IMG/VR virus record: IMGVR_UViG_2911420635_000004
Coordinates: 1 to 64,000 of that record
DNA: 64,000 bases
From: a virus
Lineage: Duplodnaviria; Caudoviricetes
Reading direction: 5' to 3' (one strand)
Part shown: piece by piece, positions 1 to 64,000 of the stretch
Numbering within the stretch: the stretch's first letter is position 1
Layout of the letters: the number at the start of each line of letters is the position of its first letter
Translations under genes and position numbers: made by a program
Notes under the pieces: generated by a model
Databases searched by the model: none
The model's input: only the letters and a program-made list of their open reading frames with translations
Told to the model about the DNA's origin: nothing

Positions 1-1113
1 ATGAAATATGATTATTTAGTAGTAGGCTCTGGCCTTTACGGAGCCATTTTTGCACATGAAGCCAAAAGTCATGGAAAATCTGTTTTGGTTGTAGACAAGC
101 GTCCGAATATTGCGGGTAATATTTACACTGAAAATATTGAGGGTATCAATGTCCATAAATATGGAGCACATATTTTCCATACCAACAATAAAAAGGTTTG
201 GAACTATATCACGCAATTTGCGGAATTTAACCGTTTTACCAACTCGCCTGTAGCTAATTATAAGGGTGAGCTGTACTCCCTCCCATTTAATATGTATACT
301 TTCAACAAGATGTGGGGTGTTGTGACACCAGAGGAGGCTGCTGCAAAAATTGAGGAGCAACGAAAAGAGATTACTGGTGAGCCCAAAAACCTTGAAGAGC
401 AGGCTATTTCTCTCGTTGGTCGTGACATCTATGAAAAGCTCATCAAGGGATATACTGAAAAGCAGTGGGGGCGTGACTGCAAAGAGTTGCCGTCCTTTAT
501 TATCAAGCGTCTTCCAGTTCGTCTGACTTTTGATAACAATTACTTTAATGCACTTTATCAGGGCATTCCTGTTGGTGGTTATACCAAGATGATTGCTAAT
601 CTACTGGATGGTATTGAGGTTCGTTTGAACACAGACTATCTGGAAAATAAGGCTGAGTTTGATGCATTGGCTGACAAGGTTGTATACACTGGACCGATTG
701 ATGCTTACTTCGATTATAAGCTGGGTACGCTGGAATATCGTTCTGTCCGTTTTGAAACGGAAACTTTGGATAAGCCAAACTTCCAAGGTAACGCTGCGGT
801 TAATTACACCGATCGCGAGACACCGTGGACCCGCATTATTGAGCATAAATGGTTTGAGTTCGGTAAGGATGAGAACGGTAATGATCTGCCGAAGACTATC
901 ATCAGCCGCGAGTATAGTAGCGAGTGGAAACCCGGCGATGAGCCATACTACCCGGTCAACGATGCCAAGAATGGTTTACTTTATTCTGAGTATAGGAAGT
1001 TGGCAGATGCAGAAAACAAGGTGATTTTTGGCGGTCGTCTTGGCGAGTATAAGTATTACGACATGGATCAGGTCATTGCTGCTGTATTGGATAGATGTGA
1101 GATGGAATTGTAA
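1..1113 (+). CDS. glf: UDP-galactopyranose mutase
   Basis: FAD-binding VVGSGLYG, HKYGAHIFHT, YYPVN and GRLGEYKYYDMDQ motifs typical of Glf. Confidence 0.95.
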   Translation: MKYDYLVVGSGLYGAIFAHEAKSHGKSVLVVDKRPNIAGNIYTENIEGINVHKYGAHIFHTNNKKVWNYITQFAEFNRFTNSPVANYKGELYSLPFNMYTFNKMWGVVTPEEAAAKIEEQRKEITGEPKNLEEQAISLVGRDIYEKLIKGYTEKQWGRDCKELPSFIIKRLPVRLTFDNNYFNALYQGIPVGGYTKMIANLLDGIEVRLNTDYLENKAEFDALADKVVYTGPIDAYFDYKLGTLEYRSVRFETETLDKPNFQGNAAVNYTDRETPWTRIIEHKWFEFGKDENGNDLPKTIISREYSSEWKPGDEPYYPVNDAKNGLLYSEYRKLADAENKVIFGGRLGEYKYYDMDQVIAAVLDRCEMEL

Positions 1114-1114
1114 A

Positions 1115-2111
1115 ATGGAACACAATATTATAAGTAAAGAACAAAGTTATATAATTAAAGGCTTTGCAATTCTATTGATGCTTGTACATCATTTCTATAC
1201 ATTCCCAGCATGGATTATTAGTGGGGGGGTACGAGCCCAATTTAAGATTTGCATCGCTGTTTAATTCACCAACAAAGCTATGTGTTTGCATTTTTGCGTT
1301 TATAAATGGTTGGACATTCGCTTTCAAAACTGTCTCATGGAAAGAAGCACTTTTGAAAATTAAAAAGTTACTGCTGAATTATTGGTGTGTGGCAATTCCT
1401 GCATTCATTATTGCAGGGACAGTATGTGGATATTCATTATCCGCACAAACGATTCTAAAAGAACTACTGGGGTTAAGTAGCTCTGTGATGATTTTTGCAT
1501 GGTATGTTCCATTTTATTGCGTTTCCATTCTCGTAATGGTTCCTTTGCAAAAACTCATGAGCAGGAATGTAGGAATTGGAGTAGTGTTTGGTGTAATACT
1601 CCCAATTGCAGTCTTTGCAATTTTGAAAAAAATGCCGTTAAGTAGCGAGATTGGAATATTATTTAATAACCTAAAACATTGGTTCCCGTGTGTCTCAGTC
1701 GGTTTTATGAGCTATAAATATAACCTGCTAGGAAAAATTGATGGTTACCTAGAAAACGTGAATAAGAATATTGTGTCAATTCTCCTGATTGTATTATGCT
1801 TTGTTGGACGGTACTTTGTTTCGGCGTTGGATTTTGCTTACTGCCTGTTTCTTACATATGCAATCATTAATCTCAAAATTAATGAGAAGTCGATTGCTGG
1901 AAGATTTATAGATTTGTGCGGAAGAAATTCATCTAATATGTGGTTCTTACATTGTCTGTATTTTGCGGAAGCAACGCGGAACACTATTCAACCTTTGGCG
2001 TTCTTTGCAAGGAATCCAATTTTAATTTATATTGTTGCAGTTTTTGAATTGATTGTATTGTCGGAAATAATAGATGCAATTAAGTCAAAAGTTACATCGA
2101 AAATACTTTGA
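1115..2111 (+). pseudogene. Acyltransferase family 3 (polysaccharide O-acetyltransferase), frameshifted at a G7 tract
   Basis: ATG 1115 gives MEHNIISKEQSYIIKGFAILLMLVHHF (AT3-type N-terminal motif), stopping at 1264; the hydrophobic remainder is in the 1182-2111 frame; G6 instead of G7 at 1223-1229 fuses them (WIISGGYEPNL). Confidence 0.75.
1223..1229 (+). repeat. Poly-G7 homopolymer at the frameshift junction
   Basis: Sequence agtGGGGGGGtac in otherwise AT-rich DNA. Confidence 0.9.
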
Positions 2112-2146
2112 AGATTATTATAGTAAAACATAGAGGAAAAGAAAAA

Positions 2147-3049
2147 ATGAACACGACATTACTTATCATGGCGGCCGGAATCGGCAGCCGATTTGGAACA
2201 GGAATAAAACAGTTGGAGCCAGTCGATGATGCAAACCATATCATCATGGACTACTCAATCCATGATGCGATTGAGGCTGGCTTCAATCATGTGGTATTTA
2301 TCATCCGTAAGGATATTGAGAAGGAGTTCAAAGAGGTCATCGGTGATCGTATTGCCTCTATTTGCTCATCTCATAATGTAACTGTGGACTATGCGTTCCA
2401 GGATATTAACGATATCCCGGGAACTCTGCCGGAAGGTCGTACTAAGCCATGGGGAACCGGTCAGGCCGTGCTGGCAGCGAAGAAAGTCATCAAGACCCCG
2501 TTCATCGTGATCAATGCAGATGATTACTATGGCAAGGAAGGCTTTAAGGCTGTCCATGAGTATCTGGTGAATGGTGGCAAGTCCTGCATGGCAGGCTTTG
2601 TGCTGAAGAACACTCTGTCCGATAACGGCGGCGTAACTCGCGGTATCTGCAAGATGGATGAGAATGGAAACTTGACTGAGGTTGTGGAAACCAAGAACAT
2701 CGTAAAGACTGCAGATGGAGCAGAGGCAGACGGTGTGGTTGTTGATGTGAATTCTCTGGTTTCCATGAATATGTGGGGCTTGACTCCTGATTTTCTGGAT
2801 GTGCTGGAAAATGGCTTCAAAGAGTTTTTCGAGAAAGAAGTACCGAGCAATCCTCAGAAAGCCGAGTATCTGATCCCAATCTTCATCGGTGAGCTGCTGG
2901 AGCAGGGAAAGATGTCCGTAAAGGTCCTGAAGACCAACGACATCTGGTACGGCATGACCTACCATGAGGATGTTGCAGCGGTAAAGGACAGCTTCAAGGA
3001 GATGCTGGAGAACGGTGTGTATAAGGCTGATTTATTTACAGACTTGTGA
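2147..3049 (+). CDS. Sugar-phosphate nucleotidyltransferase (NTP_transferase family)
   Basis: IMAAGIGSRFG, KPWGTGQAV and INADDYYG motifs; start moved to ATG 2147. Confidence 0.85.
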   Translation: MNTTLLIMAAGIGSRFGTGIKQLEPVDDANHIIMDYSIHDAIEAGFNHVVFIIRKDIEKEFKEVIGDRIASICSSHNVTVDYAFQDINDIPGTLPEGRTKPWGTGQAVLAAKKVIKTPFIVINADDYYGKEGFKAVHEYLVNGGKSCMAGFVLKNTLSDNGGVTRGICKMDENGNLTEVVETKNIVKTADGAEADGVVVDVNSLVSMNMWGLTPDFLDVLENGFKEFFEKEVPSNPQKAEYLIPIFIGELLEQGKMSVKVLKTNDIWYGMTYHEDVAAVKDSFKEMLENGVYKADLFTDL

Positions 3050-3180
3050 TGTAATGGGAGCGGTAGCTTCCTACGCTGCTCGTAATAATCACACACCTCT
3101 CCGTGGTGAGCAGCAGGCAACGATCTTATGATCGGCGAAGATGTGAGAAAAGAAATCTGTTAGATTGGAGGGATTTCGTA

Positions 3181-4113
3181 ATGACAAGTCTTGAAATGAG
3201 AAATTTGATTTTTGAAGCTCTTGCAGAAAAAAATCCAGAAAAGACTCCTTGGAAAAAGACATTTGAAATGTACGGCTATAGGGGAACTGTTTCAGCTCTG
3301 CGAGCATTAGTCGAGTATATCGGCATTGAACATGGCGTGATAGAAAAAGTGGTAGAAATTCCGACAATGGCATGGGGAGTTCCGGGTGAATATCCATATT
3401 ATCTGAGCAATACAAATTTAGATAATGATAATCTGGATTTGTTTAATGAAGAAGTTCATTTGATGACATATCATAATATTTTATCTCCTGGTGCAATTGG
3501 TGGTTACGGAGATAGCCTTCCATATTTTCATGTTACGAAATATGGATTGAAATGTATAGAAGAACGCGATATTTTTCCATATGACCCAGATGCCTATATG
3601 CAGAAGATTTCTTCGATTTCATCTATTGATGAATGGGAAAAATTCTATATTGAACAAAGTTTAAAATGCTATAATGCAGATGCGTTTGAATCAGCACTTA
3701 TTATGCTTGGATTGGCTGGTGAGTATTTGGCAACGCAACTTATAGAAAAAATGGAAAGCTTTCTTGCTAATAAAGAACCGACATTACAAGCAACTTATGT
3801 AAATGCTTTACAGGGGAAGAATGTGGTTTCGCAGCGGTATGCGGAATATGAAAACATATTGCTAGAAGTTCTTAAGTTGAAAGATGCGACTACAAATCAG
3901 ATTAAATATCCGACATTGAAGGGTTTGTCGCCTTCGCTTGATAATGCGGCAAAGGCAATATATGCTACATATTTAAGATTAACTCGCAATGAACTGGCAC
4001 ACCCGTCTGGATTAAAAGTAGACAGAGTGCAATGCCTTTCTTTGATGACAAGCTATATCAAATACTGTGAGACACAGCATAAATATTTGGATTTTTATAC
4101 TGCGAATTCATGA
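3181..4113 (+). CDS. Hypothetical protein with candidate C-terminal HEPN motif
   Basis: Low-GC ORF; helical C-terminal region with RNELAH (Rx4H); start likely MTSLEM at 3181. Confidence 0.55.
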   Translation: MTSLEMRNLIFEALAEKNPEKTPWKKTFEMYGYRGTVSALRALVEYIGIEHGVIEKVVEIPTMAWGVPGEYPYYLSNTNLDNDNLDLFNEEVHLMTYHNILSPGAIGGYGDSLPYFHVTKYGLKCIEERDIFPYDPDAYMQKISSISSIDEWEKFYIEQSLKCYNADAFESALIMLGLAGEYLATQLIEKMESFLANKEPTLQATYVNALQGKNVVSQRYAEYENILLEVLKLKDATTNQIKYPTLKGLSPSLDNAAKAIYATYLRLTRNELAHPSGLKVDRVQCLSLMTSYIKYCETQHKYLDFYTANS

Positions 4114-4177
4114 TATTGCCCTCACCCAAACACAGTATTATACTTAAACCACTATAAAAGGAAAGAGGTTATCACCT

Positions 4178-4507
4178 ATGCCCAGAACAAAAGGCAGCAA
4201 AAACCGTCCCAAAACTACCCGTACCGACTACGCATCTCAGATCGCGGAGAAGCAGGAATCTATCACTTCCCTGACTGCTGAGATTTCATCCATCACCGCA
4301 AACATTGACACTTTGAAGGCTGATCTGAAAGAGAAGAAGACTGCTCTAAAGAAGGCCGAAAAAGAAGTGGCATCTCTGGAAGCGAAGAAGGTAAAGGCAG
4401 ATGCTAAGGCCGCTGAAGAAGCAAAGAAGGCTGAAGCCGAGAGTGTGGTTAAGAGATTATTAGCCAGTGGTATGAGCGCGGACGAGATTCTGGAAAAGCT
4501 GAAATAA
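4178..4507 (+). CDS. Small basic coiled-coil protein with AT-hook-like N-terminus
   Basis: MPRTKGSKNRPK followed by Ala/Lys/Glu heptad-rich helix; RBS gaggt upstream. Confidence 0.7.
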   Translation: MPRTKGSKNRPKTTRTDYASQIAEKQESITSLTAEISSITANIDTLKADLKEKKTALKKAEKEVASLEAKKVKADAKAAEEAKKAEAESVVKRLLASGMSADEILEKLK

Positions 4508-4645
4508 AATAACCCAAGAAAAAATGATATGCCGTGTGGACAAACTGCACTCCAGGAGTTCACACGGTATTATTTGAGAGTTGACATATAGGTTATAACG
4601 GAAATAAAAGAAGAACAAAATTTAAAGAAATGGAGCGTGAGAAAA

Positions 4646-5029
4646 ATGAATTTATCAAAAGTACATCATATTGCAATTATCGTATCTGACTACGAAGCCA
4701 CAAAGGATTTCTATGTGAGCAAGTTGGGATTCTCTGTCATCAGAGAGAACTATCGCCCGGAGCGTAAAGACTGGAAGCTAGATCTGCGTGTCAATGAATA
4801 CACAGAGCTGGAGATTTTCGCTGAGGAAAACCCTCCGAAGCGTGTGAACCGCCCGGAAGCATGTGGGCTGCGGCATCTTGCTTTCTGTGTAGACAGTGTG
4901 GAGCAGATAGTGAAAGAACTGGCAGAGGTTGGGATTGAATGTGAGCCAATCCGTGTTGACGATTATACTGGCAAGAAGATGACTTTCTTCCATGACCCGG
5001 ATGGACTGCCGCTGGAGCTGCACGAATGA
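4646..5029 (+). CDS. VOC/glyoxalase family protein (YwkD-like)
   Basis: VHHIAIIVSD, GLRHLAF and FFHDPDGLPLELHE motifs. Confidence 0.9.
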   Translation: MNLSKVHHIAIIVSDYEATKDFYVSKLGFSVIRENYRPERKDWKLDLRVNEYTELEIFAEENPPKRVNRPEACGLRHLAFCVDSVEQIVKELAEVGIECEPIRVDDYTGKKMTFFHDPDGLPLELHE

Positions 5030-5844
5030 TTATGGGAGAGAAAAGAGCTTATAAATCCCGGAAGCCCGGCGGTGGTCGGAAGAAGCTGAAGCCGGAGTAC
5101 GATGCCGGGAAGAACCTGAAAGAGCAGATGGAAAGTGCTGTGGCGCTTTATGATTCTGAGATGTCCCTCCAGTCCATCGCAGATGCGTTGGCTCTAAACC
5201 CCATCAAGGTACGGAAACTGCTCATCACGGCTGGTGTGTATGAATCTGAAGTGGCGGAGAAAGTAAAAAACACTTTTGAAGAATACCGAAAAACACAAGA
5301 CTACAAAACTGCCATCCTCTCAACATCCTCTACTCTTCAACTCTCCAAAGCCTCCGTTACCTCGTATTTGCCATATCAGAAAGGCGTGTACTTCCCAAGT
5401 ACAGAAAAGGAGAAGATCAGTGTTGGGGCAGAGCGGCAGCGGAGATACAGAGCAATGAAGCGATGGAGGGCTAATCCGACAGAAGAAAACTTCTGGAGCG
5501 TGGTTGTGTCCTATGCCGGGGTAGGATTTAAAACCTACTCTGGTTTGCTATTTTCTTACGAAATTAAAAAAGGCAGGAACGGCGAGTACACGAAACAGCT
5601 GTGGATCGACCGCCGGGAGAAGAGTAAAAGTCTGGCGTGGAGTTCTATTGTTTTGGCTCTGGGAAATATTAAAGGGGAAGTAGTAGACGGCCCCAAAGCT
5701 CTGGGCGATATCCGGGGCGTAACTTACATCTACGGGATGTTCTATCGGTTCGGCTTGATTGATGTGCCGGATGAAGTGAAGGAGAAGATGGGACATCCGA
5801 AAAACCGCAAAAAATATGTTGCTATGTGCAAAAGTCTACGGTAA
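5026..5844 (+). CDS. Hypothetical protein with HTH-like segment
   Basis: SLQSIADALALNPIKVRKLL HTH-like pattern; overlaps the upstream stop (ATGA). Confidence 0.6.
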   Translation: MIMGEKRAYKSRKPGGGRKKLKPEYDAGKNLKEQMESAVALYDSEMSLQSIADALALNPIKVRKLLITAGVYESEVAEKVKNTFEEYRKTQDYKTAILSTSSTLQLSKASVTSYLPYQKGVYFPSTEKEKISVGAERQRRYRAMKRWRANPTEENFWSVVVSYAGVGFKTYSGLLFSYEIKKGRNGEYTKQLWIDRREKSKSLAWSSIVLALGNIKGEVVDGPKALGDIRGVTYIYGMFYRFGLIDVPDEVKEKMGHPKNRKKYVAMCKSLR

Positions 5845-5904
5845 TATGTGCCGTAACTGAGGATGTGAATCTCAGTTGGGAAGGATGGTAGCATTATAGA
5901 AAAA

Positions 5905-6252
5905 TTGAAGGAGATGCTGGATGAGTATTTGAAGAAAACGAAACCAGAGTATTATCCACCAGTGGAGAATCTGCTGGATCTGATCTACGAACATTATACA
6001 GAGAACAACCCAGTAGAGAAAAACACAGTTGCCGGGAAAGCCGCAAAGACCAAGGAAAAAGAACTGGAAGAGTGGCTGCGAGGACTGGAAGGAATGGATA
6101 GGCTCGTAGATGATTACGTCGGAGAAAAGATTCCACTCTGGGAGAAGATCATGGGCCGGCAGGGAACGGTGTGCTGTGCATGGGAGAAGACCGCTTTTGA
6201 GGAAGGTCTGAAAGTCGGGATACGACTCATGATGGAAGTGTGTAGTTTGTGA
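5905..6252 (+). CDS. Hypothetical protein
   Basis: 115-aa ORF with host-like codon usage. Confidence 0.55.
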   Translation: MKEMLDEYLKKTKPEYYPPVENLLDLIYEHYTENNPVEKNTVAGKAAKTKEKELEEWLRGLEGMDRLVDDYVGEKIPLWEKIMGRQGTVCCAWEKTAFEEGLKVGIRLMMEVCSL

Positions 6253-6279
6253 CGGAAATAAAATGAACTCCTAGAGTTC

Positions 6280-6309
6280 AAAAAAGCCCTCGCTTGTTAC
6301 GGCGAGGGC
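6280..6309 (-). terminator. Intrinsic terminator
   Basis: GCCCTCGC/GCGAGGGC stem with A6 on the + strand (U-tract on -), just after the 6318-6509 gene. Confidence 0.7.
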
Positions 6310-6317
6310 GTGTGTTC

Positions 6318-6509
6318 TTATTCTTCGTTTTTTTCAGCTTTTTTCTTTTTAGGTGCAATTTTGTGACCGGAGTAGATTGCCATGCCCATGCAGACCAGAG
6401 TGCCACAAGCGAAATACTTGTGAGCCTGCATCAGTTTCTTGCAGCCCGTGTAGAAGCATCCTGCCATGCAGGCAAGTGCGCCGAGTGACCAATATTTATG
6501 TGCTTTCAT
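6318..6509 (-). CDS. Small membrane protein with internal tandem repeat
   Basis: Two AHKY-hydrophobic-Y(T/S)G units; RBS ggagg upstream; basic tail. Confidence 0.7.
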   Translation of the reverse strand: MKAHKYWSLGALACMAGCFYTGCKKLMQAHKYFACGTLVCMGMAIYSGHKIAPKKKKAEKNEE

Positions 6510-6681
6510 TTTGTGTCCTCCTTATCTTCTTTCCGTATTCTAAGCAATTCTGCTATTTCCGTTTTACTCGCCGGCCGTACTGCCTTTTTATTATCGTGTG
6601 CTACCGCTCCACAGTCAGGACAACGGTCTGGAAGCTCTCCAGCTTCAAAGCAGTAATGGCAGGCATCGCAAAAGTAGTAGT

Positions 6682-7134
6682 TCAAGTCATATTCACCCCA
6701 ATCTCTAAGATATCCTCAAATGCAATAATGGTCGGCAGCTCTTTGCCGGTATCATTTATAAATCCTGTGTAAATTCGTAGTTCTTTAGTTATCGCATCCA
6801 CAGCATCCAGTATTCCGGCTATATTCTCATAGTAGCCGTCCGTGAAATATTTTATTGTGAGCTCTTGTCCTTTTCGAAGCTGGCTGATCTTTTGGCTCAG
6901 AGCTTGCTTGCCTTCTTCAGACAGCTCGATTCTGTTTCCTTTGAGATGATCTCTGCCTTCAGAAGCAATCTCATCCTCATAGCCTCGTAAGGCGGCAAAA
7001 GGAGAGAAGATTTTAGCGCGATTTGACATCGGCATCCGGGGATGATTATGTGGCGGCTCCGGGCGGGAAGCATGGAGTATTTTGCCATACTTACTTTGGA
7101 CGGATCTGCCTTCCGGTGTGTTCTTGTAGTCCAT
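6682..7134 (-). CDS. YolD-like protein (partner of Y-family polymerase)
   Basis: MSNRAKIFSPFAALRGYEDEI motif, directly downstream of the UmuC-like gene. Confidence 0.8.
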   Translation of the reverse strand: MDYKNTPEGRSVQSKYGKILHASRPEPPHNHPRMPMSNRAKIFSPFAALRGYEDEIASEGRDHLKGNRIELSEEGKQALSQKISQLRKGQELTIKYFTDGYYENIAGILDAVDAITKELRIYTGFINDTGKELPTIIAFEDILEIGVNMT

Positions 7135-7146
7135 GTTCTCCCCCCC

Positions 7147-8619
7147 TCACTTGGCCTTGTGGCCGCCTATCTGTTGATTTCTTTCTCTCATCGTAGCGCC
7201 GTCCAGATAGTTGGTTCCTTTTAGTACAGCGTTCTTGCCGAACTTCTTCTTGAGACCCAGCATCGCATTCTGTAGCTTTTTCTCTTTTTCCAGTTTGGTT
7301 GTGTCCGTGAATAGGTCAACTTGGAAGAATCCCTCATCTTTGACCACACGGTTGGCGGCTATTGTGATCCGTCTTACCGTCAGGGTTTTATCCGCTATTC
7401 TCTCAAACAGCTCAGTTGTGGCAGAGATCAGGATGCTTCCGAGGTTGGTCGGATTATCCAGTTTTGTGCTGCCATGAGCACCCTTCGGAACAGTGCGGCC
7501 ATAGTGGTCGATATGCACCGGACCTCTGTACTTTCCGCTGTCACAGTTTTCACGGTCATAGCACACATCCAGTGTCAGGCTGTCCGTAACCAGTCCTTTA
7601 TCTGTTAATTGTAATACTAAGCTGTCAGCCATCTCCATGACAATGATTCTGGCTTTGTCATATGGGTAAGGGCAGGAGAGTACCTGTCCCTCGGAGATAC
7701 TGTTGGTGCTGGGGCGGTAGGCTTTGATTTCTTTCATGCCGCAGGGTTCCAGACCCCAAGCATGATCAATCAGAAGTTCAGCATCAACACCGAATTCCTT
7801 ATATAAGATATTCTGATTGACGGTGCTGAAATAGGCCAGCTCGCCCATCGTATGGATGCCGTGCTTTTCTAGCCGTTTGACGGTGCCGGGACCAGTCATC
7901 CAGAAGTCTGTGAGCGGCTTGTGATCCCAGAGAAGATAGCGGAAGCTCTCTTCATCCAGTTCAGCGATGCGGACTCCGTCCTTGTCAGGCGCAGCGTGTT
8001 TGGCAGTGATGTCCATTGCCAGCTTCGCCAGATATAGATTGGTACCAATCCCGGCGGTGGCAGTGATGCCAGTCGTATAAAGCACTTCCCGGATCATTGT
8101 CATGGCAAGGTCGTGTGCTGTCATATTATAGTGGGACAGGTACGAGGTGGCATCGATGAACACCTCGTCGATGGAATATACCACAATATCCTCTGGTGCG
8201 ATGTATTTCAGATAGATGCCATAAATCTGCCGCGACACTTTTTCATAATATGCCATCCGGGGCGGCGCAACAAGGTAAGAGAGTTCGAGTGACGGGTCGG
8301 CGGCAAGCGATAAGGAATCATAGGAAGCAGAGGAGAAGGATGGCTTACCGTCCTTATACACAGCTTTTCTTAATCGTACCGCTTCCCTTAACCGATTCGC
8401 ATTGACCTCTTTGACCTTCTGCACGACCTCGAATAGTCTGGCACGCCCCGGAATGCCATAGGCTTTCAGGGAAGGGGATACAGCGAGGCAGATGGTTTTC
8501 TCAGTTCGGGAGGAATCTGCCACGACCAAATTTGTGGTAAGCGGGTCGAGGTGTCGAGCGGCGCATTCCGCACTCGCGTAATAGCTTTTAAGATCTATCG
8601 CAAGGTATGTGCGTTGCAT
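7147..8619 (-). CDS. Y-family (UmuC/ImpB-like) translesion DNA polymerase
   Basis: YLAIDLKSYYASAEC, YSIDEVFID, GIGTNLYLAKLA motifs; C-terminal KKKFGKNAV. Confidence 0.92.
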   Translation of the reverse strand: MQRTYLAIDLKSYYASAECAARHLDPLTTNLVVADSSRTEKTICLAVSPSLKAYGIPGRARLFEVVQKVKEVNANRLREAVRLRKAVYKDGKPSFSSASYDSLSLAADPSLELSYLVAPPRMAYYEKVSRQIYGIYLKYIAPEDIVVYSIDEVFIDATSYLSHYNMTAHDLAMTMIREVLYTTGITATAGIGTNLYLAKLAMDITAKHAAPDKDGVRIAELDEESFRYLLWDHKPLTDFWMTGPGTVKRLEKHGIHTMGELAYFSTVNQNILYKEFGVDAELLIDHAWGLEPCGMKEIKAYRPSTNSISEGQVLSCPYPYDKARIIVMEMADSLVLQLTDKGLVTDSLTLDVCYDRENCDSGKYRGPVHIDHYGRTVPKGAHGSTKLDNPTNLGSILISATTELFERIADKTLTVRRITIAANRVVKDEGFFQVDLFTDTTKLEKEKKLQNAMLGLKKKFGKNAVLKGTNYLDGATMRERNQQIGGHKAK

Positions 8620-8663
8620 CGTGCAATTACCTCCTTTCCGACTGTGTCCTTGTTATATTGCTG

Positions 8664-8936
8664 TTAATGTCCAGATCTCTCAACGAACCATCGGCCTAAC
8701 CGTCCATTGAAGCGTGAATCCAGGTGCTCAAAGAACAGGTGCTTCTCCTGCCCCTGAATGAGTACGGTGAAGCAGTCACCGGAATAACCGTTGTCAGCAG
8801 TCCCGGCGGGGCGGAAGTCGCGCACTGTTTCGATTGGGAAGGTACGTCCATCCGACCAGGTAATCGATGTCGGCTGCATATAGCCGGTAGAATCAAAGTC
8901 GGAGGATACCTTTACATAGACTCGTTCTTTTGTCAT
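8664..8936 (-). CDS. Small conserved protein of the mutagenesis operon
   Basis: 90-aa ORF between immA-like and umuC-like genes; RBS ggaggtga. Confidence 0.65.
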   Translation of the reverse strand: MTKERVYVKVSSDFDSTGYMQPTSITWSDGRTFPIETVRDFRPAGTADNGYSGDCFTVLIQGQEKHLFFEHLDSRFNGRLGRWFVERSGH

Positions 8937-8954
8937 AAGCAGTCACCTCCATGT

Positions 8955-9647
8955 TTAATCGTAGCACTTAGAGCAATTCTTCATGGAATCCTTCAGAAAG
9001 TTGCTCTGAAGCTCCGGCACAGCGGGAAGCTGGTATCCTTTTGCAATAAGAATGTTCAGTTTAAAATCAACAAAGTTTTTTTCGATTCCAGCCACCTGTG
9101 CGATCTCCTCAAGGGTGGCGAATCCTGTATGCGTGTATTGAAAGTCCTGCAGAAGCTCGTGGTATTTCAAGGCACGGTATGTGCTGGAGCAGTGGGTTGG
9201 CAGAGAAGCCTCCATCTGAAGCCTGTCGGCATTGAATTCATAGAAGCCGATTGGTTTCAGCACATCATCATCTGACAACAGCAGTTCAGCAGCAAACGTA
9301 TTCGCTCTGCGTTCTGCTTTTGCATTGCTGAGACTATAAAAATATGTATCTTGGAAAGCCTGACCGGATGCCGCATGTTTCCGGTCGAAAATGGCGTGCC
9401 CAAGTTCGTGAGCCAGTGCGGATCTGCGTTGTTGCTTTGAGCAGTTTGGATTGATGCCGATGTATTCGCAATTTAGAAGAACCGTGTAAAACCCAAGGAG
9501 CTCTTCGCAGAACCGGATGTCTTTAATTTTAATGGTGCGCTGGGCAATGATAGCTTCTGGGTCATTGCTCTTGTATCGGCGGCTTACAGCGTCGGCGGCA
9601 GTAATAGCAAAGTTGTCCAACAGCGACTCCTTTCCCCTGTAAGTCAA
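8955..9647 (-). CDS. ImmA/IrrE-family metallopeptidase (anti-repressor)
   Basis: LAHELGH zinc motif and downstream ERRANTFAAELL. Confidence 0.88.
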   Translation of the reverse strand: MTYRGKESLLDNFAITAADAVSRRYKSNDPEAIIAQRTIKIKDIRFCEELLGFYTVLLNCEYIGINPNCSKQQRRSALAHELGHAIFDRKHAASGQAFQDTYFYSLSNAKAERRANTFAAELLLSDDDVLKPIGFYEFNADRLQMEASLPTHCSSTYRALKYHELLQDFQYTHTGFATLEEIAQVAGIEKNFVDFKLNILIAKGYQLPAVPELQSNFLKDSMKNCSKCYD

Positions 9648-10142
9648 TTACAGATATTTTTTAGGAGTAAACTTTTTTGCCTCTTCTTTTGCGTCAAGGA
9701 AGAGGGCTTCCATTTCTTTAATAAAATTAGCCTGATCTTCTTCGGACAGCTCGCCGCCTGCAAAAAGGGCAGAGGTCTGTTCTTTTATTTTCTTTGCCTG
9801 CGCTACACCGCGGGAGCCATACTTCTTACGGACGTCAGCGTAGAATTGGTCATCGCTGAGTTCCTTCTGGAAAGTGGCATCATCCATAAAGTAGTCGGTC
9901 GTGACACCAAGAGCAGCGGCAATCTTCTGGATTGCGTCCACACTTGGTTCGCGCTCGCCGGCTTCGATATAGCGGATGGCACGATCAGACATGGATGCTC
10001 GTCTGGAGAGTTCGGCCATGCTCATACCTTGTGCGGTTCGCAGAGCTTTGATCTTTTCACCGTTGGTCGCATTCGGTGTAAGTGCGGTGGCTGCTTCAGC
10101 CCGGACATCCTGTGTGTCTAGTAAGTTCGTATCTTTTTTCAT
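9648..10142 (-). CDS. XRE-family HTH repressor (ImmR-like)
   Basis: IKALRTAQGMSMAELSRRASMSDRAIRYIEAGEREPS; start set at MKKDTN after ggagg RBS. Confidence 0.88.
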   Translation of the reverse strand: MKKDTNLLDTQDVRAEAATALTPNATNGEKIKALRTAQGMSMAELSRRASMSDRAIRYIEAGEREPSVDAIQKIAAALGVTTDYFMDDATFQKELSDDQFYADVRKKYGSRGVAQAKKIKEQTSALFAGGELSEEDQANFIKEMEALFLDAKEEAKKFTPKKYL

Positions 10143-10230
10143 GTCATGCCTCCATGTGGGATATTTTGCTGTTTCTTGCCGGAAGGGAAAGTTGCCGGTG
10201 AGAAGCAGCAATTTTTTTTGTAAAGCCTAC

Positions 10231-10318
10231 TTGACAAGGAACAACTGTTCCTATATACTAAGAACAACAGTTCGTGAACTTCTGTTCCTATAATACAATA
10301 GTAGGTTGTAGAAGTCAA
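10231..10318. promoter_or_regulatory. Face-to-face sigmaA promoters overlapped by three LexA/DinR-type boxes
   Basis: + TTGACA(10231)-N17-TATACT(10254); - TTGACT(10318)-N17-TATTAT(10295); GAAC-N4-GTTC at 10239-50, 10262-73 and 10276-87. Confidence 0.8.
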
Positions 10319-10373
10319 GAGGGAAACTGTCTGAAAATAAATAAAAAGCATTAAGCAAAACAAGCAATAAATA

Positions 10374-10421
10374 TTGCGTATATATTGACATACGAATCAT
10401 GGAGTGGTACAATATACGCAA
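10374..10421 (+). promoter_or_regulatory. sigmaA promoter bracketed by a 10-bp inverted repeat
   Basis: TTGACA(10385)-N17-TACAAT(10408); TTGCGTATAT 10374-83 / ATATACGCAA 10412-21. Confidence 0.75.
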
Positions 10422-10461
10422 CACAAGCAACATAGCGCGCTTGATTTGCAGGAGATGAAGC

Positions 10462-11343
10462 ATGAGCGATAGAAAAATTGACATGACGGAGCTCGCGAAT
10501 TATATTCGCATCCGCCCGCCGGAGAAAGAGAAATTAGCAGAGTTGCTCATTAGAGCAAAAGGAGCAAGCCGCAGTATGCGGCAGTTTGCTCTTGATTGCG
10601 GAGTGAATCCATCAACGCTTTCAAGAATAGTTAACATGAAAACTTCTGGGGCCTGCACGGATGAGCTGATCCAGAAAGTGGCACAGAACTCGGACCCGGA
10701 AAGTGGAATTACTTTTGAAATCCTGATGGACGCAAACGGAAAAGTACCACGCCGGATGACGGGAAAGTATACGAGCAAAGAATTTGAAGCTACAGAAAAA
10801 AGCATTACGGATATAATATTTAAAGAGCTGGAAGATAGGGGTTACAGGACTTCAATATTAGAGGGTGAAAATAAACACAATGCTCTTAATTACCGTTATC
10901 GGACAGACTGGGTTATATCAACGGATGCCAATTCCGATAGTGGCGAGATGGAGATTTGGGAATTCGAAATCTGGCACACAATGTTGGAAAAAAACAGTGT
11001 GGCGCATACCGTGATGAAGCTGCGCCAGAAGTTTCTGATGGTCTTAGGTCTTTACTATGTTGGGACTATGAATCCGAAAAAGATGAGCTTCGTTCTCACC
11101 AACCGGGAAGTATATGACCGAATGGTGGAAACACTCGAGAATATAAAGTTCAAGGATGTGTTTTCTCTTATTTTGGTAAATCTTGATGAAAACAAGGTGG
11201 AAGAAGAATATGTTTTCCCATTGGTGGGGCGTCCAAATGTCGGGACTGTTTTTACACCGATAGAAGATGTTGAGTCGAAGGCTGAAGAAGACACTGTGGA
11301 AGAATCAGAAAGCGATTGGGAGCAGAAACTCTTTGACATCTGA
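10462..11343 (+). CDS. XRE-HTH protein with large C-terminal domain
   Basis: SMRQFALDCGVNPSTLSRIVN HTH; acidic alpha/beta C-terminal region. Confidence 0.75.
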   Translation: MSDRKIDMTELANYIRIRPPEKEKLAELLIRAKGASRSMRQFALDCGVNPSTLSRIVNMKTSGACTDELIQKVAQNSDPESGITFEILMDANGKVPRRMTGKYTSKEFEATEKSITDIIFKELEDRGYRTSILEGENKHNALNYRYRTDWVISTDANSDSGEMEIWEFEIWHTMLEKNSVAHTVMKLRQKFLMVLGLYYVGTMNPKKMSFVLTNREVYDRMVETLENIKFKDVFSLILVNLDENKVEEEYVFPLVGRPNVGTVFTPIEDVESKAEEDTVEESESDWEQKLFDI

Positions 11344-11354
11344 TCCGGAAAGGG

Positions 11355-11573
11355 GTGCAGTTGGTAATGAAAGAACTTGAACAGAGCAGGTGTGGTTATT
11401 CCTCACATAACAGCCGTGTACATGAAGTATCTGCTAGCACAATGAATGATGATGTATTCATTATGAAAACCATACGGGAGATTACGAGCCGGGGTAACAA
11501 TGCTGAAGTCAGGCAGCGCAGCAATGGAAAGCTAGCCGTGTATGAAGTGAAAAAGAGTATATCCATCGGATAA
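11355..11573 (+). CDS. Small hypothetical protein (start uncertain)
   Basis: Short ORF ending RGNNAEVRQRSNGKLAVYEVKKSISIG, followed by a terminator. Confidence 0.45.
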   Translation: MQLVMKELEQSRCGYSSHNSRVHEVSASTMNDDVFIMKTIREITSRGNNAEVRQRSNGKLAVYEVKKSISIG

Positions 11574-11597
11574 TTGGATTCGATGAAGGGCTAATAG

Positions 11598-11642
11598 GAG
11601 CCGAAGATTGTGGTTGTATGACCATGGCCTTCGGCTCTTTTT
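11598..11642 (+). terminator. Intrinsic terminator-like hairpin
   Basis: GAGCCGAAG...CTTCGGCTC then T5. Confidence 0.7.
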
Positions 11643-12131
11643 GTCGTTTACAGAGAAAAAGTACCAATGATAGTTGCAGCAGCCAGAGAAGAAAAGATGG
11701 CTGTCAGAGATTTTACTGGCAAAATGCACAAAAAAACGACTTGCTTCTGAATTATATGACAAAATTTTCCAGAGCCTATTTACGGACGGAATTATATCTG
11801 ATATAATCAAATTTACCACAAATTGTGGAAAAATATGATTATATAAATATATCGAAATCGTAGTCATATAGGAGGTGTACTGGGAAAGATAGTTGATTGA
11901 TGCCACAATGCTCACCAGATAATTGGGTGAGCGAACGGCGTACAAAGATTACATATTTAGTAAAATTAATTATTTATTTACTGTTGAATTGGCGGCATAG
12001 TGCCGCAGGAAAATCTATTAAATAGTTTAAATGAATTTTTACTAATTTGTTGGGTCGAAGTGCGCTTGTTTGAGGTTGAAAAGTAACTATCAATCTGGTA
12101 CATGCCGGTACATATAGATAAAAGAATCTGT

Positions 12132-12204
12132 AGACCGGAGTAAATAAAGAAACAAGTATTGTAGCATTCGATGCACTTGAATCTTTATTTGCTCCGGTCT
12201 TTTT
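12132..12204 (+). ncRNA. Long hairpin, candidate sRNA or terminator
   Basis: 19-bp stem AGACCGGAGTAAATAAAGA / TCTTTATTTGCTCCGGTCT (one G-U pair) plus inner CAAGT/ACTTG and GCAT/ATGC pairs, then T-tract. Confidence 0.45.
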
Positions 12205-12376
12205 GTCGTTTATGGACAGAAGGTGAGTGGGTACCATATTTGGGTAAGGCCAAAGGAAATAGAGGTTGCCCATCCGGAGCGATTAAAAAAGTTATCTGAA
12301 AAAATGAATTAGACCGGGAAGAAACTTAGACCGGATATAATCAAGTAAAAGTACGAAAGAGGAAGGAGGTGGCAGC

Positions 12377-12727
12377 ATGGTCGATATTCACAGCGAAGAA
12401 TATATATTGGGTCAGAATATAAGAAAGTACCGATTGCGGCTGGGATGGTCGCAGGCAGATTTGAGCAATGCGGTGGATATTGACCGAGCTGACATCTCCA
12501 AGTATGAGAATGGAGCGAAAGGTATAATGAGCAGCACACTGCTGCGTAAATTTGCAAAAGCCCTTGGTGTTTCAATGGACGCACTGATGGACGAAGAAGA
12601 GCCGGAAAACACAGCGGCTTCAATTCAAGAAAAATATGAGAAGTTGAGCTCCAGGCATCAAGAGATAGTAAAAGAAACCATTGATGCGTTCTTATTCCAA
12701 GAAAGTCATGTGGCTATGGCTGGTTAA
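12377..12727 (+). CDS. XRE-family HTH regulator (phage repressor/Cro-like)
   Basis: IRKYRLRLGWSQADLSNAVDIDRADISKYENG; strong RBS ggaggtgg. Confidence 0.9.
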   Translation: MVDIHSEEYILGQNIRKYRLRLGWSQADLSNAVDIDRADISKYENGAKGIMSSTLLRKFAKALGVSMDALMDEEEPENTAASIQEKYEKLSSRHQEIVKETIDAFLFQESHVAMAG

Positions 12728-12813
12728 GTACCGTACAGATCAAAAGTGTCTGTGCGGTATTTTTTTGCCTTTTTTACTGCCGATATAGGGCTTTCACAGA
12801 GTCGATATGAAAA

Positions 12814-12831
12814 TGTGGCGAATTCGCCACA
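12814..12831. promoter_or_regulatory. Perfect 18-bp palindrome, candidate operator
   Basis: TGTGGCGAATTCGCCACA between the XRE gene and the sigma-like gene. Confidence 0.55.
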
Positions 12832-13205
12832 GAAGTGTGGCTTATCTGCCATCTGCAAGAGCCTTTCCAACTGGTAGACTATAAACAGTTCAAGGGACAA
12901 GCCCACAGAGCCAATACGAAAGTTCCTGTCGGCAGTACCTCGGACAAATAAAAAATATCGAAGCCCGATTCTAGAGCAGGCGAAGGATACCATAAGCGAT
13001 CTGACAGCACAGCAGAGTTATTTGCTGGAGCTGGAGGACTGAACATGGGATCATTCTAACCTTCTTTAGAACCGGGCTTTTTGCGCCTTTTGACCGCAGA
13101 GTCTGTCCGTTTCATGAGGATGCCGCGAATCTGCCATGTATGTTCTTCAAAGCCAGAGCCTTCAGTATCCTTCCCTCCCAGAAGTCCGGGGGAAAGGACA
13201 AAACA

Positions 13206-13961
13206 ATGATGAACATGATGACTGGAGCAGTAGCAATCAACGGTGGAGTAGGTGTGATGGAGGTTCGCCAGCCGCAGGTGGCAGTCAGCCAGATGGTAGC
13301 AAGCGCGGCACAGGCTGCAGAGCAGGTGGCTCTGAATGCACACATCACCCTGCGTGAGCTGAAAGGAATGATCGACACTGTGGTGGAGAAGAAGCTCCCG
13401 ACTTTCAAGACCCTCATGGAGATGAACCCGGTGGCAGTAGCCCGCACGAGCGTGAACGGTGCAAAGCTGACGGCCTATGAAAACGGCTATGCAGTTTACG
13501 AGGTGGACAGTGCCCACACTGTCATGGTCGTGGATCGCTGCGGAGATTACCGCTACGATTTCACCGATGGCACACACCAGATCGTGCCGGCAGAGACTTT
13601 CGAGGATGCCGAGTGGAGTCTGCGCCTTCTGATGGAAGGGGAGAAGCGTATGGAACACAACTTCAGTAAGACTGCTGCAAAGTTTGAGCAGGTGCCGCTG
13701 GAGTGCGATGGCTCTGACTGGTCCGCTTTTATTATGGTGGACTTTTGGGATGAAGACAATGCCGAGATGCTGGCAGACAAGGAACTGCGCCGTCTGTATG
13801 CTGCCATGAGCAAGCTGACCGAGCGTCAGATGGAAGTGGTCCAGCTCTACTTCTATAAAGGTATGACCCAGCAGGAGATTGCAGAGGAAATTGGTATCGG
13901 CCGCCGTTCTGTTGGAAACTGCCTGGAAGGTGCTTTGAAAAAAATCAGAAAAAACTTTTAA
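13206..13961 (+). CDS. Sigma-70 region 4 domain protein (phage sigma-like regulator)
   Basis: C-terminal LTERQMEVVQLYFYKGMTQQEIAEEIGIGRRSV. Confidence 0.8.
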   Translation: MMNMMTGAVAINGGVGVMEVRQPQVAVSQMVASAAQAAEQVALNAHITLRELKGMIDTVVEKKLPTFKTLMEMNPVAVARTSVNGAKLTAYENGYAVYEVDSAHTVMVVDRCGDYRYDFTDGTHQIVPAETFEDAEWSLRLLMEGEKRMEHNFSKTAAKFEQVPLECDGSDWSAFIMVDFWDEDNAEMLADKELRRLYAAMSKLTERQMEVVQLYFYKGMTQQEIAEEIGIGRRSVGNCLEGALKKIRKNF

Positions 13962-14044
13962 GAAAAGTACCTCCCAAACAGCTCCAAACGGTGTGCTTTA
14001 TGTAAGGATACAAAATCCTCAATACATCAAGGAGGTAAGAACCT

Positions 14045-14644
14045 ATGAAAGCAGTAAGCGAGAAGGTCATCCAGCAGACCCCCGATCCCATCGAGCATCC
14101 ACCCGGCGGGGGAGATCCGGCCACCGAACCGGACGCCGCAGCCGTGGGTGCGGATACAGTAAACAAAGCGGCTGCAACAGCACCGAAGAAAATTTTCGTC
14201 TGCTCGCCATACCGACCGACCTCAAAAACAGAGGAATGCAGGAAAGATGAGCTGATGGTGAATATCAACCGCGCCAAGACCGCCTGCAGGATTCTCACCA
14301 CACTGGGGTTTCTACCGCTGGCACCGCACCTGTACTTCACCCAGTTCTTAAAGGATGAGGATGCACAGGAGCGTAACACCGGCATGAAGCTGAGAATGCG
14401 CTGGCTGGAGGAGGCGGACGAGCTCTGGGTGTTCGGTAACACGATATCCGAGGGGATGGTGGCAGAGATCGAGAAAGCGCATGAGTTGAACAAGCCGGTA
14501 CGCAATCTGCCGGAGCCGGGGCGAGTGATCGAACTGCTCTTAAAGAGCATCTCGGAACAGTACCATGTTCCGCTGGATGATAGGAAAGCTGAAAACAGCA
14601 ATGGGCAGCAGGAAGCTGCAGAAAGTGAGGAAAACAATGGCTAA
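14045..14644 (+). CDS. DUF4406-like / nucleoside deoxyribosyltransferase-fold protein
   Basis: IFVCSPY, PLAPHLYFTQFL, DELWVFG..ISEGM..EI motifs. Confidence 0.65.
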   Translation: MKAVSEKVIQQTPDPIEHPPGGGDPATEPDAAAVGADTVNKAAATAPKKIFVCSPYRPTSKTEECRKDELMVNINRAKTACRILTTLGFLPLAPHLYFTQFLKDEDAQERNTGMKLRMRWLEEADELWVFGNTISEGMVAEIEKAHELNKPVRNLPEPGRVIELLLKSISEQYHVPLDDRKAENSNGQQEAAESEENNG

Positions 14645-15101
14645 CGAAAAGAAGAACGGAACTCTGGAGGAGATCATCATGGAAATGCTCAAGGAAGGCA
14701 AGGCTGTCCGCATTCCTATCAAGGATGTAGTGGACAAGCTGCAGGAGAATGTTAAGGCTGCGGAAGATGCGCAGGAGGCGGTTCAGCCGGAAACTGAGAA
14801 GTCAGAAGCGGTGCCGCAGGGCGGACAGGTCAAGACCGTGCCGATTAACATCCACATCGACAACCTGCATATCCACATGGATGAACGCATGACTTCCTAC
14901 AACAACTTCGAGGGTGATTCCGATGAAACGGATGAGCCTGATGAGGACGAGCCGGAGGACATTGATGTGGATGCGATGATCGGTCTCATCAAGGCAAAGA
15001 CCGGTCTGTGCGAGAAGGTCATTCTGGCAGTGCTGGCCGCCCAGGAGGAGTACCTCGATTCCATTTGGGGTGAGAACATGGATGAGGAGGACAAGGTATG
15101 A
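14637..15101 (+). CDS. Acidic hypothetical phage protein
   Basis: MANEKKNG start overlapping the upstream stop; D/E-rich. Confidence 0.6.
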   Translation: MANEKKNGTLEEIIMEMLKEGKAVRIPIKDVVDKLQENVKAAEDAQEAVQPETEKSEAVPQGGQVKTVPINIHIDNLHIHMDERMTSYNNFEGDSDETDEPDEDEPEDIDVDAMIGLIKAKTGLCEKVILAVLAAQEEYLDSIWGENMDEEDKV

Positions 15102-15790
15102 TGGATGAGATGAATGTTCTGAATGCTCCAAAGAAGGTCGTGGACGGGCTGACCGAGGTTTTTGAAGGACTTGCCCAGATGTTTGAAGGCGTGTCTGATC
15201 AGCTTGAACTTCTGGGCGCAGATGCTGCCCCGGAGGATAAGCGTATCTTCCCGATCGTGGATCAGGAAGCTCCTGCCGTGTCTGAGAAGAAAGGTGCAGC
15301 AGCATCGCATCCCCGCAAGAAGCCGATCAAGAAGACCCGAAAGGTCGAGGAGGTTTCAGACAAGCTGGAGGAACCTGTCACTGACAGCAACAGCGATGCC
15401 ACTGCAGACACACAGCCAGATGCCGAGAACAGTGCCGGGGAAGCAGAGGAAGAAGAAAACTTCCCGGCGGATGATGCCGATGATCTTCCGTGGAGCGAGG
15501 ATACCGGTCAGGTGAAAGAGACCGGCCGGAAGGACGAGCCGACTGGTAAGACCAGACAGCCTGATAAGGCGCAACAGGCCAAGCAGGAATCACCTGCTGC
15601 CGCTACGACATCGTCTGCGGTGACGATCACCAAGGATGACATCACAGCGGTCATTGTGGCGAAGATCAAAAAGAAGCGCGACAACAACGAGAAGATCGGC
15701 CAGCTTCTGAAGACCTATGGTGTCGGTCAGCTCTCTGACCTTCCTTCGGAAAAGTACGAAGCGTTTCTGGCTGATGTCTCCCAGATTTAA
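15098..15790 (+). CDS. Hypothetical phage protein (disordered linker, conserved helical C-terminus)
   Basis: C-terminal LLKTYGVGQLSDLPSEKYEAFL, a type usually found upstream of DUF2800 genes. Confidence 0.65.
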   Translation: MMDEMNVLNAPKKVVDGLTEVFEGLAQMFEGVSDQLELLGADAAPEDKRIFPIVDQEAPAVSEKKGAAASHPRKKPIKKTRKVEEVSDKLEEPVTDSNSDATADTQPDAENSAGEAEEEENFPADDADDLPWSEDTGQVKETGRKDEPTGKTRQPDKAQQAKQESPAAATTSSAVTITKDDITAVIVAKIKKKRDNNEKIGQLLKTYGVGQLSDLPSEKYEAFLADVSQI

Positions 15791-15801
15791 GGGAGGTCAT
15801 T

Positions 15802-17025
15802 ATGCCAGAAGTACACGCAATCCTGTCTGCTTCCAGCTCGAAGCGGTGGCTGAACTGTACGCCATCGGCAAGGCTGGAGCAGAACTTTCCAAATGAATCC
15901 TCGGTGTATGCCGAGGAAGGAACAGCCGCCCATGCGCTGGGTGAGTATAAGCTCCGCAAGTACCTGCATGAGAGGGTGCAGCGTCCGACCTCCGAGTACG
16001 AGAACGAGGAGATGGAAGCGAACACTGACATTTACGCAGAGTTCATCATTTCAACGGTGGAGCGCATCAAGGAAACCTGCCCGCATCCACTGGTCATGGT
16101 GGAGGAGCGGCTCGATTACAGCTATCTGGTTCCATCTGGCTTCGGTACCGGCGACTGCGTGATCATCGCAGACGGGACACTGTATGTCATGGATTACAAG
16201 AACGGCAAAGGCGTATTCGTCAGCTGTGACCACAATCCGCAGATGATGCTGTACGCCTTGGGCGCTTATCACGCCTACGGATATCTGTATAACATCAAGC
16301 AGGTGTCCATGACCATTATCCAGCCGCGACTGGAAAATATCTCAACGTATGAATGCAGTGTGGAGGAACTGCTGGACTGGGCGGAGACCTATGTCAGACC
16401 GAGGGCAAAGCTGGCCTTTGAAGGAAAAGGTGAGCAGGTTCCCGGTGACTGGTGCCGGTTCTGCAGGGCGAGGACTTCCTGCAAAGCCTGTGCCGAAGAA
16501 GCTCTGGCACTGGTGAAGGAAGAATTTTTGGATCTGGACGAAGGTGTTCTTACCGATGAGGCGGAGGAGACCGATGCCACAGCAGCTTATAATCCGGACA
16601 CCTCCGCACCGACCTTCAAGTCCCCGGCACTCCTTTCCAAGACGGACATCGAAAAGATGCTTCCGACCCTGAACCGTATCGAGTCCTGGATCGAAGCGAT
16701 TTTTGCCTATGTCAGTTCCGAAGCCATCAACCACGGCGTTGCGTGGGATGGCTATAAGGTGGTCGAGGGCAGGAGCAAGCGGCAGTTCCTTGACACAAAG
16801 TCAGTGGTGGCCGCAGCAGAAAAAGCCGGATACACCGACATCTATAAGACCGAGCTGATTTCCCTTACTGAGTTTGAAAAGCTCATGGGAAAGAAAAAGT
16901 TCAAAGAGATTCTGGGAGAGTATGTGGTCAAGCCACCCGGTAAGCTGGCGCTTGTACCAAACTCCGATCCCAGAGAGGCAGTCGATCTGGAGACTGCCGA
17001 GGATGAGTTCACGCCCCTTGACTGA
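15802..17025 (+). CDS. DUF2800 PD-(D/E)XK (Cas4-like) nuclease
   Basis: HAILSASSSKRWLNC, GTGDCVII, VMDYKNG, QMMLYALG, WCRFC motifs. Confidence 0.85.
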   Translation: MPEVHAILSASSSKRWLNCTPSARLEQNFPNESSVYAEEGTAAHALGEYKLRKYLHERVQRPTSEYENEEMEANTDIYAEFIISTVERIKETCPHPLVMVEERLDYSYLVPSGFGTGDCVIIADGTLYVMDYKNGKGVFVSCDHNPQMMLYALGAYHAYGYLYNIKQVSMTIIQPRLENISTYECSVEELLDWAETYVRPRAKLAFEGKGEQVPGDWCRFCRARTSCKACAEEALALVKEEFLDLDEGVLTDEAEETDATAAYNPDTSAPTFKSPALLSKTDIEKMLPTLNRIESWIEAIFAYVSSEAINHGVAWDGYKVVEGRSKRQFLDTKSVVAAAEKAGYTDIYKTELISLTEFEKLMGKKKFKEILGEYVVKPPGKLALVPNSDPREAVDLETAEDEFTPLD

Positions 17026-17114
17026 GGCTGGACATAGAAAACCGCATTACACAACAGGATGCCGCAGTCAGATAAGAGGCGCGGCATCACAAAAGAATTT
17101 GGAGGATTTTTATT

Positions 17115-17702
17115 ATGGCTAAGAAAATTACCAGTGCAACGAAGCTCGTTATCCCGTGCCGTATCTCTTTTGCCAACATCTTCGAGCCGAAGAGCATCAA
17201 TGGCAGTGAGGCGAAGTATTCCGTTTCCTGTCTGATCCCGAAGGACGATAAGAAGACCCTGCTGGCGATCCACAAGGCGGTCGAAGCAGCGAAGGAAGAT
17301 GGCAAGGTCCGCAAGTGGGGCGGTAAGCTCCCTCCGAACCTGAAACTTCCGCTGCGTGATGGTGACATTGACCGTCCGGATGATGAGAACTATCAGGAGC
17401 ACTTCTTCCTGAACGCCACCAGTAAGGATGCACCGCAGGTCGTTGACCGTCACGTCCAGCCTGTGGTTGACCCGATGATGGTCTACTCCGGCTGCTTCTG
17501 CAATGTCAGCGTCAATTTTTACCCGTTCAATGCCAACGGTAACCGCGGCGTAGCGGTAGGTCTGGGCAATATCCAGTTCGTCAAGGATGGCGACCGTCTG
17601 TCTGGACGTGCATCTGCAGACGCTGACTTCGATGCCCTGGAAGATGACGAGGATGTTCTGGGCGGAGACGCCGGTGAGAAACTGCCGGATTACCTGCGTT
17701 AA
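17115..17702 (+). CDS. DUF2815 single-stranded DNA-binding protein (T7 gp2.5-like)
   Basis: RISFANIFEP, KYSVSCLIPK, PLRDGD, GLGNIQFVKDG motifs; acidic C-terminal tail. Confidence 0.88.
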   Translation: MAKKITSATKLVIPCRISFANIFEPKSINGSEAKYSVSCLIPKDDKKTLLAIHKAVEAAKEDGKVRKWGGKLPPNLKLPLRDGDIDRPDDENYQEHFFLNATSKDAPQVVDRHVQPVVDPMMVYSGCFCNVSVNFYPFNANGNRGVAVGLGNIQFVKDGDRLSGRASADADFDALEDDEDVLGGDAGEKLPDYLR

Positions 17703-17736
17703 GCACGGACAATTTGTACACAGCTAAGTAAGCAGG

Positions 17737-17769
17737 CCGGGGGATGTGTCAGAACATCTCCCGGTTTTT
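17737..17769 (+). terminator. Intrinsic terminator
   Basis: CCGGGGGATGT/ACATCTCCCGG stem then T5. Confidence 0.75.
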
Positions 17770-17813
17770 ACATGAAAAATTGATTCACATGACGGATTGA
17801 TTCAAACGAAGGG

Positions 17814-19820
17814 GTGAGATTTTTGAAAGAAATATTGGTCGATATTGAGACTTACAGCGAGGTGGACATCGGAAAATGTGGTCTGTACCGCTATGCTACG
17901 GACCCCAGCTTTGAGATCCTGCTGATTGCCTGGGCAACCGATGAGGGAGCCGGCTTTGGTGAAACCAAGTGCGCTGACCTTGCATCAGGAGAAACCATTC
18001 CAATGGAACTGCTGGAGGCATTTCAGTCCGGAAGTGTGCGGCTGATCGCACACAATGCTGCCTTTGAGCGTGTCTGCTTCTCCGTGCATCTGAACCGGCA
18101 CTGTCCCGGACAGTATCTGAAACCAGGAGAGTTCCTCTCACCGGATAGCTGGATCTGCACGATGGTCATGGCGGCATCGCTGACCTTGCCGCTGGCACTG
18201 AAAGATGTCGGCACGGTGCTGAAGACCAGCCAGCAGAAAGACAAAGAAGGTGAGCGGCTCATCAAGCTGTTTTCTGTACCGTGCAAGCCGACGAAATCCA
18301 ACGGGATGCGTACCCGGAATCTCCCGGAGCATTCCCCGGCGGACTGGGCGAAGTTCAAGTATTACTGCATTCAGGATGTCAACACCGAGGTGGACATCTA
18401 CAAACGGCTGAAGAAGTTTCCGATGCCGGAACTGGAATGGCAGCACTACTGCACCAATGAGCGCATCAATGACCGTGGCGTGCGGATCGACACGGAACTG
18501 GTACAGGAAGCAATCACCTGTGACCTGATGCTCTCCGATGCCATGAGCAAAAAAGCCTACAAGCTGACCGGGCTGGAAAATCCGAATTCCGTATCCCAGC
18601 TGAAGACATGGCTGGAGGAGCGCGGCATCCCGATGGACACGCTGGGCAAAAAAGATGTCGCCCAGATGATTACCGAGCTGGATAAAAACGGTGTGGATGC
18701 GGAAGCACTGGATATGCTGAAGCTCCGACTCCAGATGGCGAAAAGCTCTGTGAAGAAATACCAGGCAGCGGAACGCTGTGTCTGCTCGGACGGCAGAGCA
18801 AGGGGACTGTTCCAGTTCTATGGAGCCAGTCGTACCGGACGATATTCCGGCCGGAATATCCAGTTACAGAACCTCCCACAGAACCACATTTCCACGCTGG
18901 ATGAAGCGAGAACGCTTGTGAAGCTGGGGTGCTTCGATATGGTCGAGAGTATCTACGGCAATACACCAGACGTTCTCTCCCAGCTGATCCGCACCATGCT
19001 GATCCCGAAAGATGGATGCGAGTTCATTGTGGCTGATTTTTCTGCCATTGAAGCCCGTGTGCTTGCGTGGGAGGCAGAGGAACAGTGGGTGCTGGATGCA
19101 TTTCAGAACGGCGAGGATCTTTACTGCGCGACGGCTTCTCAGATGTTCCATGTGCCGGTCGTTAAGCACGGCATCAACGGTGATCTGCGCCAGAAAGGGA
19201 AGATCGCAACTTTGGCTTGTGGATATGGCGGCTCCTCCGGCGCACTTATCAGTATGGGCGCACTGCAGATGGGACTGCACGAGGGAGAACTGCCGGAGAT
19301 CATTGATTCCTGGCGGGAAGCCAACCCGAAGATCGTGCAGTACTGGTGGGATACCGAAAAAGCTGCAATGACGGCCTATAAGACCGGGGAGCGGCAGGAG
19401 GTCGGAAAAATCGCATTTGAGTTCTATTCCGGCACCCTCTGGATGGTGCTTCCGTCAGGCAGACGGCTGGCATATCTGAAGCCGAGACAGCAGCCGAACC
19501 GCTTCGGCCGTATGAGCCTGACCTATGAAGGCGTGGGGCAGAACCACAAGTGGAGCAGACAGGAAACCTACTCCGGCCGGCTGGTCGAGAACGCGACACA
19601 GGCCATCGCCCGTGACATTCTGGCTGAGGCAATGGACCGCATCTCAGCAGAGGGGTTGAACATTGTGGCTCATGTTCACGATGAAGTCATCATCGAGGCA
19701 CCCAAGGGTCAGTACACAGTGGATGAGGTCTGTAAGCTGATGTCGGTCAACCCGGCATGGTGTAAGGGCTTGCCGTTGGCTGCAGCTGGTTACAAGGGTG
19801 ACTACTATTTCAAAGACTAA
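17814..19820 (+). CDS. Phage family A DNA polymerase with 3'-5' exonuclease
   Basis: Exo I DIETY; motif A VADFSAIEARVL; motif B RQKGKIATLACGYG; motif C HVHDE. Confidence 0.95.
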   Translation: MRFLKEILVDIETYSEVDIGKCGLYRYATDPSFEILLIAWATDEGAGFGETKCADLASGETIPMELLEAFQSGSVRLIAHNAAFERVCFSVHLNRHCPGQYLKPGEFLSPDSWICTMVMAASLTLPLALKDVGTVLKTSQQKDKEGERLIKLFSVPCKPTKSNGMRTRNLPEHSPADWAKFKYYCIQDVNTEVDIYKRLKKFPMPELEWQHYCTNERINDRGVRIDTELVQEAITCDLMLSDAMSKKAYKLTGLENPNSVSQLKTWLEERGIPMDTLGKKDVAQMITELDKNGVDAEALDMLKLRLQMAKSSVKKYQAAERCVCSDGRARGLFQFYGASRTGRYSGRNIQLQNLPQNHISTLDEARTLVKLGCFDMVESIYGNTPDVLSQLIRTMLIPKDGCEFIVADFSAIEARVLAWEAEEQWVLDAFQNGEDLYCATASQMFHVPVVKHGINGDLRQKGKIATLACGYGGSSGALISMGALQMGLHEGELPEIIDSWREANPKIVQYWWDTEKAAMTAYKTGERQEVGKIAFEFYSGTLWMVLPSGRRLAYLKPRQQPNRFGRMSLTYEGVGQNHKWSRQETYSGRLVENATQAIARDILAEAMDRISAEGLNIVAHVHDEVIIEAPKGQYTVDEVCKLMSVNPAWCKGLPLAAAGYKGDYYFKD

Positions 19821-19832
19821 GGGGTGAACAAG

Positions 19833-20171
19833 ATGCCGCATGTATTGAAAATGAAGGACGGAAAACTTCTGACACCCTTTGGCATCCGGGATCTGCTGGA
19901 TGCGGTGCAGGACTATGCCGGAGAGGAACTTCGCCGGGAGATCGAGGAATATATCGAAACTAATGTGCAGGATATCGATGATTACGAAAAGGAATATGAC
20001 CGTATGGAGCAGGACAATGAACGCCTTGCTGACCATCAGCGGTCGGTCCTCTGTAACATCCGGGACGAGGTGGATGCGCTGGATACACTCCTGCAGGACA
20101 CCCGACTGAACCGCAGGCGCATGCAGGGAGCAGTCCGGATCATCCAACAGATGATCAACCGGGAACTGTAA
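19833..20171 (+). CDS. Hypothetical coiled-coil phage protein
   Basis: ORF following the polymerase with ggggtga RBS. Confidence 0.6.
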   Translation: MPHVLKMKDGKLLTPFGIRDLLDAVQDYAGEELRREIEEYIETNVQDIDDYEKEYDRMEQDNERLADHQRSVLCNIRDEVDALDTLLQDTRLNRRRMQGAVRIIQQMINREL

Positions 20172-20270
20172 GCACTTGGAACTTAGAATAACACGGCGTC
20201 ATTGTTATAAGGACACAGACGCATAAACAGGCGTATAAATATGCGCCACAGAAATGAAAGGGAAAACACT

Positions 20271-21338
20271 ATGAAAACAGGTAGAAATTTGCAGGAAGTC
20301 CTGGTCGAGTTGAACCGTCAGAATCAGGCAAAGCAGGACTTCATCAGTCCGGCGCAGGGAATGCGTCTCCGGGAAGATGGACACACCTTTGAGATCAACC
20401 ATATTACGACCAACCAGCAGGAGGTGTTTGGTACGACCTCGCTGTTCCATCGTCAGGTGGCATCGGCACTGGGCATCCCGGCCAAATACTATGATCTCAT
20501 GCAGGCACAGAAGCCGGAGCTCCTGGCCGAGAACGTGAACAGCTGGTTTGCGGACAAGCCCAGTTCTTACATGGTCCGCTCGATGGATTATGGTGCCGGA
20601 CAGGTGGCCCGTGCGCTGCTGTCGGAACGCTATCGCCGCATCGACAACATGGAAATCGCCACATCTGTCCTGCCTCTGTTCGCTGGAAACGATCAGTACG
20701 AGGTGATGTCCTGCGAGGTGACGGAAAACCGTCTGTACCTCAAGGTGGTCAATCACCGTCTGGAGATGGAAGTCCGCAAGGGCGATATCGTCCAGGCCGG
20801 TGTGATGATCTCCAACTCCGAGGTTGGTCTGGGTGCTGTGTCCATTCAGCCTCTGGTATATCGTCTTGTTTGCACCAACGGCATGGTGGTCAATGACATG
20901 GGCGAACGCCGTCATCATGTGGGCCGGCAGGCAAAAGCAGTGGAGGACAGTTTTGCACTGTATTCGGATGAAACGATGGAAGCGGAAGACAAGGCATTTC
21001 TGCTGAAACTCCGCGATACCACGATGGCTGCTATTGATGAGAGCAGATTCTCTCAGGTGGTCGGCCGCCTGCAGGAATCTATGGCAGTACCGATCACCGG
21101 AAAGGTGCAGGATGTGGTGCAGTTGACCGCGCAGAGCTATGGCATTAATGCCGAGGAGCAGGAAGGCATCCTCAAGTACCTCATCGAAGGCGGCGACCTT
21201 TCTCTGTACGGCCTTTCCAATGCGGTGACCCGCGCATCGCAGGACGTGGTTTCCTATGACCGTGCCACCACACTGGAAGGCATCGGCTGGCAGGTCGCCA
21301 CGATGGAGCCGCAGCAGTGGAAGCAGATCAATCAGTGA
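20271..21338 (+). CDS. DUF932-like phage/plasmid protein
   Basis: LLSERYRRIDN, ISNSEVGLG, YRLVCTNGMV motifs. Confidence 0.75.
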   Translation: MKTGRNLQEVLVELNRQNQAKQDFISPAQGMRLREDGHTFEINHITTNQQEVFGTTSLFHRQVASALGIPAKYYDLMQAQKPELLAENVNSWFADKPSSYMVRSMDYGAGQVARALLSERYRRIDNMEIATSVLPLFAGNDQYEVMSCEVTENRLYLKVVNHRLEMEVRKGDIVQAGVMISNSEVGLGAVSIQPLVYRLVCTNGMVVNDMGERRHHVGRQAKAVEDSFALYSDETMEAEDKAFLLKLRDTTMAAIDESRFSQVVGRLQESMAVPITGKVQDVVQLTAQSYGINAEEQEGILKYLIEGGDLSLYGLSNAVTRASQDVVSYDRATTLEGIGWQVATMEPQQWKQINQ

Positions 21339-21347
21339 GGTGACGGT

Positions 21348-21554
21348 ATGGAAGATGTCATTCACTGGGTTACAGAACACAAAGAGGAGAACCCTCCGAA
21401 CAGGAAAGTCAGCCACAGCCACCCGGACCCGACTGCAGATGAAGCCATCAGTAATGTGATCCGGGAAGAAGGCAAGAAAAAACACAAGAAAAGAAAACGC
21501 CCGCGGATCGGTGTTTGGAGAGCGAAGGAGGCAAAGCCGGATGAGGGAAAGTGA
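21348..21554 (+). CDS. Small basic hypothetical protein
   Basis: 68-aa ORF coupled to its neighbours; RBS gaggtga. Confidence 0.55.
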   Translation: MEDVIHWVTEHKEENPPNRKVSHSHPDPTADEAISNVIREEGKKKHKKRKRPRIGVWRAKEAKPDEGK

Positions 21555-21960
21555 AGTAGAAAAGCAGCTTGTAGCTGCGGTGAGGGCTGTCGGAGGACAG
21601 GCCCTCAAATTTACCAGTCAGAGCATGAATGGTGTGCCGGATCGTCTGGTTCTGCTGCTCGGCGGCAAGTGTGCGTTTGTGGAGCTGAAAGCCCCTGGAA
21701 AGCAGATGCGCATCCTTCAGCGAAAGCGCAGACTGCAGCTGGAGACACTGGGCTTTCCGGTGTTCTGTGTTGACCGTTTGGAGCAGATCCGGCCTGCGGT
21801 GGACGCACTCCTGCACTGGACGCCGGGTGAGCCTATCCCACAGGGGATCGGGGCGAAAATCCCGGAGATGCCGGAAGTTACGCTGCCGCAGGGAGATACA
21901 CAAAGCGAGGAGCCGGAAACACAGGCACAGGATGCCGGGGAGGAGGTGATGCCGCTATGA
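21541..21960 (+). CDS. VRR-NUC domain nuclease
   Basis: MRESEVEK..L, GVPDRLVL, FVELKAPG motifs. Confidence 0.9.
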   Translation: MRESEVEKQLVAAVRAVGGQALKFTSQSMNGVPDRLVLLLGGKCAFVELKAPGKQMRILQRKRRLQLETLGFPVFCVDRLEQIRPAVDALLHWTPGEPIPQGIGAKIPEMPEVTLPQGDTQSEEPETQAQDAGEEVMPL

Positions 21961-23339
21961 AGTTCATTCCACACGATTATCAGAGTTACTGCACCGAGTA
22001 TATTAAAACGCACCCGACTGCAGCCCTTTTTCTGGATATGGGCTTGGGTTAAGGAAAGACCGTCATAACCCTTTCTGCAATCAAAGACCTTATGCTTGAG
22101 ACTTTCGAGGTTAACAAGGTTCTCATCATTGCACCGCTGCGTGTTGCCCGTGACACATGGCCGGCAGAGATTGAAAAGTGGGATCACTTAAAAGGGCTGG
22201 ACATTTCCATCATCGTTGGAGATGTCAAGACCCGGATCGCAGCAGTCCACCACCCGGCGATGATCTACATCGTCAATCGGGAGAACATCAAGTGGCTGGT
22301 GGAGTATTACGAGAAAAATGGAATGCGCTGGGATTTTGGCATGGTTGTGATCGATGAGCTGTCATCGTTCAAGAACTATCAGTCCCAGCGTTTTAAGTTC
22401 CTGCGAAAAGTCCGCCCGTTTGTGAAGCGGTGGGTTGGTCTGACCGGCACACCTTCTTCCAACGGCCTTATGGATTTGTGGGCAGAGATTGGGATTCTGG
22501 ATGGCGGGGAGCGCCTTGGAAAGTTTATCGGCCGCTACCGGGAAGCCTACTTTAAGGCTGGGTCGATGAACCCGGCAACAGGAATCGTGTTCCAGTATGT
22601 ACCAAGACAGGGAGCAGAGGAGATGATCTACCAGCGGATCTCTGACATCACGATTTCTATGAAGGCTCTGGATTATCTCAATATGCCGGATTGTGTACCT
22701 ACAAGGTGCGAAGTCGAGATGAACACGCAGGAAAGGGAACTCTACGATATGCTTCGGCAGGATCTTTTGATTCCGCTGAAAGACGGTGACATAGACGCTG
22801 CCAATGCTGCATCACTGACAGGGAAGCTGTTGCAGATGAGCAATGGCGCGGTCTATGACGAGAACGGCAAGGCGAGAGTCATTCACGACCACAAGCTGGA
22901 AGCTCTCGAAGACCTGATCGAAGCCGCCAACGGACAGCCGGTGATGGTAGCTTACTGGTTTAAGCATGACAGGGAGCGTATCATCAACCATCTGTCGAAG
23001 CTGAAGATCAAAGTCCGGGATATCAAGAGCAGTACCGACATCAAGGATTGGAATGCTGGAAACATCCCGGTCGCCCTGATCCATCCTGCATCGGCCGGAC
23101 ATGGCCTGAACATCCAGCAGGGCGGACACATCCTGATCTGGTTTGGGCTGACCTGGTCTTTGGAGTTGTATCAGCAGACCAATGCCCGGCTTTGGCGGCA
23201 GGGACAGACCCATGTGGTGACCATTCACCACATCATCACGAAGAATACCGTGGACGAGGATGTCATGGCGGCATTGGAGCAGAAGGACATGACACAGGAA
23301 AAGCTGATATCTGCCGTTAGAGCACGGCTGGAGGAATAG
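21957..23339 (+). CDS. SNF2-like DEAD/DEAH helicase interrupted by an in-frame TAA (22050-22052) within Walker A
   Basis: ATG 21957 gives MKFIPHDYQ...LFLDMGLG*GKTVITL, in frame with ORF 22092-23339 (VIDELS, LTGTP, HGLNIQ, QTNARLWRQGQ). Confidence 0.85.
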
Positions 23340-23348
23340 GAGAAAATT

Positions 23349-24116
23349 ATGGAAAAGAATACGACCAATTACAAGTTTCTGAATGCAAAGGATCGTGCCT
23401 CTGAGAGAAAGAACTCTCACGGCATTCTGGATACCGACCGATATCACTACAAGACTGCACCGCATGTGCAGACCGGCAAGCGGAAGCGCGACAATGATGG
23501 ATTTTTCACACCGTATGCGATGTTTCGTCCGTACAGTGGCACCGGCCTGCTGTGTGCGATTTTTGGGGAAACGCCTGCCCGTAAGAACTCTGATCTGCGA
23601 GTTACACAGGATATGCTGGCAAAGGAAGCCTATGAGCATGAAATCGAACTGCTCATGTGTCAGGCAAAAGCCTACGAGCTTCAGTTTCACAAGCGTTTCT
23701 GTGCGGAAGACCGTGCGGAGGAATGCTATGCGAAAGCAGTGGCGGCAGGCAAACACCCGGATGCACCGAAGCTGACGGCGGAGGATACCAGACAGACGAT
23801 TCTGGATGCGGTTACCTGGCGTTTCGATTGGATTCAGCAGAACAAGAGAAAGTGCTATCGCTTTGCCGAGATCCTGATCGATGCAAAGGAGCACCATCTG
23901 GTGACAGACAGGGAAGAAAAAGAAAACTTTGTTGACCTGTTTGTGCGGAATGCAGCTCTGATGCCGGAGCCGAACCGCAAGCTGATCGACTGCATGTACG
24001 AGGCAGCATGGTATTCCATCTATATGTTCAAGTATGGATTGGATGGACAGAAGGTGCCGGCACCGTGGTACGACACAAAAGAGAATGATTCAGGAAAGGG
24101 CAGGGTGAACGACTGA
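23349..24116 (+). CDS. Hypothetical phage protein
   Basis: 255-aa ORF with RBS ggaga. Confidence 0.6.
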   Translation: MEKNTTNYKFLNAKDRASERKNSHGILDTDRYHYKTAPHVQTGKRKRDNDGFFTPYAMFRPYSGTGLLCAIFGETPARKNSDLRVTQDMLAKEAYEHEIELLMCQAKAYELQFHKRFCAEDRAEECYAKAVAAGKHPDAPKLTAEDTRQTILDAVTWRFDWIQQNKRKCYRFAEILIDAKEHHLVTDREEKENFVDLFVRNAALMPEPNRKLIDCMYEAAWYSIYMFKYGLDGQKVPAPWYDTKENDSGKGRVND

Positions 24117-24496
24117 TGGGAATGGCAGCGGACAATTTGGAATGCTACGAGAATCTGGCGAATGCAATCATCCTGCAGGCTGTCAAGGATTATAAAACTG
24201 TACTGTTCCGTCTGGAGGACCATCCGAACAACCGGGATGCGCAATTTGAGAAAAAGAGGCTGGAAGGTTTCTTTCACTCCAACTGGTACAACACGCTGAC
24301 GGATCTGGATGCCTGCACACTCATTTCAGGTGTGCAGGCAAGAGTGAAGGTTGAAGCCATGGAGCGTAGAAGGAGGAGGGCAGAAAACCTGCGCCGGAAA
24401 GCGGAGCGCGAGATGAAAAAGCTCGTGAAGCTGCTCACGGAAGCCGGTGCTGCTCTGACTCCAGAGAACATCCGGGCATTAGGTGATATTGCGTGA
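24116..24496 (+). CDS. Conserved phage protein
   Basis: YENLANAIILQAVKDY pattern typical of Firmicutes phages. Confidence 0.65.
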   Translation: MGMAADNLECYENLANAIILQAVKDYKTVLFRLEDHPNNRDAQFEKKRLEGFFHSNWYNTLTDLDACTLISGVQARVKVEAMERRRRRAENLRRKAEREMKKLVKLLTEAGAALTPENIRALGDIA

Positions 24497-24529
24497 TAAA
24501 AATAAACAGACCAGAACAGGAGGAGCAGT

Positions 24530-25072
24530 ATGGCAGACGAGATGGATTATATGGAACAGGCAAAGGAACTGGCTGATTCCTATAGGCTGCTGGTACACAG
24601 GCGGGATATGCTCCGGCAGCAGTACGAGGATTCCCGGTCCTGGTTTTACACTAAGGACGAGATCATCTACAAGTTGTCGCAGGGCGCACATGAGGAATCC
24701 GAGCGTGTCCAGACCAGCGGTACATCAAATCCGGTGGAACGCACCGTGCTGAACTGTGACAAGGTGCTGGCATCCATGAACCGGGAAGTACAGACCCAGC
24801 GCACCGAGCAGTTTCTGGAACCCTATTACAAGGTCTGTGAAGATATCGAGTTGTTCGAGGTTGGACTGCACAGTCTTCGGGGGTGTACGCGGATCGTGGC
24901 AGAGCAGCTCTTTGTGGACGGCAGAAAGCAGTCGGAGATCACTGGTTTGGATGGGAGAACTTTAAGCCGCCGGGTGGTGGAGCGAGAGAAAGAAACTGCA
25001 TTGCAGGGGATTGCGGATGTGATCCGTTTGCATGACAGACACAGGAGGGGAGAATGTGGGAAGACCGATTAA
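24530..25072 (+). CDS. Phage late transcriptional regulator-like (ArpU/RinA/DUF1492-like)
   Basis: VQTSGTSNPVERTV and C-terminal HTH-like region; position at the end of the replication module. Confidence 0.5.
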   Translation: MADEMDYMEQAKELADSYRLLVHRRDMLRQQYEDSRSWFYTKDEIIYKLSQGAHEESERVQTSGTSNPVERTVLNCDKVLASMNREVQTQRTEQFLEPYYKVCEDIELFEVGLHSLRGCTRIVAEQLFVDGRKQSEITGLDGRTLSRRVVEREKETALQGIADVIRLHDRHRRGECGKTD

Positions 25073-25502
25073 GTGGAGTTTTCAGCCGGATAAACGGCAT
25101 GAAGCCATAGCAAAAGATGCCTGCGGCGGTTATGAAAAACTCAAGGCAGACATTGCGGAAAAGGAGAAAATGCTGGCCGAGATCAAACAGGAACAGGCAG
25201 CGGCTATCTCCGATTTGGAGCGCGGCATCAAGGAAGAGATGTATACGGAGTGCAAAAGGGAGTACGATAAGCAGAGCACACGGCTTCGTATTATGGAACT
25301 GGCTCTGAGCCGGGTGTCTGATTCTGATGCGAGGGCAGCAGTCAGACAGTTCTATTTTGAGCGTATTCCGTTGAAGTCGATGAAGGATTCCAATGGCTGT
25401 TCTTTTGGAAAAAGCAGGGCAGATTATTACAAGGGAAAAGGCTTCAAAGAATTTGTAGTAAATTTGGAAAAAGAGGGCTTTTTCAGGAAAAACAGCAGTT
25501 AA
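25056..25502 (+). CDS. Second ArpU/RinA-like regulator
   Basis: Coiled coil then ARAAVRQFYFERIPL..; GTG start after ggagggg RBS. Confidence 0.45.
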   Translation: MGRPIKWSFQPDKRHEAIAKDACGGYEKLKADIAEKEKMLAEIKQEQAAAISDLERGIKEEMYTECKREYDKQSTRLRIMELALSRVSDSDARAAVRQFYFERIPLKSMKDSNGCSFGKSRADYYKGKGFKEFVVNLEKEGFFRKNSS

Positions 25503-25538
25503 TTAGGAAAACTGCTTCTTATGCGTACATCGGCTTTT

Positions 25539-25629
25539 TGCTATACTTTATACTAGGAAAATAAGATAAAACCGGGAGCGGATAAGAGTGCTGGGAGCGA
25601 AAGCTGCCCGGTATTTTTATCCGCTTTTT
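25539..25629 (+). promoter_or_regulatory. Extended -10 promoter plus 21-bp GNRA-capped hairpin/terminator upstream of the MazF-like gene
   Basis: TGCTATACT at 25539-47; stem 25578-25624 with GAAA loop and G-U pairs, then T5. Confidence 0.55.
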
Positions 25630-25702
25630 ACATGTTATGCCGTCACGGATTCGGATTCCGGACGGCTGTTTTTGTATCAGGAGAGAAGAGGTGAAACCCA
25701 GA

Positions 25703-26353
25703 ATGGGGAGAAAGAAAAGCAACGCACGGATTCTGCCGCGTGGCAGGAAGATCCATGTGAACAAGTACATCAACAAGCGTGGCTGCACCAAGCATAAAAG
25801 CGCCGCCACGCATAACCACAGCACCGAAAAGCAGCAGGAAAGCAGCCACACAACTTATGACAGCTTCCCCGCTTACAACTGGCCGACGACCAGAATCCCG
25901 AAGCAGTATGAGATCTGGTTTGCAGAGCTTGGTAACCATTATGGCACCTGTGTGCAGAGTGGGAACCGTCCGGTGCTGATCCTGACAAACGATATTGCGA
26001 ACCGTTATTCGCAGACCTTCACAGTTATTCCGCTTACGAGCAAGATGAAAAAGCTCGACCTGCCAACACATATCGTGCTGACAGAAGCACATTGTGAGAT
26101 GCTCAGAGCGGAACGACTGGAGGATTCCATTTTGCTGGTCGAGCAGATCACAACGATCGACCAGTCGGCACTGTTTGGACGCCTTTGCAGGGTGATCTCT
26201 GCTGAGAAAAAGCAGGAGATTGAACAGGCTGTGGCAAGGCAATTTGATATGCACAGTACTAAGAAAAACAAACAAAATACAGACGAAAATGCTGCGCGCG
26301 GCAGCAATGCCAATTACGGCAGCAACTCTGTACACAGCAGGAAGGAGGTCTAA
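25703..26353 (+). CDS. PemK/MazF-family endoribonuclease with basic N-terminal extension
   Basis: EIWFAELG, VQSGNRPVLILTND, TVIPLTS, LPTHI, LVEQITTID motifs. Confidence 0.85.
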   Translation: MGRKKSNARILPRGRKIHVNKYINKRGCTKHKSAATHNHSTEKQQESSHTTYDSFPAYNWPTTRIPKQYEIWFAELGNHYGTCVQSGNRPVLILTNDIANRYSQTFTVIPLTSKMKKLDLPTHIVLTEAHCEMLRAERLEDSILLVEQITTIDQSALFGRLCRVISAEKKQEIEQAVARQFDMHSTKKNKQNTDENAARGSNANYGSNSVHSRKEV

Positions 26354-26358
26354 CCGCT

Positions 26359-28770
26359 ATGGTGGATATCAAAAATATCCCGGCAGAGCTGAAGACCTCC
26401 TGCCGGTTTTGTGTCTGGAAATTTGAAAAGCGAAACGGTCAGAAGACCAAGATGCCGTATAACCCGGCGAACGGTGACAGAGCAAAGATCAATGACCTCC
26501 GAACCTTTGCGGATTTCAAGACCACGCTTGTTACCTACGCGATGGGCGGCTATGATGGCATTGGCATTGCGGTTGGCAGTGGTATCGGAGCTTTCGACAT
26601 CGACCACTGCATCCGGGAGGATGGTACGCTGAACGATACTGCGGACACTGTACTTTCGATCTTCCCTACAGCGTATGTAGAGAAGTCACCGTCCGGCAAA
26701 GGACTACGTGGATTCTTCCATGTGCCTGAAGACTACGTCTATGACAAGACGGTTTATTACATCAACAACCGCAGCAAAGGGCTGGAAGTGTATATGCCCG
26801 GTGCGACTAACCGCTTCGTTACCGTGACGGGAGATGTTTACCGCACAGGTGAGATCCCAAACGATGAAACGGCAATGACCACTCTGCTGGACTCGCTGAT
26901 GAAGCGAAATAAGCAGGTGCAGCAGACCCATTTCCAGCACCATTCATATCTGGATGACGAGGCTGTTATTGCACATGCCAATGAAGCCAGCAACAGTGAG
27001 AAGTTCAAAAGGCTGTTTGCCGGTGAGTGGGAAGACCTCTACGGCAGTCAGTCGGATGCAGATATGGCGTTCCTGTCTATTCTGGCATTCTGGTGCGGCT
27101 GTGATGAGGAGCAGATGGACCGCATCTTCCGCACATCTGGTCTGATGCGCCCGAAGTGGGATCGCAAACAGGCTGGTTCAACCTACGGTGCCATCTCTAT
27201 CCGCAACACAGTCAATACCTGCGCTTCCGTTTACATTCCTGTCAACGCGCAGGACATTGTGGATGAGGAGTTTGCAAATCTTGACTCTGATGATAAAGAG
27301 GCGGAGCGGCCACCGGACATCAGCAAGCTCACGCTGTCGCTGGAAGAAATGGCTCCGCACACGAATCCGCGCTACGGCAGGGATGAGATTGGTTTGGGCA
27401 ACATGTTCGCCGATTTTTTCAAGCCTATCGCACGGTACAACAGTGAACGCGGCATCTGGTTTGTCTATGATGGAGTTGTCTGGCAACCGGACATGGAGAA
27501 CCTTAAGGTGGCAGAGCTTGCGAAATATCTGGCAGATAAGCTGTATCTGTTTGCATTGAAGATTACAGAAGAAGATGTTAGAAAGCGGTTCATCGACCGC
27601 GTCCGGAAGCTCCAGCTCCGCAAGCACCGTGACACGATGCTGAAAGACGCGAAGTCCGTATTCCCACTGTCCATGAAGCAGTACGATCAGGATATCTATC
27701 TTTTCAACTGTAAAAATGGAACACTGGATCTGCGGACGATGGAATTCCGGGAACACCGCCCGGAGGATTTTCTCACAAAAGTGTCCCCTGTGATATATGA
27801 CCCGGATGCCGACTGCCCTCGCTGGCGGACGTTCATCACGGAGATCATGCAGGGGGATAAGGCCAGAGCAGACTATCTTCAGAAGGCTATCGGATACTCG
27901 TTGACTGGTGACACACGCATGGAGTGCTTGTTTATTCTGTACGGTCCGACATCCAGAAACGGTAAGGGTACCACAATGGAGAGCATCCTGCGTATTATGG
28001 GCGAGTACGGTAAAAATGCAGATCCGACCATGCTGCAGGCGAAGTTTAACAGCCAGAGCGGAGGACCGTCTGAGGAAATCGCCCGGCTTGCCGGCTCCCG
28101 TTTTGTAAACATCTCCGAGCCGGAGAAAAAGATCACTCTGGATGCAGCTCTTACCAAACGACTGACCGGTAACGATACGATCACAGCCCGGTATCTGCAT
28201 GAGAACAGTTTTGAGTTCCGACCGAACTTCAAAATTTTCATCAACACGAACCATCGTCCGAATATCACAGACCTTACGCTGTTTGAGTCTGGCCGAATCA
28301 AAATCATTCCGTTTGACCGGCATTTTGAAGAAAATGAACAGGATAAGGATCTAAAGTCCACTTTTGCTAAACCGGAAAATATGTCCGGCATTCTGAACTG
28401 GATGCTCGAAGGCTATAAGCTGTTCCGCAGTCAGGGACTTGCCATGCCGGATTCTGTCGTTCAGGCAACAACGGACTATCAGATATTCTCAGATAAGATG
28501 GGTCAGTTTTTTGATGAATGCATTGAAGAAAAGGAAGGGTGTGAGCTTCGGCGCGGTGCAGTTTACACACGCTACAAAGAGTGGTGTGGAGAGAATGGCT
28601 ACCGGGCAGAGGCAGCCAAGAATCTAAACCAGGAGATTGAAAAGCGGTACAAGACTGCAAGAAAGCGTCCGAATGACGGTGCCTCCAGCAGTACGACTCC
28701 GATGGTCCTGGATGTGGCGTTCACGGCAAGTGAAGAGTCAAAAGAGGACTTTGCACCATTGACATCATGA
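26359..28770 (+). CDS. Primase-polymerase fused to D5/P4-type SF3 helicase
   Basis: N-terminal KMPYNP, FDIDHC, EKSPSGKGL; SQSDAD..F..ILAFW; Walker A GPTSRNGKGT; FINTNHRP. Confidence 0.9.
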   Translation: MVDIKNIPAELKTSCRFCVWKFEKRNGQKTKMPYNPANGDRAKINDLRTFADFKTTLVTYAMGGYDGIGIAVGSGIGAFDIDHCIREDGTLNDTADTVLSIFPTAYVEKSPSGKGLRGFFHVPEDYVYDKTVYYINNRSKGLEVYMPGATNRFVTVTGDVYRTGEIPNDETAMTTLLDSLMKRNKQVQQTHFQHHSYLDDEAVIAHANEASNSEKFKRLFAGEWEDLYGSQSDADMAFLSILAFWCGCDEEQMDRIFRTSGLMRPKWDRKQAGSTYGAISIRNTVNTCASVYIPVNAQDIVDEEFANLDSDDKEAERPPDISKLTLSLEEMAPHTNPRYGRDEIGLGNMFADFFKPIARYNSERGIWFVYDGVVWQPDMENLKVAELAKYLADKLYLFALKITEEDVRKRFIDRVRKLQLRKHRDTMLKDAKSVFPLSMKQYDQDIYLFNCKNGTLDLRTMEFREHRPEDFLTKVSPVIYDPDADCPRWRTFITEIMQGDKARADYLQKAIGYSLTGDTRMECLFILYGPTSRNGKGTTMESILRIMGEYGKNADPTMLQAKFNSQSGGPSEEIARLAGSRFVNISEPEKKITLDAALTKRLTGNDTITARYLHENSFEFRPNFKIFINTNHRPNITDLTLFESGRIKIIPFDRHFEENEQDKDLKSTFAKPENMSGILNWMLEGYKLFRSQGLAMPDSVVQATTDYQIFSDKMGQFFDECIEEKEGCELRRGAVYTRYKEWCGENGYRAEAAKNLNQEIEKRYKTARKRPNDGASSSTTPMVLDVAFTASEESKEDFAPLTS

Positions 28771-28797
28771 GCTTGAAATTCAAGGTACGGACGGATT

Positions 28798-29157
28798 TGT
28801 TGCGGCTGTTGCTGGAAGAACACAGTGAAATCTATTGTTTTTGATTTTCATAAGTTCCCATCAAAATACCAGCAACACACGACTTCGGAGTCGCGTTACC
28901 AGCAACAGCAGCAACGCCTCAGCAACAGAAAAACGTAGGAAAATCAAGGGTTTTCGGTGCTGTTGCGAGTGTTGCGAGTGAAAACCCTATTTTATTTATA
29001 TTATTTTCTTTTATATACTATTTACTTTTTACTAGCAACAATAGCAACAAAAGAAAAAATATAGATCTTAACACCCCTGAAAAGTGCGTAAAATCAATAT
29101 TTTTGGGGACTGGACACCTCGCTTTGTGAGGAAAGCGCCAGCAACACACCAGCAACA
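28798..29157. repeat. Iteron-like GCAACA repeats around an AT-rich core (putative replication origin)
   Basis: About 12 copies of GCAACA/TGTTGC (mostly (C/T)AGCAACA) in both orientations flanking AT-rich 28981-29070. Confidence 0.65.
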
Positions 29158-29276
29158 GATTCAGAGGACACATTGAAACTACACAATGGAACATCGCAGG
29201 CCGCTTTTGTGGGAGCCTATTTGTGGGCAAGGGCAAAGGCGGCCTGCTTTGTGATACATGAAAGAGAGGACAGAAC

Positions 29277-30344
29277 ATGAGTAAGATTATCACCTGTGAA
29301 CAGGTCAGCAATGGCCATCCTGATAAGATCTGTGACCAGATCGCAGATGCTATTGTGACCGACATTCTTCAGCATGACAGGCACGCCCGTGTGGCGATCG
29401 AGTGTCTGCTGAAAAAGAGCCAGCTCTTTATTGCCGGCGAGGTCACCACCGACTACCGGCCAAACTACAACCAGATCGTCCATGATGTGTTCAATCGCAT
29501 CGGCGCCGAAAAGCTGGGGTGGAACCTGACCGAGCTTCTTCGCATCGGCATTCTGGTGGACAAGCAGTCCCCGGATATTGCAATGGGTGTGGATAAGGGC
29601 GGTGCCGGTGACCAGGGTATCATGTACGGTTACGCCACCAACGAGACGGCAGAGCAGATGCCGATCCCTTACATGGTCGCCACCAAGTTTCTGCAGCTGC
29701 TGAAGAACCATCCGTCCAAGATGTTCCGTGCAGATGCCAAGGCACAGGTCAGCTACGACTACGACACCGGACGCATCACTACCTTCCTCTGCTCCGTGCA
29801 GCACAGCCCGGATGTGGAGGTCAGCGACTTCCGGCACATCATCGAATCCATGATGGTACTGGCCGCCTGCGAATACGGTCTGGACGGTGACTTCACGAAG
29901 CTCGTCAATCCGACCGGTCGTTTCGTGCTGGGCGGCAGCTACGCCGATTGTGGTGTGACTGGCCGGAAGCTGGCGTGCGATACCTACGGTGGCATCGGTC
30001 GCATGGGTGGTGGCGCTCTGAGCGGTAAAGATCCCACCAAGGTAGATCGCTCCGCAGCTTACATGGCACGGAAGATTGCAAAGGACATCGTGCAGGCGGG
30101 CTACGCTGACAAGTGTGAAGTCCAGCTGGCCTACGCCATTGGTGTGGTACAGCCGGTGGGTGTGTCGGTGGAGTGCTTCGGTACGGAGCACCAGTCCCTT
30201 GACTTCATCGAAGCCTACGTTCATGACAGCTACGACCTGACCCCGCAGGGTATCATCAAGCGGCTGCGACTGCTGGATGTAGATTACAACAAGGTCAGTG
30301 CTTACGGTCACTTCGGCAAGGTTGGTCTTCCGTGGGAGGACTGA
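29277..30344 (+). CDS. metK: S-adenosylmethionine synthetase (phage-encoded)
   Basis: GHPDKICDQIAD, GAGDQG, GVTGRK, GGGALSGKDPTKVDRSAAY motifs. Confidence 0.95.
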   Translation: MSKIITCEQVSNGHPDKICDQIADAIVTDILQHDRHARVAIECLLKKSQLFIAGEVTTDYRPNYNQIVHDVFNRIGAEKLGWNLTELLRIGILVDKQSPDIAMGVDKGGAGDQGIMYGYATNETAEQMPIPYMVATKFLQLLKNHPSKMFRADAKAQVSYDYDTGRITTFLCSVQHSPDVEVSDFRHIIESMMVLAACEYGLDGDFTKLVNPTGRFVLGGSYADCGVTGRKLACDTYGGIGRMGGGALSGKDPTKVDRSAAYMARKIAKDIVQAGYADKCEVQLAYAIGVVQPVGVSVECFGTEHQSLDFIEAYVHDSYDLTPQGIIKRLRLLDVDYNKVSAYGHFGKVGLPWED

Positions 30345-30347
30345 CCC

Positions 30348-30707
30348 ATGCCGTACAGACCAAAGACACCGTGCCATCATCCCGGCTGCCCGGAGCTGGT
30401 GGAAGCCGGCCGGCTCTACTGTGAGAAGCACCTGCTTCTCCACCCGGAAGTAACCCGCCCGGCGGCGAAGCGTGGATACAACAGGCGGTGGCAGAAAGCC
30501 CGAAAGTCATATCTCGAAGCTCATCCGCTCTGTGTGCAGTGCGCCAAGCAGGGTAAGTACGTCCGGGCAACGGTAGTGGATCACATCATTCCGCACCGTG
30601 GTGACCAGAAACTTTTCTGGGACCAGAACAACTGGCAGGCTCTCTGCAAGAGCTGCCACGATAAGAAGACGCTGACCGAGGACATCAACCCGACCTACAC
30701 CTACTGA
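30348..30707 (+). CDS. HNH endonuclease (packaging-associated type)
   Basis: CxxxxC, RGYNRRWQKAR, PLCVQC, VVDHIIPH, NWQALCKSCHDKKT. Confidence 0.92.
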   Translation: MPYRPKTPCHHPGCPELVEAGRLYCEKHLLLHPEVTRPAAKRGYNRRWQKARKSYLEAHPLCVQCAKQGKYVRATVVDHIIPHRGDQKLFWDQNNWQALCKSCHDKKTLTEDINPTYTY

Positions 30708-30709
30708 CA

Positions 30710-30810
30710 CCCCCACCGGGGCCGGGGTCACTTCTCTACAGTGAAGTCACACGGAGACCGGTGGCCCCTTTTGCGTGAAAAACCGCAAAATTCATAGGCC
30801 GGGGGTCAGA
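30710..30810. other. Putative cos/packaging region
   Basis: GC-rich non-coding stretch (ccccaccggggccggggtc...gaccggtggcccc...cgcaaaatt) right after the HNH gene, where cos lies in many HK97-type Firmicutes phages; positional inference only. Confidence 0.4.
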
Positions 30811-31107
30811 GGAATAACGACGCAAAATGAAACAGGAAAATGTACAGGCATCGGAGCTTCGGTTCCGGTGCCATTCTTTTTCCCCGAAATGAACCAAAGT
30901 GTGTGAAACCTCTCGTAAACAGGGAGCTTTCGCACATTTTAGCTTGTTCCGGGAGGAGCAGGGGCGAGCGGGAATCGGCCGCCGCAACAACGATCCAACC
31001 TGGCGGGGCAGTGCCGATTTCAACTTCGCTGCTTTTCGTATGTATTTTGAAATTTTTCTAAGAAACCGCCGAAGAAACGGCGAAAAATGAGAGTGAGGTG
31101 AGGGCAG

Positions 31108-31428
31108 ATGGAAGATTACACGGCTGAGATGATCAGGGACATGGCTTTTTCCTTCTGCCCTCAGTGCGGTACGGCAATCGTACCAAACCATAAAGGCAGA
31201 CCACGGAAGTTCTGCTCACCGGAATGCCGGTCACGGTGGAACAACACCCATCCAAAGCCGGAGAACTGGAAGACCGTGCGGTCGAAGATCTGCCCGGTGT
31301 GCGGCAGGGAGTTTTCCTACCGGCGCCAGTATGGTCTGGAACGGAAATATTGCAGCCGTGCCTGTGCAAATAAAGGACGCTGGAAGGAGGGCGATGCAAA
31401 TGGAAGAACCGCTGAACATAGAACGTGA
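31108..31428 (+). CDS. Zinc-ribbon repeat protein
   Basis: Two CxxC...(F/Y)CSxxC units. Confidence 0.7.
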   Translation: MEDYTAEMIRDMAFSFCPQCGTAIVPNHKGRPRKFCSPECRSRWNNTHPKPENWKTVRSKICPVCGREFSYRRQYGLERKYCSRACANKGRWKEGDANGRTAEHRT

Positions 31429-31894
31429 TGTGGTAAAGAACGGTGTCCGGCTGGACTGTGTGTTTGAGGGCTATGAGTACCGCTCGGAGAGAGAAGAAGT
31501 CCGAAGCCAGCGGCTTGCAGGGTTTGAATGTGTGGAGATCGCAGAAAACACAGGGCTTTCTTTGGAACAGGTCACAGATTACTGCCGGGAACTGGGTCTG
31601 CCGGAAACGGGGAGCTGCCAGTTACAGCCACCGGATGGGTCGGGGGAACGGCGCTGTCCGGTTTGCGGACGCATTCTCGTACAGAGAGGGAACAGTGGTC
31701 GGAGACGGTTCTGTTCTCCGGCTTGCCGGGAGGAATATTACAGGCAGCATAAGCCTTTTCGGATCGCGGTCTGTAAAAACTGTGGAAGGGAGTTCCATGC
31801 CGTAGATGAAGGAAAACGGCAGCGGAAGTTCTGCAGTCTGAATTGTTACTGGGATTATCGATACGGGATGAAGGGAGTGGATGAGGGTGAGTAA
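31394..31894 (+). CDS. HTH + zinc-ribbon repeat protein
   Basis: EIAENTGLSLEQVTDYC HTH plus two CxxC...FCSxxC units; RBS ggagg before ATG 31394. Confidence 0.7.
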   Translation: MQMEEPLNIERDVVKNGVRLDCVFEGYEYRSEREEVRSQRLAGFECVEIAENTGLSLEQVTDYCRELGLPETGSCQLQPPDGSGERRCPVCGRILVQRGNSGRRRFCSPACREEYYRQHKPFRIAVCKNCGREFHAVDEGKRQRKFCSLNCYWDYRYGMKGVDEGE

Positions 31895-32105
31895 GATTAT
31901 CGGTGTGTTTCCGATGTTCAACACCGGGGGTATCTGTGTACATGCGATTGACGATGCGGAAGATAAGGTCCTGGCATCCGTGAACGGGGAAAACCCGGAA
32001 TGGTGCGAGATGGCTGAACAGCCGCAGGAAGATGGAGATGAGATGGAGTCGGGCTTTTTGTTCGGCTCCTTTTTCGTGCCGTTCTCCGGGGTCATGCGCA
32101 TGTGA
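31881..32105 (+). CDS. Hypothetical protein
   Basis: 74-aa ORF coupled to its neighbours. Confidence 0.5.
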   Translation: MRVSKIIGVFPMFNTGGICVHAIDDAEDKVLASVNGENPEWCEMAEQPQEDGDEMESGFLFGSFFVPFSGVMRM

Positions 32106-32126
32106 ATCTGAATTAGGAGGGCTTAC

Positions 32127-33395
32127 ATGAAAGCGACTGCTGAACTGAAGATGCTGCCGGTGTCCGTACTCAAGCCGGCCGCATACAATCCCCGGAAAAA
32201 GCTGAAGCCGGGGGATAAAGAGTACGAGAAGATCAAGAACTCCATCACGGAGTTCGGGTTCGCAGATCCTTTGGTGGTCAATGCCGATATGACAATCATC
32301 GGCGGCCACCAGAGATTGACCGTAGCGATGGAGCTGGGCTACACCGAAGTGCCTTGTGCGGTGGTGGACATCGACAAGACCAGGGAGAAAGCCCTGAACA
32401 TTGCGCTCAATAAGATTACGGGTGCGTGGGATGATTCTCTGCTGGCTGATCTTTTGAAGGACATCGAGGATTCCAACTTCGACCTTGGTAAGACCGGCTT
32501 TGAGCCGCCGGAGATTGAGACGCTGTTCAACAAAGTCCACAGCAAAGAGGTCAAGGAAGATGACTTCGATGTGGAATCCGAGCTGAAGCAGCCATGCTTC
32601 TCCAAAGATGGTGACCTCTGGCATCTGGGAAAGCACATCGTTCTGTGCGGTGATTCCACCAAAGCAGAATGCTACGACACCCTGATGGACGGAACCAAGG
32701 CAAATCTGGTCCTTTCCGATCCCCCTTATAACGTGGATGTGGAAGAGACTGCCGGTAAGATCATGAATGACAACATGGGCGATTCGGAATTCTACCATTT
32801 CCTTCTGGCAGCGTTCCAGCAGATGCACGGCCATCTTGCAGACGACGGTTCCATCTACATCTTCCATGCAGATACGGAAGGGCTGAACTTTAGAAAGGCA
32901 TTCAAGGATGCCGGGTTCTACCTGTCCGGGTGCTGTATCTGGAAGAAGAATGCGCTGGTGCTGGGCCGTAGTCCTTACCAGTGGCAGCACGAACCGTGTC
33001 TCTACGGCTGGAAGCAGAAGGGAAAGCACCAGTGGTATTCCGACCGGAAGCAGACGACCATATGGGAGTATGACCGGCCGAAGTCCAACAAGGACCACCC
33101 GACCATGAAGCCCATCGGTCTGATGAGCTATCCGATCCGCAATTCCACTATGACCAACGGCATCGTGCTTGATCCGTTCCTCGGCAGTGGCTCGACACTG
33201 ATCGCCTGCGAAGAGACCGACCGTGTGTGCCGGGGTATCGAGCTAGACCCGAAGTTCGTGGATGTGATTGTGAAGCGGTACATCGAACACAGCGATGGTC
33301 ACTACGATGATGTGTTTGTTGTCCGTGACGGCCAGAAGCTGAAGTTCGAGGAAGTGGCGACCTTCGAGCCGGAAAGCGAGGATGCCGATGCCTGA
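32127..33395 (+). CDS. ParB-like domain fused to N6/N4 DNA methyltransferase
   Basis: N-terminal PAAYNPRK/IIGGHQR; catalytic DPPY; HPTMKP; DPFLGSGST. Confidence 0.92.
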   Translation: MKATAELKMLPVSVLKPAAYNPRKKLKPGDKEYEKIKNSITEFGFADPLVVNADMTIIGGHQRLTVAMELGYTEVPCAVVDIDKTREKALNIALNKITGAWDDSLLADLLKDIEDSNFDLGKTGFEPPEIETLFNKVHSKEVKEDDFDVESELKQPCFSKDGDLWHLGKHIVLCGDSTKAECYDTLMDGTKANLVLSDPPYNVDVEETAGKIMNDNMGDSEFYHFLLAAFQQMHGHLADDGSIYIFHADTEGLNFRKAFKDAGFYLSGCCIWKKNALVLGRSPYQWQHEPCLYGWKQKGKHQWYSDRKQTTIWEYDRPKSNKDHPTMKPIGLMSYPIRNSTMTNGIVLDPFLGSGSTLIACEETDRVCRGIELDPKFVDVIVKRYIEHSDGHYDDVFVVRDGQKLKFEEVATFEPESEDADA

Positions 33396-34161
33396 TGTAA
33401 AATGCGTCCTCATCCATGACAACTTCCAGAATTTCAAGTCCTATAACATCCCCAAGGCGCAGCTGGTGATTGCAGATATTCCGTACAACATCGGTACAGA
33501 TTTCTATGCCAGCCGGCCGGACTGGTATGTGGATGGCGACAATAAAAACGGGGAGAGCAGCAAGGCGAGGAAGGCGGCGTTCAATACCGACTTCACCTTC
33601 AACATTGCAGAGTATTTCCACTTCTGCAACCGCCTGCTGAAGAAAGAACCCGGCACGGGCGAGAAGGATGCGCCGTGCATGATCGTGTTCTGTGCGTTCC
33701 AGCAGATCCCGAAGGTAATCACCGAAGCGGAAAAATACGGCTTCAAAAATTATATCCCGCTGGTGTTCTGCAAGAACTACAGTCCGCAGGTCTTAAAGGC
33801 CAACATGAAGATCGTAGGTGCAACGGAGTATGCATTGGTGCTGTATCGGGGCAAGCTCCCGAAGTTCCGCAATCTCGGTGAGGATGGAAAGCCCCACATG
33901 ATCTTCAACTGGTTTGACTGGAAGCGGGATGGCAGGGAATATCCGAAGATCCATCCCTCCCAGAAACCGATCTCTGTGCTGAAACGACTGATCGAGACCT
34001 TTACAGATGAGGGCGATGTGGTCATTGACCCCTGCGCCGGCAGCGGCTCGACTCTTCGTGCTGCACGGGAACTGGGGCGCAACAGTTACGGATTTGAAGT
34101 ATCCAGAGATTTTTACCGGAAAGCGAATGAGCAGATGCTCGGAGAGGAGGCTTCCGCATGA
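33382..34161 (+). CDS. N6/N4 DNA methyltransferase (beta class)
   Basis: DIPY catalytic motif; HPSQKP; DPCAGSGST. Confidence 0.88.
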   Translation: MPMPDVKCVLIHDNFQNFKSYNIPKAQLVIADIPYNIGTDFYASRPDWYVDGDNKNGESSKARKAAFNTDFTFNIAEYFHFCNRLLKKEPGTGEKDAPCMIVFCAFQQIPKVITEAEKYGFKNYIPLVFCKNYSPQVLKANMKIVGATEYALVLYRGKLPKFRNLGEDGKPHMIFNWFDWKRDGREYPKIHPSQKPISVLKRLIETFTDEGDVVIDPCAGSGSTLRAARELGRNSYGFEVSRDFYRKANEQMLGEEASA

Positions 34162-36416
34162 GCACAGAACAGAATAAGACTTTGACCCTCGGCAGCCTCT
34201 TTGATGGCTCCGGGGGTTTTCCGTTAGGCGGGCTTTTGACCGGGCAGATCACTCCGGTGTGGAGCAGTGAGATCGAGCCGTTTGCCATCCGGGTCACGTC
34301 GAAGCGTCTGCCGCAGGTGAAGCACTACGGGGATGTGTCTGCCATCAGCGGAGCAGACCTGCCGCCCGTGGACATCATCACCTTTGGCAGTCCCTGTCAG
34401 GATATGTCCATCGCCGGTAAGAGAGATGGTCTGGATGGATCACGGTCCAGTCTGTTTTACGAAGCAATCCGAATCGTGAAAGAAATGAGGTGTAAGACCA
34501 ATGGAGAAAAACCAAGATTTATCGTGTGGGAGAATGTGCCAGGGGCCTTCTCCTCAAACAAAGGGCAGGATTTCAAAGCAGTCCTCGAAGCAGTCATCGG
34601 TGTTAAAGAACCGTCCGCCTCGGTGCCTGCACCTGAGAAGAAAGGATGGCCCGACGCTGACTACTACGTGGGAGACGGATGGAGCGTCGCGTATCGAGTT
34701 CTTGATGCACAATGGTGGGGCGTTCCCCAAAGAAGAAAACGTATCTACCTTGTCGCAGATTTTGCAGACCAGAGTGCCCCAAAGGTACTATTTGAGTCCG
34801 AAGGCGTGTCTCGGTATTCTGCGGAGGGCTTCCATGCGTGGCAAAGAGCTGCCGCCGGTGCTGAAAGCGGCACTGGAGAGGCAGGCTTCAGCGGAGCAGG
34901 AGGGCGGATCTGTCTGAACGACCAGGGCGGTAAGCAGATGGATGTTTCCCAGGATGTGACCGGTACCCTCCGGGCAGAGGAGCATGGACATCAGCCGTGT
35001 GTTCTGGAAGCTGCCGGTTTCTGTACCGAGCATTCGGCAGATGCCAGAAGCATCGGATACGAGGAGGAACGCTCACCGACCCTCCGGGCTGGTGTTGTGC
35101 CTGCCGCCATCGCACTGGAAAATCATCCTGCTGACAGCCGGGTGAAGATTTCCGAGGATGGTAAGGTGCAGACACTGACAAGCCGGTGCGGTACAGGTGG
35201 CGGTAATGTCCCGATGGTCATGGACGCTGTTGAAAATTCAGTGGAAAGTCCGGTGAAAGAAGTTGAAAACTCCCCGGCAGTCACGCTGAAGATCCGTTCC
35301 GGTTGCGAGGGTGGCGGCAAGGGAGCCATCTGGCAGGAAGAAAAATCTGCCACACTCGGCTGCAATAACGACCAGACACTGTTCGTTCCGAAATGCTATG
35401 GTGTCTGCTCCAAAGCCAGCCACTCCATGATGTCCGACAATCCGCATAGCGGTTTCTATGAAGCGGAGACCTCCCGGACACTGGACCGCAGCGGTGGTGA
35501 CCCGACCTGCAATCAGGGCGGCATCTGTGTGGTAGAGCCGGTCGCCTTTACCCAGAATCAGAGGGATGAAGTCAGGGATCTGGGAGAGAAGTCAGCGGCA
35601 CTGGCAGCAGAGCCGGGGATGAAGCAGCAGACCTTTGTGGCACAGCCGGAAGAGATGACTGCGTTCCATGTGAACCAGCGCAATGAGCTGATCAATCTGC
35701 ATGGCAAATCCGGCGCTTTGATGGCGACCCGGAGTGACCAGATGCAGACCTTCGTCCTGCAGGGCAACATGATCGGCCGCAAGGATGAGAACGGTCCGCA
35801 GGGGGATGGCGTCAATGAGGGTGTCTGCTTTACACTGGATGCCACTGACCGCCATGCAGTCTGCGCACCGGAGGATGTGTATGCCATGACCACCGGCTCC
35901 TATATGCAGGTGGCAAAAGAAGTCGCACCGACCCTGATGGCACGGGATTACAAAGACCCGACCACCATCGCACCGGTACCGCATTTGAACGAGGGTGTCA
36001 TGGGAACGGTGGCAACCGGGGCACATCCCAGCGGCTTCAACGGGCAGGATGCTTTCAATGACCGTCTGGTCATCGACAATCCGGAAGCACAGCCCGCACC
36101 TGTGACCTATACAGTTCGCCGTTTGACACCGACCGAGTGTGCCAGACTGCAGGGATTCCCTGACTGGTGGTGCAGAGATCTCGGAACGGAAAACCCAACC
36201 GAGGAAGATCTGGCGTTCTGGGCGGATGTGTTTGAAACACACCGTAAGATCGTGACCCATGCCAAGAAGCCGAAGACGGAGAAGCAGATCCGGAAATGGC
36301 TGGCTGACCCGTATACGGATTCGGCAGAGTACCGTATCTGGGGCAACGGCATTTGCTTAGCCAACGCATTCTTTGTTCTGGCCGGCATCGCGTGGTGTGC
36401 AGGTCTGGAAGAATAA
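34158..36416 (+). CDS. C5-cytosine DNA methyltransferase with very long variable region
   Basis: FDGSGG, GSPCQD, WENVPG, QRRKRIYL; ~400-aa insert; RRLTPTECARLQGFP and WGNG. Confidence 0.92.
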   Translation: MSTEQNKTLTLGSLFDGSGGFPLGGLLTGQITPVWSSEIEPFAIRVTSKRLPQVKHYGDVSAISGADLPPVDIITFGSPCQDMSIAGKRDGLDGSRSSLFYEAIRIVKEMRCKTNGEKPRFIVWENVPGAFSSNKGQDFKAVLEAVIGVKEPSASVPAPEKKGWPDADYYVGDGWSVAYRVLDAQWWGVPQRRKRIYLVADFADQSAPKVLFESEGVSRYSAEGFHAWQRAAAGAESGTGEAGFSGAGGRICLNDQGGKQMDVSQDVTGTLRAEEHGHQPCVLEAAGFCTEHSADARSIGYEEERSPTLRAGVVPAAIALENHPADSRVKISEDGKVQTLTSRCGTGGGNVPMVMDAVENSVESPVKEVENSPAVTLKIRSGCEGGGKGAIWQEEKSATLGCNNDQTLFVPKCYGVCSKASHSMMSDNPHSGFYEAETSRTLDRSGGDPTCNQGGICVVEPVAFTQNQRDEVRDLGEKSAALAAEPGMKQQTFVAQPEEMTAFHVNQRNELINLHGKSGALMATRSDQMQTFVLQGNMIGRKDENGPQGDGVNEGVCFTLDATDRHAVCAPEDVYAMTTGSYMQVAKEVAPTLMARDYKDPTTIAPVPHLNEGVMGTVATGAHPSGFNGQDAFNDRLVIDNPEAQPAPVTYTVRRLTPTECARLQGFPDWWCRDLGTENPTEEDLAFWADVFETHRKIVTHAKKPKTEKQIRKWLADPYTDSAEYRIWGNGICLANAFFVLAGIAWCAGLEE

Positions 36417-36481
36417 ACTGGCCCGCTATATTACTAGGTAGAAAGCGACCTGGTGATATGGTGGGCTTACATATTGGTCCT

Positions 36482-36576
36482 ATTTACACAACAGGTTTTG
36501 CAGTCCCTTGTGTAAATGGTCGAACATGAAGAATATCGGGAAATGGCCTTGCTATTCATCCGTTTTAGAGTGATAT
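36482..36576 (+). promoter_or_regulatory. Cassette promoter unit 1 (operator IR + promoter)
   Basis: ATTTACACAA-N16-TTGTGTAAAT; TTGCTA(36549)-N16-TGATAT(36571). Confidence 0.7.
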
Positions 36577-36639
36577 ATGTGCTACCGAAAAGAACATCGG
36601 GATGCACAAAAACAAATGAACGAAAAGGAGCGATGAATT

Positions 36640-37824
36640 ATGTTGAAATTTAAACTGAACGTAGCCGAGAGAAAGACCCTCGCAAAACGCATGGAGGAGC
36701 TGACCGGCATCCACCCTTACTATACCAAAGCACCTCTGTATTCTTACGACATCGGGAGCTACACCATCGACCGGAATGGCAACCTTCTGGTCGAGCCGGA
36801 GAATGCAGATGCCGAGCTGCTGACGACCCTGCTGAATGAGGGACTGATCCGCGGCGGCGAGAGTATTGAGAGCACGGATGACCAGCCGGAGGACACAGAG
36901 CTGACAGCGGATATGGATGAGGAGCCTGTGACCGAAGCGGAAACTGAGCAGATGCCCGAAGCAGAGCTGGAGGTTCTGGACGAGCAGGAATCCGAAGATG
37001 CAGATACCGCAGAAGATGAACCTGCGGAAGCAGGAGCCGAGGATGCATTGGAGCCGGACAATACGGCTGAGGATGATACCATAGAGGATGAGCCGGATGC
37101 AGAATCGCAGGAGACAGAAGATCAGCCGGAAGAGGTGCCGCTGGACTTGGAACTTGCATTCCCGGTCAGCCAGCACAACGGTGTGACTCTCCGCAACCTG
37201 GTCAACCTTCTTTACAGCCGCGGCAAGCTCATCGGCAAGGCGACTGGAGGACACTTCCATGTGGAAGAGGGGCTGGTCGAGAAGCTGAAGGACGATAGCT
37301 GCACCTTTGCCATCATGAACTTCATCAATGCGGTCAGCGACTATGAGACTGAACATGGTGCTGCACTGGAAGGCCTGAAGATCACCACCGAGAAGGTCAC
37401 CTTTACCGGCTTCCCGACTGCACCGGACCACGAACATCTGACGGCTTTTGCACAGCTGGCGGTGCTGATGAACCAGCAGGCTATCAGCCAGAAGCGCATC
37501 CAGGCAAAGGATGTCAACGATGAGAATGAGAAATACGCACTCCGCACATGGCTCCTGCGGCTGGGGATGAACGGTCCGGATTTCAAAGAGACACGCAAGA
37601 TCCTCATGGAGAACCTTTCCGGTCATGCGGCTTTCCGCACGGATGAGGAAGCACAGAAGTTCCTTGCAAGGGAAAAGGCAAAACGGGATGCCCTGAAAGC
37701 CGCGAAACTGGCGGCACAGAACGGCGATCCTGCCACAGGGGAAACGGTCGCACCGGATACGACCCAGCCGACACAGCCCGACTGTGGGGCAGACACGGCG
37801 CAGATGCTGGAGGCGGGAGCGTAA
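36640..37824 (+). CDS. Hypothetical protein with acidic linker and amidoligase-like C-terminal domain
   Basis: C-terminal NEKYALRTWLLRLG..F...RKILMENLSGHAAFR resembles the end of the adjacent amidoligase. Confidence 0.65.
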   Translation: MLKFKLNVAERKTLAKRMEELTGIHPYYTKAPLYSYDIGSYTIDRNGNLLVEPENADAELLTTLLNEGLIRGGESIESTDDQPEDTELTADMDEEPVTEAETEQMPEAELEVLDEQESEDADTAEDEPAEAGAEDALEPDNTAEDDTIEDEPDAESQETEDQPEEVPLDLELAFPVSQHNGVTLRNLVNLLYSRGKLIGKATGGHFHVEEGLVEKLKDDSCTFAIMNFINAVSDYETEHGAALEGLKITTEKVTFTGFPTAPDHEHLTAFAQLAVLMNQQAISQKRIQAKDVNDENEKYALRTWLLRLGMNGPDFKETRKILMENLSGHAAFRTDEEAQKFLAREKAKRDALKAAKLAAQNGDPATGETVAPDTTQPTQPDCGADTAQMLEAGA

Positions 37825-37929
37825 GCTCCCAATCCCCCCAATGGGGGCCGGAAAATATGCGAGACCCTCTTCCATTGTACCGATATTAGCTCTGAAAATG
37901 TACATTATCAAGCGGATAAACTGCAGAAA

Positions 37930-38010
37930 TGTACACGATCAATCTGCCTTATATTTGTCGAATATATGTTCTTTTATATCCTTGCTATTATCCGCACCTG
38001 ACGGTAATAT
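37930..38010 (+). promoter_or_regulatory. Cassette promoter unit 2
   Basis: TGTACAC upstream; TTGCTA(37982)-N17-TAATAT(38005). Confidence 0.75.
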
Positions 38011-38057
38011 GCACATACCGAAAGGGAAAACAAGGAAAAAACAAAGGAGAACATACC

Positions 38058-38996
38058 ATGAACGATAAAATAAGAGAGCAGATTGAAACCATGAAGAACC
38101 AGACCATCGGGGTTGAGATCGAGATGAACAACATCACCAGAGAAAAAGCGGCAAGAAAGGTCGCTGAGTACTTCGGAACCAGAGCATGGAACGCGGCCAG
38201 CGAGTACGGATATTACAGCTGGGCTTGCAAGGACCAGCAGGGCAGGGTTTGGAAATTCCAGAGGGATGTGAGCATCTACGGACCGGACGCAGAAAAATGC
38301 GAACTGGTCACCCCAATCCTCACCTACGACGACATCGAAACCCTGCAGGAGATTATCCGACTGCTCCGAAAGGCAGGCGCAAAGAGCGGCCCAAGCCGCG
38401 GATGCGGGGTTCACATCCACATTGGCAAAGGCGACCACACCGCAAAGACCATCCGCAACCTTGTGAATATCATGGCGGCGCACGAACAGCAGATCGGCAG
38501 AGCCATCCGAATCGATGCAGGGCGCACCGGACAATATTGCCAGGTGGTCAACCATCGCTTCCTCGACCGGCTGAACCGCGAGAAGCCGACCACCATGCGC
38601 AAGCTGGAAGACATTTGGTACGAAGGCAACGGTTCCAGCTGGGAAAACCGAAATGCCCACTACAATTCAAGCCGGTACCATATGCTGAACCTCCATGCCA
38701 CCTTCACAAAGGGAACCATTGAATTCCGCCTTTTCCAATTCGCAGACCCAGCGGACGGAAAGCGCAATGGACTGCATGCCGGTGAGATGAAAGCCTACAT
38801 CCAGCTTTGCCTCGCAATGAGCCAGCTTGCCAAGATGGTCAGAACGGCAAGCCCGAAGCCCCAGCAGACCGACAACGAAAAGTACGCGATGCGGTGCTGG
38901 ATGCTGAGGCTGGGATTCATCGGGGATGAATTTGCAACGGCAAGGGAGATCCTTCTGCGGAACATGGAGGGCAACGCATCCTGGCGGAACAAATAA
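38058..38996 (+). CDS. Putative amidoligase (COOH-NH2 ligase family 2)
   Basis: IGVEIEM, ELVTPIL, GCGVHIHIG, RYHMLNL, TIEFRLF motifs. Confidence 0.85.
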   Translation: MNDKIREQIETMKNQTIGVEIEMNNITREKAARKVAEYFGTRAWNAASEYGYYSWACKDQQGRVWKFQRDVSIYGPDAEKCELVTPILTYDDIETLQEIIRLLRKAGAKSGPSRGCGVHIHIGKGDHTAKTIRNLVNIMAAHEQQIGRAIRIDAGRTGQYCQVVNHRFLDRLNREKPTTMRKLEDIWYEGNGSSWENRNAHYNSSRYHMLNLHATFTKGTIEFRLFQFADPADGKRNGLHAGEMKAYIQLCLAMSQLAKMVRTASPKPQQTDNEKYAMRCWMLRLGFIGDEFATAREILLRNMEGNASWRNK

Positions 38997-39063
38997 GCCG
39001 GGATGCACGGGCACCTTTTGGGCGGGCAACCGCCCTTGAGGTGGTAGAAGGAGGTGCAGGTTT

Positions 39064-39300
39064 ATGAAAAGCACGTTAAAAAATGAAAACACACCGAGTG
39101 GCAGAACCTTTAAGGTGACCATCACCGAGACCTACCAGAGAACGGTGACCATTTATGAATCCGAGATGAAAGAGCCGACCGTGGAGGAAGCACAGCGTGT
39201 GGCAGAGGACTGGTGGCAGGACAGCCAGATCGAGCTTGGGACAGAGGATTTCCAGGGCGTGGAATTCACTGGCAGGGAGGACGGTGAGGCAGATGTTTGA
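39064..39300 (+). CDS. DpnD/PcfM-like small protein
   Basis: FKVTITETYQRTV....EEA....W....I.L...DF.GVEF pattern. Confidence 0.6.
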   Translation: MKSTLKNENTPSGRTFKVTITETYQRTVTIYESEMKEPTVEEAQRVAEDWWQDSQIELGTEDFQGVEFTGREDGEADV

Positions 39301-39814
39301 GTTGATCAGCCGAGTCCCATCCAGATATTATCTTGCCTACGGAAGCAACCTCGACATGGAGCGGATGGGAAAGAGATGCCCCTACGCTGTGGTGGTCGGC
39401 ACGACCGAGATCAAGGGCTACCGGCTTCTGTTCAAAAAGAGCAAGACCGGCTGCTATGCCACCATCGAGCAGGATGCCAATGAAAGCGTACCTGCGGTGG
39501 TCTGGAAACTCTCGGAATACGATGAACTCCTGCTGGACCGGTACGAGGGCTGCCCACGATACTACTACAAGAAGCAGTTCCAGCTTCCGGTCTGGAACCT
39601 GAACGGGAACCGCATGAAAAAGGCAAAGCCCTGCATCGCTTATGTGATGCACGAGGACCGGCGGCTTGGCTGCCCGGATGCCGAGTATTTTGAACTGCTG
39701 CAGGGCGGATACAGCGACTGGAAGTTTCCGCTGGATACACTGAAGCGTGGACTGGCAGCCAGTATCGGAAGGGCGGAAGCCATCCGGTATCTGAAGAAGC
39801 GGCAGATGATGTAA
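39293..39814 (+). CDS. Gamma-glutamylcyclotransferase (AIG2-like) 1
   Basis: YLAYGSNL, RCP, LDRYEG..YY motifs. Confidence 0.88.
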   Translation: MFELISRVPSRYYLAYGSNLDMERMGKRCPYAVVVGTTEIKGYRLLFKKSKTGCYATIEQDANESVPAVVWKLSEYDELLLDRYEGCPRYYYKKQFQLPVWNLNGNRMKKAKPCIAYVMHEDRRLGCPDAEYFELLQGGYSDWKFPLDTLKRGLAASIGRAEAIRYLKKRQMM

Positions 39815-39816
39815 GA

Positions 39817-39895
39817 GTACACGATCAAAAGCAAATAACATTGTGCAGTATATGATGCTCATCGGCCTTGATAAATCAGGGCAGAAGAGTGATAT
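39817..39895 (+). promoter_or_regulatory. Cassette promoter unit 3
   Basis: GTACAC...TTGTGCA upstream; TTGATA(39868)-N16-TGATAT(39890). Confidence 0.65.
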
Positions 39896-39944
39896 ATACC
39901 ATACCGCCAGACAAGAGCGGAGAAAACCGAAGGGAGAGATTCAA

Positions 39945-40424
39945 ATGAAGAACAAGAAATATTACATCGCCTACGGCAGCAACCTGTCGGTGGAGCAGAT
40001 GGCATACCGGTGTCCGGATGCAAAAATTGCAGGACAGGCGGTGCTGGCAGGCTGGGAGCTTTTGTTCCGAGGCTGCGCTACCATCGCACCGAACCCGAAG
40101 AAGAATACGCCGGTTCTGGTGTGGGAGATCTCGGAAAGGGACGAAGGAAACCTCGACCTCTATGAGGGCTACCCGAACTACTACCGCAAGGAAGACCTGA
40201 ACATTGAACTGCTCCGGGAAGAGGCAGAGCCGGAGATGGTGACCGCAATGGTCTACATCATGGAGAACGACTTCGGACGCCGCTCACCGAGCCGGTATTA
40301 CTACAAAGTCCTGCATGACGGCTACAAGGCATTCCACTTCCCGATGCACATCCTCGAAGGTGCGCTGAAGGAATGCATGGATAAGGATGCCGCCCAGCGG
40401 ATGATCGAGGAGGTGCAGGCATGA
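39945..40424 (+). CDS. Gamma-glutamylcyclotransferase (AIG2-like) 2
   Basis: YIAYGSNL, RCP, LDLYEG.P.YY, PSRYY motifs. Confidence 0.88.
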   Translation: MKNKKYYIAYGSNLSVEQMAYRCPDAKIAGQAVLAGWELLFRGCATIAPNPKKNTPVLVWEISERDEGNLDLYEGYPNYYRKEDLNIELLREEAEPEMVTAMVYIMENDFGRRSPSRYYYKVLHDGYKAFHFPMHILEGALKECMDKDAAQRMIEEVQA

Positions 40425-40888
40425 ATTTCGCAGATCAGAAAATGGTCAAGAAGTTGAGAAAAGAGTTCCCGGTCGGATGCCGGATCGTCCTCGATGAGAT
40501 GGATGACAGGCAGGCACCACCCATCGGAACGCAGGGAACCTGCAACGGGGTCGATGATGCCGGAAACATCTTAGTGAGCTGGGACACCGGAAGCCATCTG
40601 AACGTTGCCTACGGCGCGGACAGTTGCCACCGTGTGGCAACGGATGCCGAGGTCAAGGTGTCGCTTGACCGCCTTGGTAAAACGCGACAGACCGGCCCAC
40701 GTTGCCCCAGGTGCGGAGCAAAGCCTGACTGTTACGACCATCAGCAGCAGGCACTCAGCCGAAGGGCGGACATCCAGATCTGCAACCGCTGCGGAACGGA
40801 GGAAGCATTAGAGGACATTGCATGGGGCGGACAGCAGAAGATGCATCTTGCAGACTGGGCAATCGTGAAAGGGGGCTGGGTCGAATGA
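40421..40888 (+). CDS. DUF4314-like protein with C-terminal zinc ribbon
   Basis: FPVGCRIVLDEMDD...PPIGTQG...VDDAG.I.V.WD.G..L; CPRC...CNRC. Confidence 0.7.
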   Translation: MNFADQKMVKKLRKEFPVGCRIVLDEMDDRQAPPIGTQGTCNGVDDAGNILVSWDTGSHLNVAYGADSCHRVATDAEVKVSLDRLGKTRQTGPRCPRCGAKPDCYDHQQQALSRRADIQICNRCGTEEALEDIAWGGQQKMHLADWAIVKGGWVE

Positions 40889-41256
40889 AAGTTCTTCTGA
40901 TCAAACCGATGGAGCATCCGCAGGTGGTTGACATTGAAAACTCCCTGAAAGAGTTCTACCGCATCCTCGACTGCGACTGCATCACAGCCACCTACCCGTG
41001 GAAAGAACGCGCCGCCCTGGTCACCGATGACAACGGTCTGTTCACCGAGAAGTCATTCAGCAGATACATCCCGGAGCTGGAGCAGCCCATCAAGGGAAAC
41101 TTCTTCATCTGCGGACTGGGAGAGGAGGATTTCGCAGAACTGCCCCAGGACCTGATCCGGAAATTCAAGGAACGCTTCTGGGTGCCGGAGGCATTCGTCA
41201 GCATGTTCGGGCAGATGGCAGTCATCCAGATGGATGACGGAACGAAGCCGGAATAA
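40885..41256 (+). CDS. DUF3846-like protein
   Basis: MKVLLIKP....V.I...L...I.G.FFI.G...EDF..L pattern. Confidence 0.6.
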   Translation: MKVLLIKPMEHPQVVDIENSLKEFYRILDCDCITATYPWKERAALVTDDNGLFTEKSFSRYIPELEQPIKGNFFICGLGEEDFAELPQDLIRKFKERFWVPEAFVSMFGQMAVIQMDDGTKPE

Positions 41257-41327
41257 GATACCGCAATCAGAAAAATACCCTCTCGGCCAGAAAAGACCGG
41301 GAGGGCTTGGTTTAACAGGAGGAGCCT

Positions 41328-41519
41328 ATGGGACACAGAAAGATGCCTGCTTATGGCGAGAGGGAACACGGCGGCAGATACGTTCTGGATGAATACGAAT
41401 GGTCGAGAAACCACTGCAAGGCGGTGACCATCCGCAGATGGAAAAGGGATCTGAAAAAGAAAGCCAGAGCGCATAACCGCAGGGTGATGCATCAGGCAAT
41501 ACAGGGCGAAGCTGATTAG
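41328..41519 (+). CDS. Small basic hypothetical protein
   Basis: 63-aa ORF with ggagga RBS. Confidence 0.5.
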   Translation: MGHRKMPAYGEREHGGRYVLDEYEWSRNHCKAVTIRRWKRDLKKKARAHNRRVMHQAIQGEAD

Positions 41520-41569
41520 ACGGAAAATGGGGGCCTCAAAAGAATGAGAACCCCCTTCCAGTTTACTGT

Positions 41570-41648
41570 ATATTACCTCTGGAAAGCAACGATAGCAAGG
41601 AAAACCGCCGCCATAATGTACACAAACATCTGGCAGCGGTTTTGTGTA
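41570..41648 (-). promoter_or_regulatory. Cassette promoter unit (minus strand, no downstream ORF)
   Basis: TACACAAA..TTTGTGTA IR at 41619-41648; TTGCTA(41598)-N17-TAATAT(41575). Confidence 0.7.
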
Positions 41649-41719
41649 TCATACCAGACCAAAACGGAGGATACGAGGCAGAGTCCCAGCTTCTGCTGGG
41701 GGGAGCCTTTTGGGATTCC

Positions 41720-41971
41720 TTAGAAGAAATCCCTCATGCTCATGCCGACCTCGTTCAGTCGTTCTTCCATGCTGTGGTAGTGCCAATCCTCTTCCTCTTC
41801 TTCGGCTTCTTCCTCAAGCTCCTCTGGGAAAGGGTCGTGCCGCCATCCGGCTTTCTGGTATTCTTCTTCCCGAATGTCGTTGCGGTCGTAAATGTCCAGC
41901 TCGTATTCTTCTTCAAGCTCTGTGATGCGGTTTTCGATTGCGGTTTCAACTTCTGTAATGGTCTTTTTCAT
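41720..41971 (-). CDS. Small very acidic protein
   Basis: MKKTITEV...EELEEEAEEEEEDW; cggagg RBS; own cassette promoter. Confidence 0.7.
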   Translation of the reverse strand: MKKTITEVETAIENRITELEEEYELDIYDRNDIREEEYQKAGWRHDPFPEELEEEAEEEEEDWHYHSMEERLNEVGMSMRDFF

Positions 41972-42021
41972 GGTTTTTGTCCTCCGTTTTTGGTTTGGTT
42001 TTCTTTGCTTTCGTTGTGTGT

Positions 42022-42149
42022 ATAATGCCGCAGAAACACATATATAGCAAGTCAATCAGGGGTCATATATGTACCAAACATGAGGGACGAAGATCGTTGA
42101 TAATATGACGTTTTATGGCCTTGCTATCACAGGGCGGTGACGGTAATAT
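42022..42149. promoter_or_regulatory. Back-to-back cassette promoter units
   Basis: - TTGCTA(42050)-N17-CATTAT(42027); + TTGCTA(42121)-N17-TAATAT(42144). Confidence 0.75.
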
Positions 42150-42180
42150 ACAGCTACAAAAAGCAAAGGAGGACAACAAA

Positions 42181-42357
42181 ATGGCTGATTGGAGAACATG
42201 GAAAAAGGGAAGAAAGACAACATGGCACTGGAACGAATTTGATGGAAGCGGAAGCCGGGAAGGAATCATCACCGAGGTTCATGAAGACCACGCGATCATG
42301 GAAGCAGACGGCATGCACCTCTGGATCGACGATGACACGGCAGAGATGTTCAGCTAA
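42181..42357 (+). CDS. Small cassette protein (58 aa)
   Basis: ggagg RBS; follows a cassette promoter. Confidence 0.65.
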   Translation: MADWRTWKKGRKTTWHWNEFDGSGSREGIITEVHEDHAIMEADGMHLWIDDDTAEMFS

Positions 42358-42387
42358 GAAAAACGGGGAGGGAAACTTCCCCGGATA

Positions 42388-42467
42388 AACACATAAATCC
42401 ACCAGTTCAGGGCGCAGATGATTGTGTACTTTAGCCGCTTGATAGTATCCGGCAGTGACGGTAATAT
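42388..42467 (+). promoter_or_regulatory. Cassette promoter unit
   Basis: ACACATAAATC..GATTGTGT; TTGATA(42439)-N17-TAATAT(42462). Confidence 0.75.
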
Positions 42468-42497
42468 ACAGCTACCAAAACGAAAGGGGCAAAGAAC

Positions 42498-42704
42498 ATG
42501 GAACGCTACACTTACGAGGTCACCTTTACACGGCTGGATGGACAGCCGGATGAAATCCAGCAGCACACTAGCGAGGAGCTGGCAAGAGAATGCTTCCGGC
42601 TTTTTGATGAGCCGGACAGCGCAGAGATGTACAGCAAAATCGAACTTAGCCGCCATGACTGGGAGACAGGCATGGATGAAATTCTGGAAACGATGACATT
42701 CTGA
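42498..42704 (+). CDS. Small acidic cassette protein (68 aa)
   Basis: D/E-rich ORF directly after the promoter unit. Confidence 0.65.
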   Translation: MERYTYEVTFTRLDGQPDEIQQHTSEELARECFRLFDEPDSAEMYSKIELSRHDWETGMDEILETMTF

Positions 42705-42719
42705 GAGGAGAACAAAAAC

Positions 42720-42980
42720 ATGACCTACACAAAAATCAACCTTTACCTTGCAAACGGAATTCCGGAGGCACTCAGCAACCTCTGGTACGGAAGCGACAGC
42801 TCGGTGGTCGAGATCAGGGATGCCGTTGAGGATGCGAAGAACGGCAAGGACCTTCTGAACCGTATCCAAAAGATGAAGCTCCTTCGGAAATTCACCCTCG
42901 ACAGGGAGAACGACAAGCGCATCCGCTTCAAGGGAACGGACTGCTGGGGCAACGTAAGCTACCTTAAAATCATCCGCTAA
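42720..42980 (+). CDS. Small cassette protein (86 aa)
   Basis: ggaga RBS; followed by GGGCTGG/CCAGCCC + T-tract terminator. Confidence 0.65.
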   Translation: MTYTKINLYLANGIPEALSNLWYGSDSSVVEIRDAVEDAKNGKDLLNRIQKMKLLRKFTLDRENDKRIRFKGTDCWGNVSYLKIIR

Positions 42981-43060
42981 AGGCAAGGCCGACAGGCGCA
43001 AGGGGCTGGAAATGACCAGCCTTTTGCTCGTGTCTGTCTTCCGAAAGCTGGCATGAAAAG

Positions 43061-43138
43061 CACATGAATATGACAATTACAGGGCCGAATGATTGTGTAG
43101 TTTAGCCGCTTGATAGTGCTCCGAGGTGACGGTAATAT
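43061..43138 (+). promoter_or_regulatory. Cassette promoter unit
   Basis: GATTGTGTA..TAGCCGC TTGATA(43110)-N17-TAATAT(43133). Confidence 0.75.
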
Positions 43139-43182
43139 ACAGTCACCGAAAGGGGAAAACAACAAAAACGGAGGATACGACA

Positions 43183-43632
43183 ATGACGAAGAATGAAGAC
43201 CGCATCAATAAACTTTTCAAGGAACTGGTACCGGATACGGGCAAGGCAGACAGCCTCGCAGGGGAGCTGGTAAGGGCAATGAGCCGCATCGGATACCGCT
43301 TTTACAACGACGGCGACCAGCTGGGCATCGGCTACGGCAAGGAAACCTGCAACCCTGCAGGGCGGTTCCTTGGAGCCAAGGGCAACGACAAAATCGCAAA
43401 GCTGACTGCAGATGCCTGGGCAGTCTACAGTGAGGAAGCCTACGAAAAGGTTCTGGACATCCTTTGCGGAGCGGTTGCCGACTATGTTGAGCAGAACCCA
43501 GACCTTAGAAACCAGCCGACCGAAGATATGTGGGATTTCAAGGATGAGGAAGAAGACCAGGATGACAGCTGGGATGAAGAGGAAGATGACTGGGGCGAAG
43601 AGGAAGATTACGAGGACGAAGAAGACTACTAA
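43183..43632 (+). CDS. Cassette protein with hyper-acidic aromatic-punctuated tail
   Basis: 23 of the last 32 residues are D/E, interspersed with W/Y. Confidence 0.7.
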   Translation: MTKNEDRINKLFKELVPDTGKADSLAGELVRAMSRIGYRFYNDGDQLGIGYGKETCNPAGRFLGAKGNDKIAKLTADAWAVYSEEAYEKVLDILCGAVADYVEQNPDLRNQPTEDMWDFKDEEEDQDDSWDEEEDDWGEEEDYEDEEDY

Positions 43633-43686
43633 GCCAGAGAAACACATGGGGCTTGCCGGTAACGGTAGCCCTTTTCTTCTGCCGTA

Positions 43687-43758
43687 ATACGCACAGTTCC
43701 GGGGGAACATATTTGTGTAGTATAGCCGCTTGATAGTGTGTGACATAGACGGTAATAT
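43687..43758 (+). promoter_or_regulatory. Cassette promoter unit
   Basis: TTTGTGTA..TAGCCGC TTGATA(43730)-N17-TAATAT(43753). Confidence 0.75.
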
Positions 43759-43802
43759 GCACATACCGAAACGGAAAACCAAGAAAAACGGAGGAAAGCA
43801 CC

Positions 43803-43994
43803 ATGAAGAAGAACATCACCAAGGAAGAGGAAAAAACCCTGCTGGAGATCGCCAAGCGCCTGATGGCAGCGGTGGACAGCCGGGGCGACCTCGAAGCCCG
43901 CGACAATGACAGCGAGGACTTCATTGAGGTTCCGGTCTGGGGCATCCAGAAAGCAATGGAGGAAGCCTACCTGCTGGGACGGATGACCAGATAA
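43803..43994 (+). CDS. DUF6900-like small protein
   Basis: L..R..D..DF.EV.VW.I..A.E.AY..G pattern. Confidence 0.6.
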   Translation: MKKNITKEEEKTLLEIAKRLMAAVDSRGDLEARDNDSEDFIEVPVWGIQKAMEEAYLLGRMTR

Positions 43995-44122
43995 ACCGGC
44001 AGCCCCCGACACAGCCCCACACAGGGGCTTGTGCCACGGGTGGCAAAACGATCCGAAGGAACTGACAACGCCCCACACAGGGGCAGATGTGGCGGCGTGG
44101 ATGCGCCGGGAAGGAGAAGCAC

Positions 44123-44329
44123 ATGGAAGAACGGATGATGGATACCATCGTGGAAATCTACAACCACATGGATGACAGCGATAAGGATGCCTTCACGTTG
44201 GAAGATGCCGAGGATATGGTGGAAGACCAGATCAGGATGGATAAGGAAGCCGGACGGGAATCGCTGGCATATGACCCGCAGTTCTTCTACGATACCATTG
44301 TGGAACTCATGGAGCAGGACGAAGAGTGA
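44123..44329 (+). CDS. Small very acidic protein (68 aa)
   Basis: ggaga RBS; D/E-rich. Confidence 0.6.
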   Translation: MEERMMDTIVEIYNHMDDSDKDAFTLEDAEDMVEDQIRMDKEAGRESLAYDPQFFYDTIVELMEQDEE

Positions 44330-44407
44330 TGTACATTCTGCTTGGTATTCCGGGCAGAAGATCGTGTACTTTAGCCGCTTGCTATCCTTTGCACCTGACG
44401 GTAATAT
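44330..44407 (+). promoter_or_regulatory. Cassette promoter unit
   Basis: GATCGTGTACTTTAGCCGC TTGCTA(44379)-N17-TAATAT(44402). Confidence 0.75.
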
Positions 44408-44463
44408 GCACATACCGAAAGGGGAAAGCCCCAAGGAATAACGAAAACACGGAGGATTTTACC

Positions 44464-44748
44464 ATGAAAATGCATTTGATTGACTTTCCAGAGGACAACA
44501 TCAGCATCGAGAGCTTCTACGACCGACTCAGACCTTGCTACGACAGCATCATGCAGTTCGGTGACAGGGTTCTGGTTGCCCAGATGAACTGGAACGGCAT
44601 GCTGGAGGGAGCGGTATACGGCTTTGTGGAAGACCCGGAGGAAGGCTGGTCACCGATTGAGTGCCGATTGGAGCTTCTGAAGATTTCCGATGAGACCTAC
44701 ACGGATGCCGGTCACGCAATCGAGTGGTGCATCAAGAACGCACACTGA
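44464..44748 (+). CDS. Small acidic cassette protein (94 aa)
   Basis: cggagg RBS; followed by a TTCG-loop terminator hairpin. Confidence 0.65.
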   Translation: MKMHLIDFPEDNISIESFYDRLRPCYDSIMQFGDRVLVAQMNWNGMLEGAVYGFVEDPEEGWSPIECRLELLKISDETYTDAGHAIEWCIKNAH

Positions 44749-44809
44749 AAAAGGGCAGAGCTCCTTCGGGGGCTTTTGCTCGTAGTGGCGGATTTCTCCG
44801 GCGTGTAAA

Positions 44810-44889
44810 TACACATAAATCCGACAAAAAGAGGTGTGTATGATCGTGCAGCATAGCCGCTTGCTATGTCCGGGCAGTGACGGTAATAT
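44810..44889 (+). promoter_or_regulatory. Cassette promoter unit
   Basis: TACACATAAATC..GTGTGTA; TAGCCGC TTGCTA(44861)-N17-TAATAT(44884). Confidence 0.75.
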
Positions 44890-44947
44890 ACAGTCACAAC
44901 GAAGGGAAAAGCCCTACGGAAAACAAAACACACGGAGGATACAGACC

Positions 44948-45325
44948 ATGACGAACAAAGCAAAAATCTACCTCAAGAACATTCAGGAAGCCGACACCGA
45001 GAAGAAGCTGATCGGCATCGAGATCGCCTTCAAGCAGGACATGACCCTCAGCTGCAACGACCTCGGAAGCCTTTGCAGGGCGGCAGAAGACAAGCGGTAC
45101 AGCCTGCGGAACAACGAGGAAACGTTGAAGCTGAAGCAGATCCTTTTCTTCCGGACGAAAGCGGAGATGGATGCCTACCACGACATGAGCCGCAAGCCGG
45201 AAGACTGGACAGAAGCGGAGATCGAGCAGCAGAGAAGCCGCTTCTGCAGCGTCTGGCAGGTCATCGAGGAAGCGGAGCTGGTCGATGAGTACGAGGCTTG
45301 GAAGGAAGCCAACCCCAACGCATAA
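44948..45325 (+). CDS. Cassette protein (125 aa, helical)
   Basis: cggagg RBS; follows a promoter unit. Confidence 0.65.
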   Translation: MTNKAKIYLKNIQEADTEKKLIGIEIAFKQDMTLSCNDLGSLCRAAEDKRYSLRNNEETLKLKQILFFRTKAEMDAYHDMSRKPEDWTEAEIEQQRSRFCSVWQVIEEAELVDEYEAWKEANPNA

Positions 45326-45457
45326 CAGCACCCAAAAGGTACACGCCCCGAAAAGGGGCTGTGCCTCGTATCCGATGTGTTTTATATAAAGTTGTCAAAA
45401 TGGGAAACTATTTACTATTCATACGAAAAAGTTTCTCGTTTGGGAAAATGATATTTT

Positions 45458-45482
45458 AAGGACTTCTTCGGAGGTCCTTTTT
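45458..45482 (+). terminator. cUUCGg terminator just upstream of the terminase genes
   Basis: AAGGACTTC TTCG GAGGTCCTT followed by a T-tract. Confidence 0.7.
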
Positions 45483-45516
45483 CTTTACCCATTTTTACAG
45501 AAGGGAGGGGAAGCCA

Positions 45517-45996
45517 ATGGCTACCAGAGGCAGAAAACCAAAGCCGACCGCCATGAAGGAGCTGGAAGGCAATCCGGGCAAGCATCCGCTGAACACCAGC
45601 GAACCGAAGCCCAACAAGAAAGCACCGGCCTGTCCGAAGTGGCTGGAGCCGGAAGCAAAGAAAGAGTGGCGTAGACTTGCCAAACAGATGGAAGCCATCG
45701 GCATCCTGACCGAAGTGGACATGGCGGCCTTTGCCGGTTACTGTCAGGCGTATGCCCGATGGAAGGAGGCAGAGGAGTTCATCACCCAGCACGGCACTAT
45801 CGTCAAGACCCCGTCCGGGTACTGGCAGCAGGTGCCGCAGGTGTCCATCGCCCAGACCTATCTGAAGATCATGAACAAGTTTGCAGAGCAGTTCGGTCTG
45901 ACCCCGTCCTCCCGAAGCCGGATCATTGCTTCGGACGGCGGTCCTGCGGATGCAGCTGATGAGATGGAGAATCTGCTGGGAGGAGGTGGAAGCTGA
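45517..45996 (+). CDS. terS: Terminase small subunit (P27 family)
   Basis: RGRKPKPTAMKELEGNPGK, P.WL...AKKEW, FGLTPSSR motifs. Confidence 0.92.
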   Translation: MATRGRKPKPTAMKELEGNPGKHPLNTSEPKPNKKAPACPKWLEPEAKKEWRRLAKQMEAIGILTEVDMAAFAGYCQAYARWKEAEEFITQHGTIVKTPSGYWQQVPQVSIAQTYLKIMNKFAEQFGLTPSSRSRIIASDGGPADAADEMENLLGGGGS

Positions 45997-47621
45997 TGGC
46001 AGAGTGCAGACCCCAAAACTATCCGAAACTGAAGGACTACAAACCCAGCCGGTTCATGCTTCCGACCTGCCATTACGATGCCGCAAAAGCAGACCGGGCA
46101 GTGACTTTTATCGAAAACCTGCGTCATACCAAAGGCAAGTGGGCGGGCAAGCGGTTCTGGCTGCTTCCTTGGCAGGAGCAGATCATCCGGGATGTGTTCG
46201 GCATCGTGGATGAAAAGGGAAACCGTCAGTTTCGCACGGCTTATGTCGAAATAGGTAAGAAGAACGGCAAGTCCGAACTTGCCGCTGCGGTGGCTCTGTA
46301 TCTGCTTTTTGCCGATAATGAGCCATCTGCCGAAGTCTATGGTGCGGCGGCTGACCGCCAGCAGGCATCCATTGTTTTTGATGTTGCCCACCAAATGGTG
46401 CAGATGACCCCGGCACTTTTGAAACGGTGCAAGATCATGGCAGCCACCAAGCGCATCGTGAACTACGGGAACGCAGGATTTTATCAGGTTCTGTCTGCCG
46501 AAGTTGGTACGAAGCACGGTCTGAACGTGTCAGGTCTGGTGCTGGATGAGGTTCATGCCCAGCCAAACCGAAAACTCTACGATGTCCTTACCAAAGGTTC
46601 CGGTGATGCCCGTGAGCAGCCGTTGTTCTTCCTGATCACCACGGCCGGCACGGACAAGGAGAGCATCTGCTACGAGCTCCACATGAAAGCCCTTGACCTG
46701 CTGGCTGGACGTAAGATCGACCACACCTTTTATCCTGTGGTCTATGGACTGACAGATGAGGATGACTGGCATGATGAAGCCAACTGGTATAAGGCAAATC
46801 CCTCATTGGGGCAGACCATTCAGATCCAGCGTGTCCGGGATGCATATCAGGAAGCACTGGATAACCCGGCAGAGGAGAATGTGTTCAAGCAACTTCGTCT
46901 GAACATGTGGGTGTCCTCGCTGACCCGGTTTATCCCGGAACACATCTATGACCTCGGCAATCAGCCAATCGATATGGAAGCACTTAAAGGCCGTGACTGT
47001 TATGGAGGACTGGACTTGTCCAGCACTGGAGACATCACGGCTTTTGTGCTGATGTTCCCGCCCAGAGTTCCAGAGGAGAAGTACATCATGCTTCCGTTTT
47101 TCTGGATACCGGAGGATACGATCCCCCAGCGGGTGCGCAGGGCATCCGTTCCGTATGATGTCTGGTATCAGCAGGGCTACCTGATGGCGACAGAAGGCAA
47201 TGTCATCCACTACGGATTTATTGAAAAGGTCATCGAGGAACTAGGCAAGACCTACCATATTTTAGAGATTGCCTTTGACCGATGGGGAGCCGTGCAGATG
47301 ACCCAGAACCTTGAGGGGATGGGATTCACAGTCGTTCCTTTCGGTCAGGGCTTTAAAGATATGAGCCCGCCTACCAAGGAGTTCTACAAGCTCCTGATGG
47401 AAGGCAGGATCATCCACGGCGGCAATCCGGTTATGGCATGGATGGCGGGGAATGTGGTCGTGGATACCGACCCGGCTGGCAACATCAAGCCGACCAAGGC
47501 GAAGTCGCCGGAGAAAATCGATGGTATCGTCGCTGCGATCATGGCACTGGACCGCTGCATCCGAAATGAAGGTCAGCAGCAGGGAAGCGTCTACGACGAA
47601 CGTGACATGATCGTTTTTTGA
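45996..47621 (+). CDS. terL: Terminase large subunit
   Basis: Walker A IGKKNGKSEL, LDEVH, ITTAG, GLDLSST, KIDGIVA motifs. Confidence 0.95.
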   Translation: MAECRPQNYPKLKDYKPSRFMLPTCHYDAAKADRAVTFIENLRHTKGKWAGKRFWLLPWQEQIIRDVFGIVDEKGNRQFRTAYVEIGKKNGKSELAAAVALYLLFADNEPSAEVYGAAADRQQASIVFDVAHQMVQMTPALLKRCKIMAATKRIVNYGNAGFYQVLSAEVGTKHGLNVSGLVLDEVHAQPNRKLYDVLTKGSGDAREQPLFFLITTAGTDKESICYELHMKALDLLAGRKIDHTFYPVVYGLTDEDDWHDEANWYKANPSLGQTIQIQRVRDAYQEALDNPAEENVFKQLRLNMWVSSLTRFIPEHIYDLGNQPIDMEALKGRDCYGGLDLSSTGDITAFVLMFPPRVPEEKYIMLPFFWIPEDTIPQRVRRASVPYDVWYQQGYLMATEGNVIHYGFIEKVIEELGKTYHILEIAFDRWGAVQMTQNLEGMGFTVVPFGQGFKDMSPPTKEFYKLLMEGRIIHGGNPVMAWMAGNVVVDTDPAGNIKPTKAKSPEKIDGIVAAIMALDRCIRNEGQQQGSVYDERDMIVF

Positions 47622-47645
47622 TATGAAGATTTGGAGGAAAACACA

Positions 47646-47852
47646 ATGAAGTATCTGATGAGTGCAGAATGGTGGAAGGCAGCCGGCATCCGTGCTGCAA
47701 AGACGATGTTCCAGACTGGTGCGGCTCTGGTCGTGACACAGATGCCCGGCGGCACTGTGGACTGGGTTGCAGTTGGCAGCGCGGCTATTGTGGCAGGTGT
47801 TGCGTCCTTTGGTACCAGCCTTGCCGGTCTGCCAGAACTGGAGAAACAGTAA
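47646..47852 (+). CDS. Holin (r1t-like)
   Basis: WWKAAGIRAAKTMFQT..VDW..V.S..S.AGLPE pattern; two hydrophobic segments. Confidence 0.75.
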   Translation: MKYLMSAEWWKAAGIRAAKTMFQTGAALVVTQMPGGTVDWVAVGSAAIVAGVASFGTSLAGLPELEKQ

Positions 47853-47861
47853 AAAAGACAA

Positions 47862-47928
47862 AAGAAAAAAGAGCCCGACGCATCAGGCTCTTTCAAGGTG
47901 TTGTCCGAAGACGACCACCGCAATTCAT
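47862..47928 (-). ncRNA. Candidate small RNA downstream of the Abi gene (putative antitoxin)
   Basis: TTGCAT(47963)-N17-TATATT(47940) with TGn extension; cUUCGg hairpin GGTGGTCGTC-TTCG-GACAACACC; terminator GAGCCTGA-TGCG-TCGGGCTC + U-tract. Confidence 0.6.
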
Positions 47929-47969
47929 AGCTATAATATACCACATGGGGAGAAATTATGCAAGAGGTT

Positions 47970-48941
47970 TTAAGAATTGCTGATGAAATTTTGAAGCTGG
48001 TTTAAGTGTGCGCGCTGCTGAGTTCCCAAAATCTGATTGCAAATGTTGGGCGAAATCTGAGTTCTTAATAAGTCTGTGCAATCAATAAAGGAACTCACAA
48101 ATTGCTTACAGGCCGTTTTGGTTTCTCCCATCTTTCGTAATATGTAAGTAATCAGGATTATGTAGGCGTCAATGTATTTGAAGTCAAGACCTGTAATGCC
48201 TACTTCTGTTTCAAGAAGCGAAATAAGGCGTTTGTTTATTGTACTTGTCTGAAAACGAGTATCAAAGATGGTGTTGTTATGTGCAACAGCGTTTCGTAAA
48301 TCTTTGACAGCGTAAATCATGTATTCGGTGATTTTTCCATCTGAATCCAGATTGCTTGGCAAGTGAAGTATGCTCGAAGTCTTCAATTTGACATTTGCAT
48401 TTGAGCAGGCGAAAAAAGTACCAAACTCTCCCAACGTCAGTGATTCAAAAACAGCCCAAATAGGAATTGGGCGGTCAGTATCAAAGAAATGGTTGACAGT
48501 TTGCTTCTGATTTGAGTAATCACGCAAAAGTGCATTATTGATTTTTCCCTTGAGGGTCATCCGCTTTGCATATTGCTTGTGGTACTGTTGGCTTCCAGGA
48601 GCGTAGGACTGATAAGCAGTAATGGATTTATTGAAAACGACATCGAGATTTTCTGATTTGCTATCTTGAAGCACGGCTTCAATCACATAACTTTTCAGTG
48701 CGTTTTCAATGAACATTACTTTTGGATAAATCAAAGTCTTCAACTGCATATCAAATTTATTTAACGCTATGACTTCATCAAGCGATGAAAAAGGAATACG
48801 TTGGTTTGGCGTGCGGATGAAGCGGTATCCTTTGTATCCATGATAGTAGCCAATGTTTCGTAGTGATTGAGCCTGATTGCTTTTAACAGAAATCTGGTGA
48901 TGATTTCTCAAATATTTCATAAGCTGATTGATTGACAGCAT
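47970..48941 (-). CDS. Abi_2 (AbiD/AbiF-like) HEPN protein, moron
   Basis: IGYYHGYKGY, FDMQLK..IENALKS, PIWAVFESLTLG, LRNAVAHN; low GC; own TGCTATAAT promoter (48973-81) and GGAGG RBS. Confidence 0.85.
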   Translation of the reverse strand: MLSINQLMKYLRNHHQISVKSNQAQSLRNIGYYHGYKGYRFIRTPNQRIPFSSLDEVIALNKFDMQLKTLIYPKVMFIENALKSYVIEAVLQDSKSENLDVVFNKSITAYQSYAPGSQQYHKQYAKRMTLKGKINNALLRDYSNQKQTVNHFFDTDRPIPIWAVFESLTLGEFGTFFACSNANVKLKTSSILHLPSNLDSDGKITEYMIYAVKDLRNAVAHNNTIFDTRFQTSTINKRLISLLETEVGITGLDFKYIDAYIILITYILRKMGETKTACKQFVSSFIDCTDLLRTQISPNICNQILGTQQRAHLNQLQNFISNS

Positions 48942-49033
48942 ATTTTGTCCTCCTGGGTAAAAATATGTCTATATTATAGCACTGTTGAGAAATATATGGA
49001 AGATACGAAAAAACAGAAAGGGGAATAAATATT

Positions 49034-50431
49034 ATGGGATTCTGGGAATGGATGGGATTTGAGAACCCAAGGGATTCTCCCAAAACAGAACAGCCAAAAG
49101 AAGGTCTGCCGCAGGTCACGGATAATGTCCGCGATTCCGGGCAGACCTTTGTGTTTGGCCGTTCCAATGCCGGGGAGCAGGTGGATGAGAAAGCCGCTAT
49201 GCAGATCCCGACTGTGTATGCCTGTGTCCGTCTGCTGGCGGAGTCCATTGCGGCACTGCCGCTGCATCTCTACCGGGTGACAGACGATAATGGAAACAAG
49301 GAAAAGGCGCGGAATCATCCGCTGTACAAGATTTTATATCGCCAGCCAAACCCGGAGATGACATCCTTTGTTTTCTGGGAAACGCTGATGACTCACTTGC
49401 TTCTCTGGGGCAACGCCTACGCACAGATCGTCCGGGATGGCAAGAACACGGTGCTTGGTCTTTATCCGCTTTTGCCGGAAAATGTCGAAGTCGACCGAGA
49501 TGAGAGTGGCGAGCTCTACTATATCTACCACGCATACACGGATGAAGTTCCGGGAGAGCAGAATAAGGATATCTACTTTCGCCGGGACGAGATCTTCCAT
49601 GTGCCGGGTCTGGGCTTCAATGGTCTGATTGGTTTCTCACCGATTGCCATGATGAAGAACAGTCTCGGTACTTCCATTGCGGTAGATAAATACGGTTCCT
49701 CTTTCTTCAAGAACGGCGCGCAGCCCAGTGGTGTACTGGAACATCCCGGCGTTGTGAAAGATCCGAACCGTATCCGGGATAGCTGGGAAGCGGCTTACGG
49801 TGGTGCAGCCAATGCCCATCGTGTGGCTGTGCTGGAAGAGGGCATGGCCTACAAACCAATCTCCCTGCCACCGGAGGACAGCCAATTCCTCGAAACAAAG
49901 CAGTTCTCGGTCACAGAGATCTGCCGTATCTTCCGTGTGCCTCCGCATCTGGTAGCCGATCTGTCCAGGGCAACCTTCTCCAACATTGAATACCAGTCGC
50001 TGAACTTCGTGATGCACTCCCTGACCCCGTGGCTTGTCCGCATCGAGCAGGGCATCATCAAGGATCTGCTGCTGGAAGAGGAGCAGGATACCTACTTCCC
50101 GAAATTCAATGTGGACGGTCTGCTCCGTGGCGACTACCAGAGCCGGATGAACGGCTATGCGACCGGCATCAGCAACGGCTTCCTCTCTCCGAATGATGTG
50201 CATCGTCTGGAGAACATGGATCTCATCCCAGCAGAGGAGGGCGGTGACGACTACTACCTGAACGGCGGCTATGTGAAGCTGAAAGATGCAGGAGTGGCAC
50301 AGCAGAATAAAGCTGCCGCAGTCCAGCAGAATCAGCCGAAACAGACACAGCCCGACCCGGAAGAAGAACCTGACAGCGATAACCGGCTGAGTGAGAGTAA
50401 GCCACGGAAAAATGGAAGGAGAACCCGATGA
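49034..50431 (+). CDS. Portal protein (HK97 family)
   Basis: TVYACVRLLAESIAALPL, LLLWGNAY, GFSPI, EICRIFRVPP motifs. Confidence 0.95.
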   Translation: MGFWEWMGFENPRDSPKTEQPKEGLPQVTDNVRDSGQTFVFGRSNAGEQVDEKAAMQIPTVYACVRLLAESIAALPLHLYRVTDDNGNKEKARNHPLYKILYRQPNPEMTSFVFWETLMTHLLLWGNAYAQIVRDGKNTVLGLYPLLPENVEVDRDESGELYYIYHAYTDEVPGEQNKDIYFRRDEIFHVPGLGFNGLIGFSPIAMMKNSLGTSIAVDKYGSSFFKNGAQPSGVLEHPGVVKDPNRIRDSWEAAYGGAANAHRVAVLEEGMAYKPISLPPEDSQFLETKQFSVTEICRIFRVPPHLVADLSRATFSNIEYQSLNFVMHSLTPWLVRIEQGIIKDLLLEEEQDTYFPKFNVDGLLRGDYQSRMNGYATGISNGFLSPNDVHRLENMDLIPAEEGGDDYYLNGGYVKLKDAGVAQQNKAAAVQQNQPKQTQPDPEEEPDSDNRLSESKPRKNGRRTR

Positions 50432-51327
50432 AGAAATTCTGGAACTGGATCAAAAACAGTGACGATACCAGAATCCTCCGGCTGGAAGGCCCCATCGATG
50501 AGGAATCATTCTGGGGCGATGAAATCACGCCGCAGATGTTCCGGGATGAGCTGGAATCCGGTGTGGGGGATGTGACCGTCTGGATCAACTCTCCGGGCGG
50601 CAATGTGTTCGCCGCTGCTGAGATCTATACCATGCTTAAGGACTACAAGGGCAGCATCACGGTCAAGATCGATGCGATTGCGGCATCTGCTGCATCCGTT
50701 GTGGCGATGGCCGGTGATACTGTTCAGATGAGTCCCGTTGCCATGCTGATGATCCATGACCCCAGCACCGTTGCAATGGGCAATACCAAGGATATGGAAA
50801 AGGCCATCGAGGTGCTGACTGAAGTCAAGGAGAGCATCATCAATGCCTACGCAGCGAAGAGCGGACTCAGCCACGCCCGTATTGCCAACCTCATGAGCAA
50901 TGAGACCTGGATGAATGCGAAGAAGGCGGTGGAGCTGGGCTTCGCAGACGAGATCCTCTTTGCAAAGAAAGAGGAAGAGCCGGACAGTGATCCAGCAGAT
51001 CCGGAGAATCCGGAAGAAGACCCCGACAGTGAACCGGGCGAGGGCGAAGAAAAGAAGCCGTTCCAGAAGGATACGGCAGGGCACCTTTTCTCCAGCCGTC
51101 AGATGGATCTAATCGTCCTGAACCGTCTGGGTGTGAAACCGGAAGATGTGGGTCAGAAACACACTGAGCCGAAGGCACCGCCTGCTGCCCCGAAACCGTC
51201 CGCAGAGCCGACCCCTCCGGCAGAGCCGTCCGCTAATCCGGGACCTGTCCTTGACATGGACGGCAAGACCGAGGATGGCAGTATCCCCTACAATATCCTG
51301 ATGAAGCAGCTTGAGTGTATGAAGTGA
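50428..51327 (+). CDS. ClpP-like head maturation protease
   Basis: INSPGGNV, AASAAS, LMIHDP, ETWMNAKKAVELGFAD. Confidence 0.92.
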   Translation: MKKFWNWIKNSDDTRILRLEGPIDEESFWGDEITPQMFRDELESGVGDVTVWINSPGGNVFAAAEIYTMLKDYKGSITVKIDAIAASAASVVAMAGDTVQMSPVAMLMIHDPSTVAMGNTKDMEKAIEVLTEVKESIINAYAAKSGLSHARIANLMSNETWMNAKKAVELGFADEILFAKKEEEPDSDPADPENPEEDPDSEPGEGEEKKPFQKDTAGHLFSSRQMDLIVLNRLGVKPEDVGQKHTEPKAPPAAPKPSAEPTPPAEPSANPGPVLDMDGKTEDGSIPYNILMKQLECMK

Positions 51328-51384
51328 TGTGCATTCAGGCTGTTTTTCATATCACCACAAATCAATCTATGGAGGAAAAACACT

Positions 51385-52590
51385 ATGAGTAAGATTCTGG
51401 AACTGCGCACCAAGCGCAACACTCTCTGGGAGCAGACCAAGGACTTTCTGGAGAAGAACCGCGGCGAGAACGGTCTGGTAAAGGCTGAGGCCGTGGAGCA
51501 GTATAACAAGATGGCACAGGAGGTCAAGGATCTGGGTGCTGAGATCGAGCGTCTGGAGCAGCAGGCACAGATCGAGGCACAGCTGTCCGCACCGACTTCC
51601 AGTCCTGTCCACGCTGACCCGAAGAACGGTGCCAAGAAGGATGTCAAGCCGACTGCCACTGCCGAGTATGCCGAGAACTTCTGGAACATGATCCGCAACC
51701 GCGGCCATTACGGCGAGGTCCGCAATGCCCTGTCTGTGGGTGAGGACACCGAGGGTGGCTTTACCGTTCCCGATGAGTTCGAGAAGAAGCTGGTGGAGGC
51801 ACTGGAGGAGAATAACATCTTCCGTGGTCTGGCGACCGTCATCCGCACCAGCTCCGGCACCCGTAAGATTCCCATCGCGGAGGATACCGGTGAGGCAAGC
51901 TGGATCGATGAGGGTGAGGAGATCCCGGAGAGCGATACCACCTTCGGTCAGACCATGCTGTCTGCGTACAAGCTGGGCACTATGATCAAGATCTCCAATG
52001 AGCTGCTGAACGATTCCGCATTCGACCTTGCCACCTATATTGCCCGCCGTTTCGGTGTGCGTATGGGCAACGCAGAGGAGCGCGCCTTTATCACCGGTGA
52101 CGGTGTGGGCAAGCCTCTGGGTCTGCTGGCTGAGACCGGCGGTGCCAAGGTCGGTGTGACCGCTGCCCAGAAGGACGCCGTTACCTTCGATGAGATCTTC
52201 AAGCTCTACTACGCACTGAAGGCTCCGTACCGCAAGAAGGCACAGTTCCTCTGCAACGAAGCCCTGGTGCTGCAGCTGATGACCATCAAGGACAACAACG
52301 GCAACTATATCTGGAAGCCGGGTCTGGAGATCGGCAAGCCTGATACCCTGCTGAACCGTCCGCTGAAGACTTCTGCCTTCATGCCGGAGATCAAGGGTGG
52401 CAGCAAGGTCATGGCTTTCGGTGATTACAGCTACTACTGGGTGGCTGACCGCCAGAACCGCACCTTCCGCCGTCTGAACGAGCTGTATGCCCGTACTGAT
52501 CAGGTCGGCTTCCTGACCACCCAGCGTGTGGATGGCAAGCTGATTCTGCCCGAAGCCGTACAGCTTCTGCAGATGGCACCGCAAGGCTAA
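51385..52590 (+). CDS. Major capsid protein (HK97 fold)
   Basis: Coiled-coil delta domain; EGGFTVP, WIDEG, ISNELLNDS, FGDYSYY, RVDGK. Confidence 0.95.
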   Translation: MSKILELRTKRNTLWEQTKDFLEKNRGENGLVKAEAVEQYNKMAQEVKDLGAEIERLEQQAQIEAQLSAPTSSPVHADPKNGAKKDVKPTATAEYAENFWNMIRNRGHYGEVRNALSVGEDTEGGFTVPDEFEKKLVEALEENNIFRGLATVIRTSSGTRKIPIAEDTGEASWIDEGEEIPESDTTFGQTMLSAYKLGTMIKISNELLNDSAFDLATYIARRFGVRMGNAEERAFITGDGVGKPLGLLAETGGAKVGVTAAQKDAVTFDEIFKLYYALKAPYRKKAQFLCNEALVLQLMTIKDNNGNYIWKPGLEIGKPDTLLNRPLKTSAFMPEIKGGSKVMAFGDYSYYWVADRQNRTFRRLNELYARTDQVGFLTTQRVDGKLILPEAVQLLQMAPQG

Positions 52591-52616
52591 GAAAGCCAGG
52601 AAAGGAGGAGCCGGTT

Positions 52617-52955
52617 ATGGCACTGATCCCGCTTTACGAAGCGAAGACCTATCTCCGCGTGGACAGCAGCGATGAGGATGCCCTGATCGGCATCCTTTTA
52701 TCTTCTGCGGAGCAGATGTGTAAGGATGTGGGCCGTTTATCGGAAGACCAGTGGGAGGCAGTCAATGCCGCTGACCGGGATGTCGAGAACGGAGTACAGC
52801 CTACAAGGGAACTGGAAGCCCTGCGCAGCACCTGCCGTGTGGCGATTCTGTATGCGCTGGGGTATCTCTATGAGCACCGGGACGAAGCTGACCATAAACA
52901 GCTGATGCTGACGCTTCGTTCCATTCTGTTTGCTGTGAGGGAGGGGGTGTTCTGA
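52617..52955 (+). CDS. Head-tail connector (gp6-like)
   Basis: EAKTYLRVD..DED.LI; AILY..YLYEHR. Confidence 0.85.
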   Translation: MALIPLYEAKTYLRVDSSDEDALIGILLSSAEQMCKDVGRLSEDQWEAVNAADRDVENGVQPTRELEALRSTCRVAILYALGYLYEHRDEADHKQLMLTLRSILFAVREGVF

Positions 52956-53311
52956 TGATCGAGAAACTGAATGAGCGGATCACGATCGAGAAAAGCACGG
53001 TCGTGACCGATAAGGTCGGAAACCATCGGAACACATGGGAGGAATATTTCACCTGTTTTGCCTACGCTTCGACCTATCAGGCGCAGGAAGAAGAAGGTGA
53101 GGTCACAGCCGAACAGAAGAGCGTGGTGTTTACGGTTCGGTGGTGCAGTGAGACCGGAAATCTCACATCAACAGGTTACCGCATCCGTTTCCGGGAGCAG
53201 CTCTACAATATCGAATCCGTTGACCCGATGAACTACCAGAAGAAGATCCTGAAAATTCATTGCAGACTGGAGAGGAGGCAGCCGGATGAGCAGAACCGTC
53301 AGCATCGATGA
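52955..53311 (+). CDS. Head closure / head-tail adaptor
   Basis: KLNERITI, FTVRW, YRI.F..QLYNI.SVD. Confidence 0.85.
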   Translation: MIEKLNERITIEKSTVVTDKVGNHRNTWEEYFTCFAYASTYQAQEEEGEVTAEQKSVVFTVRWCSETGNLTSTGYRIRFREQLYNIESVDPMNYQKKILKIHCRLERRQPDEQNRQHR

Positions 53312-53663
53312 GATGGCAGATGCCATCAATGAGGGCTTAAAAGAATACGCGACCCTTGCTTCCACGCAGGTGAAGAGTGCCGTTCGTAAGTCTGCCAAAA
53401 CGGTCAAAGACCAGATCTCGGCCAATGCACCGTCCCGGACGGGCGCGTACAAGGGAAGCTGGGTGGCGACCAAACAGTCCGAATCCAGTCAGAGCCTTCA
53501 GATGGTGGTGCATTCCAAGAACCGCTACCAGCTGGCACATTTGCTGGAAAAAGGTCATGCCAAACGCGGCGGCGGTCGTGTGGCAGGAAGACCCCATATT
53601 GCTCCGGCTGAACAGGCCGGCATCGAGCAGCTCCAGTCCCTCATCGAAAAGGCACTAAAGTAA
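53286..53663 (+). CDS. HK97 gp10-like tail component
   Basis: AP.RTG.Y..SW, LAHLLEKGH, PHIAPA. Confidence 0.85.
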   Translation: MSRTVSIDEMADAINEGLKEYATLASTQVKSAVRKSAKTVKDQISANAPSRTGAYKGSWVATKQSESSQSLQMVVHSKNRYQLAHLLEKGHAKRGGGRVAGRPHIAPAEQAGIEQLQSLIEKALK

Positions 53664-53673
53664 GGAGGAACCA

Positions 53674-53991
53674 ATGACCCACGAAGAGGTAAAAGCTCTG
53701 GTGGAAGAGATGGGACTTCCTTATGCGTATGACCATTTCGCAGAAGGGGAGAGCCCTGATCCACCGTTTATCTGCTTCCTGTATCCGAAAGCTGAGAACT
53801 TTGGCGCGGATAATCTTGTGTACCACCATTTCAACCGGCTGGACATAGAGGTGTACACCGATTACAAAGACCCGGATATGGAAGCAAATATTGAAGAAGT
53901 CCTGACCGCACACGAACTCTACTATGAGAAAAGTGAGGTCTGGATCGAAACCGAAAAGATGTATGAAGTCCTGTATGAGCTGACCGTGTGA
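53674..53991 (+). CDS. Tail terminator/completion protein
   Basis: Position; PDPPFICF, E.WIETEKMYEVLYE. Confidence 0.7.
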   Translation: MTHEEVKALVEEMGLPYAYDHFAEGESPDPPFICFLYPKAENFGADNLVYHHFNRLDIEVYTDYKDPDMEANIEEVLTAHELYYEKSEVWIETEKMYEVLYELTV

Positions 53992-54025
53992 TGCTCATGC
54001 GGGATATTTTTATGGGAGGAACACT

Positions 54026-54640
54026 ATGTCGAAGAAAAGCAATAAGGTCAAATTTGGCCTGAAAAACTGCCATTATGCCAAGGCAACCTTTGACGAAGAT
54101 GGCAGTGTCACCTATGCAAAGCCGGTCCGCATCCCCGGTGCAGTCAGTCTTTCTATGGATGCTAACGGTGAGATCGAGCCGTTCTATGCGGACAATATCG
54201 CCTATTATGTCGTGAATAACAACTCCGGCTACGAGGGTGATCTGGAGATCGCGCTGATCCCGGAGAGTTTCCTCACGGACATCATGCACGAGGAACTGGA
54301 TGGCAACGGCGTGCTTGCTGAGAACGCCAATGTGGAATTGGAGCATTTCGCATTCCTGTTCGAGTTCGATGGCGACCAGCGTCACATCCGTCATGTGCTG
54401 TACAACTGCGTGGCAAGCCGTCCTTCCATCGAGGGTGAGACCAATGAGGACAGCAAGGAAGTCAAGACGGACACCCTGAACCTGCAGGCAACCCCTCTGG
54501 CAAACGGTTATGTCAAGGCAAAGACCGGTACCAACACCACCGATGATGTCTATAACAAGTGGTACGATGCGGTCTACGAGCCGCAGGCGGAAGCTGTGGA
54601 CACCGAAGACACCAGTCACACCGAGGAGCCGCAGGGCTAA
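54026..54640 (+). CDS. Major tail tube protein (phi13-like)
   Basis: NKVKFGLKNCHYA, IPGAVSLS, FYADN, FALLFEFDGD-like, VLYNC..SRP. Confidence 0.88.
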   Translation: MSKKSNKVKFGLKNCHYAKATFDEDGSVTYAKPVRIPGAVSLSMDANGEIEPFYADNIAYYVVNNNSGYEGDLEIALIPESFLTDIMHEELDGNGVLAENANVELEHFAFLFEFDGDQRHIRHVLYNCVASRPSIEGETNEDSKEVKTDTLNLQATPLANGYVKAKTGTNTTDDVYNKWYDAVYEPQAEAVDTEDTSHTEEPQG

Positions 54641-54656
54641 GTGACCGACACACACC

Positions 54657-54674
54657 GCAGGGCTTCGGCTCTGC
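54657..54674 (+). repeat. 18-bp hairpin repeat, copy 1
   Basis: GCAGGGC TTCG GCTCTGC. Confidence 0.85.
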
Positions 54675-54696
54675 TTACATTATTATAAAGAGGTAT

Positions 54697-55530
54697 ATGA
54701 TTATGAAGAAGATTTTTCCTTTGTTCGCAGTGATTATCGTTCTGGTGCTGGCTGTCTGCTCGTTCCACATTATCCCCACCGGCTACACGGGCGTGAAGAC
54801 CAGCTTCGGCCAGATCCAGGAGACCACCATTCAGAGCGGTAAGCTCAACTTCTGCATTCCCTTTGTGCAGAGCATCCACAAGGTCAACAACAAGCAGCAG
54901 GATAAGCACATCGAAGCGCAGGTCTGGGGCGAAGCCTCCGACAAGACCCCTGTGTATGCCGCTGATGTCATTGTGACTTATCAGGTGCTTCCTGAGAAGA
55001 GTGCATGGCTGTATGCGAATGTGTCCGACATCAAGAATCTGGTCGGTGACGAGCTGGTGGCATCTGCCATTAAGTCTGCGATGGCTGAACTTGGTCCCAA
55101 TGAGGTAACCAACCGCACCAAGATCGAGCCTCTGGCACAGCAGAAGCTGGCAGAATCCCTTGTGCAGAAATATGGTGAGGACGTTGTGTTTGTGAACAAG
55201 GTCGTCATCAATGACATGAATTTCGAGGATGCCTATAACGAAGCCATCCAGCAGAAGTCCATTGCACAGCAGAACGCAGATAAGCAGAAGATCGAGAATG
55301 AAGCCGCCATTGCCAAGGCAGAAGCGGATAAGCAGGTGGCAATCACCAATGCAGAGGCGGAAGCCCAGAAGACTTCCATTGCCGCAGAAGCTCAGGCAGA
55401 GGCAAACCGCAAACTGGCAGAAAGCCTGTCCGATACGCTGATCGAGTACCAGAAGATCCAGAAGTGGGATGGAAAGCTGCCGACTGTGAGCGGCGGTAAT
55501 GCACTGGTGAGCATTGACCCGGCAGAGTAA
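54697..55530 (+). CDS. SPFH/Band-7/prohibitin family membrane protein
   Basis: N-terminal TM; IIPTGYTGV..FG; coiled-coil AEAEA repeats; KWDGKLP. Confidence 0.9.
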   Translation: MIMKKIFPLFAVIIVLVLAVCSFHIIPTGYTGVKTSFGQIQETTIQSGKLNFCIPFVQSIHKVNNKQQDKHIEAQVWGEASDKTPVYAADVIVTYQVLPEKSAWLYANVSDIKNLVGDELVASAIKSAMAELGPNEVTNRTKIEPLAQQKLAESLVQKYGEDVVFVNKVVINDMNFEDAYNEAIQQKSIAQQNADKQKIENEAAIAKAEADKQVAITNAEAEAQKTSIAAEAQAEANRKLAESLSDTLIEYQKIQKWDGKLPTVSGGNALVSIDPAE

Positions 55531-55545
55531 GAAACACGATATATG

Positions 55546-55563
55546 GCAGGGCTTCGGCTCTGC
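55546..55563 (+). repeat. 18-bp hairpin repeat, copy 2
   Basis: GCAGGGC TTCG GCTCTGC, identical to 54657-54674. Confidence 0.85.
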
Positions 55564-55597
55564 CAATTTTACATGAAATTTATGGAGGATTACGATT

Positions 55598-55978
55598 ATG
55601 GCAGTTACAAAGAAAATCGAGATCGATGGCAAGGAAGTCACCTTTAAGGCAAGTGCGGCTGTGCCTCGCCTGTACCGCATCAAGTTCGGCCGTGACATTT
55701 ACAAAGACCTGCGCCAGCTGGAAAAGAGCGTAGGGGAGAATGATGAGGACAATTCCAACCTCGACCTGTTCAGTCTGGAAATGTTCGAGGACCTGGCATG
55801 GCTGATGGCCCGTCATGCAGACCCCGCGAATGTGCCGGACAGCCCGGAGGAGTTCCTGGACCAGTTCAACACCTTTTCCATCTACCAGATCCTGCCCCAG
55901 CTGATCGAACTGTGGGGCCTGAATGTGCAGACGGAGGTGGAATCCAGAAAAAACCTCGAAAGAGTGAGCGGGAAATGA
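55598..55978 (+). CDS. Tail assembly chaperone (gpG-like)
   Basis: Position between tail tube and tape measure; IEIDGKEV.FKASAA.PRLYR. Confidence 0.8.
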   Translation: MAVTKKIEIDGKEVTFKASAAVPRLYRIKFGRDIYKDLRQLEKSVGENDEDNSNLDLFSLEMFEDLAWLMARHADPANVPDSPEEFLDQFNTFSIYQILPQLIELWGLNVQTEVESRKNLERVSGK

Positions 55979-56139
55979 CCACCCCGCTCTTTCTGCTGCG
56001 TTGTGTACAGCTCGGTATCAGCATCGCCGACCTAGACCTGCTGACCATCGGGTTGGTCAATGATATGTTCACGGAACGGCAGAACGACGATTATCCGTAC
56101 AAAGAGCTGGCCTCGCAGGAGGATTTCGACCGGTTCTAA
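55948..56139 (+). CDS. Tail chaperone -1 frameshift extension (gpGT-like)
   Basis: Slippery A AAA AAC at 55948-54; the -1 frame reads KKPRKSEREMTTPLFLLRC...QEDFDRF. Confidence 0.7.
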   Translation, partial: KKPRKSEREMTTPLFLLRCVQLGISIADLDLLTIGLVNDMFTERQNDDYPYKELASQEDFDRF

Positions 56140-56250
56140 AGCAAAAAACAGACGACCGTGCTTATATTGTGAACGAAATAAGCACAATCGTCTGGTGATG
56201 GTATAAAAAATCCCACTCAGCCATGTGACTGGGTGGGATATATGCTGTCA

Positions 56251-56589
56251 CTATTCGATTTCCACGTCTTCAAAACCGACAAGGTCAGCTTCAGTGATGC
56301 CAAGGCGACGAAGCATTTCCTCTTCAGAGATCAAGTAAGATTCAGTCTGTTTTAGAGAGGTGTTTGTTTGCATGGTATCTTCAAAGATGTTGCGGAGATA
56401 ATCGGGTCCTTCCATCCAGAGTCCGGTGGAATAGTCAAATAGCATTTTGTATGCGGGAGAGGTTACAAAGCGAAAAAATACGTCGTTGAAGGAAACACCG
56501 GTATCATCACAGTAGTCTGTGAGCATAGTGCGCATAACGAGTACGGCGCACATTTCGCGTTGTGAATCATCGATGACAACCTCGTTCAT
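56251..56589 (-). CDS. DUF3791-like protein (third copy)
   Basis: F..F.TS..Y.MLFDYSTGLW.EG.DYL pattern shared with 56615-56884. Confidence 0.55.
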   Translation of the reverse strand: MNEVVIDDSQREMCAVLVMRTMLTDYCDDTGVSFNDVFFRFVTSPAYKMLFDYSTGLWMEGPDYLRNIFEDTMQTNTSLKQTESYLISEEEMLRRLGITEADLVGFEDVEIE

Positions 56590-56614
56590 AAAACCACCTC
56601 CTAGCAATTATTTT

Positions 56615-56884
56615 TTATGCAGTCTTTTTGGAAGTGCAGTAGTCATAAAGACTCAGCAGATAATCAGAGCCTTCTTTCCAAATCTCTGTGTCAAAATCAA
56701 AGAGGGCTTCATACGCACGAGAACTTGTGAAACGAAGAAGAGCTTCCTCGTATGAAATATTTTCTCGTGCTGCAAGGGTTTCTACAGCTTCGCGCATCGC
56801 AATTACTGCGCAGCATTCCTTTTGGGAATCTGTAGATTTATAGTTTATAGCATTATCACAATTTGATGTCACCATAGCGGTCAC
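56615..56884 (-). CDS. DUF3791-like protein (second copy)
   Basis: ISYEEALLRFTSSRAYEALFDFDTEIWKEGSDYL. Confidence 0.6.
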   Translation of the reverse strand: MTAMVTSNCDNAINYKSTDSQKECCAVIAMREAVETLAARENISYEEALLRFTSSRAYEALFDFDTEIWKEGSDYLLSLYDYCTSKKTA

Positions 56885-57437
56885 TCCTTATAAATTCAAG
56901 ATGCTCGACGGCATCCTGAGTTCTGAAACAAAACTGATCCTTGAGACGGTTCGGTAAAAGTTTTTCAATCGTTTCTTTGTCTGCTTTTGGAGTTCCAGGC
57001 TCACCAGCACCTTCACCGCTGATATAAATCTGAAGGGTACGGGCTGTCTGATCGTCGGCAATCTTTCCACCGATGATATCAATTACGTTGTATTTTTTCA
57101 GAAGCTGAGGAAAGAGGTCTTTCTTTCGATTGGCCGCTACAAAATGCAGCCATTCGATACTGGGTTCTTGAAAAAAGTAAGCGAGAATGTTTGGGTCATA
57201 GTGAAATTTGTAGACGGATATTTGTCCGTCAGCTGGATCAAAGTTTTTTGGAACAGCACCGAGGTGTTTTGCTTTGCGAACAGAAAGCTGGACATAGTTA
57301 TATGCTTGTTCATAAGATGAGGTTAAGTAGAAACCACGACCAAAATCGAGACCACCCATACAGCGGCTTAAGTCGATGTCAGGAATACTGACATAACTTC
57401 CGTGGTAGAGCAGCATTCCATCTTCAAGTCCTATCAT
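56856..57437 (-). CDS. DUF3990-like protein (predicted ADP-ribosyltransferase fold)
   Basis: LYHGS, DFGRGFYLT, QA, WLHFVAANR, DIIGGKIADD, Q.CF motifs. Confidence 0.75.
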   Translation of the reverse strand: MIGLEDGMLLYHGSYVSIPDIDLSRCMGGLDFGRGFYLTSSYEQAYNYVQLSVRKAKHLGAVPKNFDPADGQISVYKFHYDPNILAYFFQEPSIEWLHFVAANRKKDLFPQLLKKYNVIDIIGGKIADDQTARTLQIYISGEGAGEPGTPKADKETIEKLLPNRLKDQFCFRTQDAVEHLEFIRSDRYGDIKL

Positions 57438-57679
57438 ACGGTAACACCTCGATTCTTGAGCAGGGTTTCAACATCATGCAAAGCGCATTCGTAGCTATTC
57501 AAATGAAGAATGTCATAGCAGTCAGCGATAAATCCGAGAATGTCGTATTTCTTAAACAGTTCTGCGCAGTCGCTGGGAGACATTTTCCATTTGGATTGAG
57601 CCATCCGAAAGACCCAGCACTGCATATCGGCAATGTCAATATTATATCCACTCATAGAGCATACCTCCTTTGAGTACAA
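57434..57679 (-). CDS. DUF3791-like protein
   Basis: MS..ELF.KY.IL.FI..CYD.LH pattern; ggagg RBS; ATGA overlap with the DUF3990-like gene. Confidence 0.7.
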   Translation of the reverse strand: MYSKEVCSMSGYNIDIADMQCWVFRMAQSKWKMSPSDCAELFKKYDILGFIADCYDILHLNSYECALHDVETLLKNRGVTV

Positions 57680-57691
57680 TTTCTCAATTTA

Positions 57692-57720
57692 AGTATAGCT
57701 CTTTTTCTGCCGCTTAGCAA
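57692..57720 (-). promoter_or_regulatory. sigmaA promoter of the inverted four-gene moron
   Basis: TTGCTA(57720)-N17-TATACT(57697). Confidence 0.7.
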
Positions 57721-57809
57721 CGACAGAATTGTAAATTTCAGATTATTTTCCGCCTGTCTGCTTCGTGCAGATGGGCTTTTCTTATGCCCAAAAGGAGGTG
57801 GTCATCCAC

Positions 57810-60800
57810 ATGGCATCCAGAATCCAGGGCATCACCGTTGAGATCGGCGGCGATACCACAAAGCTCTCCAAAGCACTGGAAAGTGTAAACAAGTCAATCA
57901 AGGGGACGCAGTCCGGACTGAAGGATGTCAACAAACTCCTGAAGCTGGACCCCTCCAATACAGAACTGGTTGTCCAGAAGCAGAAGATGCTCAAGGATGC
58001 CATCGAAGCCACCAAGGAAAAGCTGGCAACTCTGAAAACTGCTGCACAGCAGGCCAATGAGCAGCTTGCCAACGGTGAGATCACCCAGCAGCAGTACGAT
58101 GCCCTCCAGCGTGAGATCGTGGAGACCGAACAGAATCTGCGGTCTTTACAAGACCAGGCGGCGACCACGAATGCGACCCTTGCCAAGATCGATGAAGCCG
58201 GAGAAAAGCTCCAGAACATTGGATCTTCTGTGGAGAATGTCGGTAAGAAGTTCCTGCCGGTGACTGCCGCTGTAACGGGTCTTGGCACTGTCGCAGTGAA
58301 GACCGCAGCCGACTTCGATTCCGAGATGAGTAAGGTTTCTGCCATTTCCGGTGCGACTGGGGATGACTTCGACCAGCTTCGTGCAAAAGCCCGTGAAATG
58401 GGTGCTAAGACCAAGTTCTCCGCATCAGAGGCTGCTTCGGCGATGGAGTACATGGCCATGGCCGGATGGAAGATTTCTGACATGCTGAACGGCATCGAGG
58501 GCGTCATGAATCTCGCGGCCGCTTCGGGTGAAGACCTCGCTACGACTTCAGATATTGTCACGGATGCCCTCACCGCTTTCGGTTTGTCTGCGGCGGATTC
58601 CGGGCATTTTGCAGATATCCTTGCAGCCGCTTCATCCAATGCGAATACCAACGTCAGCTTGATGGGCGAGACGTTCAAGTACTGTGCACCTATCGCCGGT
58701 GCGCTTGGGTTCTCGGCAGAGGATACCGCAGAAGCCATCGGACTTATGGCAAACAGTGGTATCAAGGCTTCACAGGCGGGTACTTCCCTTCGTACCATCA
58801 TGAACAACCTTTCCGGTGAAGTGACCTTTGTCGGTAAAAACATCGGTGAAGTTACGATTGCCACCAGCAATGCAGATGGCAGCATGAGGAGCCTGAATGA
58901 TATCCTCGCAGACTGCCGTGTAGCATTCTCTGGCTTGACCGAATCTGAAAAAGCATCCAATGCAGAGGCACTGGTCGGCAAGAATGCGATGTCTGGTTTC
59001 CTTGCCCTGATGAATTCCAGCGAGACGGACATCAACAAACTGCGTGGTGCCATTGAAAACTGTGACGGCGCATCCGAGAGCATGGCAGAAACCATGCAGG
59101 ACAACTTAAATGGTCAGCTCACCATCCTGAAATCTCAGCTGGAGGAGCTGGCTATTTCTTTTGGCGATATCCTGATGCCCACCATCCGCAAGATCGTATC
59201 TGCCGTGCAGCAGTTCGTGGACAAGCTCAACAGCATGGATGAGGGTACCAGGGAAACGATCATCAAGATCGGACTCCTGGCGGCATCCATCGGTCCGCTG
59301 CTCATTGTGCTGGGCAAGACCATATCGACCGTCGGCACAGCGATGCGGGGGTTCAGTTCTCTTGCAAAGGGTGTCCGGCTTCTCATCACCCATGTGGGCA
59401 GTGCCAGTGGTGTGTTCAGCAAGCTGGGTGTGGTTCTGGGTGGTCTGTCCGGCCCGGTTGTAGCAGTAGTGGCGGTCATCGGTACACTGGTGGCGGCCTT
59501 CATGAACCTCTGGAACACCAACGAGGAGTTTCGTACTGCCATTACCGGCATCTGGAACGACATTGTTTCCAAAGTGAAAGGCTTCTGCGACCAGCTGACA
59601 CAGCGGATCAACGGACTGGGCTTTGACTTTAAGGATGTCACAGAGGTACTGAAGGCAGTATGGGATGGTTTCTGTCAGGTGCTTGCACCGCTGTTTGAGG
59701 GAGCGTTCCAGAATATTGCCACCATCCTTGGCGTCGTTCTGGATACCTTACTGGGTCTTTTCGATGTCTTTTCCAATGTGTTCTCCGGCAACTGGAGTGG
59801 CGCATGGGAAGCGGCAAAGGGCATCTTCTCCAGTATCTGGGATGGCGTGAAGTCTGTATTCTCTACGACTCTTACCGCATTAAAGAGCGCACTGGATGTG
59901 TTTCTTGGGCTGTTCGGTACGGACTGGCAGACGGTCTGGGGCAGTATCAAGAGCTTCTTTGAGACCGTGTGGAGCGGAATCAGCAGCTTCTTTTCAAACA
60001 CAGTTTCTGCTATCCAGAGTGTGGCAACGACTGTGTTCACTGCAGTTTCGAGCTTCTTTACGACTGTCCTTACGAGTATCCAGACGACCTTCAGCACCAT
60101 CTGGACTGCCATTTCCACAGCCGTTTCTTCTGTGTTGAATACGATCCATACCACGGTGACAACTGTGTGGACGGCGATCTCGACTGCGATTTCTACGGTC
60201 ATGAACACCATCAGCACGACGATCACTTCGGTGTGGAATGGCATCTACAACACCATGAAACCTCTGTTGGATGCGTTCAAATATCTGTTTGAAACCATCT
60301 GGCAGGCAATTCAGATCCTGATCGGCGCAGCACTGACTGCGATCCAGACGAAGATCACTTCCATCTGGAACGCCATCGTCGCCTTTGTGACTCCGATCCT
60401 GACTGGATTGCAGACGACTTTCTCTACGGTTTGGTCCGCGATCCAGATAGCCATATCTACGGTGCTGACTGCAATCCAGACCGCGGTGACAACTGTATGG
60501 AACGCTATTGTATCGTTCCTGTCTCCGCTGCTGACTGGCATTCAGACCCGGATGAGTACGGCATGGAATGCAATCAAGACGGTCATTTCGACTGTCCTTT
60601 CAGCAATCCAGTCCACGGTTTCTTCCATCTGGAGCGCCATCAGCAGCAAAATCTCCGGTGTGGTAAATGGTATCAAATCGGTGGTTTCTTCCGGCTGGAA
60701 TGCCATGAAGTCTACGGTTTCGTCCCTCAGTAACAGCATCAAGAGCGCGGCGACCACAGCTTTTAACTCGATGAAATCCGGGATTTCCTCTACCATTTCC

Positions 60801-63719
60801 GGTATTAAGTCCACCATCACGAACGGCTTTAACAGTGCAGTTTCCTTTATCAAGGGTCTGGCTGGACAGGCATTCTCGTGGGGCTCTGACATGATCGGCA
60901 ACATTGTGTCCGGTATCCAGTCGAGGATTCAGGATGTGGCAAGCGCCGTATCGGGAGTGGCGGACCGTATCCGCTCTTTCCTGCACTTCTCTGTGCCGGA
61001 TGAGGGGCCTCTGGCAGATATGGAAAGCTGGATGCCGGACTTCATGCAGGGACTGGCAAACGGCATCACGACCAACACCAGCCTTGTAACTGCGGCGGCA
61101 GAGAATCTGTCCACCACGCTGTCTACTTCCATCACCAACTCCATGAGGGGAGTGGAGCAGGCATACAGTAAGAGCTGGGCGGCCATCAGCCAGACGGTGA
61201 AGACCGGAACGGCAGGTGTGAGTGCCGCGATGAGATCCGCATGGAGTTCCATTACAACCAGTACCACGAGCACATGGAACAGCATCAAGACCACCATCCA
61301 GACCAGCTTTGCGGCGGTGAAGACCAATGTGACCTCTGCGACAGCAGCAGTGAAAACGTCCATGACCAGTGCATGGAATGCAGTGAAGTCGCTGACAACG
61401 ACCAGCTGGAACGGCATTAAAACGGTCATTACCACAGCGTGGAACGGGATCAAGTCCCTTACTACTTCTGCGACTGCTTCTGTAAAATCCTCCATGACAA
61501 GCGCATGGAATGCGGTGAAAACTCTGACGAACACCAGCTGGAATGGTATCAAGACGGTGATTACGACAGCGTGGAACAGTATCAAGTCTCTTACAACTTC
61601 CTCTGTATCCACAGTTCGCAGTACGGTCACAAGCAGCTGGAACACACTGAAATCCACCACGACCTCTGCTTTCAATAGCATCAAGTCCACGGTGTCTTCG
61701 GCAATGTCCAGTCTACGCAGCACGGTTTCCTCCGGTGTTGCAAATATCAGGAGCAGCTTTAACTCGCTCGGTTCGATTGCTTCTTCGGCATACCGCTGGG
61801 GTGCAGATATCTGTTCCCAGATGGCGGCAGGTGTCCGGGCAGCGGCCGGTTCCGTGATCGCGGCGGCAGAAAATGTCGCAAGCAGGGTCAGAAGTCTGCT
61901 GCATTTCTCTGTGCCGGACGAAGGACCTCTGTCCGATGCAGACACCTATATGCCTGACTTCATGAAGCTGCTGGCGACCGGCATTAAGAAAAATGTCAAG
62001 TCGGTAGTGAAGGCTGTGCAGGGGCTTGCCGGGTCTATGAGCAGTAACCTCACGACTCCGGTGGATTCTCTGGGCGACTGGATGGATTCTGTGGTCGGCA
62101 GTTTTGCCACTACGATCAAGAGAAGCCAGAGCGGTGTCGGCAGTGCTGCAAGGGATGTGGGCAGCGGTATCCAGTCCCAGCTGATGGCCGGGCTTTCCGG
62201 GCTGAAAACACAGTTCCAGCAGCTCTGGACTGACCTGCAGGGTATCACCAAAACAGCAGTCGGCAGTATGAGCGATGAAGTGAAGCAGGGCTTTACGGAC
62301 ATAAAGGATTCCATTGGAGAGCTGAGTTCTCAGACCGGTTCCCTTGGAAATGCGATCCGCAGCCTTGGCGATACCTTCAACTCGGATTTCCTAAAGAGCC
62401 TGGGCAATGGCATCAGCAAAGTCGGTGATACGGTCAATACGGTCACCGGTCTTGTGGACAAGCTCGGCTCTATGAAGAACACCATCGGAAACCTCGGAAG
62501 TACGTTGCAGAACCTCGGCAATGTTCTTGGCTCCGAAAACGGAGGCGGTCTGCTGTCCAACATCGGCAGTTTCCTGTCGAAGATCGGCAGCGCAGATGGC
62601 GGTCAGATCGTGTCGAACTTTGGCAACCTGATCTCCGGGCTGACCTCCAAAATGGGCGGTCTGGGAGAGGGAATCTCCGGTATCATCTCGAAGCTGGGAA
62701 GCCTTGGCTCCAGCGGTGGGGGAATCCTGTCGAATCTGGGCGGGCTGCTTTCCGGTGTAGTGACGAAGATCGGCGGCTTAGGCGGCAGTCTTTCTGGGCT
62801 TCTGTCTGGTGTGGGTTCCACATTGGGCGGAATTGCTGGTTCTGCCGGCTCCGCAATCGCAGGACTGTTCGGCTCGGTTGGCACGGCCGTATCTGGTCTG
62901 GCGGCAGGTGCGGGTACGGCTCTTGCAGGCGTAGCAAGCTCCGCAGGTGGTTTCCTCGCATCCGCAGGCACAGCACTTGCTGGTCTGGCGGGTCCTGCAG
63001 GTATCGCAGTGGCGGCCGTTGGCGGCATCGGTCTTGGACTGACCGCTCTCTGGAAAAACTGCGATGGCTTCCGGGAAGGAGTCACGAATATCTGGAACAA
63101 GGTCACTTCGGTATTCTCGAATGGAGTAAATGCCATCAAGAACGGTATCTCCAATGCGGCTTCTGCCATCGGCAACGTGGCATCGTCCATCTGGGGCGGT
63201 ATCAAGAACGTGGCTTCCTCGGCAGTCAGCTGGGGCAAGGATATCGTTGGCGGTATTGCAGGAGGCATCAAGAAGGGTGTGAGCTGGGTCGGCAGTGCGG
63301 TCAAGAGTGTGGCAAGCGGTATCCGTTCGTTCCTGCACTTCTCTGTGCCGGATGAAGGACCTCTGGCAGATGCGGACACCTATATGCCAGACTTTATGAA
63401 GCTGCTTTCCGGCGGCATCAAGAAAGGCGAGGGCGGACTAATCAGCCAGATCAAGTCGATGGCAGCAAAGGTGCAGCAGGGTATGGAGGGCATCAGTTCC
63501 TTCAGTCTGCCGGAACTGACCCTGCCGCACTTCGATGGCTCTGGCTGGAACTTCCCGCAGGCGGCTCTGGCCGGAGGCGGTACCACCCGGACGACCAACC
63601 TTGGTGGCGTATATATCACGGTCAACGGCTACAATGCCCGGAACGATGATGAACTCGCACAGACCGTTGCCGATAAGATCAACGGCATGATCCACGAGGA
63701 TGATTCGGTCTTCAAGTAA
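57810..63719 (+). CDS. Tape measure protein (TP901-type N-terminus), ~1970 aa
   Basis: MASRIQGITVEIGGDT; FSASEAASAMEYMAMAGW; W-spaced 11/22-residue repeats; three LHFSVPDEGPL motifs. Confidence 0.93.
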   Translation: MASRIQGITVEIGGDTTKLSKALESVNKSIKGTQSGLKDVNKLLKLDPSNTELVVQKQKMLKDAIEATKEKLATLKTAAQQANEQLANGEITQQQYDALQREIVETEQNLRSLQDQAATTNATLAKIDEAGEKLQNIGSSVENVGKKFLPVTAAVTGLGTVAVKTAADFDSEMSKVSAISGATGDDFDQLRAKAREMGAKTKFSASEAASAMEYMAMAGWKISDMLNGIEGVMNLAAASGEDLATTSDIVTDALTAFGLSAADSGHFADILAAASSNANTNVSLMGETFKYCAPIAGALGFSAEDTAEAIGLMANSGIKASQAGTSLRTIMNNLSGEVTFVGKNIGEVTIATSNADGSMRSLNDILADCRVAFSGLTESEKASNAEALVGKNAMSGFLALMNSSETDINKLRGAIENCDGASESMAETMQDNLNGQLTILKSQLEELAISFGDILMPTIRKIVSAVQQFVDKLNSMDEGTRETIIKIGLLAASIGPLLIVLGKTISTVGTAMRGFSSLAKGVRLLITHVGSASGVFSKLGVVLGGLSGPVVAVVAVIGTLVAAFMNLWNTNEEFRTAITGIWNDIVSKVKGFCDQLTQRINGLGFDFKDVTEVLKAVWDGFCQVLAPLFEGAFQNIATILGVVLDTLLGLFDVFSNVFSGNWSGAWEAAKGIFSSIWDGVKSVFSTTLTALKSALDVFLGLFGTDWQTVWGSIKSFFETVWSGISSFFSNTVSAIQSVATTVFTAVSSFFTTVLTSIQTTFSTIWTAISTAVSSVLNTIHTTVTTVWTAISTAISTVMNTISTTITSVWNGIYNTMKPLLDAFKYLFETIWQAIQILIGAALTAIQTKITSIWNAIVAFVTPILTGLQTTFSTVWSAIQIAISTVLTAIQTAVTTVWNAIVSFLSPLLTGIQTRMSTAWNAIKTVISTVLSAIQSTVSSIWSAISSKISGVVNGIKSVVSSGWNAMKSTVSSLSNSIKSAATTAFNSMKSGISSTISGIKSTITNGFNSAVSFIKGLAGQAFSWGSDMIGNIVSGIQSRIQDVASAVSGVADRIRSFLHFSVPDEGPLADMESWMPDFMQGLANGITTNTSLVTAAAENLSTTLSTSITNSMRGVEQAYSKSWAAISQTVKTGTAGVSAAMRSAWSSITTSTTSTWNSIKTTIQTSFAAVKTNVTSATAAVKTSMTSAWNAVKSLTTTSWNGIKTVITTAWNGIKSLTTSATASVKSSMTSAWNAVKTLTNTSWNGIKTVITTAWNSIKSLTTSSVSTVRSTVTSSWNTLKSTTTSAFNSIKSTVSSAMSSLRSTVSSGVANIRSSFNSLGSIASSAYRWGADICSQMAAGVRAAAGSVIAAAENVASRVRSLLHFSVPDEGPLSDADTYMPDFMKLLATGIKKNVKSVVKAVQGLAGSMSSNLTTPVDSLGDWMDSVVGSFATTIKRSQSGVGSAARDVGSGIQSQLMAGLSGLKTQFQQLWTDLQGITKTAVGSMSDEVKQGFTDIKDSIGELSSQTGSLGNAIRSLGDTFNSDFLKSLGNGISKVGDTVNTVTGLVDKLGSMKNTIGNLGSTLQNLGNVLGSENGGGLLSNIGSFLSKIGSADGGQIVSNFGNLISGLTSKMGGLGEGISGIISKLGSLGSSGGGILSNLGGLLSGVVTKIGGLGGSLSGLLSGVGSTLGGIAGSAGSAIAGLFGSVGTAVSGLAAGAGTALAGVASSAGGFLASAGTALAGLAGPAGIAVAAVGGIGLGLTALWKNCDGFREGVTNIWNKVTSVFSNGVNAIKNGISNAASAIGNVASSIWGGIKNVASSAVSWGKDIVGGIAGGIKKGVSWVGSAVKSVASGIRSFLHFSVPDEGPLADADTYMPDFMKLLSGGIKKGEGGLISQIKSMAAKVQQGMEGISSFSLPELTLPHFDGSGWNFPQAALAGGGTTRTTNLGGVYITVNGYNARNDDELAQTVADKINGMIHEDDSVFK

Positions 63720-63733
63720 AGGAGGAGATGCGT

Positions 63734-64000
63734 ATGGGCTATAACACCCCAAAGCAGACAGTATCACAGTTTCAGCTCAAAGGCAGATATGCCAGACAGT
63801 ATCTGTCCTTTGCCGGGAAGTCCAGCAAGGACTTCCTTTTATATTTGTCTGGTCCCGGTGTGTATGATTCCCCGGCTGCGGATGTGGAGAGCACCTCCGT
63901 ACCCGGCAGGAACGGGGACATCATCACCGAGAATGCAAGGACAGGCAGGCGCAGATATCAGAACGTGGATATCAAGTATAAGGCATTTTTCTTCAACGGT
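63734..64000 (+). CDS. Distal tail protein (Dit)-like, partial
   Basis: Open to the window end; LSFAGKSSKDF...SVPGRNGDI pattern; follows the tape measure gene. Confidence 0.7.
   Translation, partial: MGYNTPKQTVSQFQLKGRYARQYLSFAGKSSKDFLLYLSGPGVYDSPAADVESTSVPGRNGDIITENARTGRRRYQNVDIKYKAFFFNG

Follow-up and report, generated by a model that had tools for sequence, protein, structure and literature searches.

The locus described here raises the question of how one SNF2 helicase can be obtained from a gene whose Walker A motif (motif I) is divided by an in-frame stop codon. The stretch of DNA that was analysed (64,000 nucleotides, referred to as the window) represents the first 64 kb of an 85-kb provirus from IMG/VR. 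Host-like genes stop near 12 kb in the window and are followed by a phage replication module, which encodes a sigma-r4 protein, a DUF2800 nuclease, an Enc34-type SSB, PolA, a DUF932 protein, the SNF2 helicase, a MazF-like protein, and a D5 primase. The split helicase is the sole SNF2 gene of the provirus (a search of the provirus with PF00176 gave one match, with one internal TAA). A prophage attachment site within the helicase was considered and rejected for the window, as the gene sits centrally within the replication module and the gene order is the usual one for the family. Insertion of an intein, an intron or an IS element at the site was also rejected, as the insert comprises only 6 nt. 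The features of the locus are listed in Table 1.

Table 1. Features of the split helicase gene and its surroundings (positions refer to the window).
Feature	Position	Strand	Remarks
Upstream gene	21511..21960	+	149 aa, PHROG 93 'endonuclease'; stop overlaps helicase ATG 21957
Shine-Dalgarno sequence GAGGAGGTGA	21940..21949	+	read from sequence; strong; serves ATG 21957
N-part of SNF2 helicase	21957..22049	+	31 codons, MKFIPHDYQ...FLDMGLG
5' nucleotide context GAT ATG GGC TTG GGT	22035..22049	+	conserved among gapped alleles; GAT 22035-22037, ATG 22038-22040, GGC 22041-22043, TTG 22044-22046, GGT 22047-22049
Proposed take-off codon GGT (Gly31)	22047..22049	+	census of gapped alleles
In-frame TAA stop	22050..22052	+	in the A site at take-off, as proposed
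6-nt coding gap TAAGGA (stop and landing codon)	22050..22055	+	comparison with intact relatives
Proposed landing codon GGA	22053..22055	+	matched to take-off codon GGT
C-part of helicase (KTVITL...)	22056..23339	+	resume codon AAG to TAG 23337-23339

The N-part contains the motif H.YQ as well as the first half of motif I, and intact relatives have a homologous N-terminus. AAG (22056-22058) and ACC (22059-22061) are in frame with GGA, and this frame stays open through the TAG at 23337-23339. The 428 codons downstream of the TAA match the Pfam domains SNF2-rel_dom (PF00176, E = 4.8e-15) and Helicase_C (PF00271, E = 1.8e-5; region 22053-23339). Motif I (GxGKT) is not contiguous in one ORF, since the TAA divides it into DMGLG and GKT; it becomes contiguous only if 6 nt are skipped. 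A clear initiation signal for the helicase is provided only by GAGGAGGTGA together with ATG 21957; nothing comparable precedes the C-part. The original prediction had stated that the succession GGT-TAA-GGA-AAG-ACC places a stop inside the Walker A motif of an SNF2-like helicase, that removal of 6 nt restores DMGLGKT, and that the next downstream in-frame ATG is located at 22092. All three statements held, and this anatomy can be regarded as shown. It had further proposed that ribosomes take off at GGU and land on GGA (a stop-hop). This part is supported by the comparative data presented below, while the product of the hop and its efficiency are inferred.

A codon followed by a stop, a similar codon and an open frame is not diagnostic by itself: a scan of the whole window returned more than 130 chance matches to this pattern. 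The same scan revealed no second credible interruption of the codon-stop-matched-codon kind in the window. It is the position within the P-loop, together with the comparative data, that sets the site apart from chance.

Our census comprised 354 distinct homologous loci, taken from phages in IMG/VR, from bacterial genomes and from named phages. Among these, 117 were gapped at the second Gly codon of the motif and 237 were intact. The gaps of the 117 unique alleles were 1 nt (1 allele), 4 nt (16), 5 nt (36), 6 nt (46), 7 nt (13), 8 nt (1), 9 nt (2) or 10 nt (2) long, and in 69 alleles the length was not a multiple of three. A stop codon directly followed the take-off codon in 111 of the 117 alleles and in 48 of 48 in-frame gaps. 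Not one of these 48 starts with a sense codon, though an insertion of two amino acids would be tolerated. The triplet following the take-off codon was TGA (47), TAA (39) or TAG (25), and TGG, CCG or CGG in the other six, which retain a GGN landing triplet. GGT served as take-off codon in 98 alleles, GGC in 18 and GGG in one; all 18 GGC codons were followed by TGA, for which we have no explanation.

The landing side shows a corresponding constraint. GGN directly precedes the Lys codon in 85 of 100 gaps of at least 5 nt and in 20 of 23 distinct gap strings (chance 1/16, naive binomial p = 1e-21), and it terminates all five strings of at least 8 nt at the second-Gly site. About a quarter of the gaps end with AGC, AGT, GAC or GAT, a two-of-three match to the Gly anticodon. 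At about ten loci the hop would occur at other codons of the motif (first Gly, Leu or Asp). The first-Gly alleles read GGT TAA GGT TTA GGA AAA or GGT TA GGC, the Leu allele in L325 reads CTT TGAGG CTT GGC AAA, with CTT as both take-off and landing codon, and for the Asp hop from GAC to GTC the match is nearly kept. In the 1-nt allele of L304 the sequence is GGG-T-AAA. Our data thus show that matched codons are a regular feature of the gapped alleles. The counts are not phylogenetically independent, and the sample was partly chosen by the gap pattern or collected with gapped genes as queries.

The gapped state was found in samples of different origin. Among 80 IMG/VR relatives of the C-part we observed GGT-TAA-GGA, GGT-TAA-GGC, GGC-TGA-GGA, a 4-nt gap and a 5-nt first-Gly gap, as well as intact alleles at 96-98% amino acid identity. 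Three further samples, collected by C-part similarity alone, contained 32/80, about 14/80 and 8/80 gapped genes. Altogether, 94 of 318 IMG/VR loci found by C-part similarity were gapped, a fraction that is inflated because gapped genes themselves served as queries, and gapped alleles occurred in 18 of 60 clusters at 85% identity. A pattern scan with ATGGGCTTGGGTT as anchor plus a stop-like triplet matched at least 115 stretches. Of the 80 loci returned, 60 were helicases whose gaps, 4 to 10 nt long, are each followed by K-T/S and then an open frame; in all 60, none of them cut by a contig end at the junction, the C-part was open, with 415-435 aa where the contig allows.

Prophage copies in 25 of 80 species-representative bacterial genomes were gapped as well. 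Among them are isolates of Clostridium fessum, Succiniclasticum ruminis, Phosphitispora, Heliorestis acidaminivorans and Anaerobacillus alkalilacustris, as well as Faecalibacterium intestinale, whose copy is 99% identical to that of the window. Named phages with the insert are PV036419, PV036450 and MF172979. Two 'Ca. Heliusvirales' phages of only about 65% nucleotide identity share a 31-codon ORF that is closed by a stop, and both are annotated with this 96-nt mini-ORF in front of the helicase. One of them, Ruminococcus phage NatCom_38182, has a 9-nt in-frame gap (GGT TGA AAA GGC AAA), and the other, Christensenellales phage NatCom_6392, has a 5-nt gap that changes the frame (GGT TGAGC AAG AGC). 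Erysipelothrix phage phi1605 (GGT TAGGA AAG) is annotated with a 5'-truncated HepA. The original prediction would have been refuted by an insert private to this assembly, which is not the case: the insert is present in independent assemblies, in IMG/VR loci, in bacterial genomes and in named phages.

The census bears directly on readthrough of the stop codon or its reassignment to an amino acid, which would lead to DMGLG-x-GKT with two extra residues. This is compatible with the in-frame gap of the window, and G-x-GKT still fits the GxGKT pattern. It is impossible for the orthologous gaps of 1, 4, 5, 7, 8 and 10 nt, and the 69 alleles with gaps that are not a multiple of three therefore exclude readthrough or a changed genetic code for those alleles. 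All three stop codons are in use, TAA being common. TAA is usually the least leaky stop codon. No tRNA gene, including any for a suppressor tRNA, was found in the provirus, the remaining genes of the window decode normally with code 11, and close intact relatives have a plain DMGLGKT. We consider this explanation very unlikely.

An internal stop codon is by default read as a sign of a pseudogene, and annotators call such genes truncated, as in the case of phi1605 HepA. In this scenario the prophage would be decaying, and the 6 nt would either have inactivated the gene upon insertion or have been left behind by an element that was excised. We calculated omega by the Nei-Gojobori method for pairs with 0.05 < pS < 0.6. 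For the gapped set (471 pairs) omega was 0.034 in the N-part and 0.053 in the C-part; for the intact set (66 pairs) the values were 0.159 and 0.060. The N-part value is biased slightly downward, as the parser demanded a few motif residues. These data demonstrate strong purifying selection on both halves of gapped genes. Low omega on either side of the gap, the open C-part in all pattern-selected loci, the maintenance of the feature across lineages that are 46-60% identical in protein and its recurrence in bacterial species genomes all argue against decay, and dS of 0.6 excludes that these lineages are recent copies of each other. A pseudogene is thus very unlikely, and the excision scar or inactivating insertion, which the original prediction had named as alternatives, fit poorly with long-term maintenance. 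It had asked for a conserved GGN-stop-GGN insert flanked on either side by sequence with dN/dS below 1, and this was found; relaxed selection downstream, which would have spoken against the prediction, was not. The out-of-frame gaps extend this result, because only a hop or a shift can resolve them.

The stretch is present in sequencing runs of 13 studies, and the 6 nt were found in contigs of X1 and of the independent bovine run X12. The metatranscriptome contig X15 (21962-22500) spans the site and retains the 6 nt without any alignment gap. X15 stems from an RNA library, and DNA carry-over is possible. That DNA contigs of independent origin and a contig from an RNA library all keep the 6 nt speaks against both an error of assembly and excision from the transcript. 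The evidence from sequencing runs is restricted to contigs, and rare gap-less variants as well as transcript levels are outside its reach.

When 111 unique proteins were placed in a tree, gapped alleles extended to lineages that are only 46-52% identical to the window in amino acid sequence. By parsimony, alleles switched between the gapped and the intact state 7 times on this tree, gap length changed 28 times and the gap string 38 times, and gaps persist through dS above 0.5 while their length and sequence change. The spread over the tree and these changes indicate that the gap is old and labile in sequence, compatible with a long-term function. We looked for a gene that travels with the gapped or the intact state; the flanks differ, and no endonuclease gene is specific to either.

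This history could also reflect a switch at the DNA level, in which the gapped allele represents an 'off' or low state and the helicase is supplied by genomes that have precisely lost the gap by phase variation or reversion. In support of this, intact alleles are nested in the gapped clade of the window and retain the codons of the gapped type (GGC TTA GGY), close relatives (L016-L019 and L036) differing by a clean 6-nt deletion at the gap point that leaves plain DMGLGKT. Furthermore, some 5-nt gaps resemble tandem TTRGG duplications, which slippage could revert. Against a switch, most gaps, including TAAGGA, lack flanking repeats longer than 2 nt, and the persistence of gaps through high dS as well as the presence of the gap in all contigs of independent runs (contigs being blind to rare variants) do not fit. 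Under a switch, neither the matched landing codon nor the stop, which is obligatory, would have a role. We regard it as unlikely.

Also unlikely in our view is a split gene, in which termination-reinitiation yields two products, a 31-aa peptide and a C-part with its own initiation, or the C-part alone is functional. Reinitiation is independent of frame, as are the observed gaps, and the gap itself resembles a Shine-Dalgarno sequence (AAGGA, GAGG). Alignment revealed no conserved start codon for the C-part at or after the gap, however, and Met is not conserved at ATG 22092. Such a model leaves unexplained the matched Gly codons, the CTT-to-CTT case and the stop adjoining the take-off codon, and the N-part is strongly selected. 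From the structure of SF2 helicases we infer that two separate chains are unlikely to build a P-loop that is interrupted between GLG and KT.

Three elements (L008, L032 and L454) lend some support to a split gene and remain unexplained by a hop. In these, the helicase is fused to unrelated DNA, and the junction falls precisely on the 5' edge of the gap. This foreign segment is a conserved block of about 190 nt that contains a near-consensus promoter, a hairpin and one further hairpin resembling a terminator. The C-part is kept including the GKTV codons, with synonymous change only, and no N-part is present in the available contigs. No N-part was found elsewhere in G1, G2 or G3 either, where one DMGL match lay inside an unrelated ORF. 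An Rfam search with the cassette upstream of the G1-type junction gave only sub-threshold matches.

Considering all these data, it is likely that a short programmed bypass during translation (a stop-hop), for which there is no protein evidence so far, gives rise to one full-length SNF2 helicase. The hop, its efficiency and its product are inferred only; that both parts are joined in a single polypeptide is deduced from the selection on both halves. According to this model, the ribosome would initiate at ATG 21957 and decode 31 codons, until GGU (Gly31) occupies the P site and UAA the A site. Slow decoding of the stop would allow the peptidyl-tRNA-Gly to un-pair from GGU, the mRNA would move forward by 6 nt, and the tRNA would re-pair with GGA. 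With AAG as resume codon, this would yield the canonical P-loop DMGLGKT with zero added residues. In relatives an equivalent event would span 1 to 10 nt in any frame and always yield DMGLGK[TS]. No hairpin would be needed. For the in-frame allele of the window, the only alternatives to a hop are readthrough or the lack of a full-length product. For the out-of-frame gaps, it is possible that a +1 or -1 slip in the P site ('shifty stop') restores the frame as well. Such a slip would lengthen the best-conserved loop of the protein by 1-3 variable residues; in the 5-nt TAGGN alleles, the -1 frame reads GLGLGKT.

Two features expected for bypassing are met, namely matched, non-overlapping take-off and landing codons (GGT and GGA in the window) and a slow-to-decode stop directly 3' of the take-off codon. 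A third, a take-off stem-loop or other conserved mRNA structure, is missing: RNAalifold gave 3 invariant pairs at -0.03 kcal/mol, and the fold of the window was no better than that of shuffled sequence (z = +0.63). We compared the local codons using one representative per 85% cluster. The first Gly codon was GGC in 13 of 14 gapped versus 9 of 47 intact clusters (Fisher p = 9e-7), the Leu codon was CTT in none of 14 versus 27 of 47 clusters (exact test, p = 9e-5), and GGY was the take-off codon in 13 of 14 gapped clusters, while synonymous sites nearby vary freely. We infer from this that the 5' context GAT ATG GGC YTN GGY probably assists the hop. Any signal of the nascent peptide cannot be separated from protein function, because the 31-aa chain is the conserved N-terminus of the helicase. 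The absence of protein-level evidence and of any efficiency estimate, together with the lack of strong stimulators of the gene 60 type, count against a hop, and simple stop-hops are reported to be inefficient in E. coli constructs (Weiss et al. 1987, cited in PMC5009743). That the hop may exert translational control on replication, as suggested in the original prediction, remains an inference.

Among the closest known systems is the bypass of T4 gene 60, which shares with the helicase a Gly take-off codon, a stop directly after it, and a matched Gly landing codon in front of the resume codon (PMC5009743), and which is also a phage gene of DNA metabolism. The gap of gene 60 comprises 50 nt, whereas the helicase gaps of 1-10 nt vary freely in length among relatives. 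Unlike gene 60, the helicase has no take-off hairpin, no recognisable nascent-peptide signal, and no adjacent co-travelling endonuclease gene. Short inserts of 7 and 10 nt are bypassed in another phage gene, the terminase of Streptomyces phage phiHau3 / StrepC.1 (PMC10732093), for which mass spectrometry supported bypass in E. coli after UUA was changed to UAA (PMC10732093). The first junction of phiHau3 is also Gly/Lys (...GWG/KD...; PMC10732093). Its A-site codon is the rare sense codon UUA, which is linked to host development, whereas stop codons occupy the A site in the helicase. Only three genes of the phiHau3 type are known, with proposed stem-loops and an internal Shine-Dalgarno sequence, in contrast to more than 100 helicase alleles in Bacillota hosts without conserved structure.

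The stop-hops and the +5/+6 hops observed in E. coli (Weiss et al. 1987, reviewed in PMC5009743) were engineered, whereas the helicases would represent a natural and selected family; for natural in-frame stop-hopping, a review from 2016 states that 'no occurences are known' (PMC5009743). In the mitochondria of Magnusiomyces capitatus, short inserts ('byps') are skipped as well, with a match between take-off and landing that is sometimes imperfect (PMC5009743). These byps have an unassigned A-site codon and affect many genes in a system with relaxed decoding, in contrast to one gene and one site read by bacterial ribosomes. The +1 frameshift of prfB (RF2) also involves forward re-pairing of the P-site tRNA with a stop waiting in the A site, and the allele GGG-T-AAA of L304 is formally a prfB-like event. 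The prfB frameshift needs an upstream Shine-Dalgarno sequence 3 nt from the shift codon and serves the autoregulation of RF2. Unlike in prfB, most helicase events do not overlap the take-off codon, and there is no clear Shine-Dalgarno sequence. We found no description of the helicase site in the literature searched; a prior report cannot be excluded, as coverage of subscription journals was thin.

Why the gap is kept may be related to inteins. Among 96 homologues longer than 750 aa, GLGK is immediately followed by an insertion in 30. Of these insertions, at least 12 are about 331-338 aa long, end with ...THN/T and resume with T.S.LTA, and many of the 30 have LAGLIDADG or Hom_end Pfam domains. 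Insertions with homing-endonuclease domains between GLGK and T indicate that inteins home into the same DNA, one codon downstream of the gap. Every observed gap position is within about 15 nt of the intein insertion point. The intein-bearing proteins are only 35-47% identical to the helicase of the window. The gap of T4 gene 60 is tied to a homing endonuclease and shields the DNA site (PMC5009743; bioRxiv 10.1101/2022.08.31.505936), protecting it against the MobA nuclease (bioRxiv 10.1101/2022.08.31.505936). By analogy with gene 60, and without any nuclease data, it is possible that the helicase gap confers immunity to cleavage by intein homing endonucleases, while the hop would keep the protein intact. 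A bolder reading combines both views: a helicase family of Bacillota phages would hop over a stop by 1-10 nt with minimal signals, and the gap would be kept to destroy the target of the intein endonuclease. We regard this reading as less likely than not.

Natural cases of bypassing are very few and comprise T4 gene 60 and its homologues, three terminases of Streptomyces phages and one yeast mitochondrion. If the hop is confirmed, the helicases would represent the first large natural family of short stop-hops. More than 100 natural alleles of one hop, which differ in gap length, stop, landing codon and position, constitute a mutational series for the requirements of the ribosome. Cultured hosts exist, among them Faecalibacterium intestinale, Clostridium fessum, Succiniclasticum ruminis, Heliorestis acidaminivorans, Anaerobacillus alkalilacustris and the system of Erysipelothrix phage phi1605. 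Annotation is affected as well, as these helicases are now called truncated, split or pseudogenes in a very common lineage of gut phages. If the bolder reading holds, the rapid changes in how long the gap is and where it sits (Asp, first Gly, Leu or second Gly) would record an arms race, in which the conflict between phage and homing element takes place at the DNA level and the cost is borne in translation. Should the link to inteins prove true, recoding would defend conserved DNA sites against selfish nucleases, which would generalise the case of gene 60 and MobA.

In three contigs, the C-part of the helicase gene is joined, precisely at the 5' edge of the gap, to a block that all three conserve over about 190 nt (..TGCAAC↓TGAGGA.., ..TGCGGT↓TAAGGC..; loci L008, L032 and L454), and the helicase N-part is absent from these contigs. 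The block carries a promoter (TTGCAA, 17 nt, TATAAT) and two hairpins, GGGCTT/AAGCCC and GCAGTC..GACTGC with a T-run; a search of it against Rfam gave no match. Upstream of the block the three contigs share no relationship, and the genes found there in G1, which is among them, encode a large serine recombinase, PARG, an AAA_21/DUF4276 pair and an HEPN_LA2681 protein. Despite the missing N-part, omega of the C-part is 0.055 in the block-joined contigs, with 6 synonymous and 0 non-synonymous changes across the 13 codons preceding the first ATG.

Positions of the conserved block, of a homology break and of neighbouring genes
Feature	Position	Strand	Remark
Conserved block	L008:1300-1510		common to three contigs
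Conserved block	L032:1300-1510		common to three contigs
Conserved block	L454:2800-3000		common to three contigs
End of homology, G3 (L088-L090)	window 22171		about 120 nt inside C-part
PemK/MazF toxin domain ORF	window 25637-26353	+	238 aa, E = 1e-20
Y-family (impB/mucB) polymerase gene	window 7147-8619	-	near presumed host-prophage border
Sigma-70 region-4 protein	window 13140-13961	+	head of replication module

The PemK/MazF ORF lies within the replication module, with the helicase on one side and the D5 primase on the other.

Across all loci, a GGC take-off codon (the Gly codon 5' of the gap) is followed by TGA in 18 of 18 unique alleles, whereas TAA, TAG and TGA all occur after GGT. A few gapped alleles have no stop codon in the A site, namely GGT T GGC AAA (A site TGG), GGT CC GGA AAG (CCG) and GGT CGGGC AAA (CGG) (L111, L123, L421, L422, L424; L224, L225; L526). 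A matched GGN landing triplet is present in every one of them, and they may rely on slow sense codons. The -1 frame of the 5-nt TAGGN alleles reads GLGLGKT, which is consistent with an origin via TTRGG tandem duplication.

In public records, gapped helicases appear as a 5'-truncated "DNA helicase HepA" or as two or three hypothetical proteins (L531, phage phi1605, MF172979; L002 and L003, PV036419 and PV036450). The 31-codon mini-ORF is annotated in two NatCom genomes.

Inteins of about 331-338 aa sit directly after the Lys of GLGK↓T, where 30 of the 96 longer homologues have an insertion (P0006, P0009, P0010, P0012, P0034, P0046, P0055, P0072 and others). Two N-terminal types occur, K↓A/C-x-DD.T.I and K↓xQPxSEPV, and many of these inteins contain LAGLIDADG/Hom_end domains. 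In some called proteins (P0003, P0043, P0001) the helicase is fused to domains of the large serine recombinase or the tyrosine integrase type, and in one related contig, G3, homology to the window stops within the C-part. The helicase gene appears to be a point at which recombination or insertion occurs frequently.

Follow-up and report, generated by a model that had tools for sequence, protein, structure and literature searches.

The window analyzed here is a 64,000-nt stretch of an 85,347-base contig, and the phage that it represents is a temperate siphovirus of gut Clostridia, with a P27-type TerS, an ImmR/ImmA module and a TerL 76% identical to that of Streptococcus Javan prophages. It also carries a DUF2800 nuclease and an Enc34-type ssDNA-binding protein. 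Searches returned 371 related IMG/VR stretches as well as related isolates of Faecalibacterium, Blautia and Clostridium, and the phage is nearly unchanged across two bacterial orders (one with Faecalibacterium, the other with Blautia and Clostridium fessum). Between the DNA methylase genes and terS lies an array of ~9 kb (36.5–45.3 kb) in which mostly small genes are preceded by copies of a regulatory unit of ~130–190 bp.

The array opens with unit 1 (36482..36639, plus strand), in which a perfect 10-bp inverted repeat, ATTTACACAA-N16-TTGTGTAAAT, present just as the sequence-only reading had described it, precedes the −35 hexamer TTGCTA (36549), a −10 of the GATATA/TATATG type, and a leader with a ribosome-binding site. 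This unit is of a diverged subtype and is predicted to drive a 394-aa gene (36640..37824, plus strand), whose very acidic product (pI 4.3) matches the middle of PHROG 2443, "amidoligase enzyme". A minus-strand unit (37830..37911; TTGATA at 37911–37906, a 17-nt spacer and TAATAT) follows, with an ORF-less leader and a G/C hairpin; it is antisense to the 3' end of the 394-aa gene. It has its operator in common with unit 2 (37912..38057, plus strand; TTGCTA at 37982, TAATAT, leader), which precedes the three plus-strand genes of cassette B (38058..39814): Amidoligase_2 (38058–38996), DpnD/PcfM-like (39064–39300) and GGACT/AIG2-like (39293–39814). The diverged unit 3 (39815..39944, plus strand; arms TACACGATC and TTGTGCAG, TTGATA at 39868) is followed by the four plus-strand ORFs of cassette C (39945..41519), which encode a second GGACT protein (39945–40424), DUF4314 (40421–40888) and DUF3846 (40822–41256) proteins, and a basic 63-aa product (41328–41519).

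Unit 4 (41520..41660, minus strand; TTGCTA at 41598, TAATAT) is also ORF-less; its leader ends in a GGGGG...CCCCC hairpin and ATTTTCC, its palindromic operator spans ~41610–41655, and next to it lies a promoter-less plus-strand leader remnant (AAAACGGAGGATACG, ~41668–41682). Unit 5 and its gene occupy 41720..42050 on the minus strand, with TTGCTA at 42050 and an 83-aa hyper-acidic product encoded at 41720–41971. Cassette E (42051..42357, plus strand) starts with the palindromic operator common to units 5 and 6 and comprises unit 6 (TTGCTA at 42121) and a 58-aa gene (42181–42357). The last five cassettes are all on the plus strand: F (42358..42980), with a hairpin, unit 7 (TTGATA at 42439) and genes for 68-aa (42498–42704) and 86-aa (42720–42980) proteins; G (42981..43632), with a predicted terminator, unit 8 (TTGATA at 43110) and a 149-aa acidic gene product (43183–43632); H (43633..44329), with a predicted terminator, unit 9 (TTGATA at 43730), a DUF6900 gene (43803–43994) and a gene for an acidic 68-aa protein (44123–44329); I (44330..44748), with unit 10 (TTGCTA at 44379) and an Nmad4 gene (44464–44748); and J (44749..45325), with a predicted terminator, unit 11 (TTGCTA at 44861) and a 125-aa gene (44948–45325). 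The spacer that follows (45326..45516, plus strand) has no unit but contains hairpins, including a predicted strong terminator (45458–45479) just 5' of terS. In relatives this spacer is a hot spot for insertions of 0.7–1.5 kb.

Among the 17 cargo products are an amidoligase, two GGACT proteins, and DpnD/PcfM, DUF4314, DUF3846, DUF6900 and Nmad4 members; nine belong to no family, acidic orphans are numerous, and 12 of the 17 have a pI of 5.3 or less. DpnD/PcfM, DUF4314 and DUF3846 are families typical of conjugative elements. Acidity, small size and families of the mobile-element type are the features that suggest an anti-defence role for this cargo. The number of ORFs per unit ranges from zero to four, somewhat wider than the one to three that had been claimed for most units.

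All 11 −35 hexamers proposed from the sequence were located at their positions and on their strands, and the minus-strand unit at 37911 brings the count to 12. When a 48-nt weight matrix derived from these units was run over the whole contig, they scored 24.7–59, against a top score of 5.5 in five shuffles; the sole non-unit site above 8 was at 74453 (10.5). Left out in turn, ten units still scored 20–53, while u39868 failed (−0.2), as no unit but u36549 shares its −10 variant, AGAGTGATATAT. The matrix confined the units to 36.5–45 kb, with none in the 23-kb replication block or the late operon, and the initial statement that they cut the prophage into cassettes was thus overstated, as the rest of it has no units. 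A generic promoter scan, in comparison, found no enrichment over shuffles. At the sequence level, then, the units exist as a class restricted to this region, and they are kept in hundreds of related contigs.

Each unit begins with a two-armed inverted repeat, usually with a hairpin ahead of it, and continues with a promoter core, C-TTG(C/A)TA-N17-TAATAT in the 12 copies, and a common A-rich leader with ACCGAAAGG and GGAGGA. Five of 11 units have TAGCCGC ahead of the −35, an element described as often found near the promoter. Seven copies (37982, 42121, 42439, 43110, 43730, 44379 and 44861) are close, with core identities of 60–85% and exact 18–33-mers in common. The other five are diverged, and four of these (36549, 39868, 41598(−) and 42050(−)) have only the architecture, the −35 and −10 hexamers and the operator arms in common, so that the description of all copies as one unit is generous. 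In the 354 distinct variants collected from related loci, the C before TTG, TTG itself, CGGTAATAT and ACC-AAAGG are near-invariant while the flanks drift, and footprints among orthologues show that both arms, the −35, the −10 and the leader are kept better than the inter-arm spacer. The strict C before the −35, CGG before the −10 and ACA after it are unusual for plain sigma-A promoters.

The distal operator arm, TACAC, is fixed ~50 nt before the −35 (peak at −50/−51). The proximal arm, GTGTA, takes either of two positions that differ by 10 nt, starting 15 nt before the −35 in 53 of 103 representatives and 25–27 nt before it in 19 of 103, while the distal arm stays put. In both divergent pairs, 37911(−)/37982 and 42050(−)/42121, the −35 hexamers are separated by exactly 70 bp, and the two units have a single palindrome in common. 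Elsewhere on the contig the arms do not occur above shuffle level. The operator lies wholly upstream of the −35, with its center at roughly −66 or −71, a position more typical of class I activator sites than of repressor sites. No protein binding it was identified; the palindrome of the ImmR-type repressor region, GGAACA..TGTTCC, is a different one. An 86-aa protein was considered as a repressor candidate.

A hairpin precedes 8 of the 12 units, ~60–100 nt upstream and neither within nor overlapping the promoter; some of these hairpins have the tail CTTTTGCTCGT in common, and none precedes units 39868 and 44379. Terminator-like hairpins also follow the genes ending at 37824, 41256, 41519, 42357, 42980, 43632, 44748 and 45325. 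A generic terminator scan, however, showed no enrichment over shuffles.

Comparison of relatives bore out the proposed modular array of separately promoted accessory cassettes, as far as sequence can tell, together with the role of its repeats in cassette gain, loss and shuffling. Across 52 full loci, 22 cassette orders were found, the commonest of which occurs in many contigs, and the relatives differ by cassette deletion, insertion, replacement and translocation, with several crossovers within stretches common to two units. In L019, the upstream part of u42121 runs into the u42439 leader, the crossover lying inside their common 21-mer; in L044, u37982 is fused to u39868 with the loss of 1,877 bp; and in L041, a u43730/u44379 chimera places another gene behind the same leader. 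In L080, L090 and L191, cassette E is placed after G. Indel endpoints fell within units in 30 of 76 cases (39%, where 17.8% is expected), a 2.2-fold enrichment with a binomial P of ~7e-6 from events that are not phylogenetically independent and a count that includes a few artefactual chained alignments. Both endpoints fell within units in 6 of 38 events, ~5-fold over the 3% expected. About half of the endpoints fall elsewhere, either in gene interiors or at start codons, RBS and gene ends. As the crossovers occur at variable points within the common stretches, homologous recombination is indicated. The pattern named beforehand as speaking against shuffling, a fixed gene order with breakpoints unconnected to the repeats, was not observed.

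As a kind, the concept is not new, because the PeSL (promoter-early stem-loop) cassettes of T4-type myoviruses already embody it (Arbiol et al. 2010, PMC2839356; Comeau et al. 2014, PMC4122927). In both systems, repeated composite promoter/stem-loop motifs, here with a hairpin ahead of 8 of the 12 units, end in a Shine-Dalgarno sequence and are clustered in hyperplastic regions ahead of small orphan genes, and close relatives show indels and replacements via homologous recombination between the repeats. Of the features that define PeSL cassettes, three recur here, in that a promoter of the housekeeping-sigma type is predicted in all 12 copies, every copy lies in the variable, orphan-rich region rather than in the replication or virion modules, and rearrangement junctions fall in the motifs. 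The present phage is not of T4-type descent, judging by its TerS, TerL and immunity module, and the array is an analogue of the PeSL cassettes, not a member of that class. PeSL phages are lytic and T4-like, whereas this one is temperate, a siphovirus of Gram-positive anaerobes; its hairpins are located ahead of the operator, not inside or overlapping the promoter as in PeSLs; and ~12 copies form one 9-kb block here, compared to ~50 scattered PeSLs. The present units differ further in having a phased inverted repeat with two arms 5' of the −35 and a common leader predicted to be transcribed, and in that some form divergent pairs, back to back, and others are antisense and contain no ORF. Excised mini-circles from exchange between neighboring units are a trait of the PeSL class. 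What is new here is the phased operator, the setting in a temperate phage of Clostridia, and the divergent and ORF-less units.

A second likeness is to the establishment regulons EGeRS1 and EGeRS2 of pLS20-family conjugative plasmids, and in p576 strong promoters under one element-encoded repressor give a short-lived burst upon entry (Val-Calvo et al. 2021, PMC8708921); plasmid leading regions likewise carry anti-defence genes (PMC11541004). In pLS20-family plasmids as in the present array, one conserved regulatory sequence precedes several variable mosaic operons of a Firmicutes mobile element, the plasmid operons having genes of the anti-restriction type. The element studied here is a phage without an ssDNA stage, however, and its repeats are shorter (~130–190 bp vs. 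400–750 bp). The morons of temperate phages, lambdoid ones included, are single accessory genes with their own promoter and terminator, but they have unrelated promoters and are as a rule expressed in the prophage state; the present array reiterates one unit with a common operator. SPO1 has many strong early promoters before the small genes of its host-takeover module. Start-associated sequences (SAS) and extended SAS of Cluster K mycobacteriophages, and the stoperators of Cluster A, are also conserved motifs reiterated ahead of many phage genes and linked to regulation; they are 13–17 bp long, have no promoter core and, to our knowledge, have not been reported as cassette recombination points.

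We consider it probable that this is an accessory region of portable units with host sigma-A promoters, co-regulated by one phage factor and carrying cargo shuffled by recombination. The upstream hairpin would shield a unit from upstream transcription, host sigma-A RNA polymerase would fire the near-consensus promoter, and the common leader, with its strong GGAGG site, would serve any downstream ORF; with insulator, operator, promoter and leader/RBS in one unit, that ORF would therefore become its own transcription unit. A phage-encoded factor presumably binds the operator, so that all units would answer one signal. A repressor is favored, with a burst of expression on entry and subsequent shut-off, as in the p576 establishment genes or Aca/anti-CRISPR operons; in regulons of that type, a single repressor encoded by the element binds an operator at every promoter, its own among them. 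The inverted repeat here is likewise common to the units, and its regulator is putative. The cargo would serve DNA and protein modification and anti-defence, and the identical 18–33-bp stretches would be substrates for homologous recombination, possibly aided by the DUF2800 nuclease and the Enc34-type protein. The inverted repeat could instead be a class I activator site, phased like CRP or ComK boxes, with the cassettes off by default and jointly switched on by a phage or host activator, e.g., during lysogeny or at a late stage of the cycle. Arms wholly upstream of the −35 agree with this, and a proximal arm at two positions one helical turn apart, with the distal arm fixed, fits contact with RNA polymerase on one face of the helix. 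However, the −35 matches at 4–5 of 6 positions and the spacing is optimal, so an activator should be unnecessary; no candidate was identified, and this alternative is conceivable but on balance improbable.

It is rather unlikely that the units form a promoter class specific to the phage, in which case the array would be a middle or delayed-early regulon read by the sigma-like protein encoded at 13140–13961 and not an immediate-early one read by host sigma-A. This protein has a clear sigma-70 region 4 and matches phage sigma-factor PHROGs; the near-invariant C at −1 of the −35 and the CGG/ACA around the −10 are as expected for a dedicated factor; and several units of one lineage (L040, L046 and L054) show a parallel −35 change, TTG[A/C]TA to TTG[A/C]AT. 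Homologues (E 1e-25 to 1e-30) occur in all four genomes with strong-unit prophages and, bar weak region-4 matches, are missing from all five unit-less relatives and one weak-unit relative, but this co-occurrence is confounded by phylogeny. Region 2 was not detected in the protein, its homologues are just 35–37% identical despite the conserved promoter core, and in L189 its gene adjoins terS, the usual spot of a late-gene activator. Moreover, the hexamers and 17-nt spacing suit the host housekeeping sigma, while phage sigmas usually have a distinct consensus. The repeats might also be passive remnants of serial promoter duplication, with no co-regulation or special recombination role, and the differences between relatives the product of illegitimate recombination and mosaicism. 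The endpoints outside units, the five strongly diverged copies and the recurrence of one gene order would fit this, but functional positions are kept across the 354 variants, chimeric units have crossovers in common stretches, and both single and paired endpoints are enriched in units; this explanation is already disfavored and seems very improbable. Least credible, to the point of near-exclusion, is an integron-like platform for site-specific cassette capture, a label first suggested by the layout of short cassettes parted by a repeated element. Integrons combine an IntI tyrosine recombinase, a single Pc promoter, and attI and attC sites. In and beside the array, neither an integrase nor any other site-specific recombinase was found; no attC-like folded site was found, and an Rfam search returned no matches. 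The cassettes are individually promoted, and crossovers fall at varying points of homologous stretches; membership was rejected.

To return to the preferred reading of co-regulated portable units, a bolder and more doubtful form of it treats the unit as an "expression adapter", in which a dedicated regulator, either sigma-like or operator-binding, reads the helically phased two-armed operator to produce a timed burst of a shuffled anti-defence repertoire in any Faecalibacterium, Blautia or Clostridium fessum host, the ORF-less antisense units producing small RNAs or acting as convergent roadblocks that insulate their neighbors. If the units work as predicted, they would mark a fast-evolving set of accessory or anti-defence genes in a prophage family that is very common in the human gut, and C-TTGMTA-N12-GACGGTAATAT would be a handle for harvesting such genes from metagenomes. 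They are also candidate strong, insulated and possibly broad-host promoter/RBS parts for genetically difficult gut Clostridia. The principle of regulatory repeats as engines of modular shuffling, known from PeSLs, would extend to temperate phages of Gram-positive anaerobes and, with a common operator added to it, a shufflable regulon could come under the control of one regulator.

All eleven -35 hexamers proposed in the sequence-only reading (36549, 37982, 39868, 41598(-), 42050(-), 42121, 42439, 43110, 43730, 44379 and 44861) were found at exactly the positions and on the strands claimed, as was the inverted repeat described for copy 1, which is perfect over 10 bp and has a spacer of 16 nt. 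These hexamers belong to a repeated terminator-operator-promoter-leader unit, and the array that they form lies between the DNA methylase genes, which end at 36416, and the genes encoding a P27-type TerS (45517) and TerL (45996). A 48-nt weight matrix was built from the units, as that reading had proposed, and run over the whole 85,347-base record, bases 1–64000 of which make up the window, and the units scored 24.7–59; only one other site scored above 8 (10.5), and the maximum in five shuffles of the sequence was 5.5. The array is real and far beyond chance expectation. Leave-one-out matrices gave scores of 20–53 for ten units and failed for u39868 (units are named by the position of the -35), as its -10 context, AGAGTGATATAT, is rarer and otherwise occurs only in u36549. 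Generic promoter and terminator scans recovered only 3–4 units and showed no enrichment; they were too coarse for this element, and the custom matrix was therefore used in their place.

The description of the array as 11 copies of one unit holds insofar as all 11 are present. Units 37982, 42121, 42439, 43110, 43730, 44379 and 44861 have 60–85% core identity and exact runs of 18–33 nt in common, whereas 36549, 39868, 41598(-) and 42050(-) have diverged to the point that only layout, hexamers and operator arms are common with the others. A twelfth unit, on the minus strand, had been missed; it consists of TTGATA at 37911, 17 nt, and then TAATAT. Between 41660 and 41720 there is also what remains of a plus-strand unit that lacks its promoter: an operator arm is fused directly to the leader and RBS (AAAACGGAGGATACG), the ATG is absent, and the terminator of a minus-strand 83-aa gene follows. 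It looks like a decayed cassette, where cassette means a unit together with its downstream ORFs.

A conservation profile was drawn from 354 distinct unit variants gathered from relatives. Near-invariant in the promoter are the C before TTG, the TTG-TA itself, and CGGTAATAT followed by aCA, and in the leader ACC-AAAGG, an A-rich stretch, and GGAGGA located 6–9 nt upstream of the ATG. The leader belongs to no known RNA family; an Rfam search of 36–46 kb at E ≤1 returned only two sub-threshold chance matches. Upstream of the promoter is an operator in the form of a two-armed inverted repeat with arms of up to 16 nt (e.g., CATAATGTACACAAAC / GTTTGTGTACATTATG), the best of the short forms of which is TACACGATC / GATCGTGTA. 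The proximal arm, GTGTA, starts 15 nt before the -35 in 53 of 103 representative units and 25–27 nt before it in 19, while the distal TACAC peaks at -50/-51; as the distal arm is fixed and the proximal arm has two positions, the arms are spaced by 36 or 25 nt, a difference of one helical turn. In alignments of orthologous units, the spacer between the arms is less conserved than either arm, the hexamers or the leader. Terminator-like hairpins precede eight of the units, and the tail CTTTTGCTCGT is common to some of these. A search for the operator arm motif elsewhere on the record, which took in the lysogeny switch as well as further intergenic regions, found nothing above shuffle level, with GGTACAT repeats upstream of a 116-aa XRE gene (about 12095–12125) bearing only a loose likeness to it.

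In both divergent pairs, 37911(-)/37982(+) and 42050(-)/42121(+), the -35 hexamers are separated by exactly 70 bp, and each pair is served by one palindrome, such that the proximal arm of one promoter is the distal arm of its partner. Units 37911(-) and 41598(-) lack an ORF and have homologous leaders of ~45 nt (GTA-A-TGGAAG-GGG-TCTC...GGCCCCCATT) which end in a G5/C5 hairpin. These ORF-less units, at 37830–37911(-) and 41520–41598(-), run antisense to the 3' ends of plus-strand operons, and the 41598(-) copy is kept in nearly all relatives. They could encode small RNAs or act as insulators against convergent transcription.

The element carrying the array is a temperate phage. An ImmA-type peptidase and XRE repressor are encoded at 8955–10211, beside which (10211–10300) three palindromes of the GGAACA..TGTTCC type overlap two promoter sequences, TTGACA-N17-TATACT and TATAAT, and probably form the immunity operator; the palindrome of this ImmR-type region differs from and is unrelated to the inverted repeat of the array. 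The immunity module is adjoined by genes for a YolD-like protein and a Y-family (ImpB/UmuC-type) polymerase at 6682–8619(-), the same placement as in SPbeta-type elements. A second XRE gene is located at 12377–12727, and a sigma-like protein with a region 4 is encoded at 13140–13961. A 23-kb plus-strand block ending at 36416 encodes a DUF2800 nuclease, an Enc34-type ssDNA-binding protein, a family A polymerase, an SNF2 helicase, a MazF-like domain, a D5-type primase, a SAM synthetase, an HNH protein and the three DNA methylases. Of the 13 AGCAACA heptamers in the window, 8 are located in the non-coding stretch 28770–29277, 3' of the D5-type primase gene, where they occur in either orientation and surround an AT-rich core; this stretch is likely an iteron-type replication origin. 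The HNH gene is followed, 15 kb before terS, by a 400-bp non-coding stretch rich in GC and hairpins (30707–31108); if cos were located within it, packaging of the array would come early and its injection late. A comparison of contig ends, bearing on the idea of the array as the first-entering end, found no consistent genome terminus.

A TerL search detected 371 related stretches in IMG/VR and, in addition, prophages in isolate genomes of Faecalibacterium intestinale, Clostridium fessum, Blautia faecis and further Clostridia. All close relatives carry units in equivalent positions, and units remain recognizable, though diverged, down to ~84–88% TerL identity (L093, L151, L158, L090 and L099). 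Among relatives with TerL identity of 80% or less, no comparable repeated unit was found in L127, L112 or L142, the exception being L108 with two copies of the u36549 type; the array architecture is thus clade-specific. A pattern scan of IMG/VR for the unit returned more than 112 stretches, and all 14 that were sampled were syntenic with the present phage family, providing no evidence among them of travel between phage families. The closest database records are MT836278 (a "Bacteriophage sp." fragment lacking annotation) and Streptococcus Javan prophages (TerL 76%). Five prophages (L081, L082, L098, L083 and L084) are 95–96% identical to window positions 35996–57618 at the nucleotide level over ~19–20 kb, with TerL identities of 99–100%, and reside in isolate genomes of F. 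intestinale, C. fessum and B. faecis/Blautia spp. Faecalibacterium belongs to a different order of Clostridia from Blautia and C. fessum, and the host distribution of this one phage is unusually wide. TerL and the portal gene are separated by an inserted moron, the segment 47846–49015 with a minus-strand 323-aa ORF (47970–48941), which the otherwise collinear L081, L082 and L098 lack.

Differences between the window and its relatives are cassette-scale. Clustering of ORFs at the protein level produced too many spurious ORFs, and cassettes were mapped by clustering the DNA payloads instead; among the 52 loci for which the upstream flank was complete, 22 cassette orders were found. Three-way alignments located joints within the units themselves. 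Locus L019 carries a chimera of the upstream half of u42121 and the leader and gene of u42439, with the switch point inside a 21-mer common to both and the 58-aa cassette missing. In L044, u37982 is joined to u39868 at the -35, with the loss of 1,877 bp containing the amidoligase, DpnD and GGACT genes, and in L041, u43730 is joined to the leader of u44379 with a different gene from the ATG onward. The Nmad4 gene is swapped for an unrelated ~300 bp between leader and terminator in three loci (L054, L063 and L077), an extra 630–650-bp cassette with its own unit is found between the 68-aa and 86-aa genes in ~20 loci, and the cassette of u42121 with its 58-aa gene follows that of u43110 with its 149-aa gene in L080, L090 and L191, rather than preceding that of u42439. 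Among 38 clustered indel events, uncorrected for ancestry and including five chaining artefacts at contig ends, 30 of the 76 endpoints lie in units, which make up 17.8% of the array (binomial P about 7e-6), and 6 of 38 have both ends in units, against ~3% expected. About half of the endpoints are located at start codons or RBSs, at gene ends or inside genes; units are thus preferred but not exclusive crossover points. In L040, L046, L054 and L045, several paralogous units of the same lineage have TTGAAT/TTGCAT for TTGATA/TTGCTA, and the spacer at the u44861 position resembles that of u43730, which suggests that units undergo gene conversion with one another or co-evolve with the reader of their -35.

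The array products assigned to families comprise Amidoligase_2, DpnD/PcfM-like, two GGACT/AIG2-like, DUF4314, DUF3846, DUF6900 and Nmad4 proteins; a 394-aa acidic product matches part of a PHROG "amidoligase", and nine products have no family. Twelve of 17 have a pI of 5.3 or less, and several are 58–94 aa in length with a pI of 4.1–4.7. Products of these families are typically found in conjugative elements, as part of their accessory or "establishment" gene sets, and in systems for nucleotide or peptide modification, and we infer a possible anti-defence role for this cargo. A regulator was sought within the array: the basic 63-aa and 86-aa products had no match in Pfam or PHROGs, an ESM Atlas search with the candidates returned only unnamed viral clusters, and a single-sequence AlphaFold model of the 86-aa candidate was uninformative (pLDDT 45).

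We propose that the hairpin of each unit would halt incoming transcription, that the shared leader and GGAGGA would give uniform, strong translation, and that the common operator would place every cassette under a single factor. As the promoters look strong by themselves, this factor is favoured to be a repressor, under which the cassettes would be expressed in a burst as the phage enters and be silent at later times or in the lysogen. Aca-controlled anti-CRISPR operons behave likewise, and the establishment genes of p576 show such a repressor-controlled burst followed by silence (PMC8708921); the p576/pLS20 establishment regulons are the nearest regulatory parallel to the array. The positions of the operator arms are also typical of class I activators, making control of the cassettes by an activator a serious alternative to the repressor.

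The -35 matches at 4–5 of 6 positions, the 17-nt spacer and the TAnnnT form of the -10 make the host housekeeping sigma factor the simplest reader of the promoter. The phage sigma-like protein could fill this role instead, given that the positions flanking the hexamers are invariant, that several units of one lineage have the same TA-to-AT change in the -35, and that a homologue is present in 4/4 genomes with unit-rich prophages and in 0/5 without units. This co-occurrence is confounded by phylogeny, however, and the homologues are only 35–37% identical although the promoter core is conserved and of housekeeping-type consensus. The sigma-like gene of L189 adjoins terS: it is located with a DUF7768 gene homologue (L189:5595–9690) ~1 kb before the last unit and terS instead of 32 kb away, a position indicating that this genome is rearranged or reduced and that the protein may have a late-gene role.

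The shared unit sequence would also provide homology by which cassettes are deleted, inserted, swapped and moved, possibly aided by the DUF2800 nuclease and Enc34-type ssDNA-binding protein that the phage itself encodes. The chimeric units and the endpoint enrichment bear out the sequence-only reading of a modular, co-structured array shuffled at its repeats, the extent of which is the array and not the whole prophage. The likeness to an integron did not stand, as every defining integron feature is lacking. The closest known kind is the promoter-early stem-loop cassette (PeSL) of T4-type phages, repeated sigma-70-like promoter and stem-loop motifs with a Shine-Dalgarno end that cluster in hyperplastic regions upstream of orphan genes, and between which recombination produces the indels and replacements separating close relatives (PMC2839356, PMC4122927). 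The present units show four defining PeSL features in whole or in part but neither shared descent nor a T4-type phage, and are therefore an analogue and not a member. The concept of recombining promoter cassettes is not new; new with respect to PeSLs are an operator with two phased arms, a leader common to the copies, divergent pairs that are symmetric, antisense copies that lack an ORF, and occurrence in a temperate phage infecting gut Clostridia. No published description of the unit was found for this phage family, and the only close entries in the databases lack annotation. The interest of the array is raised by its operator geometry, by the abundance and wide hosts of the phage, and by its use for finding accessory and anti-defence genes.
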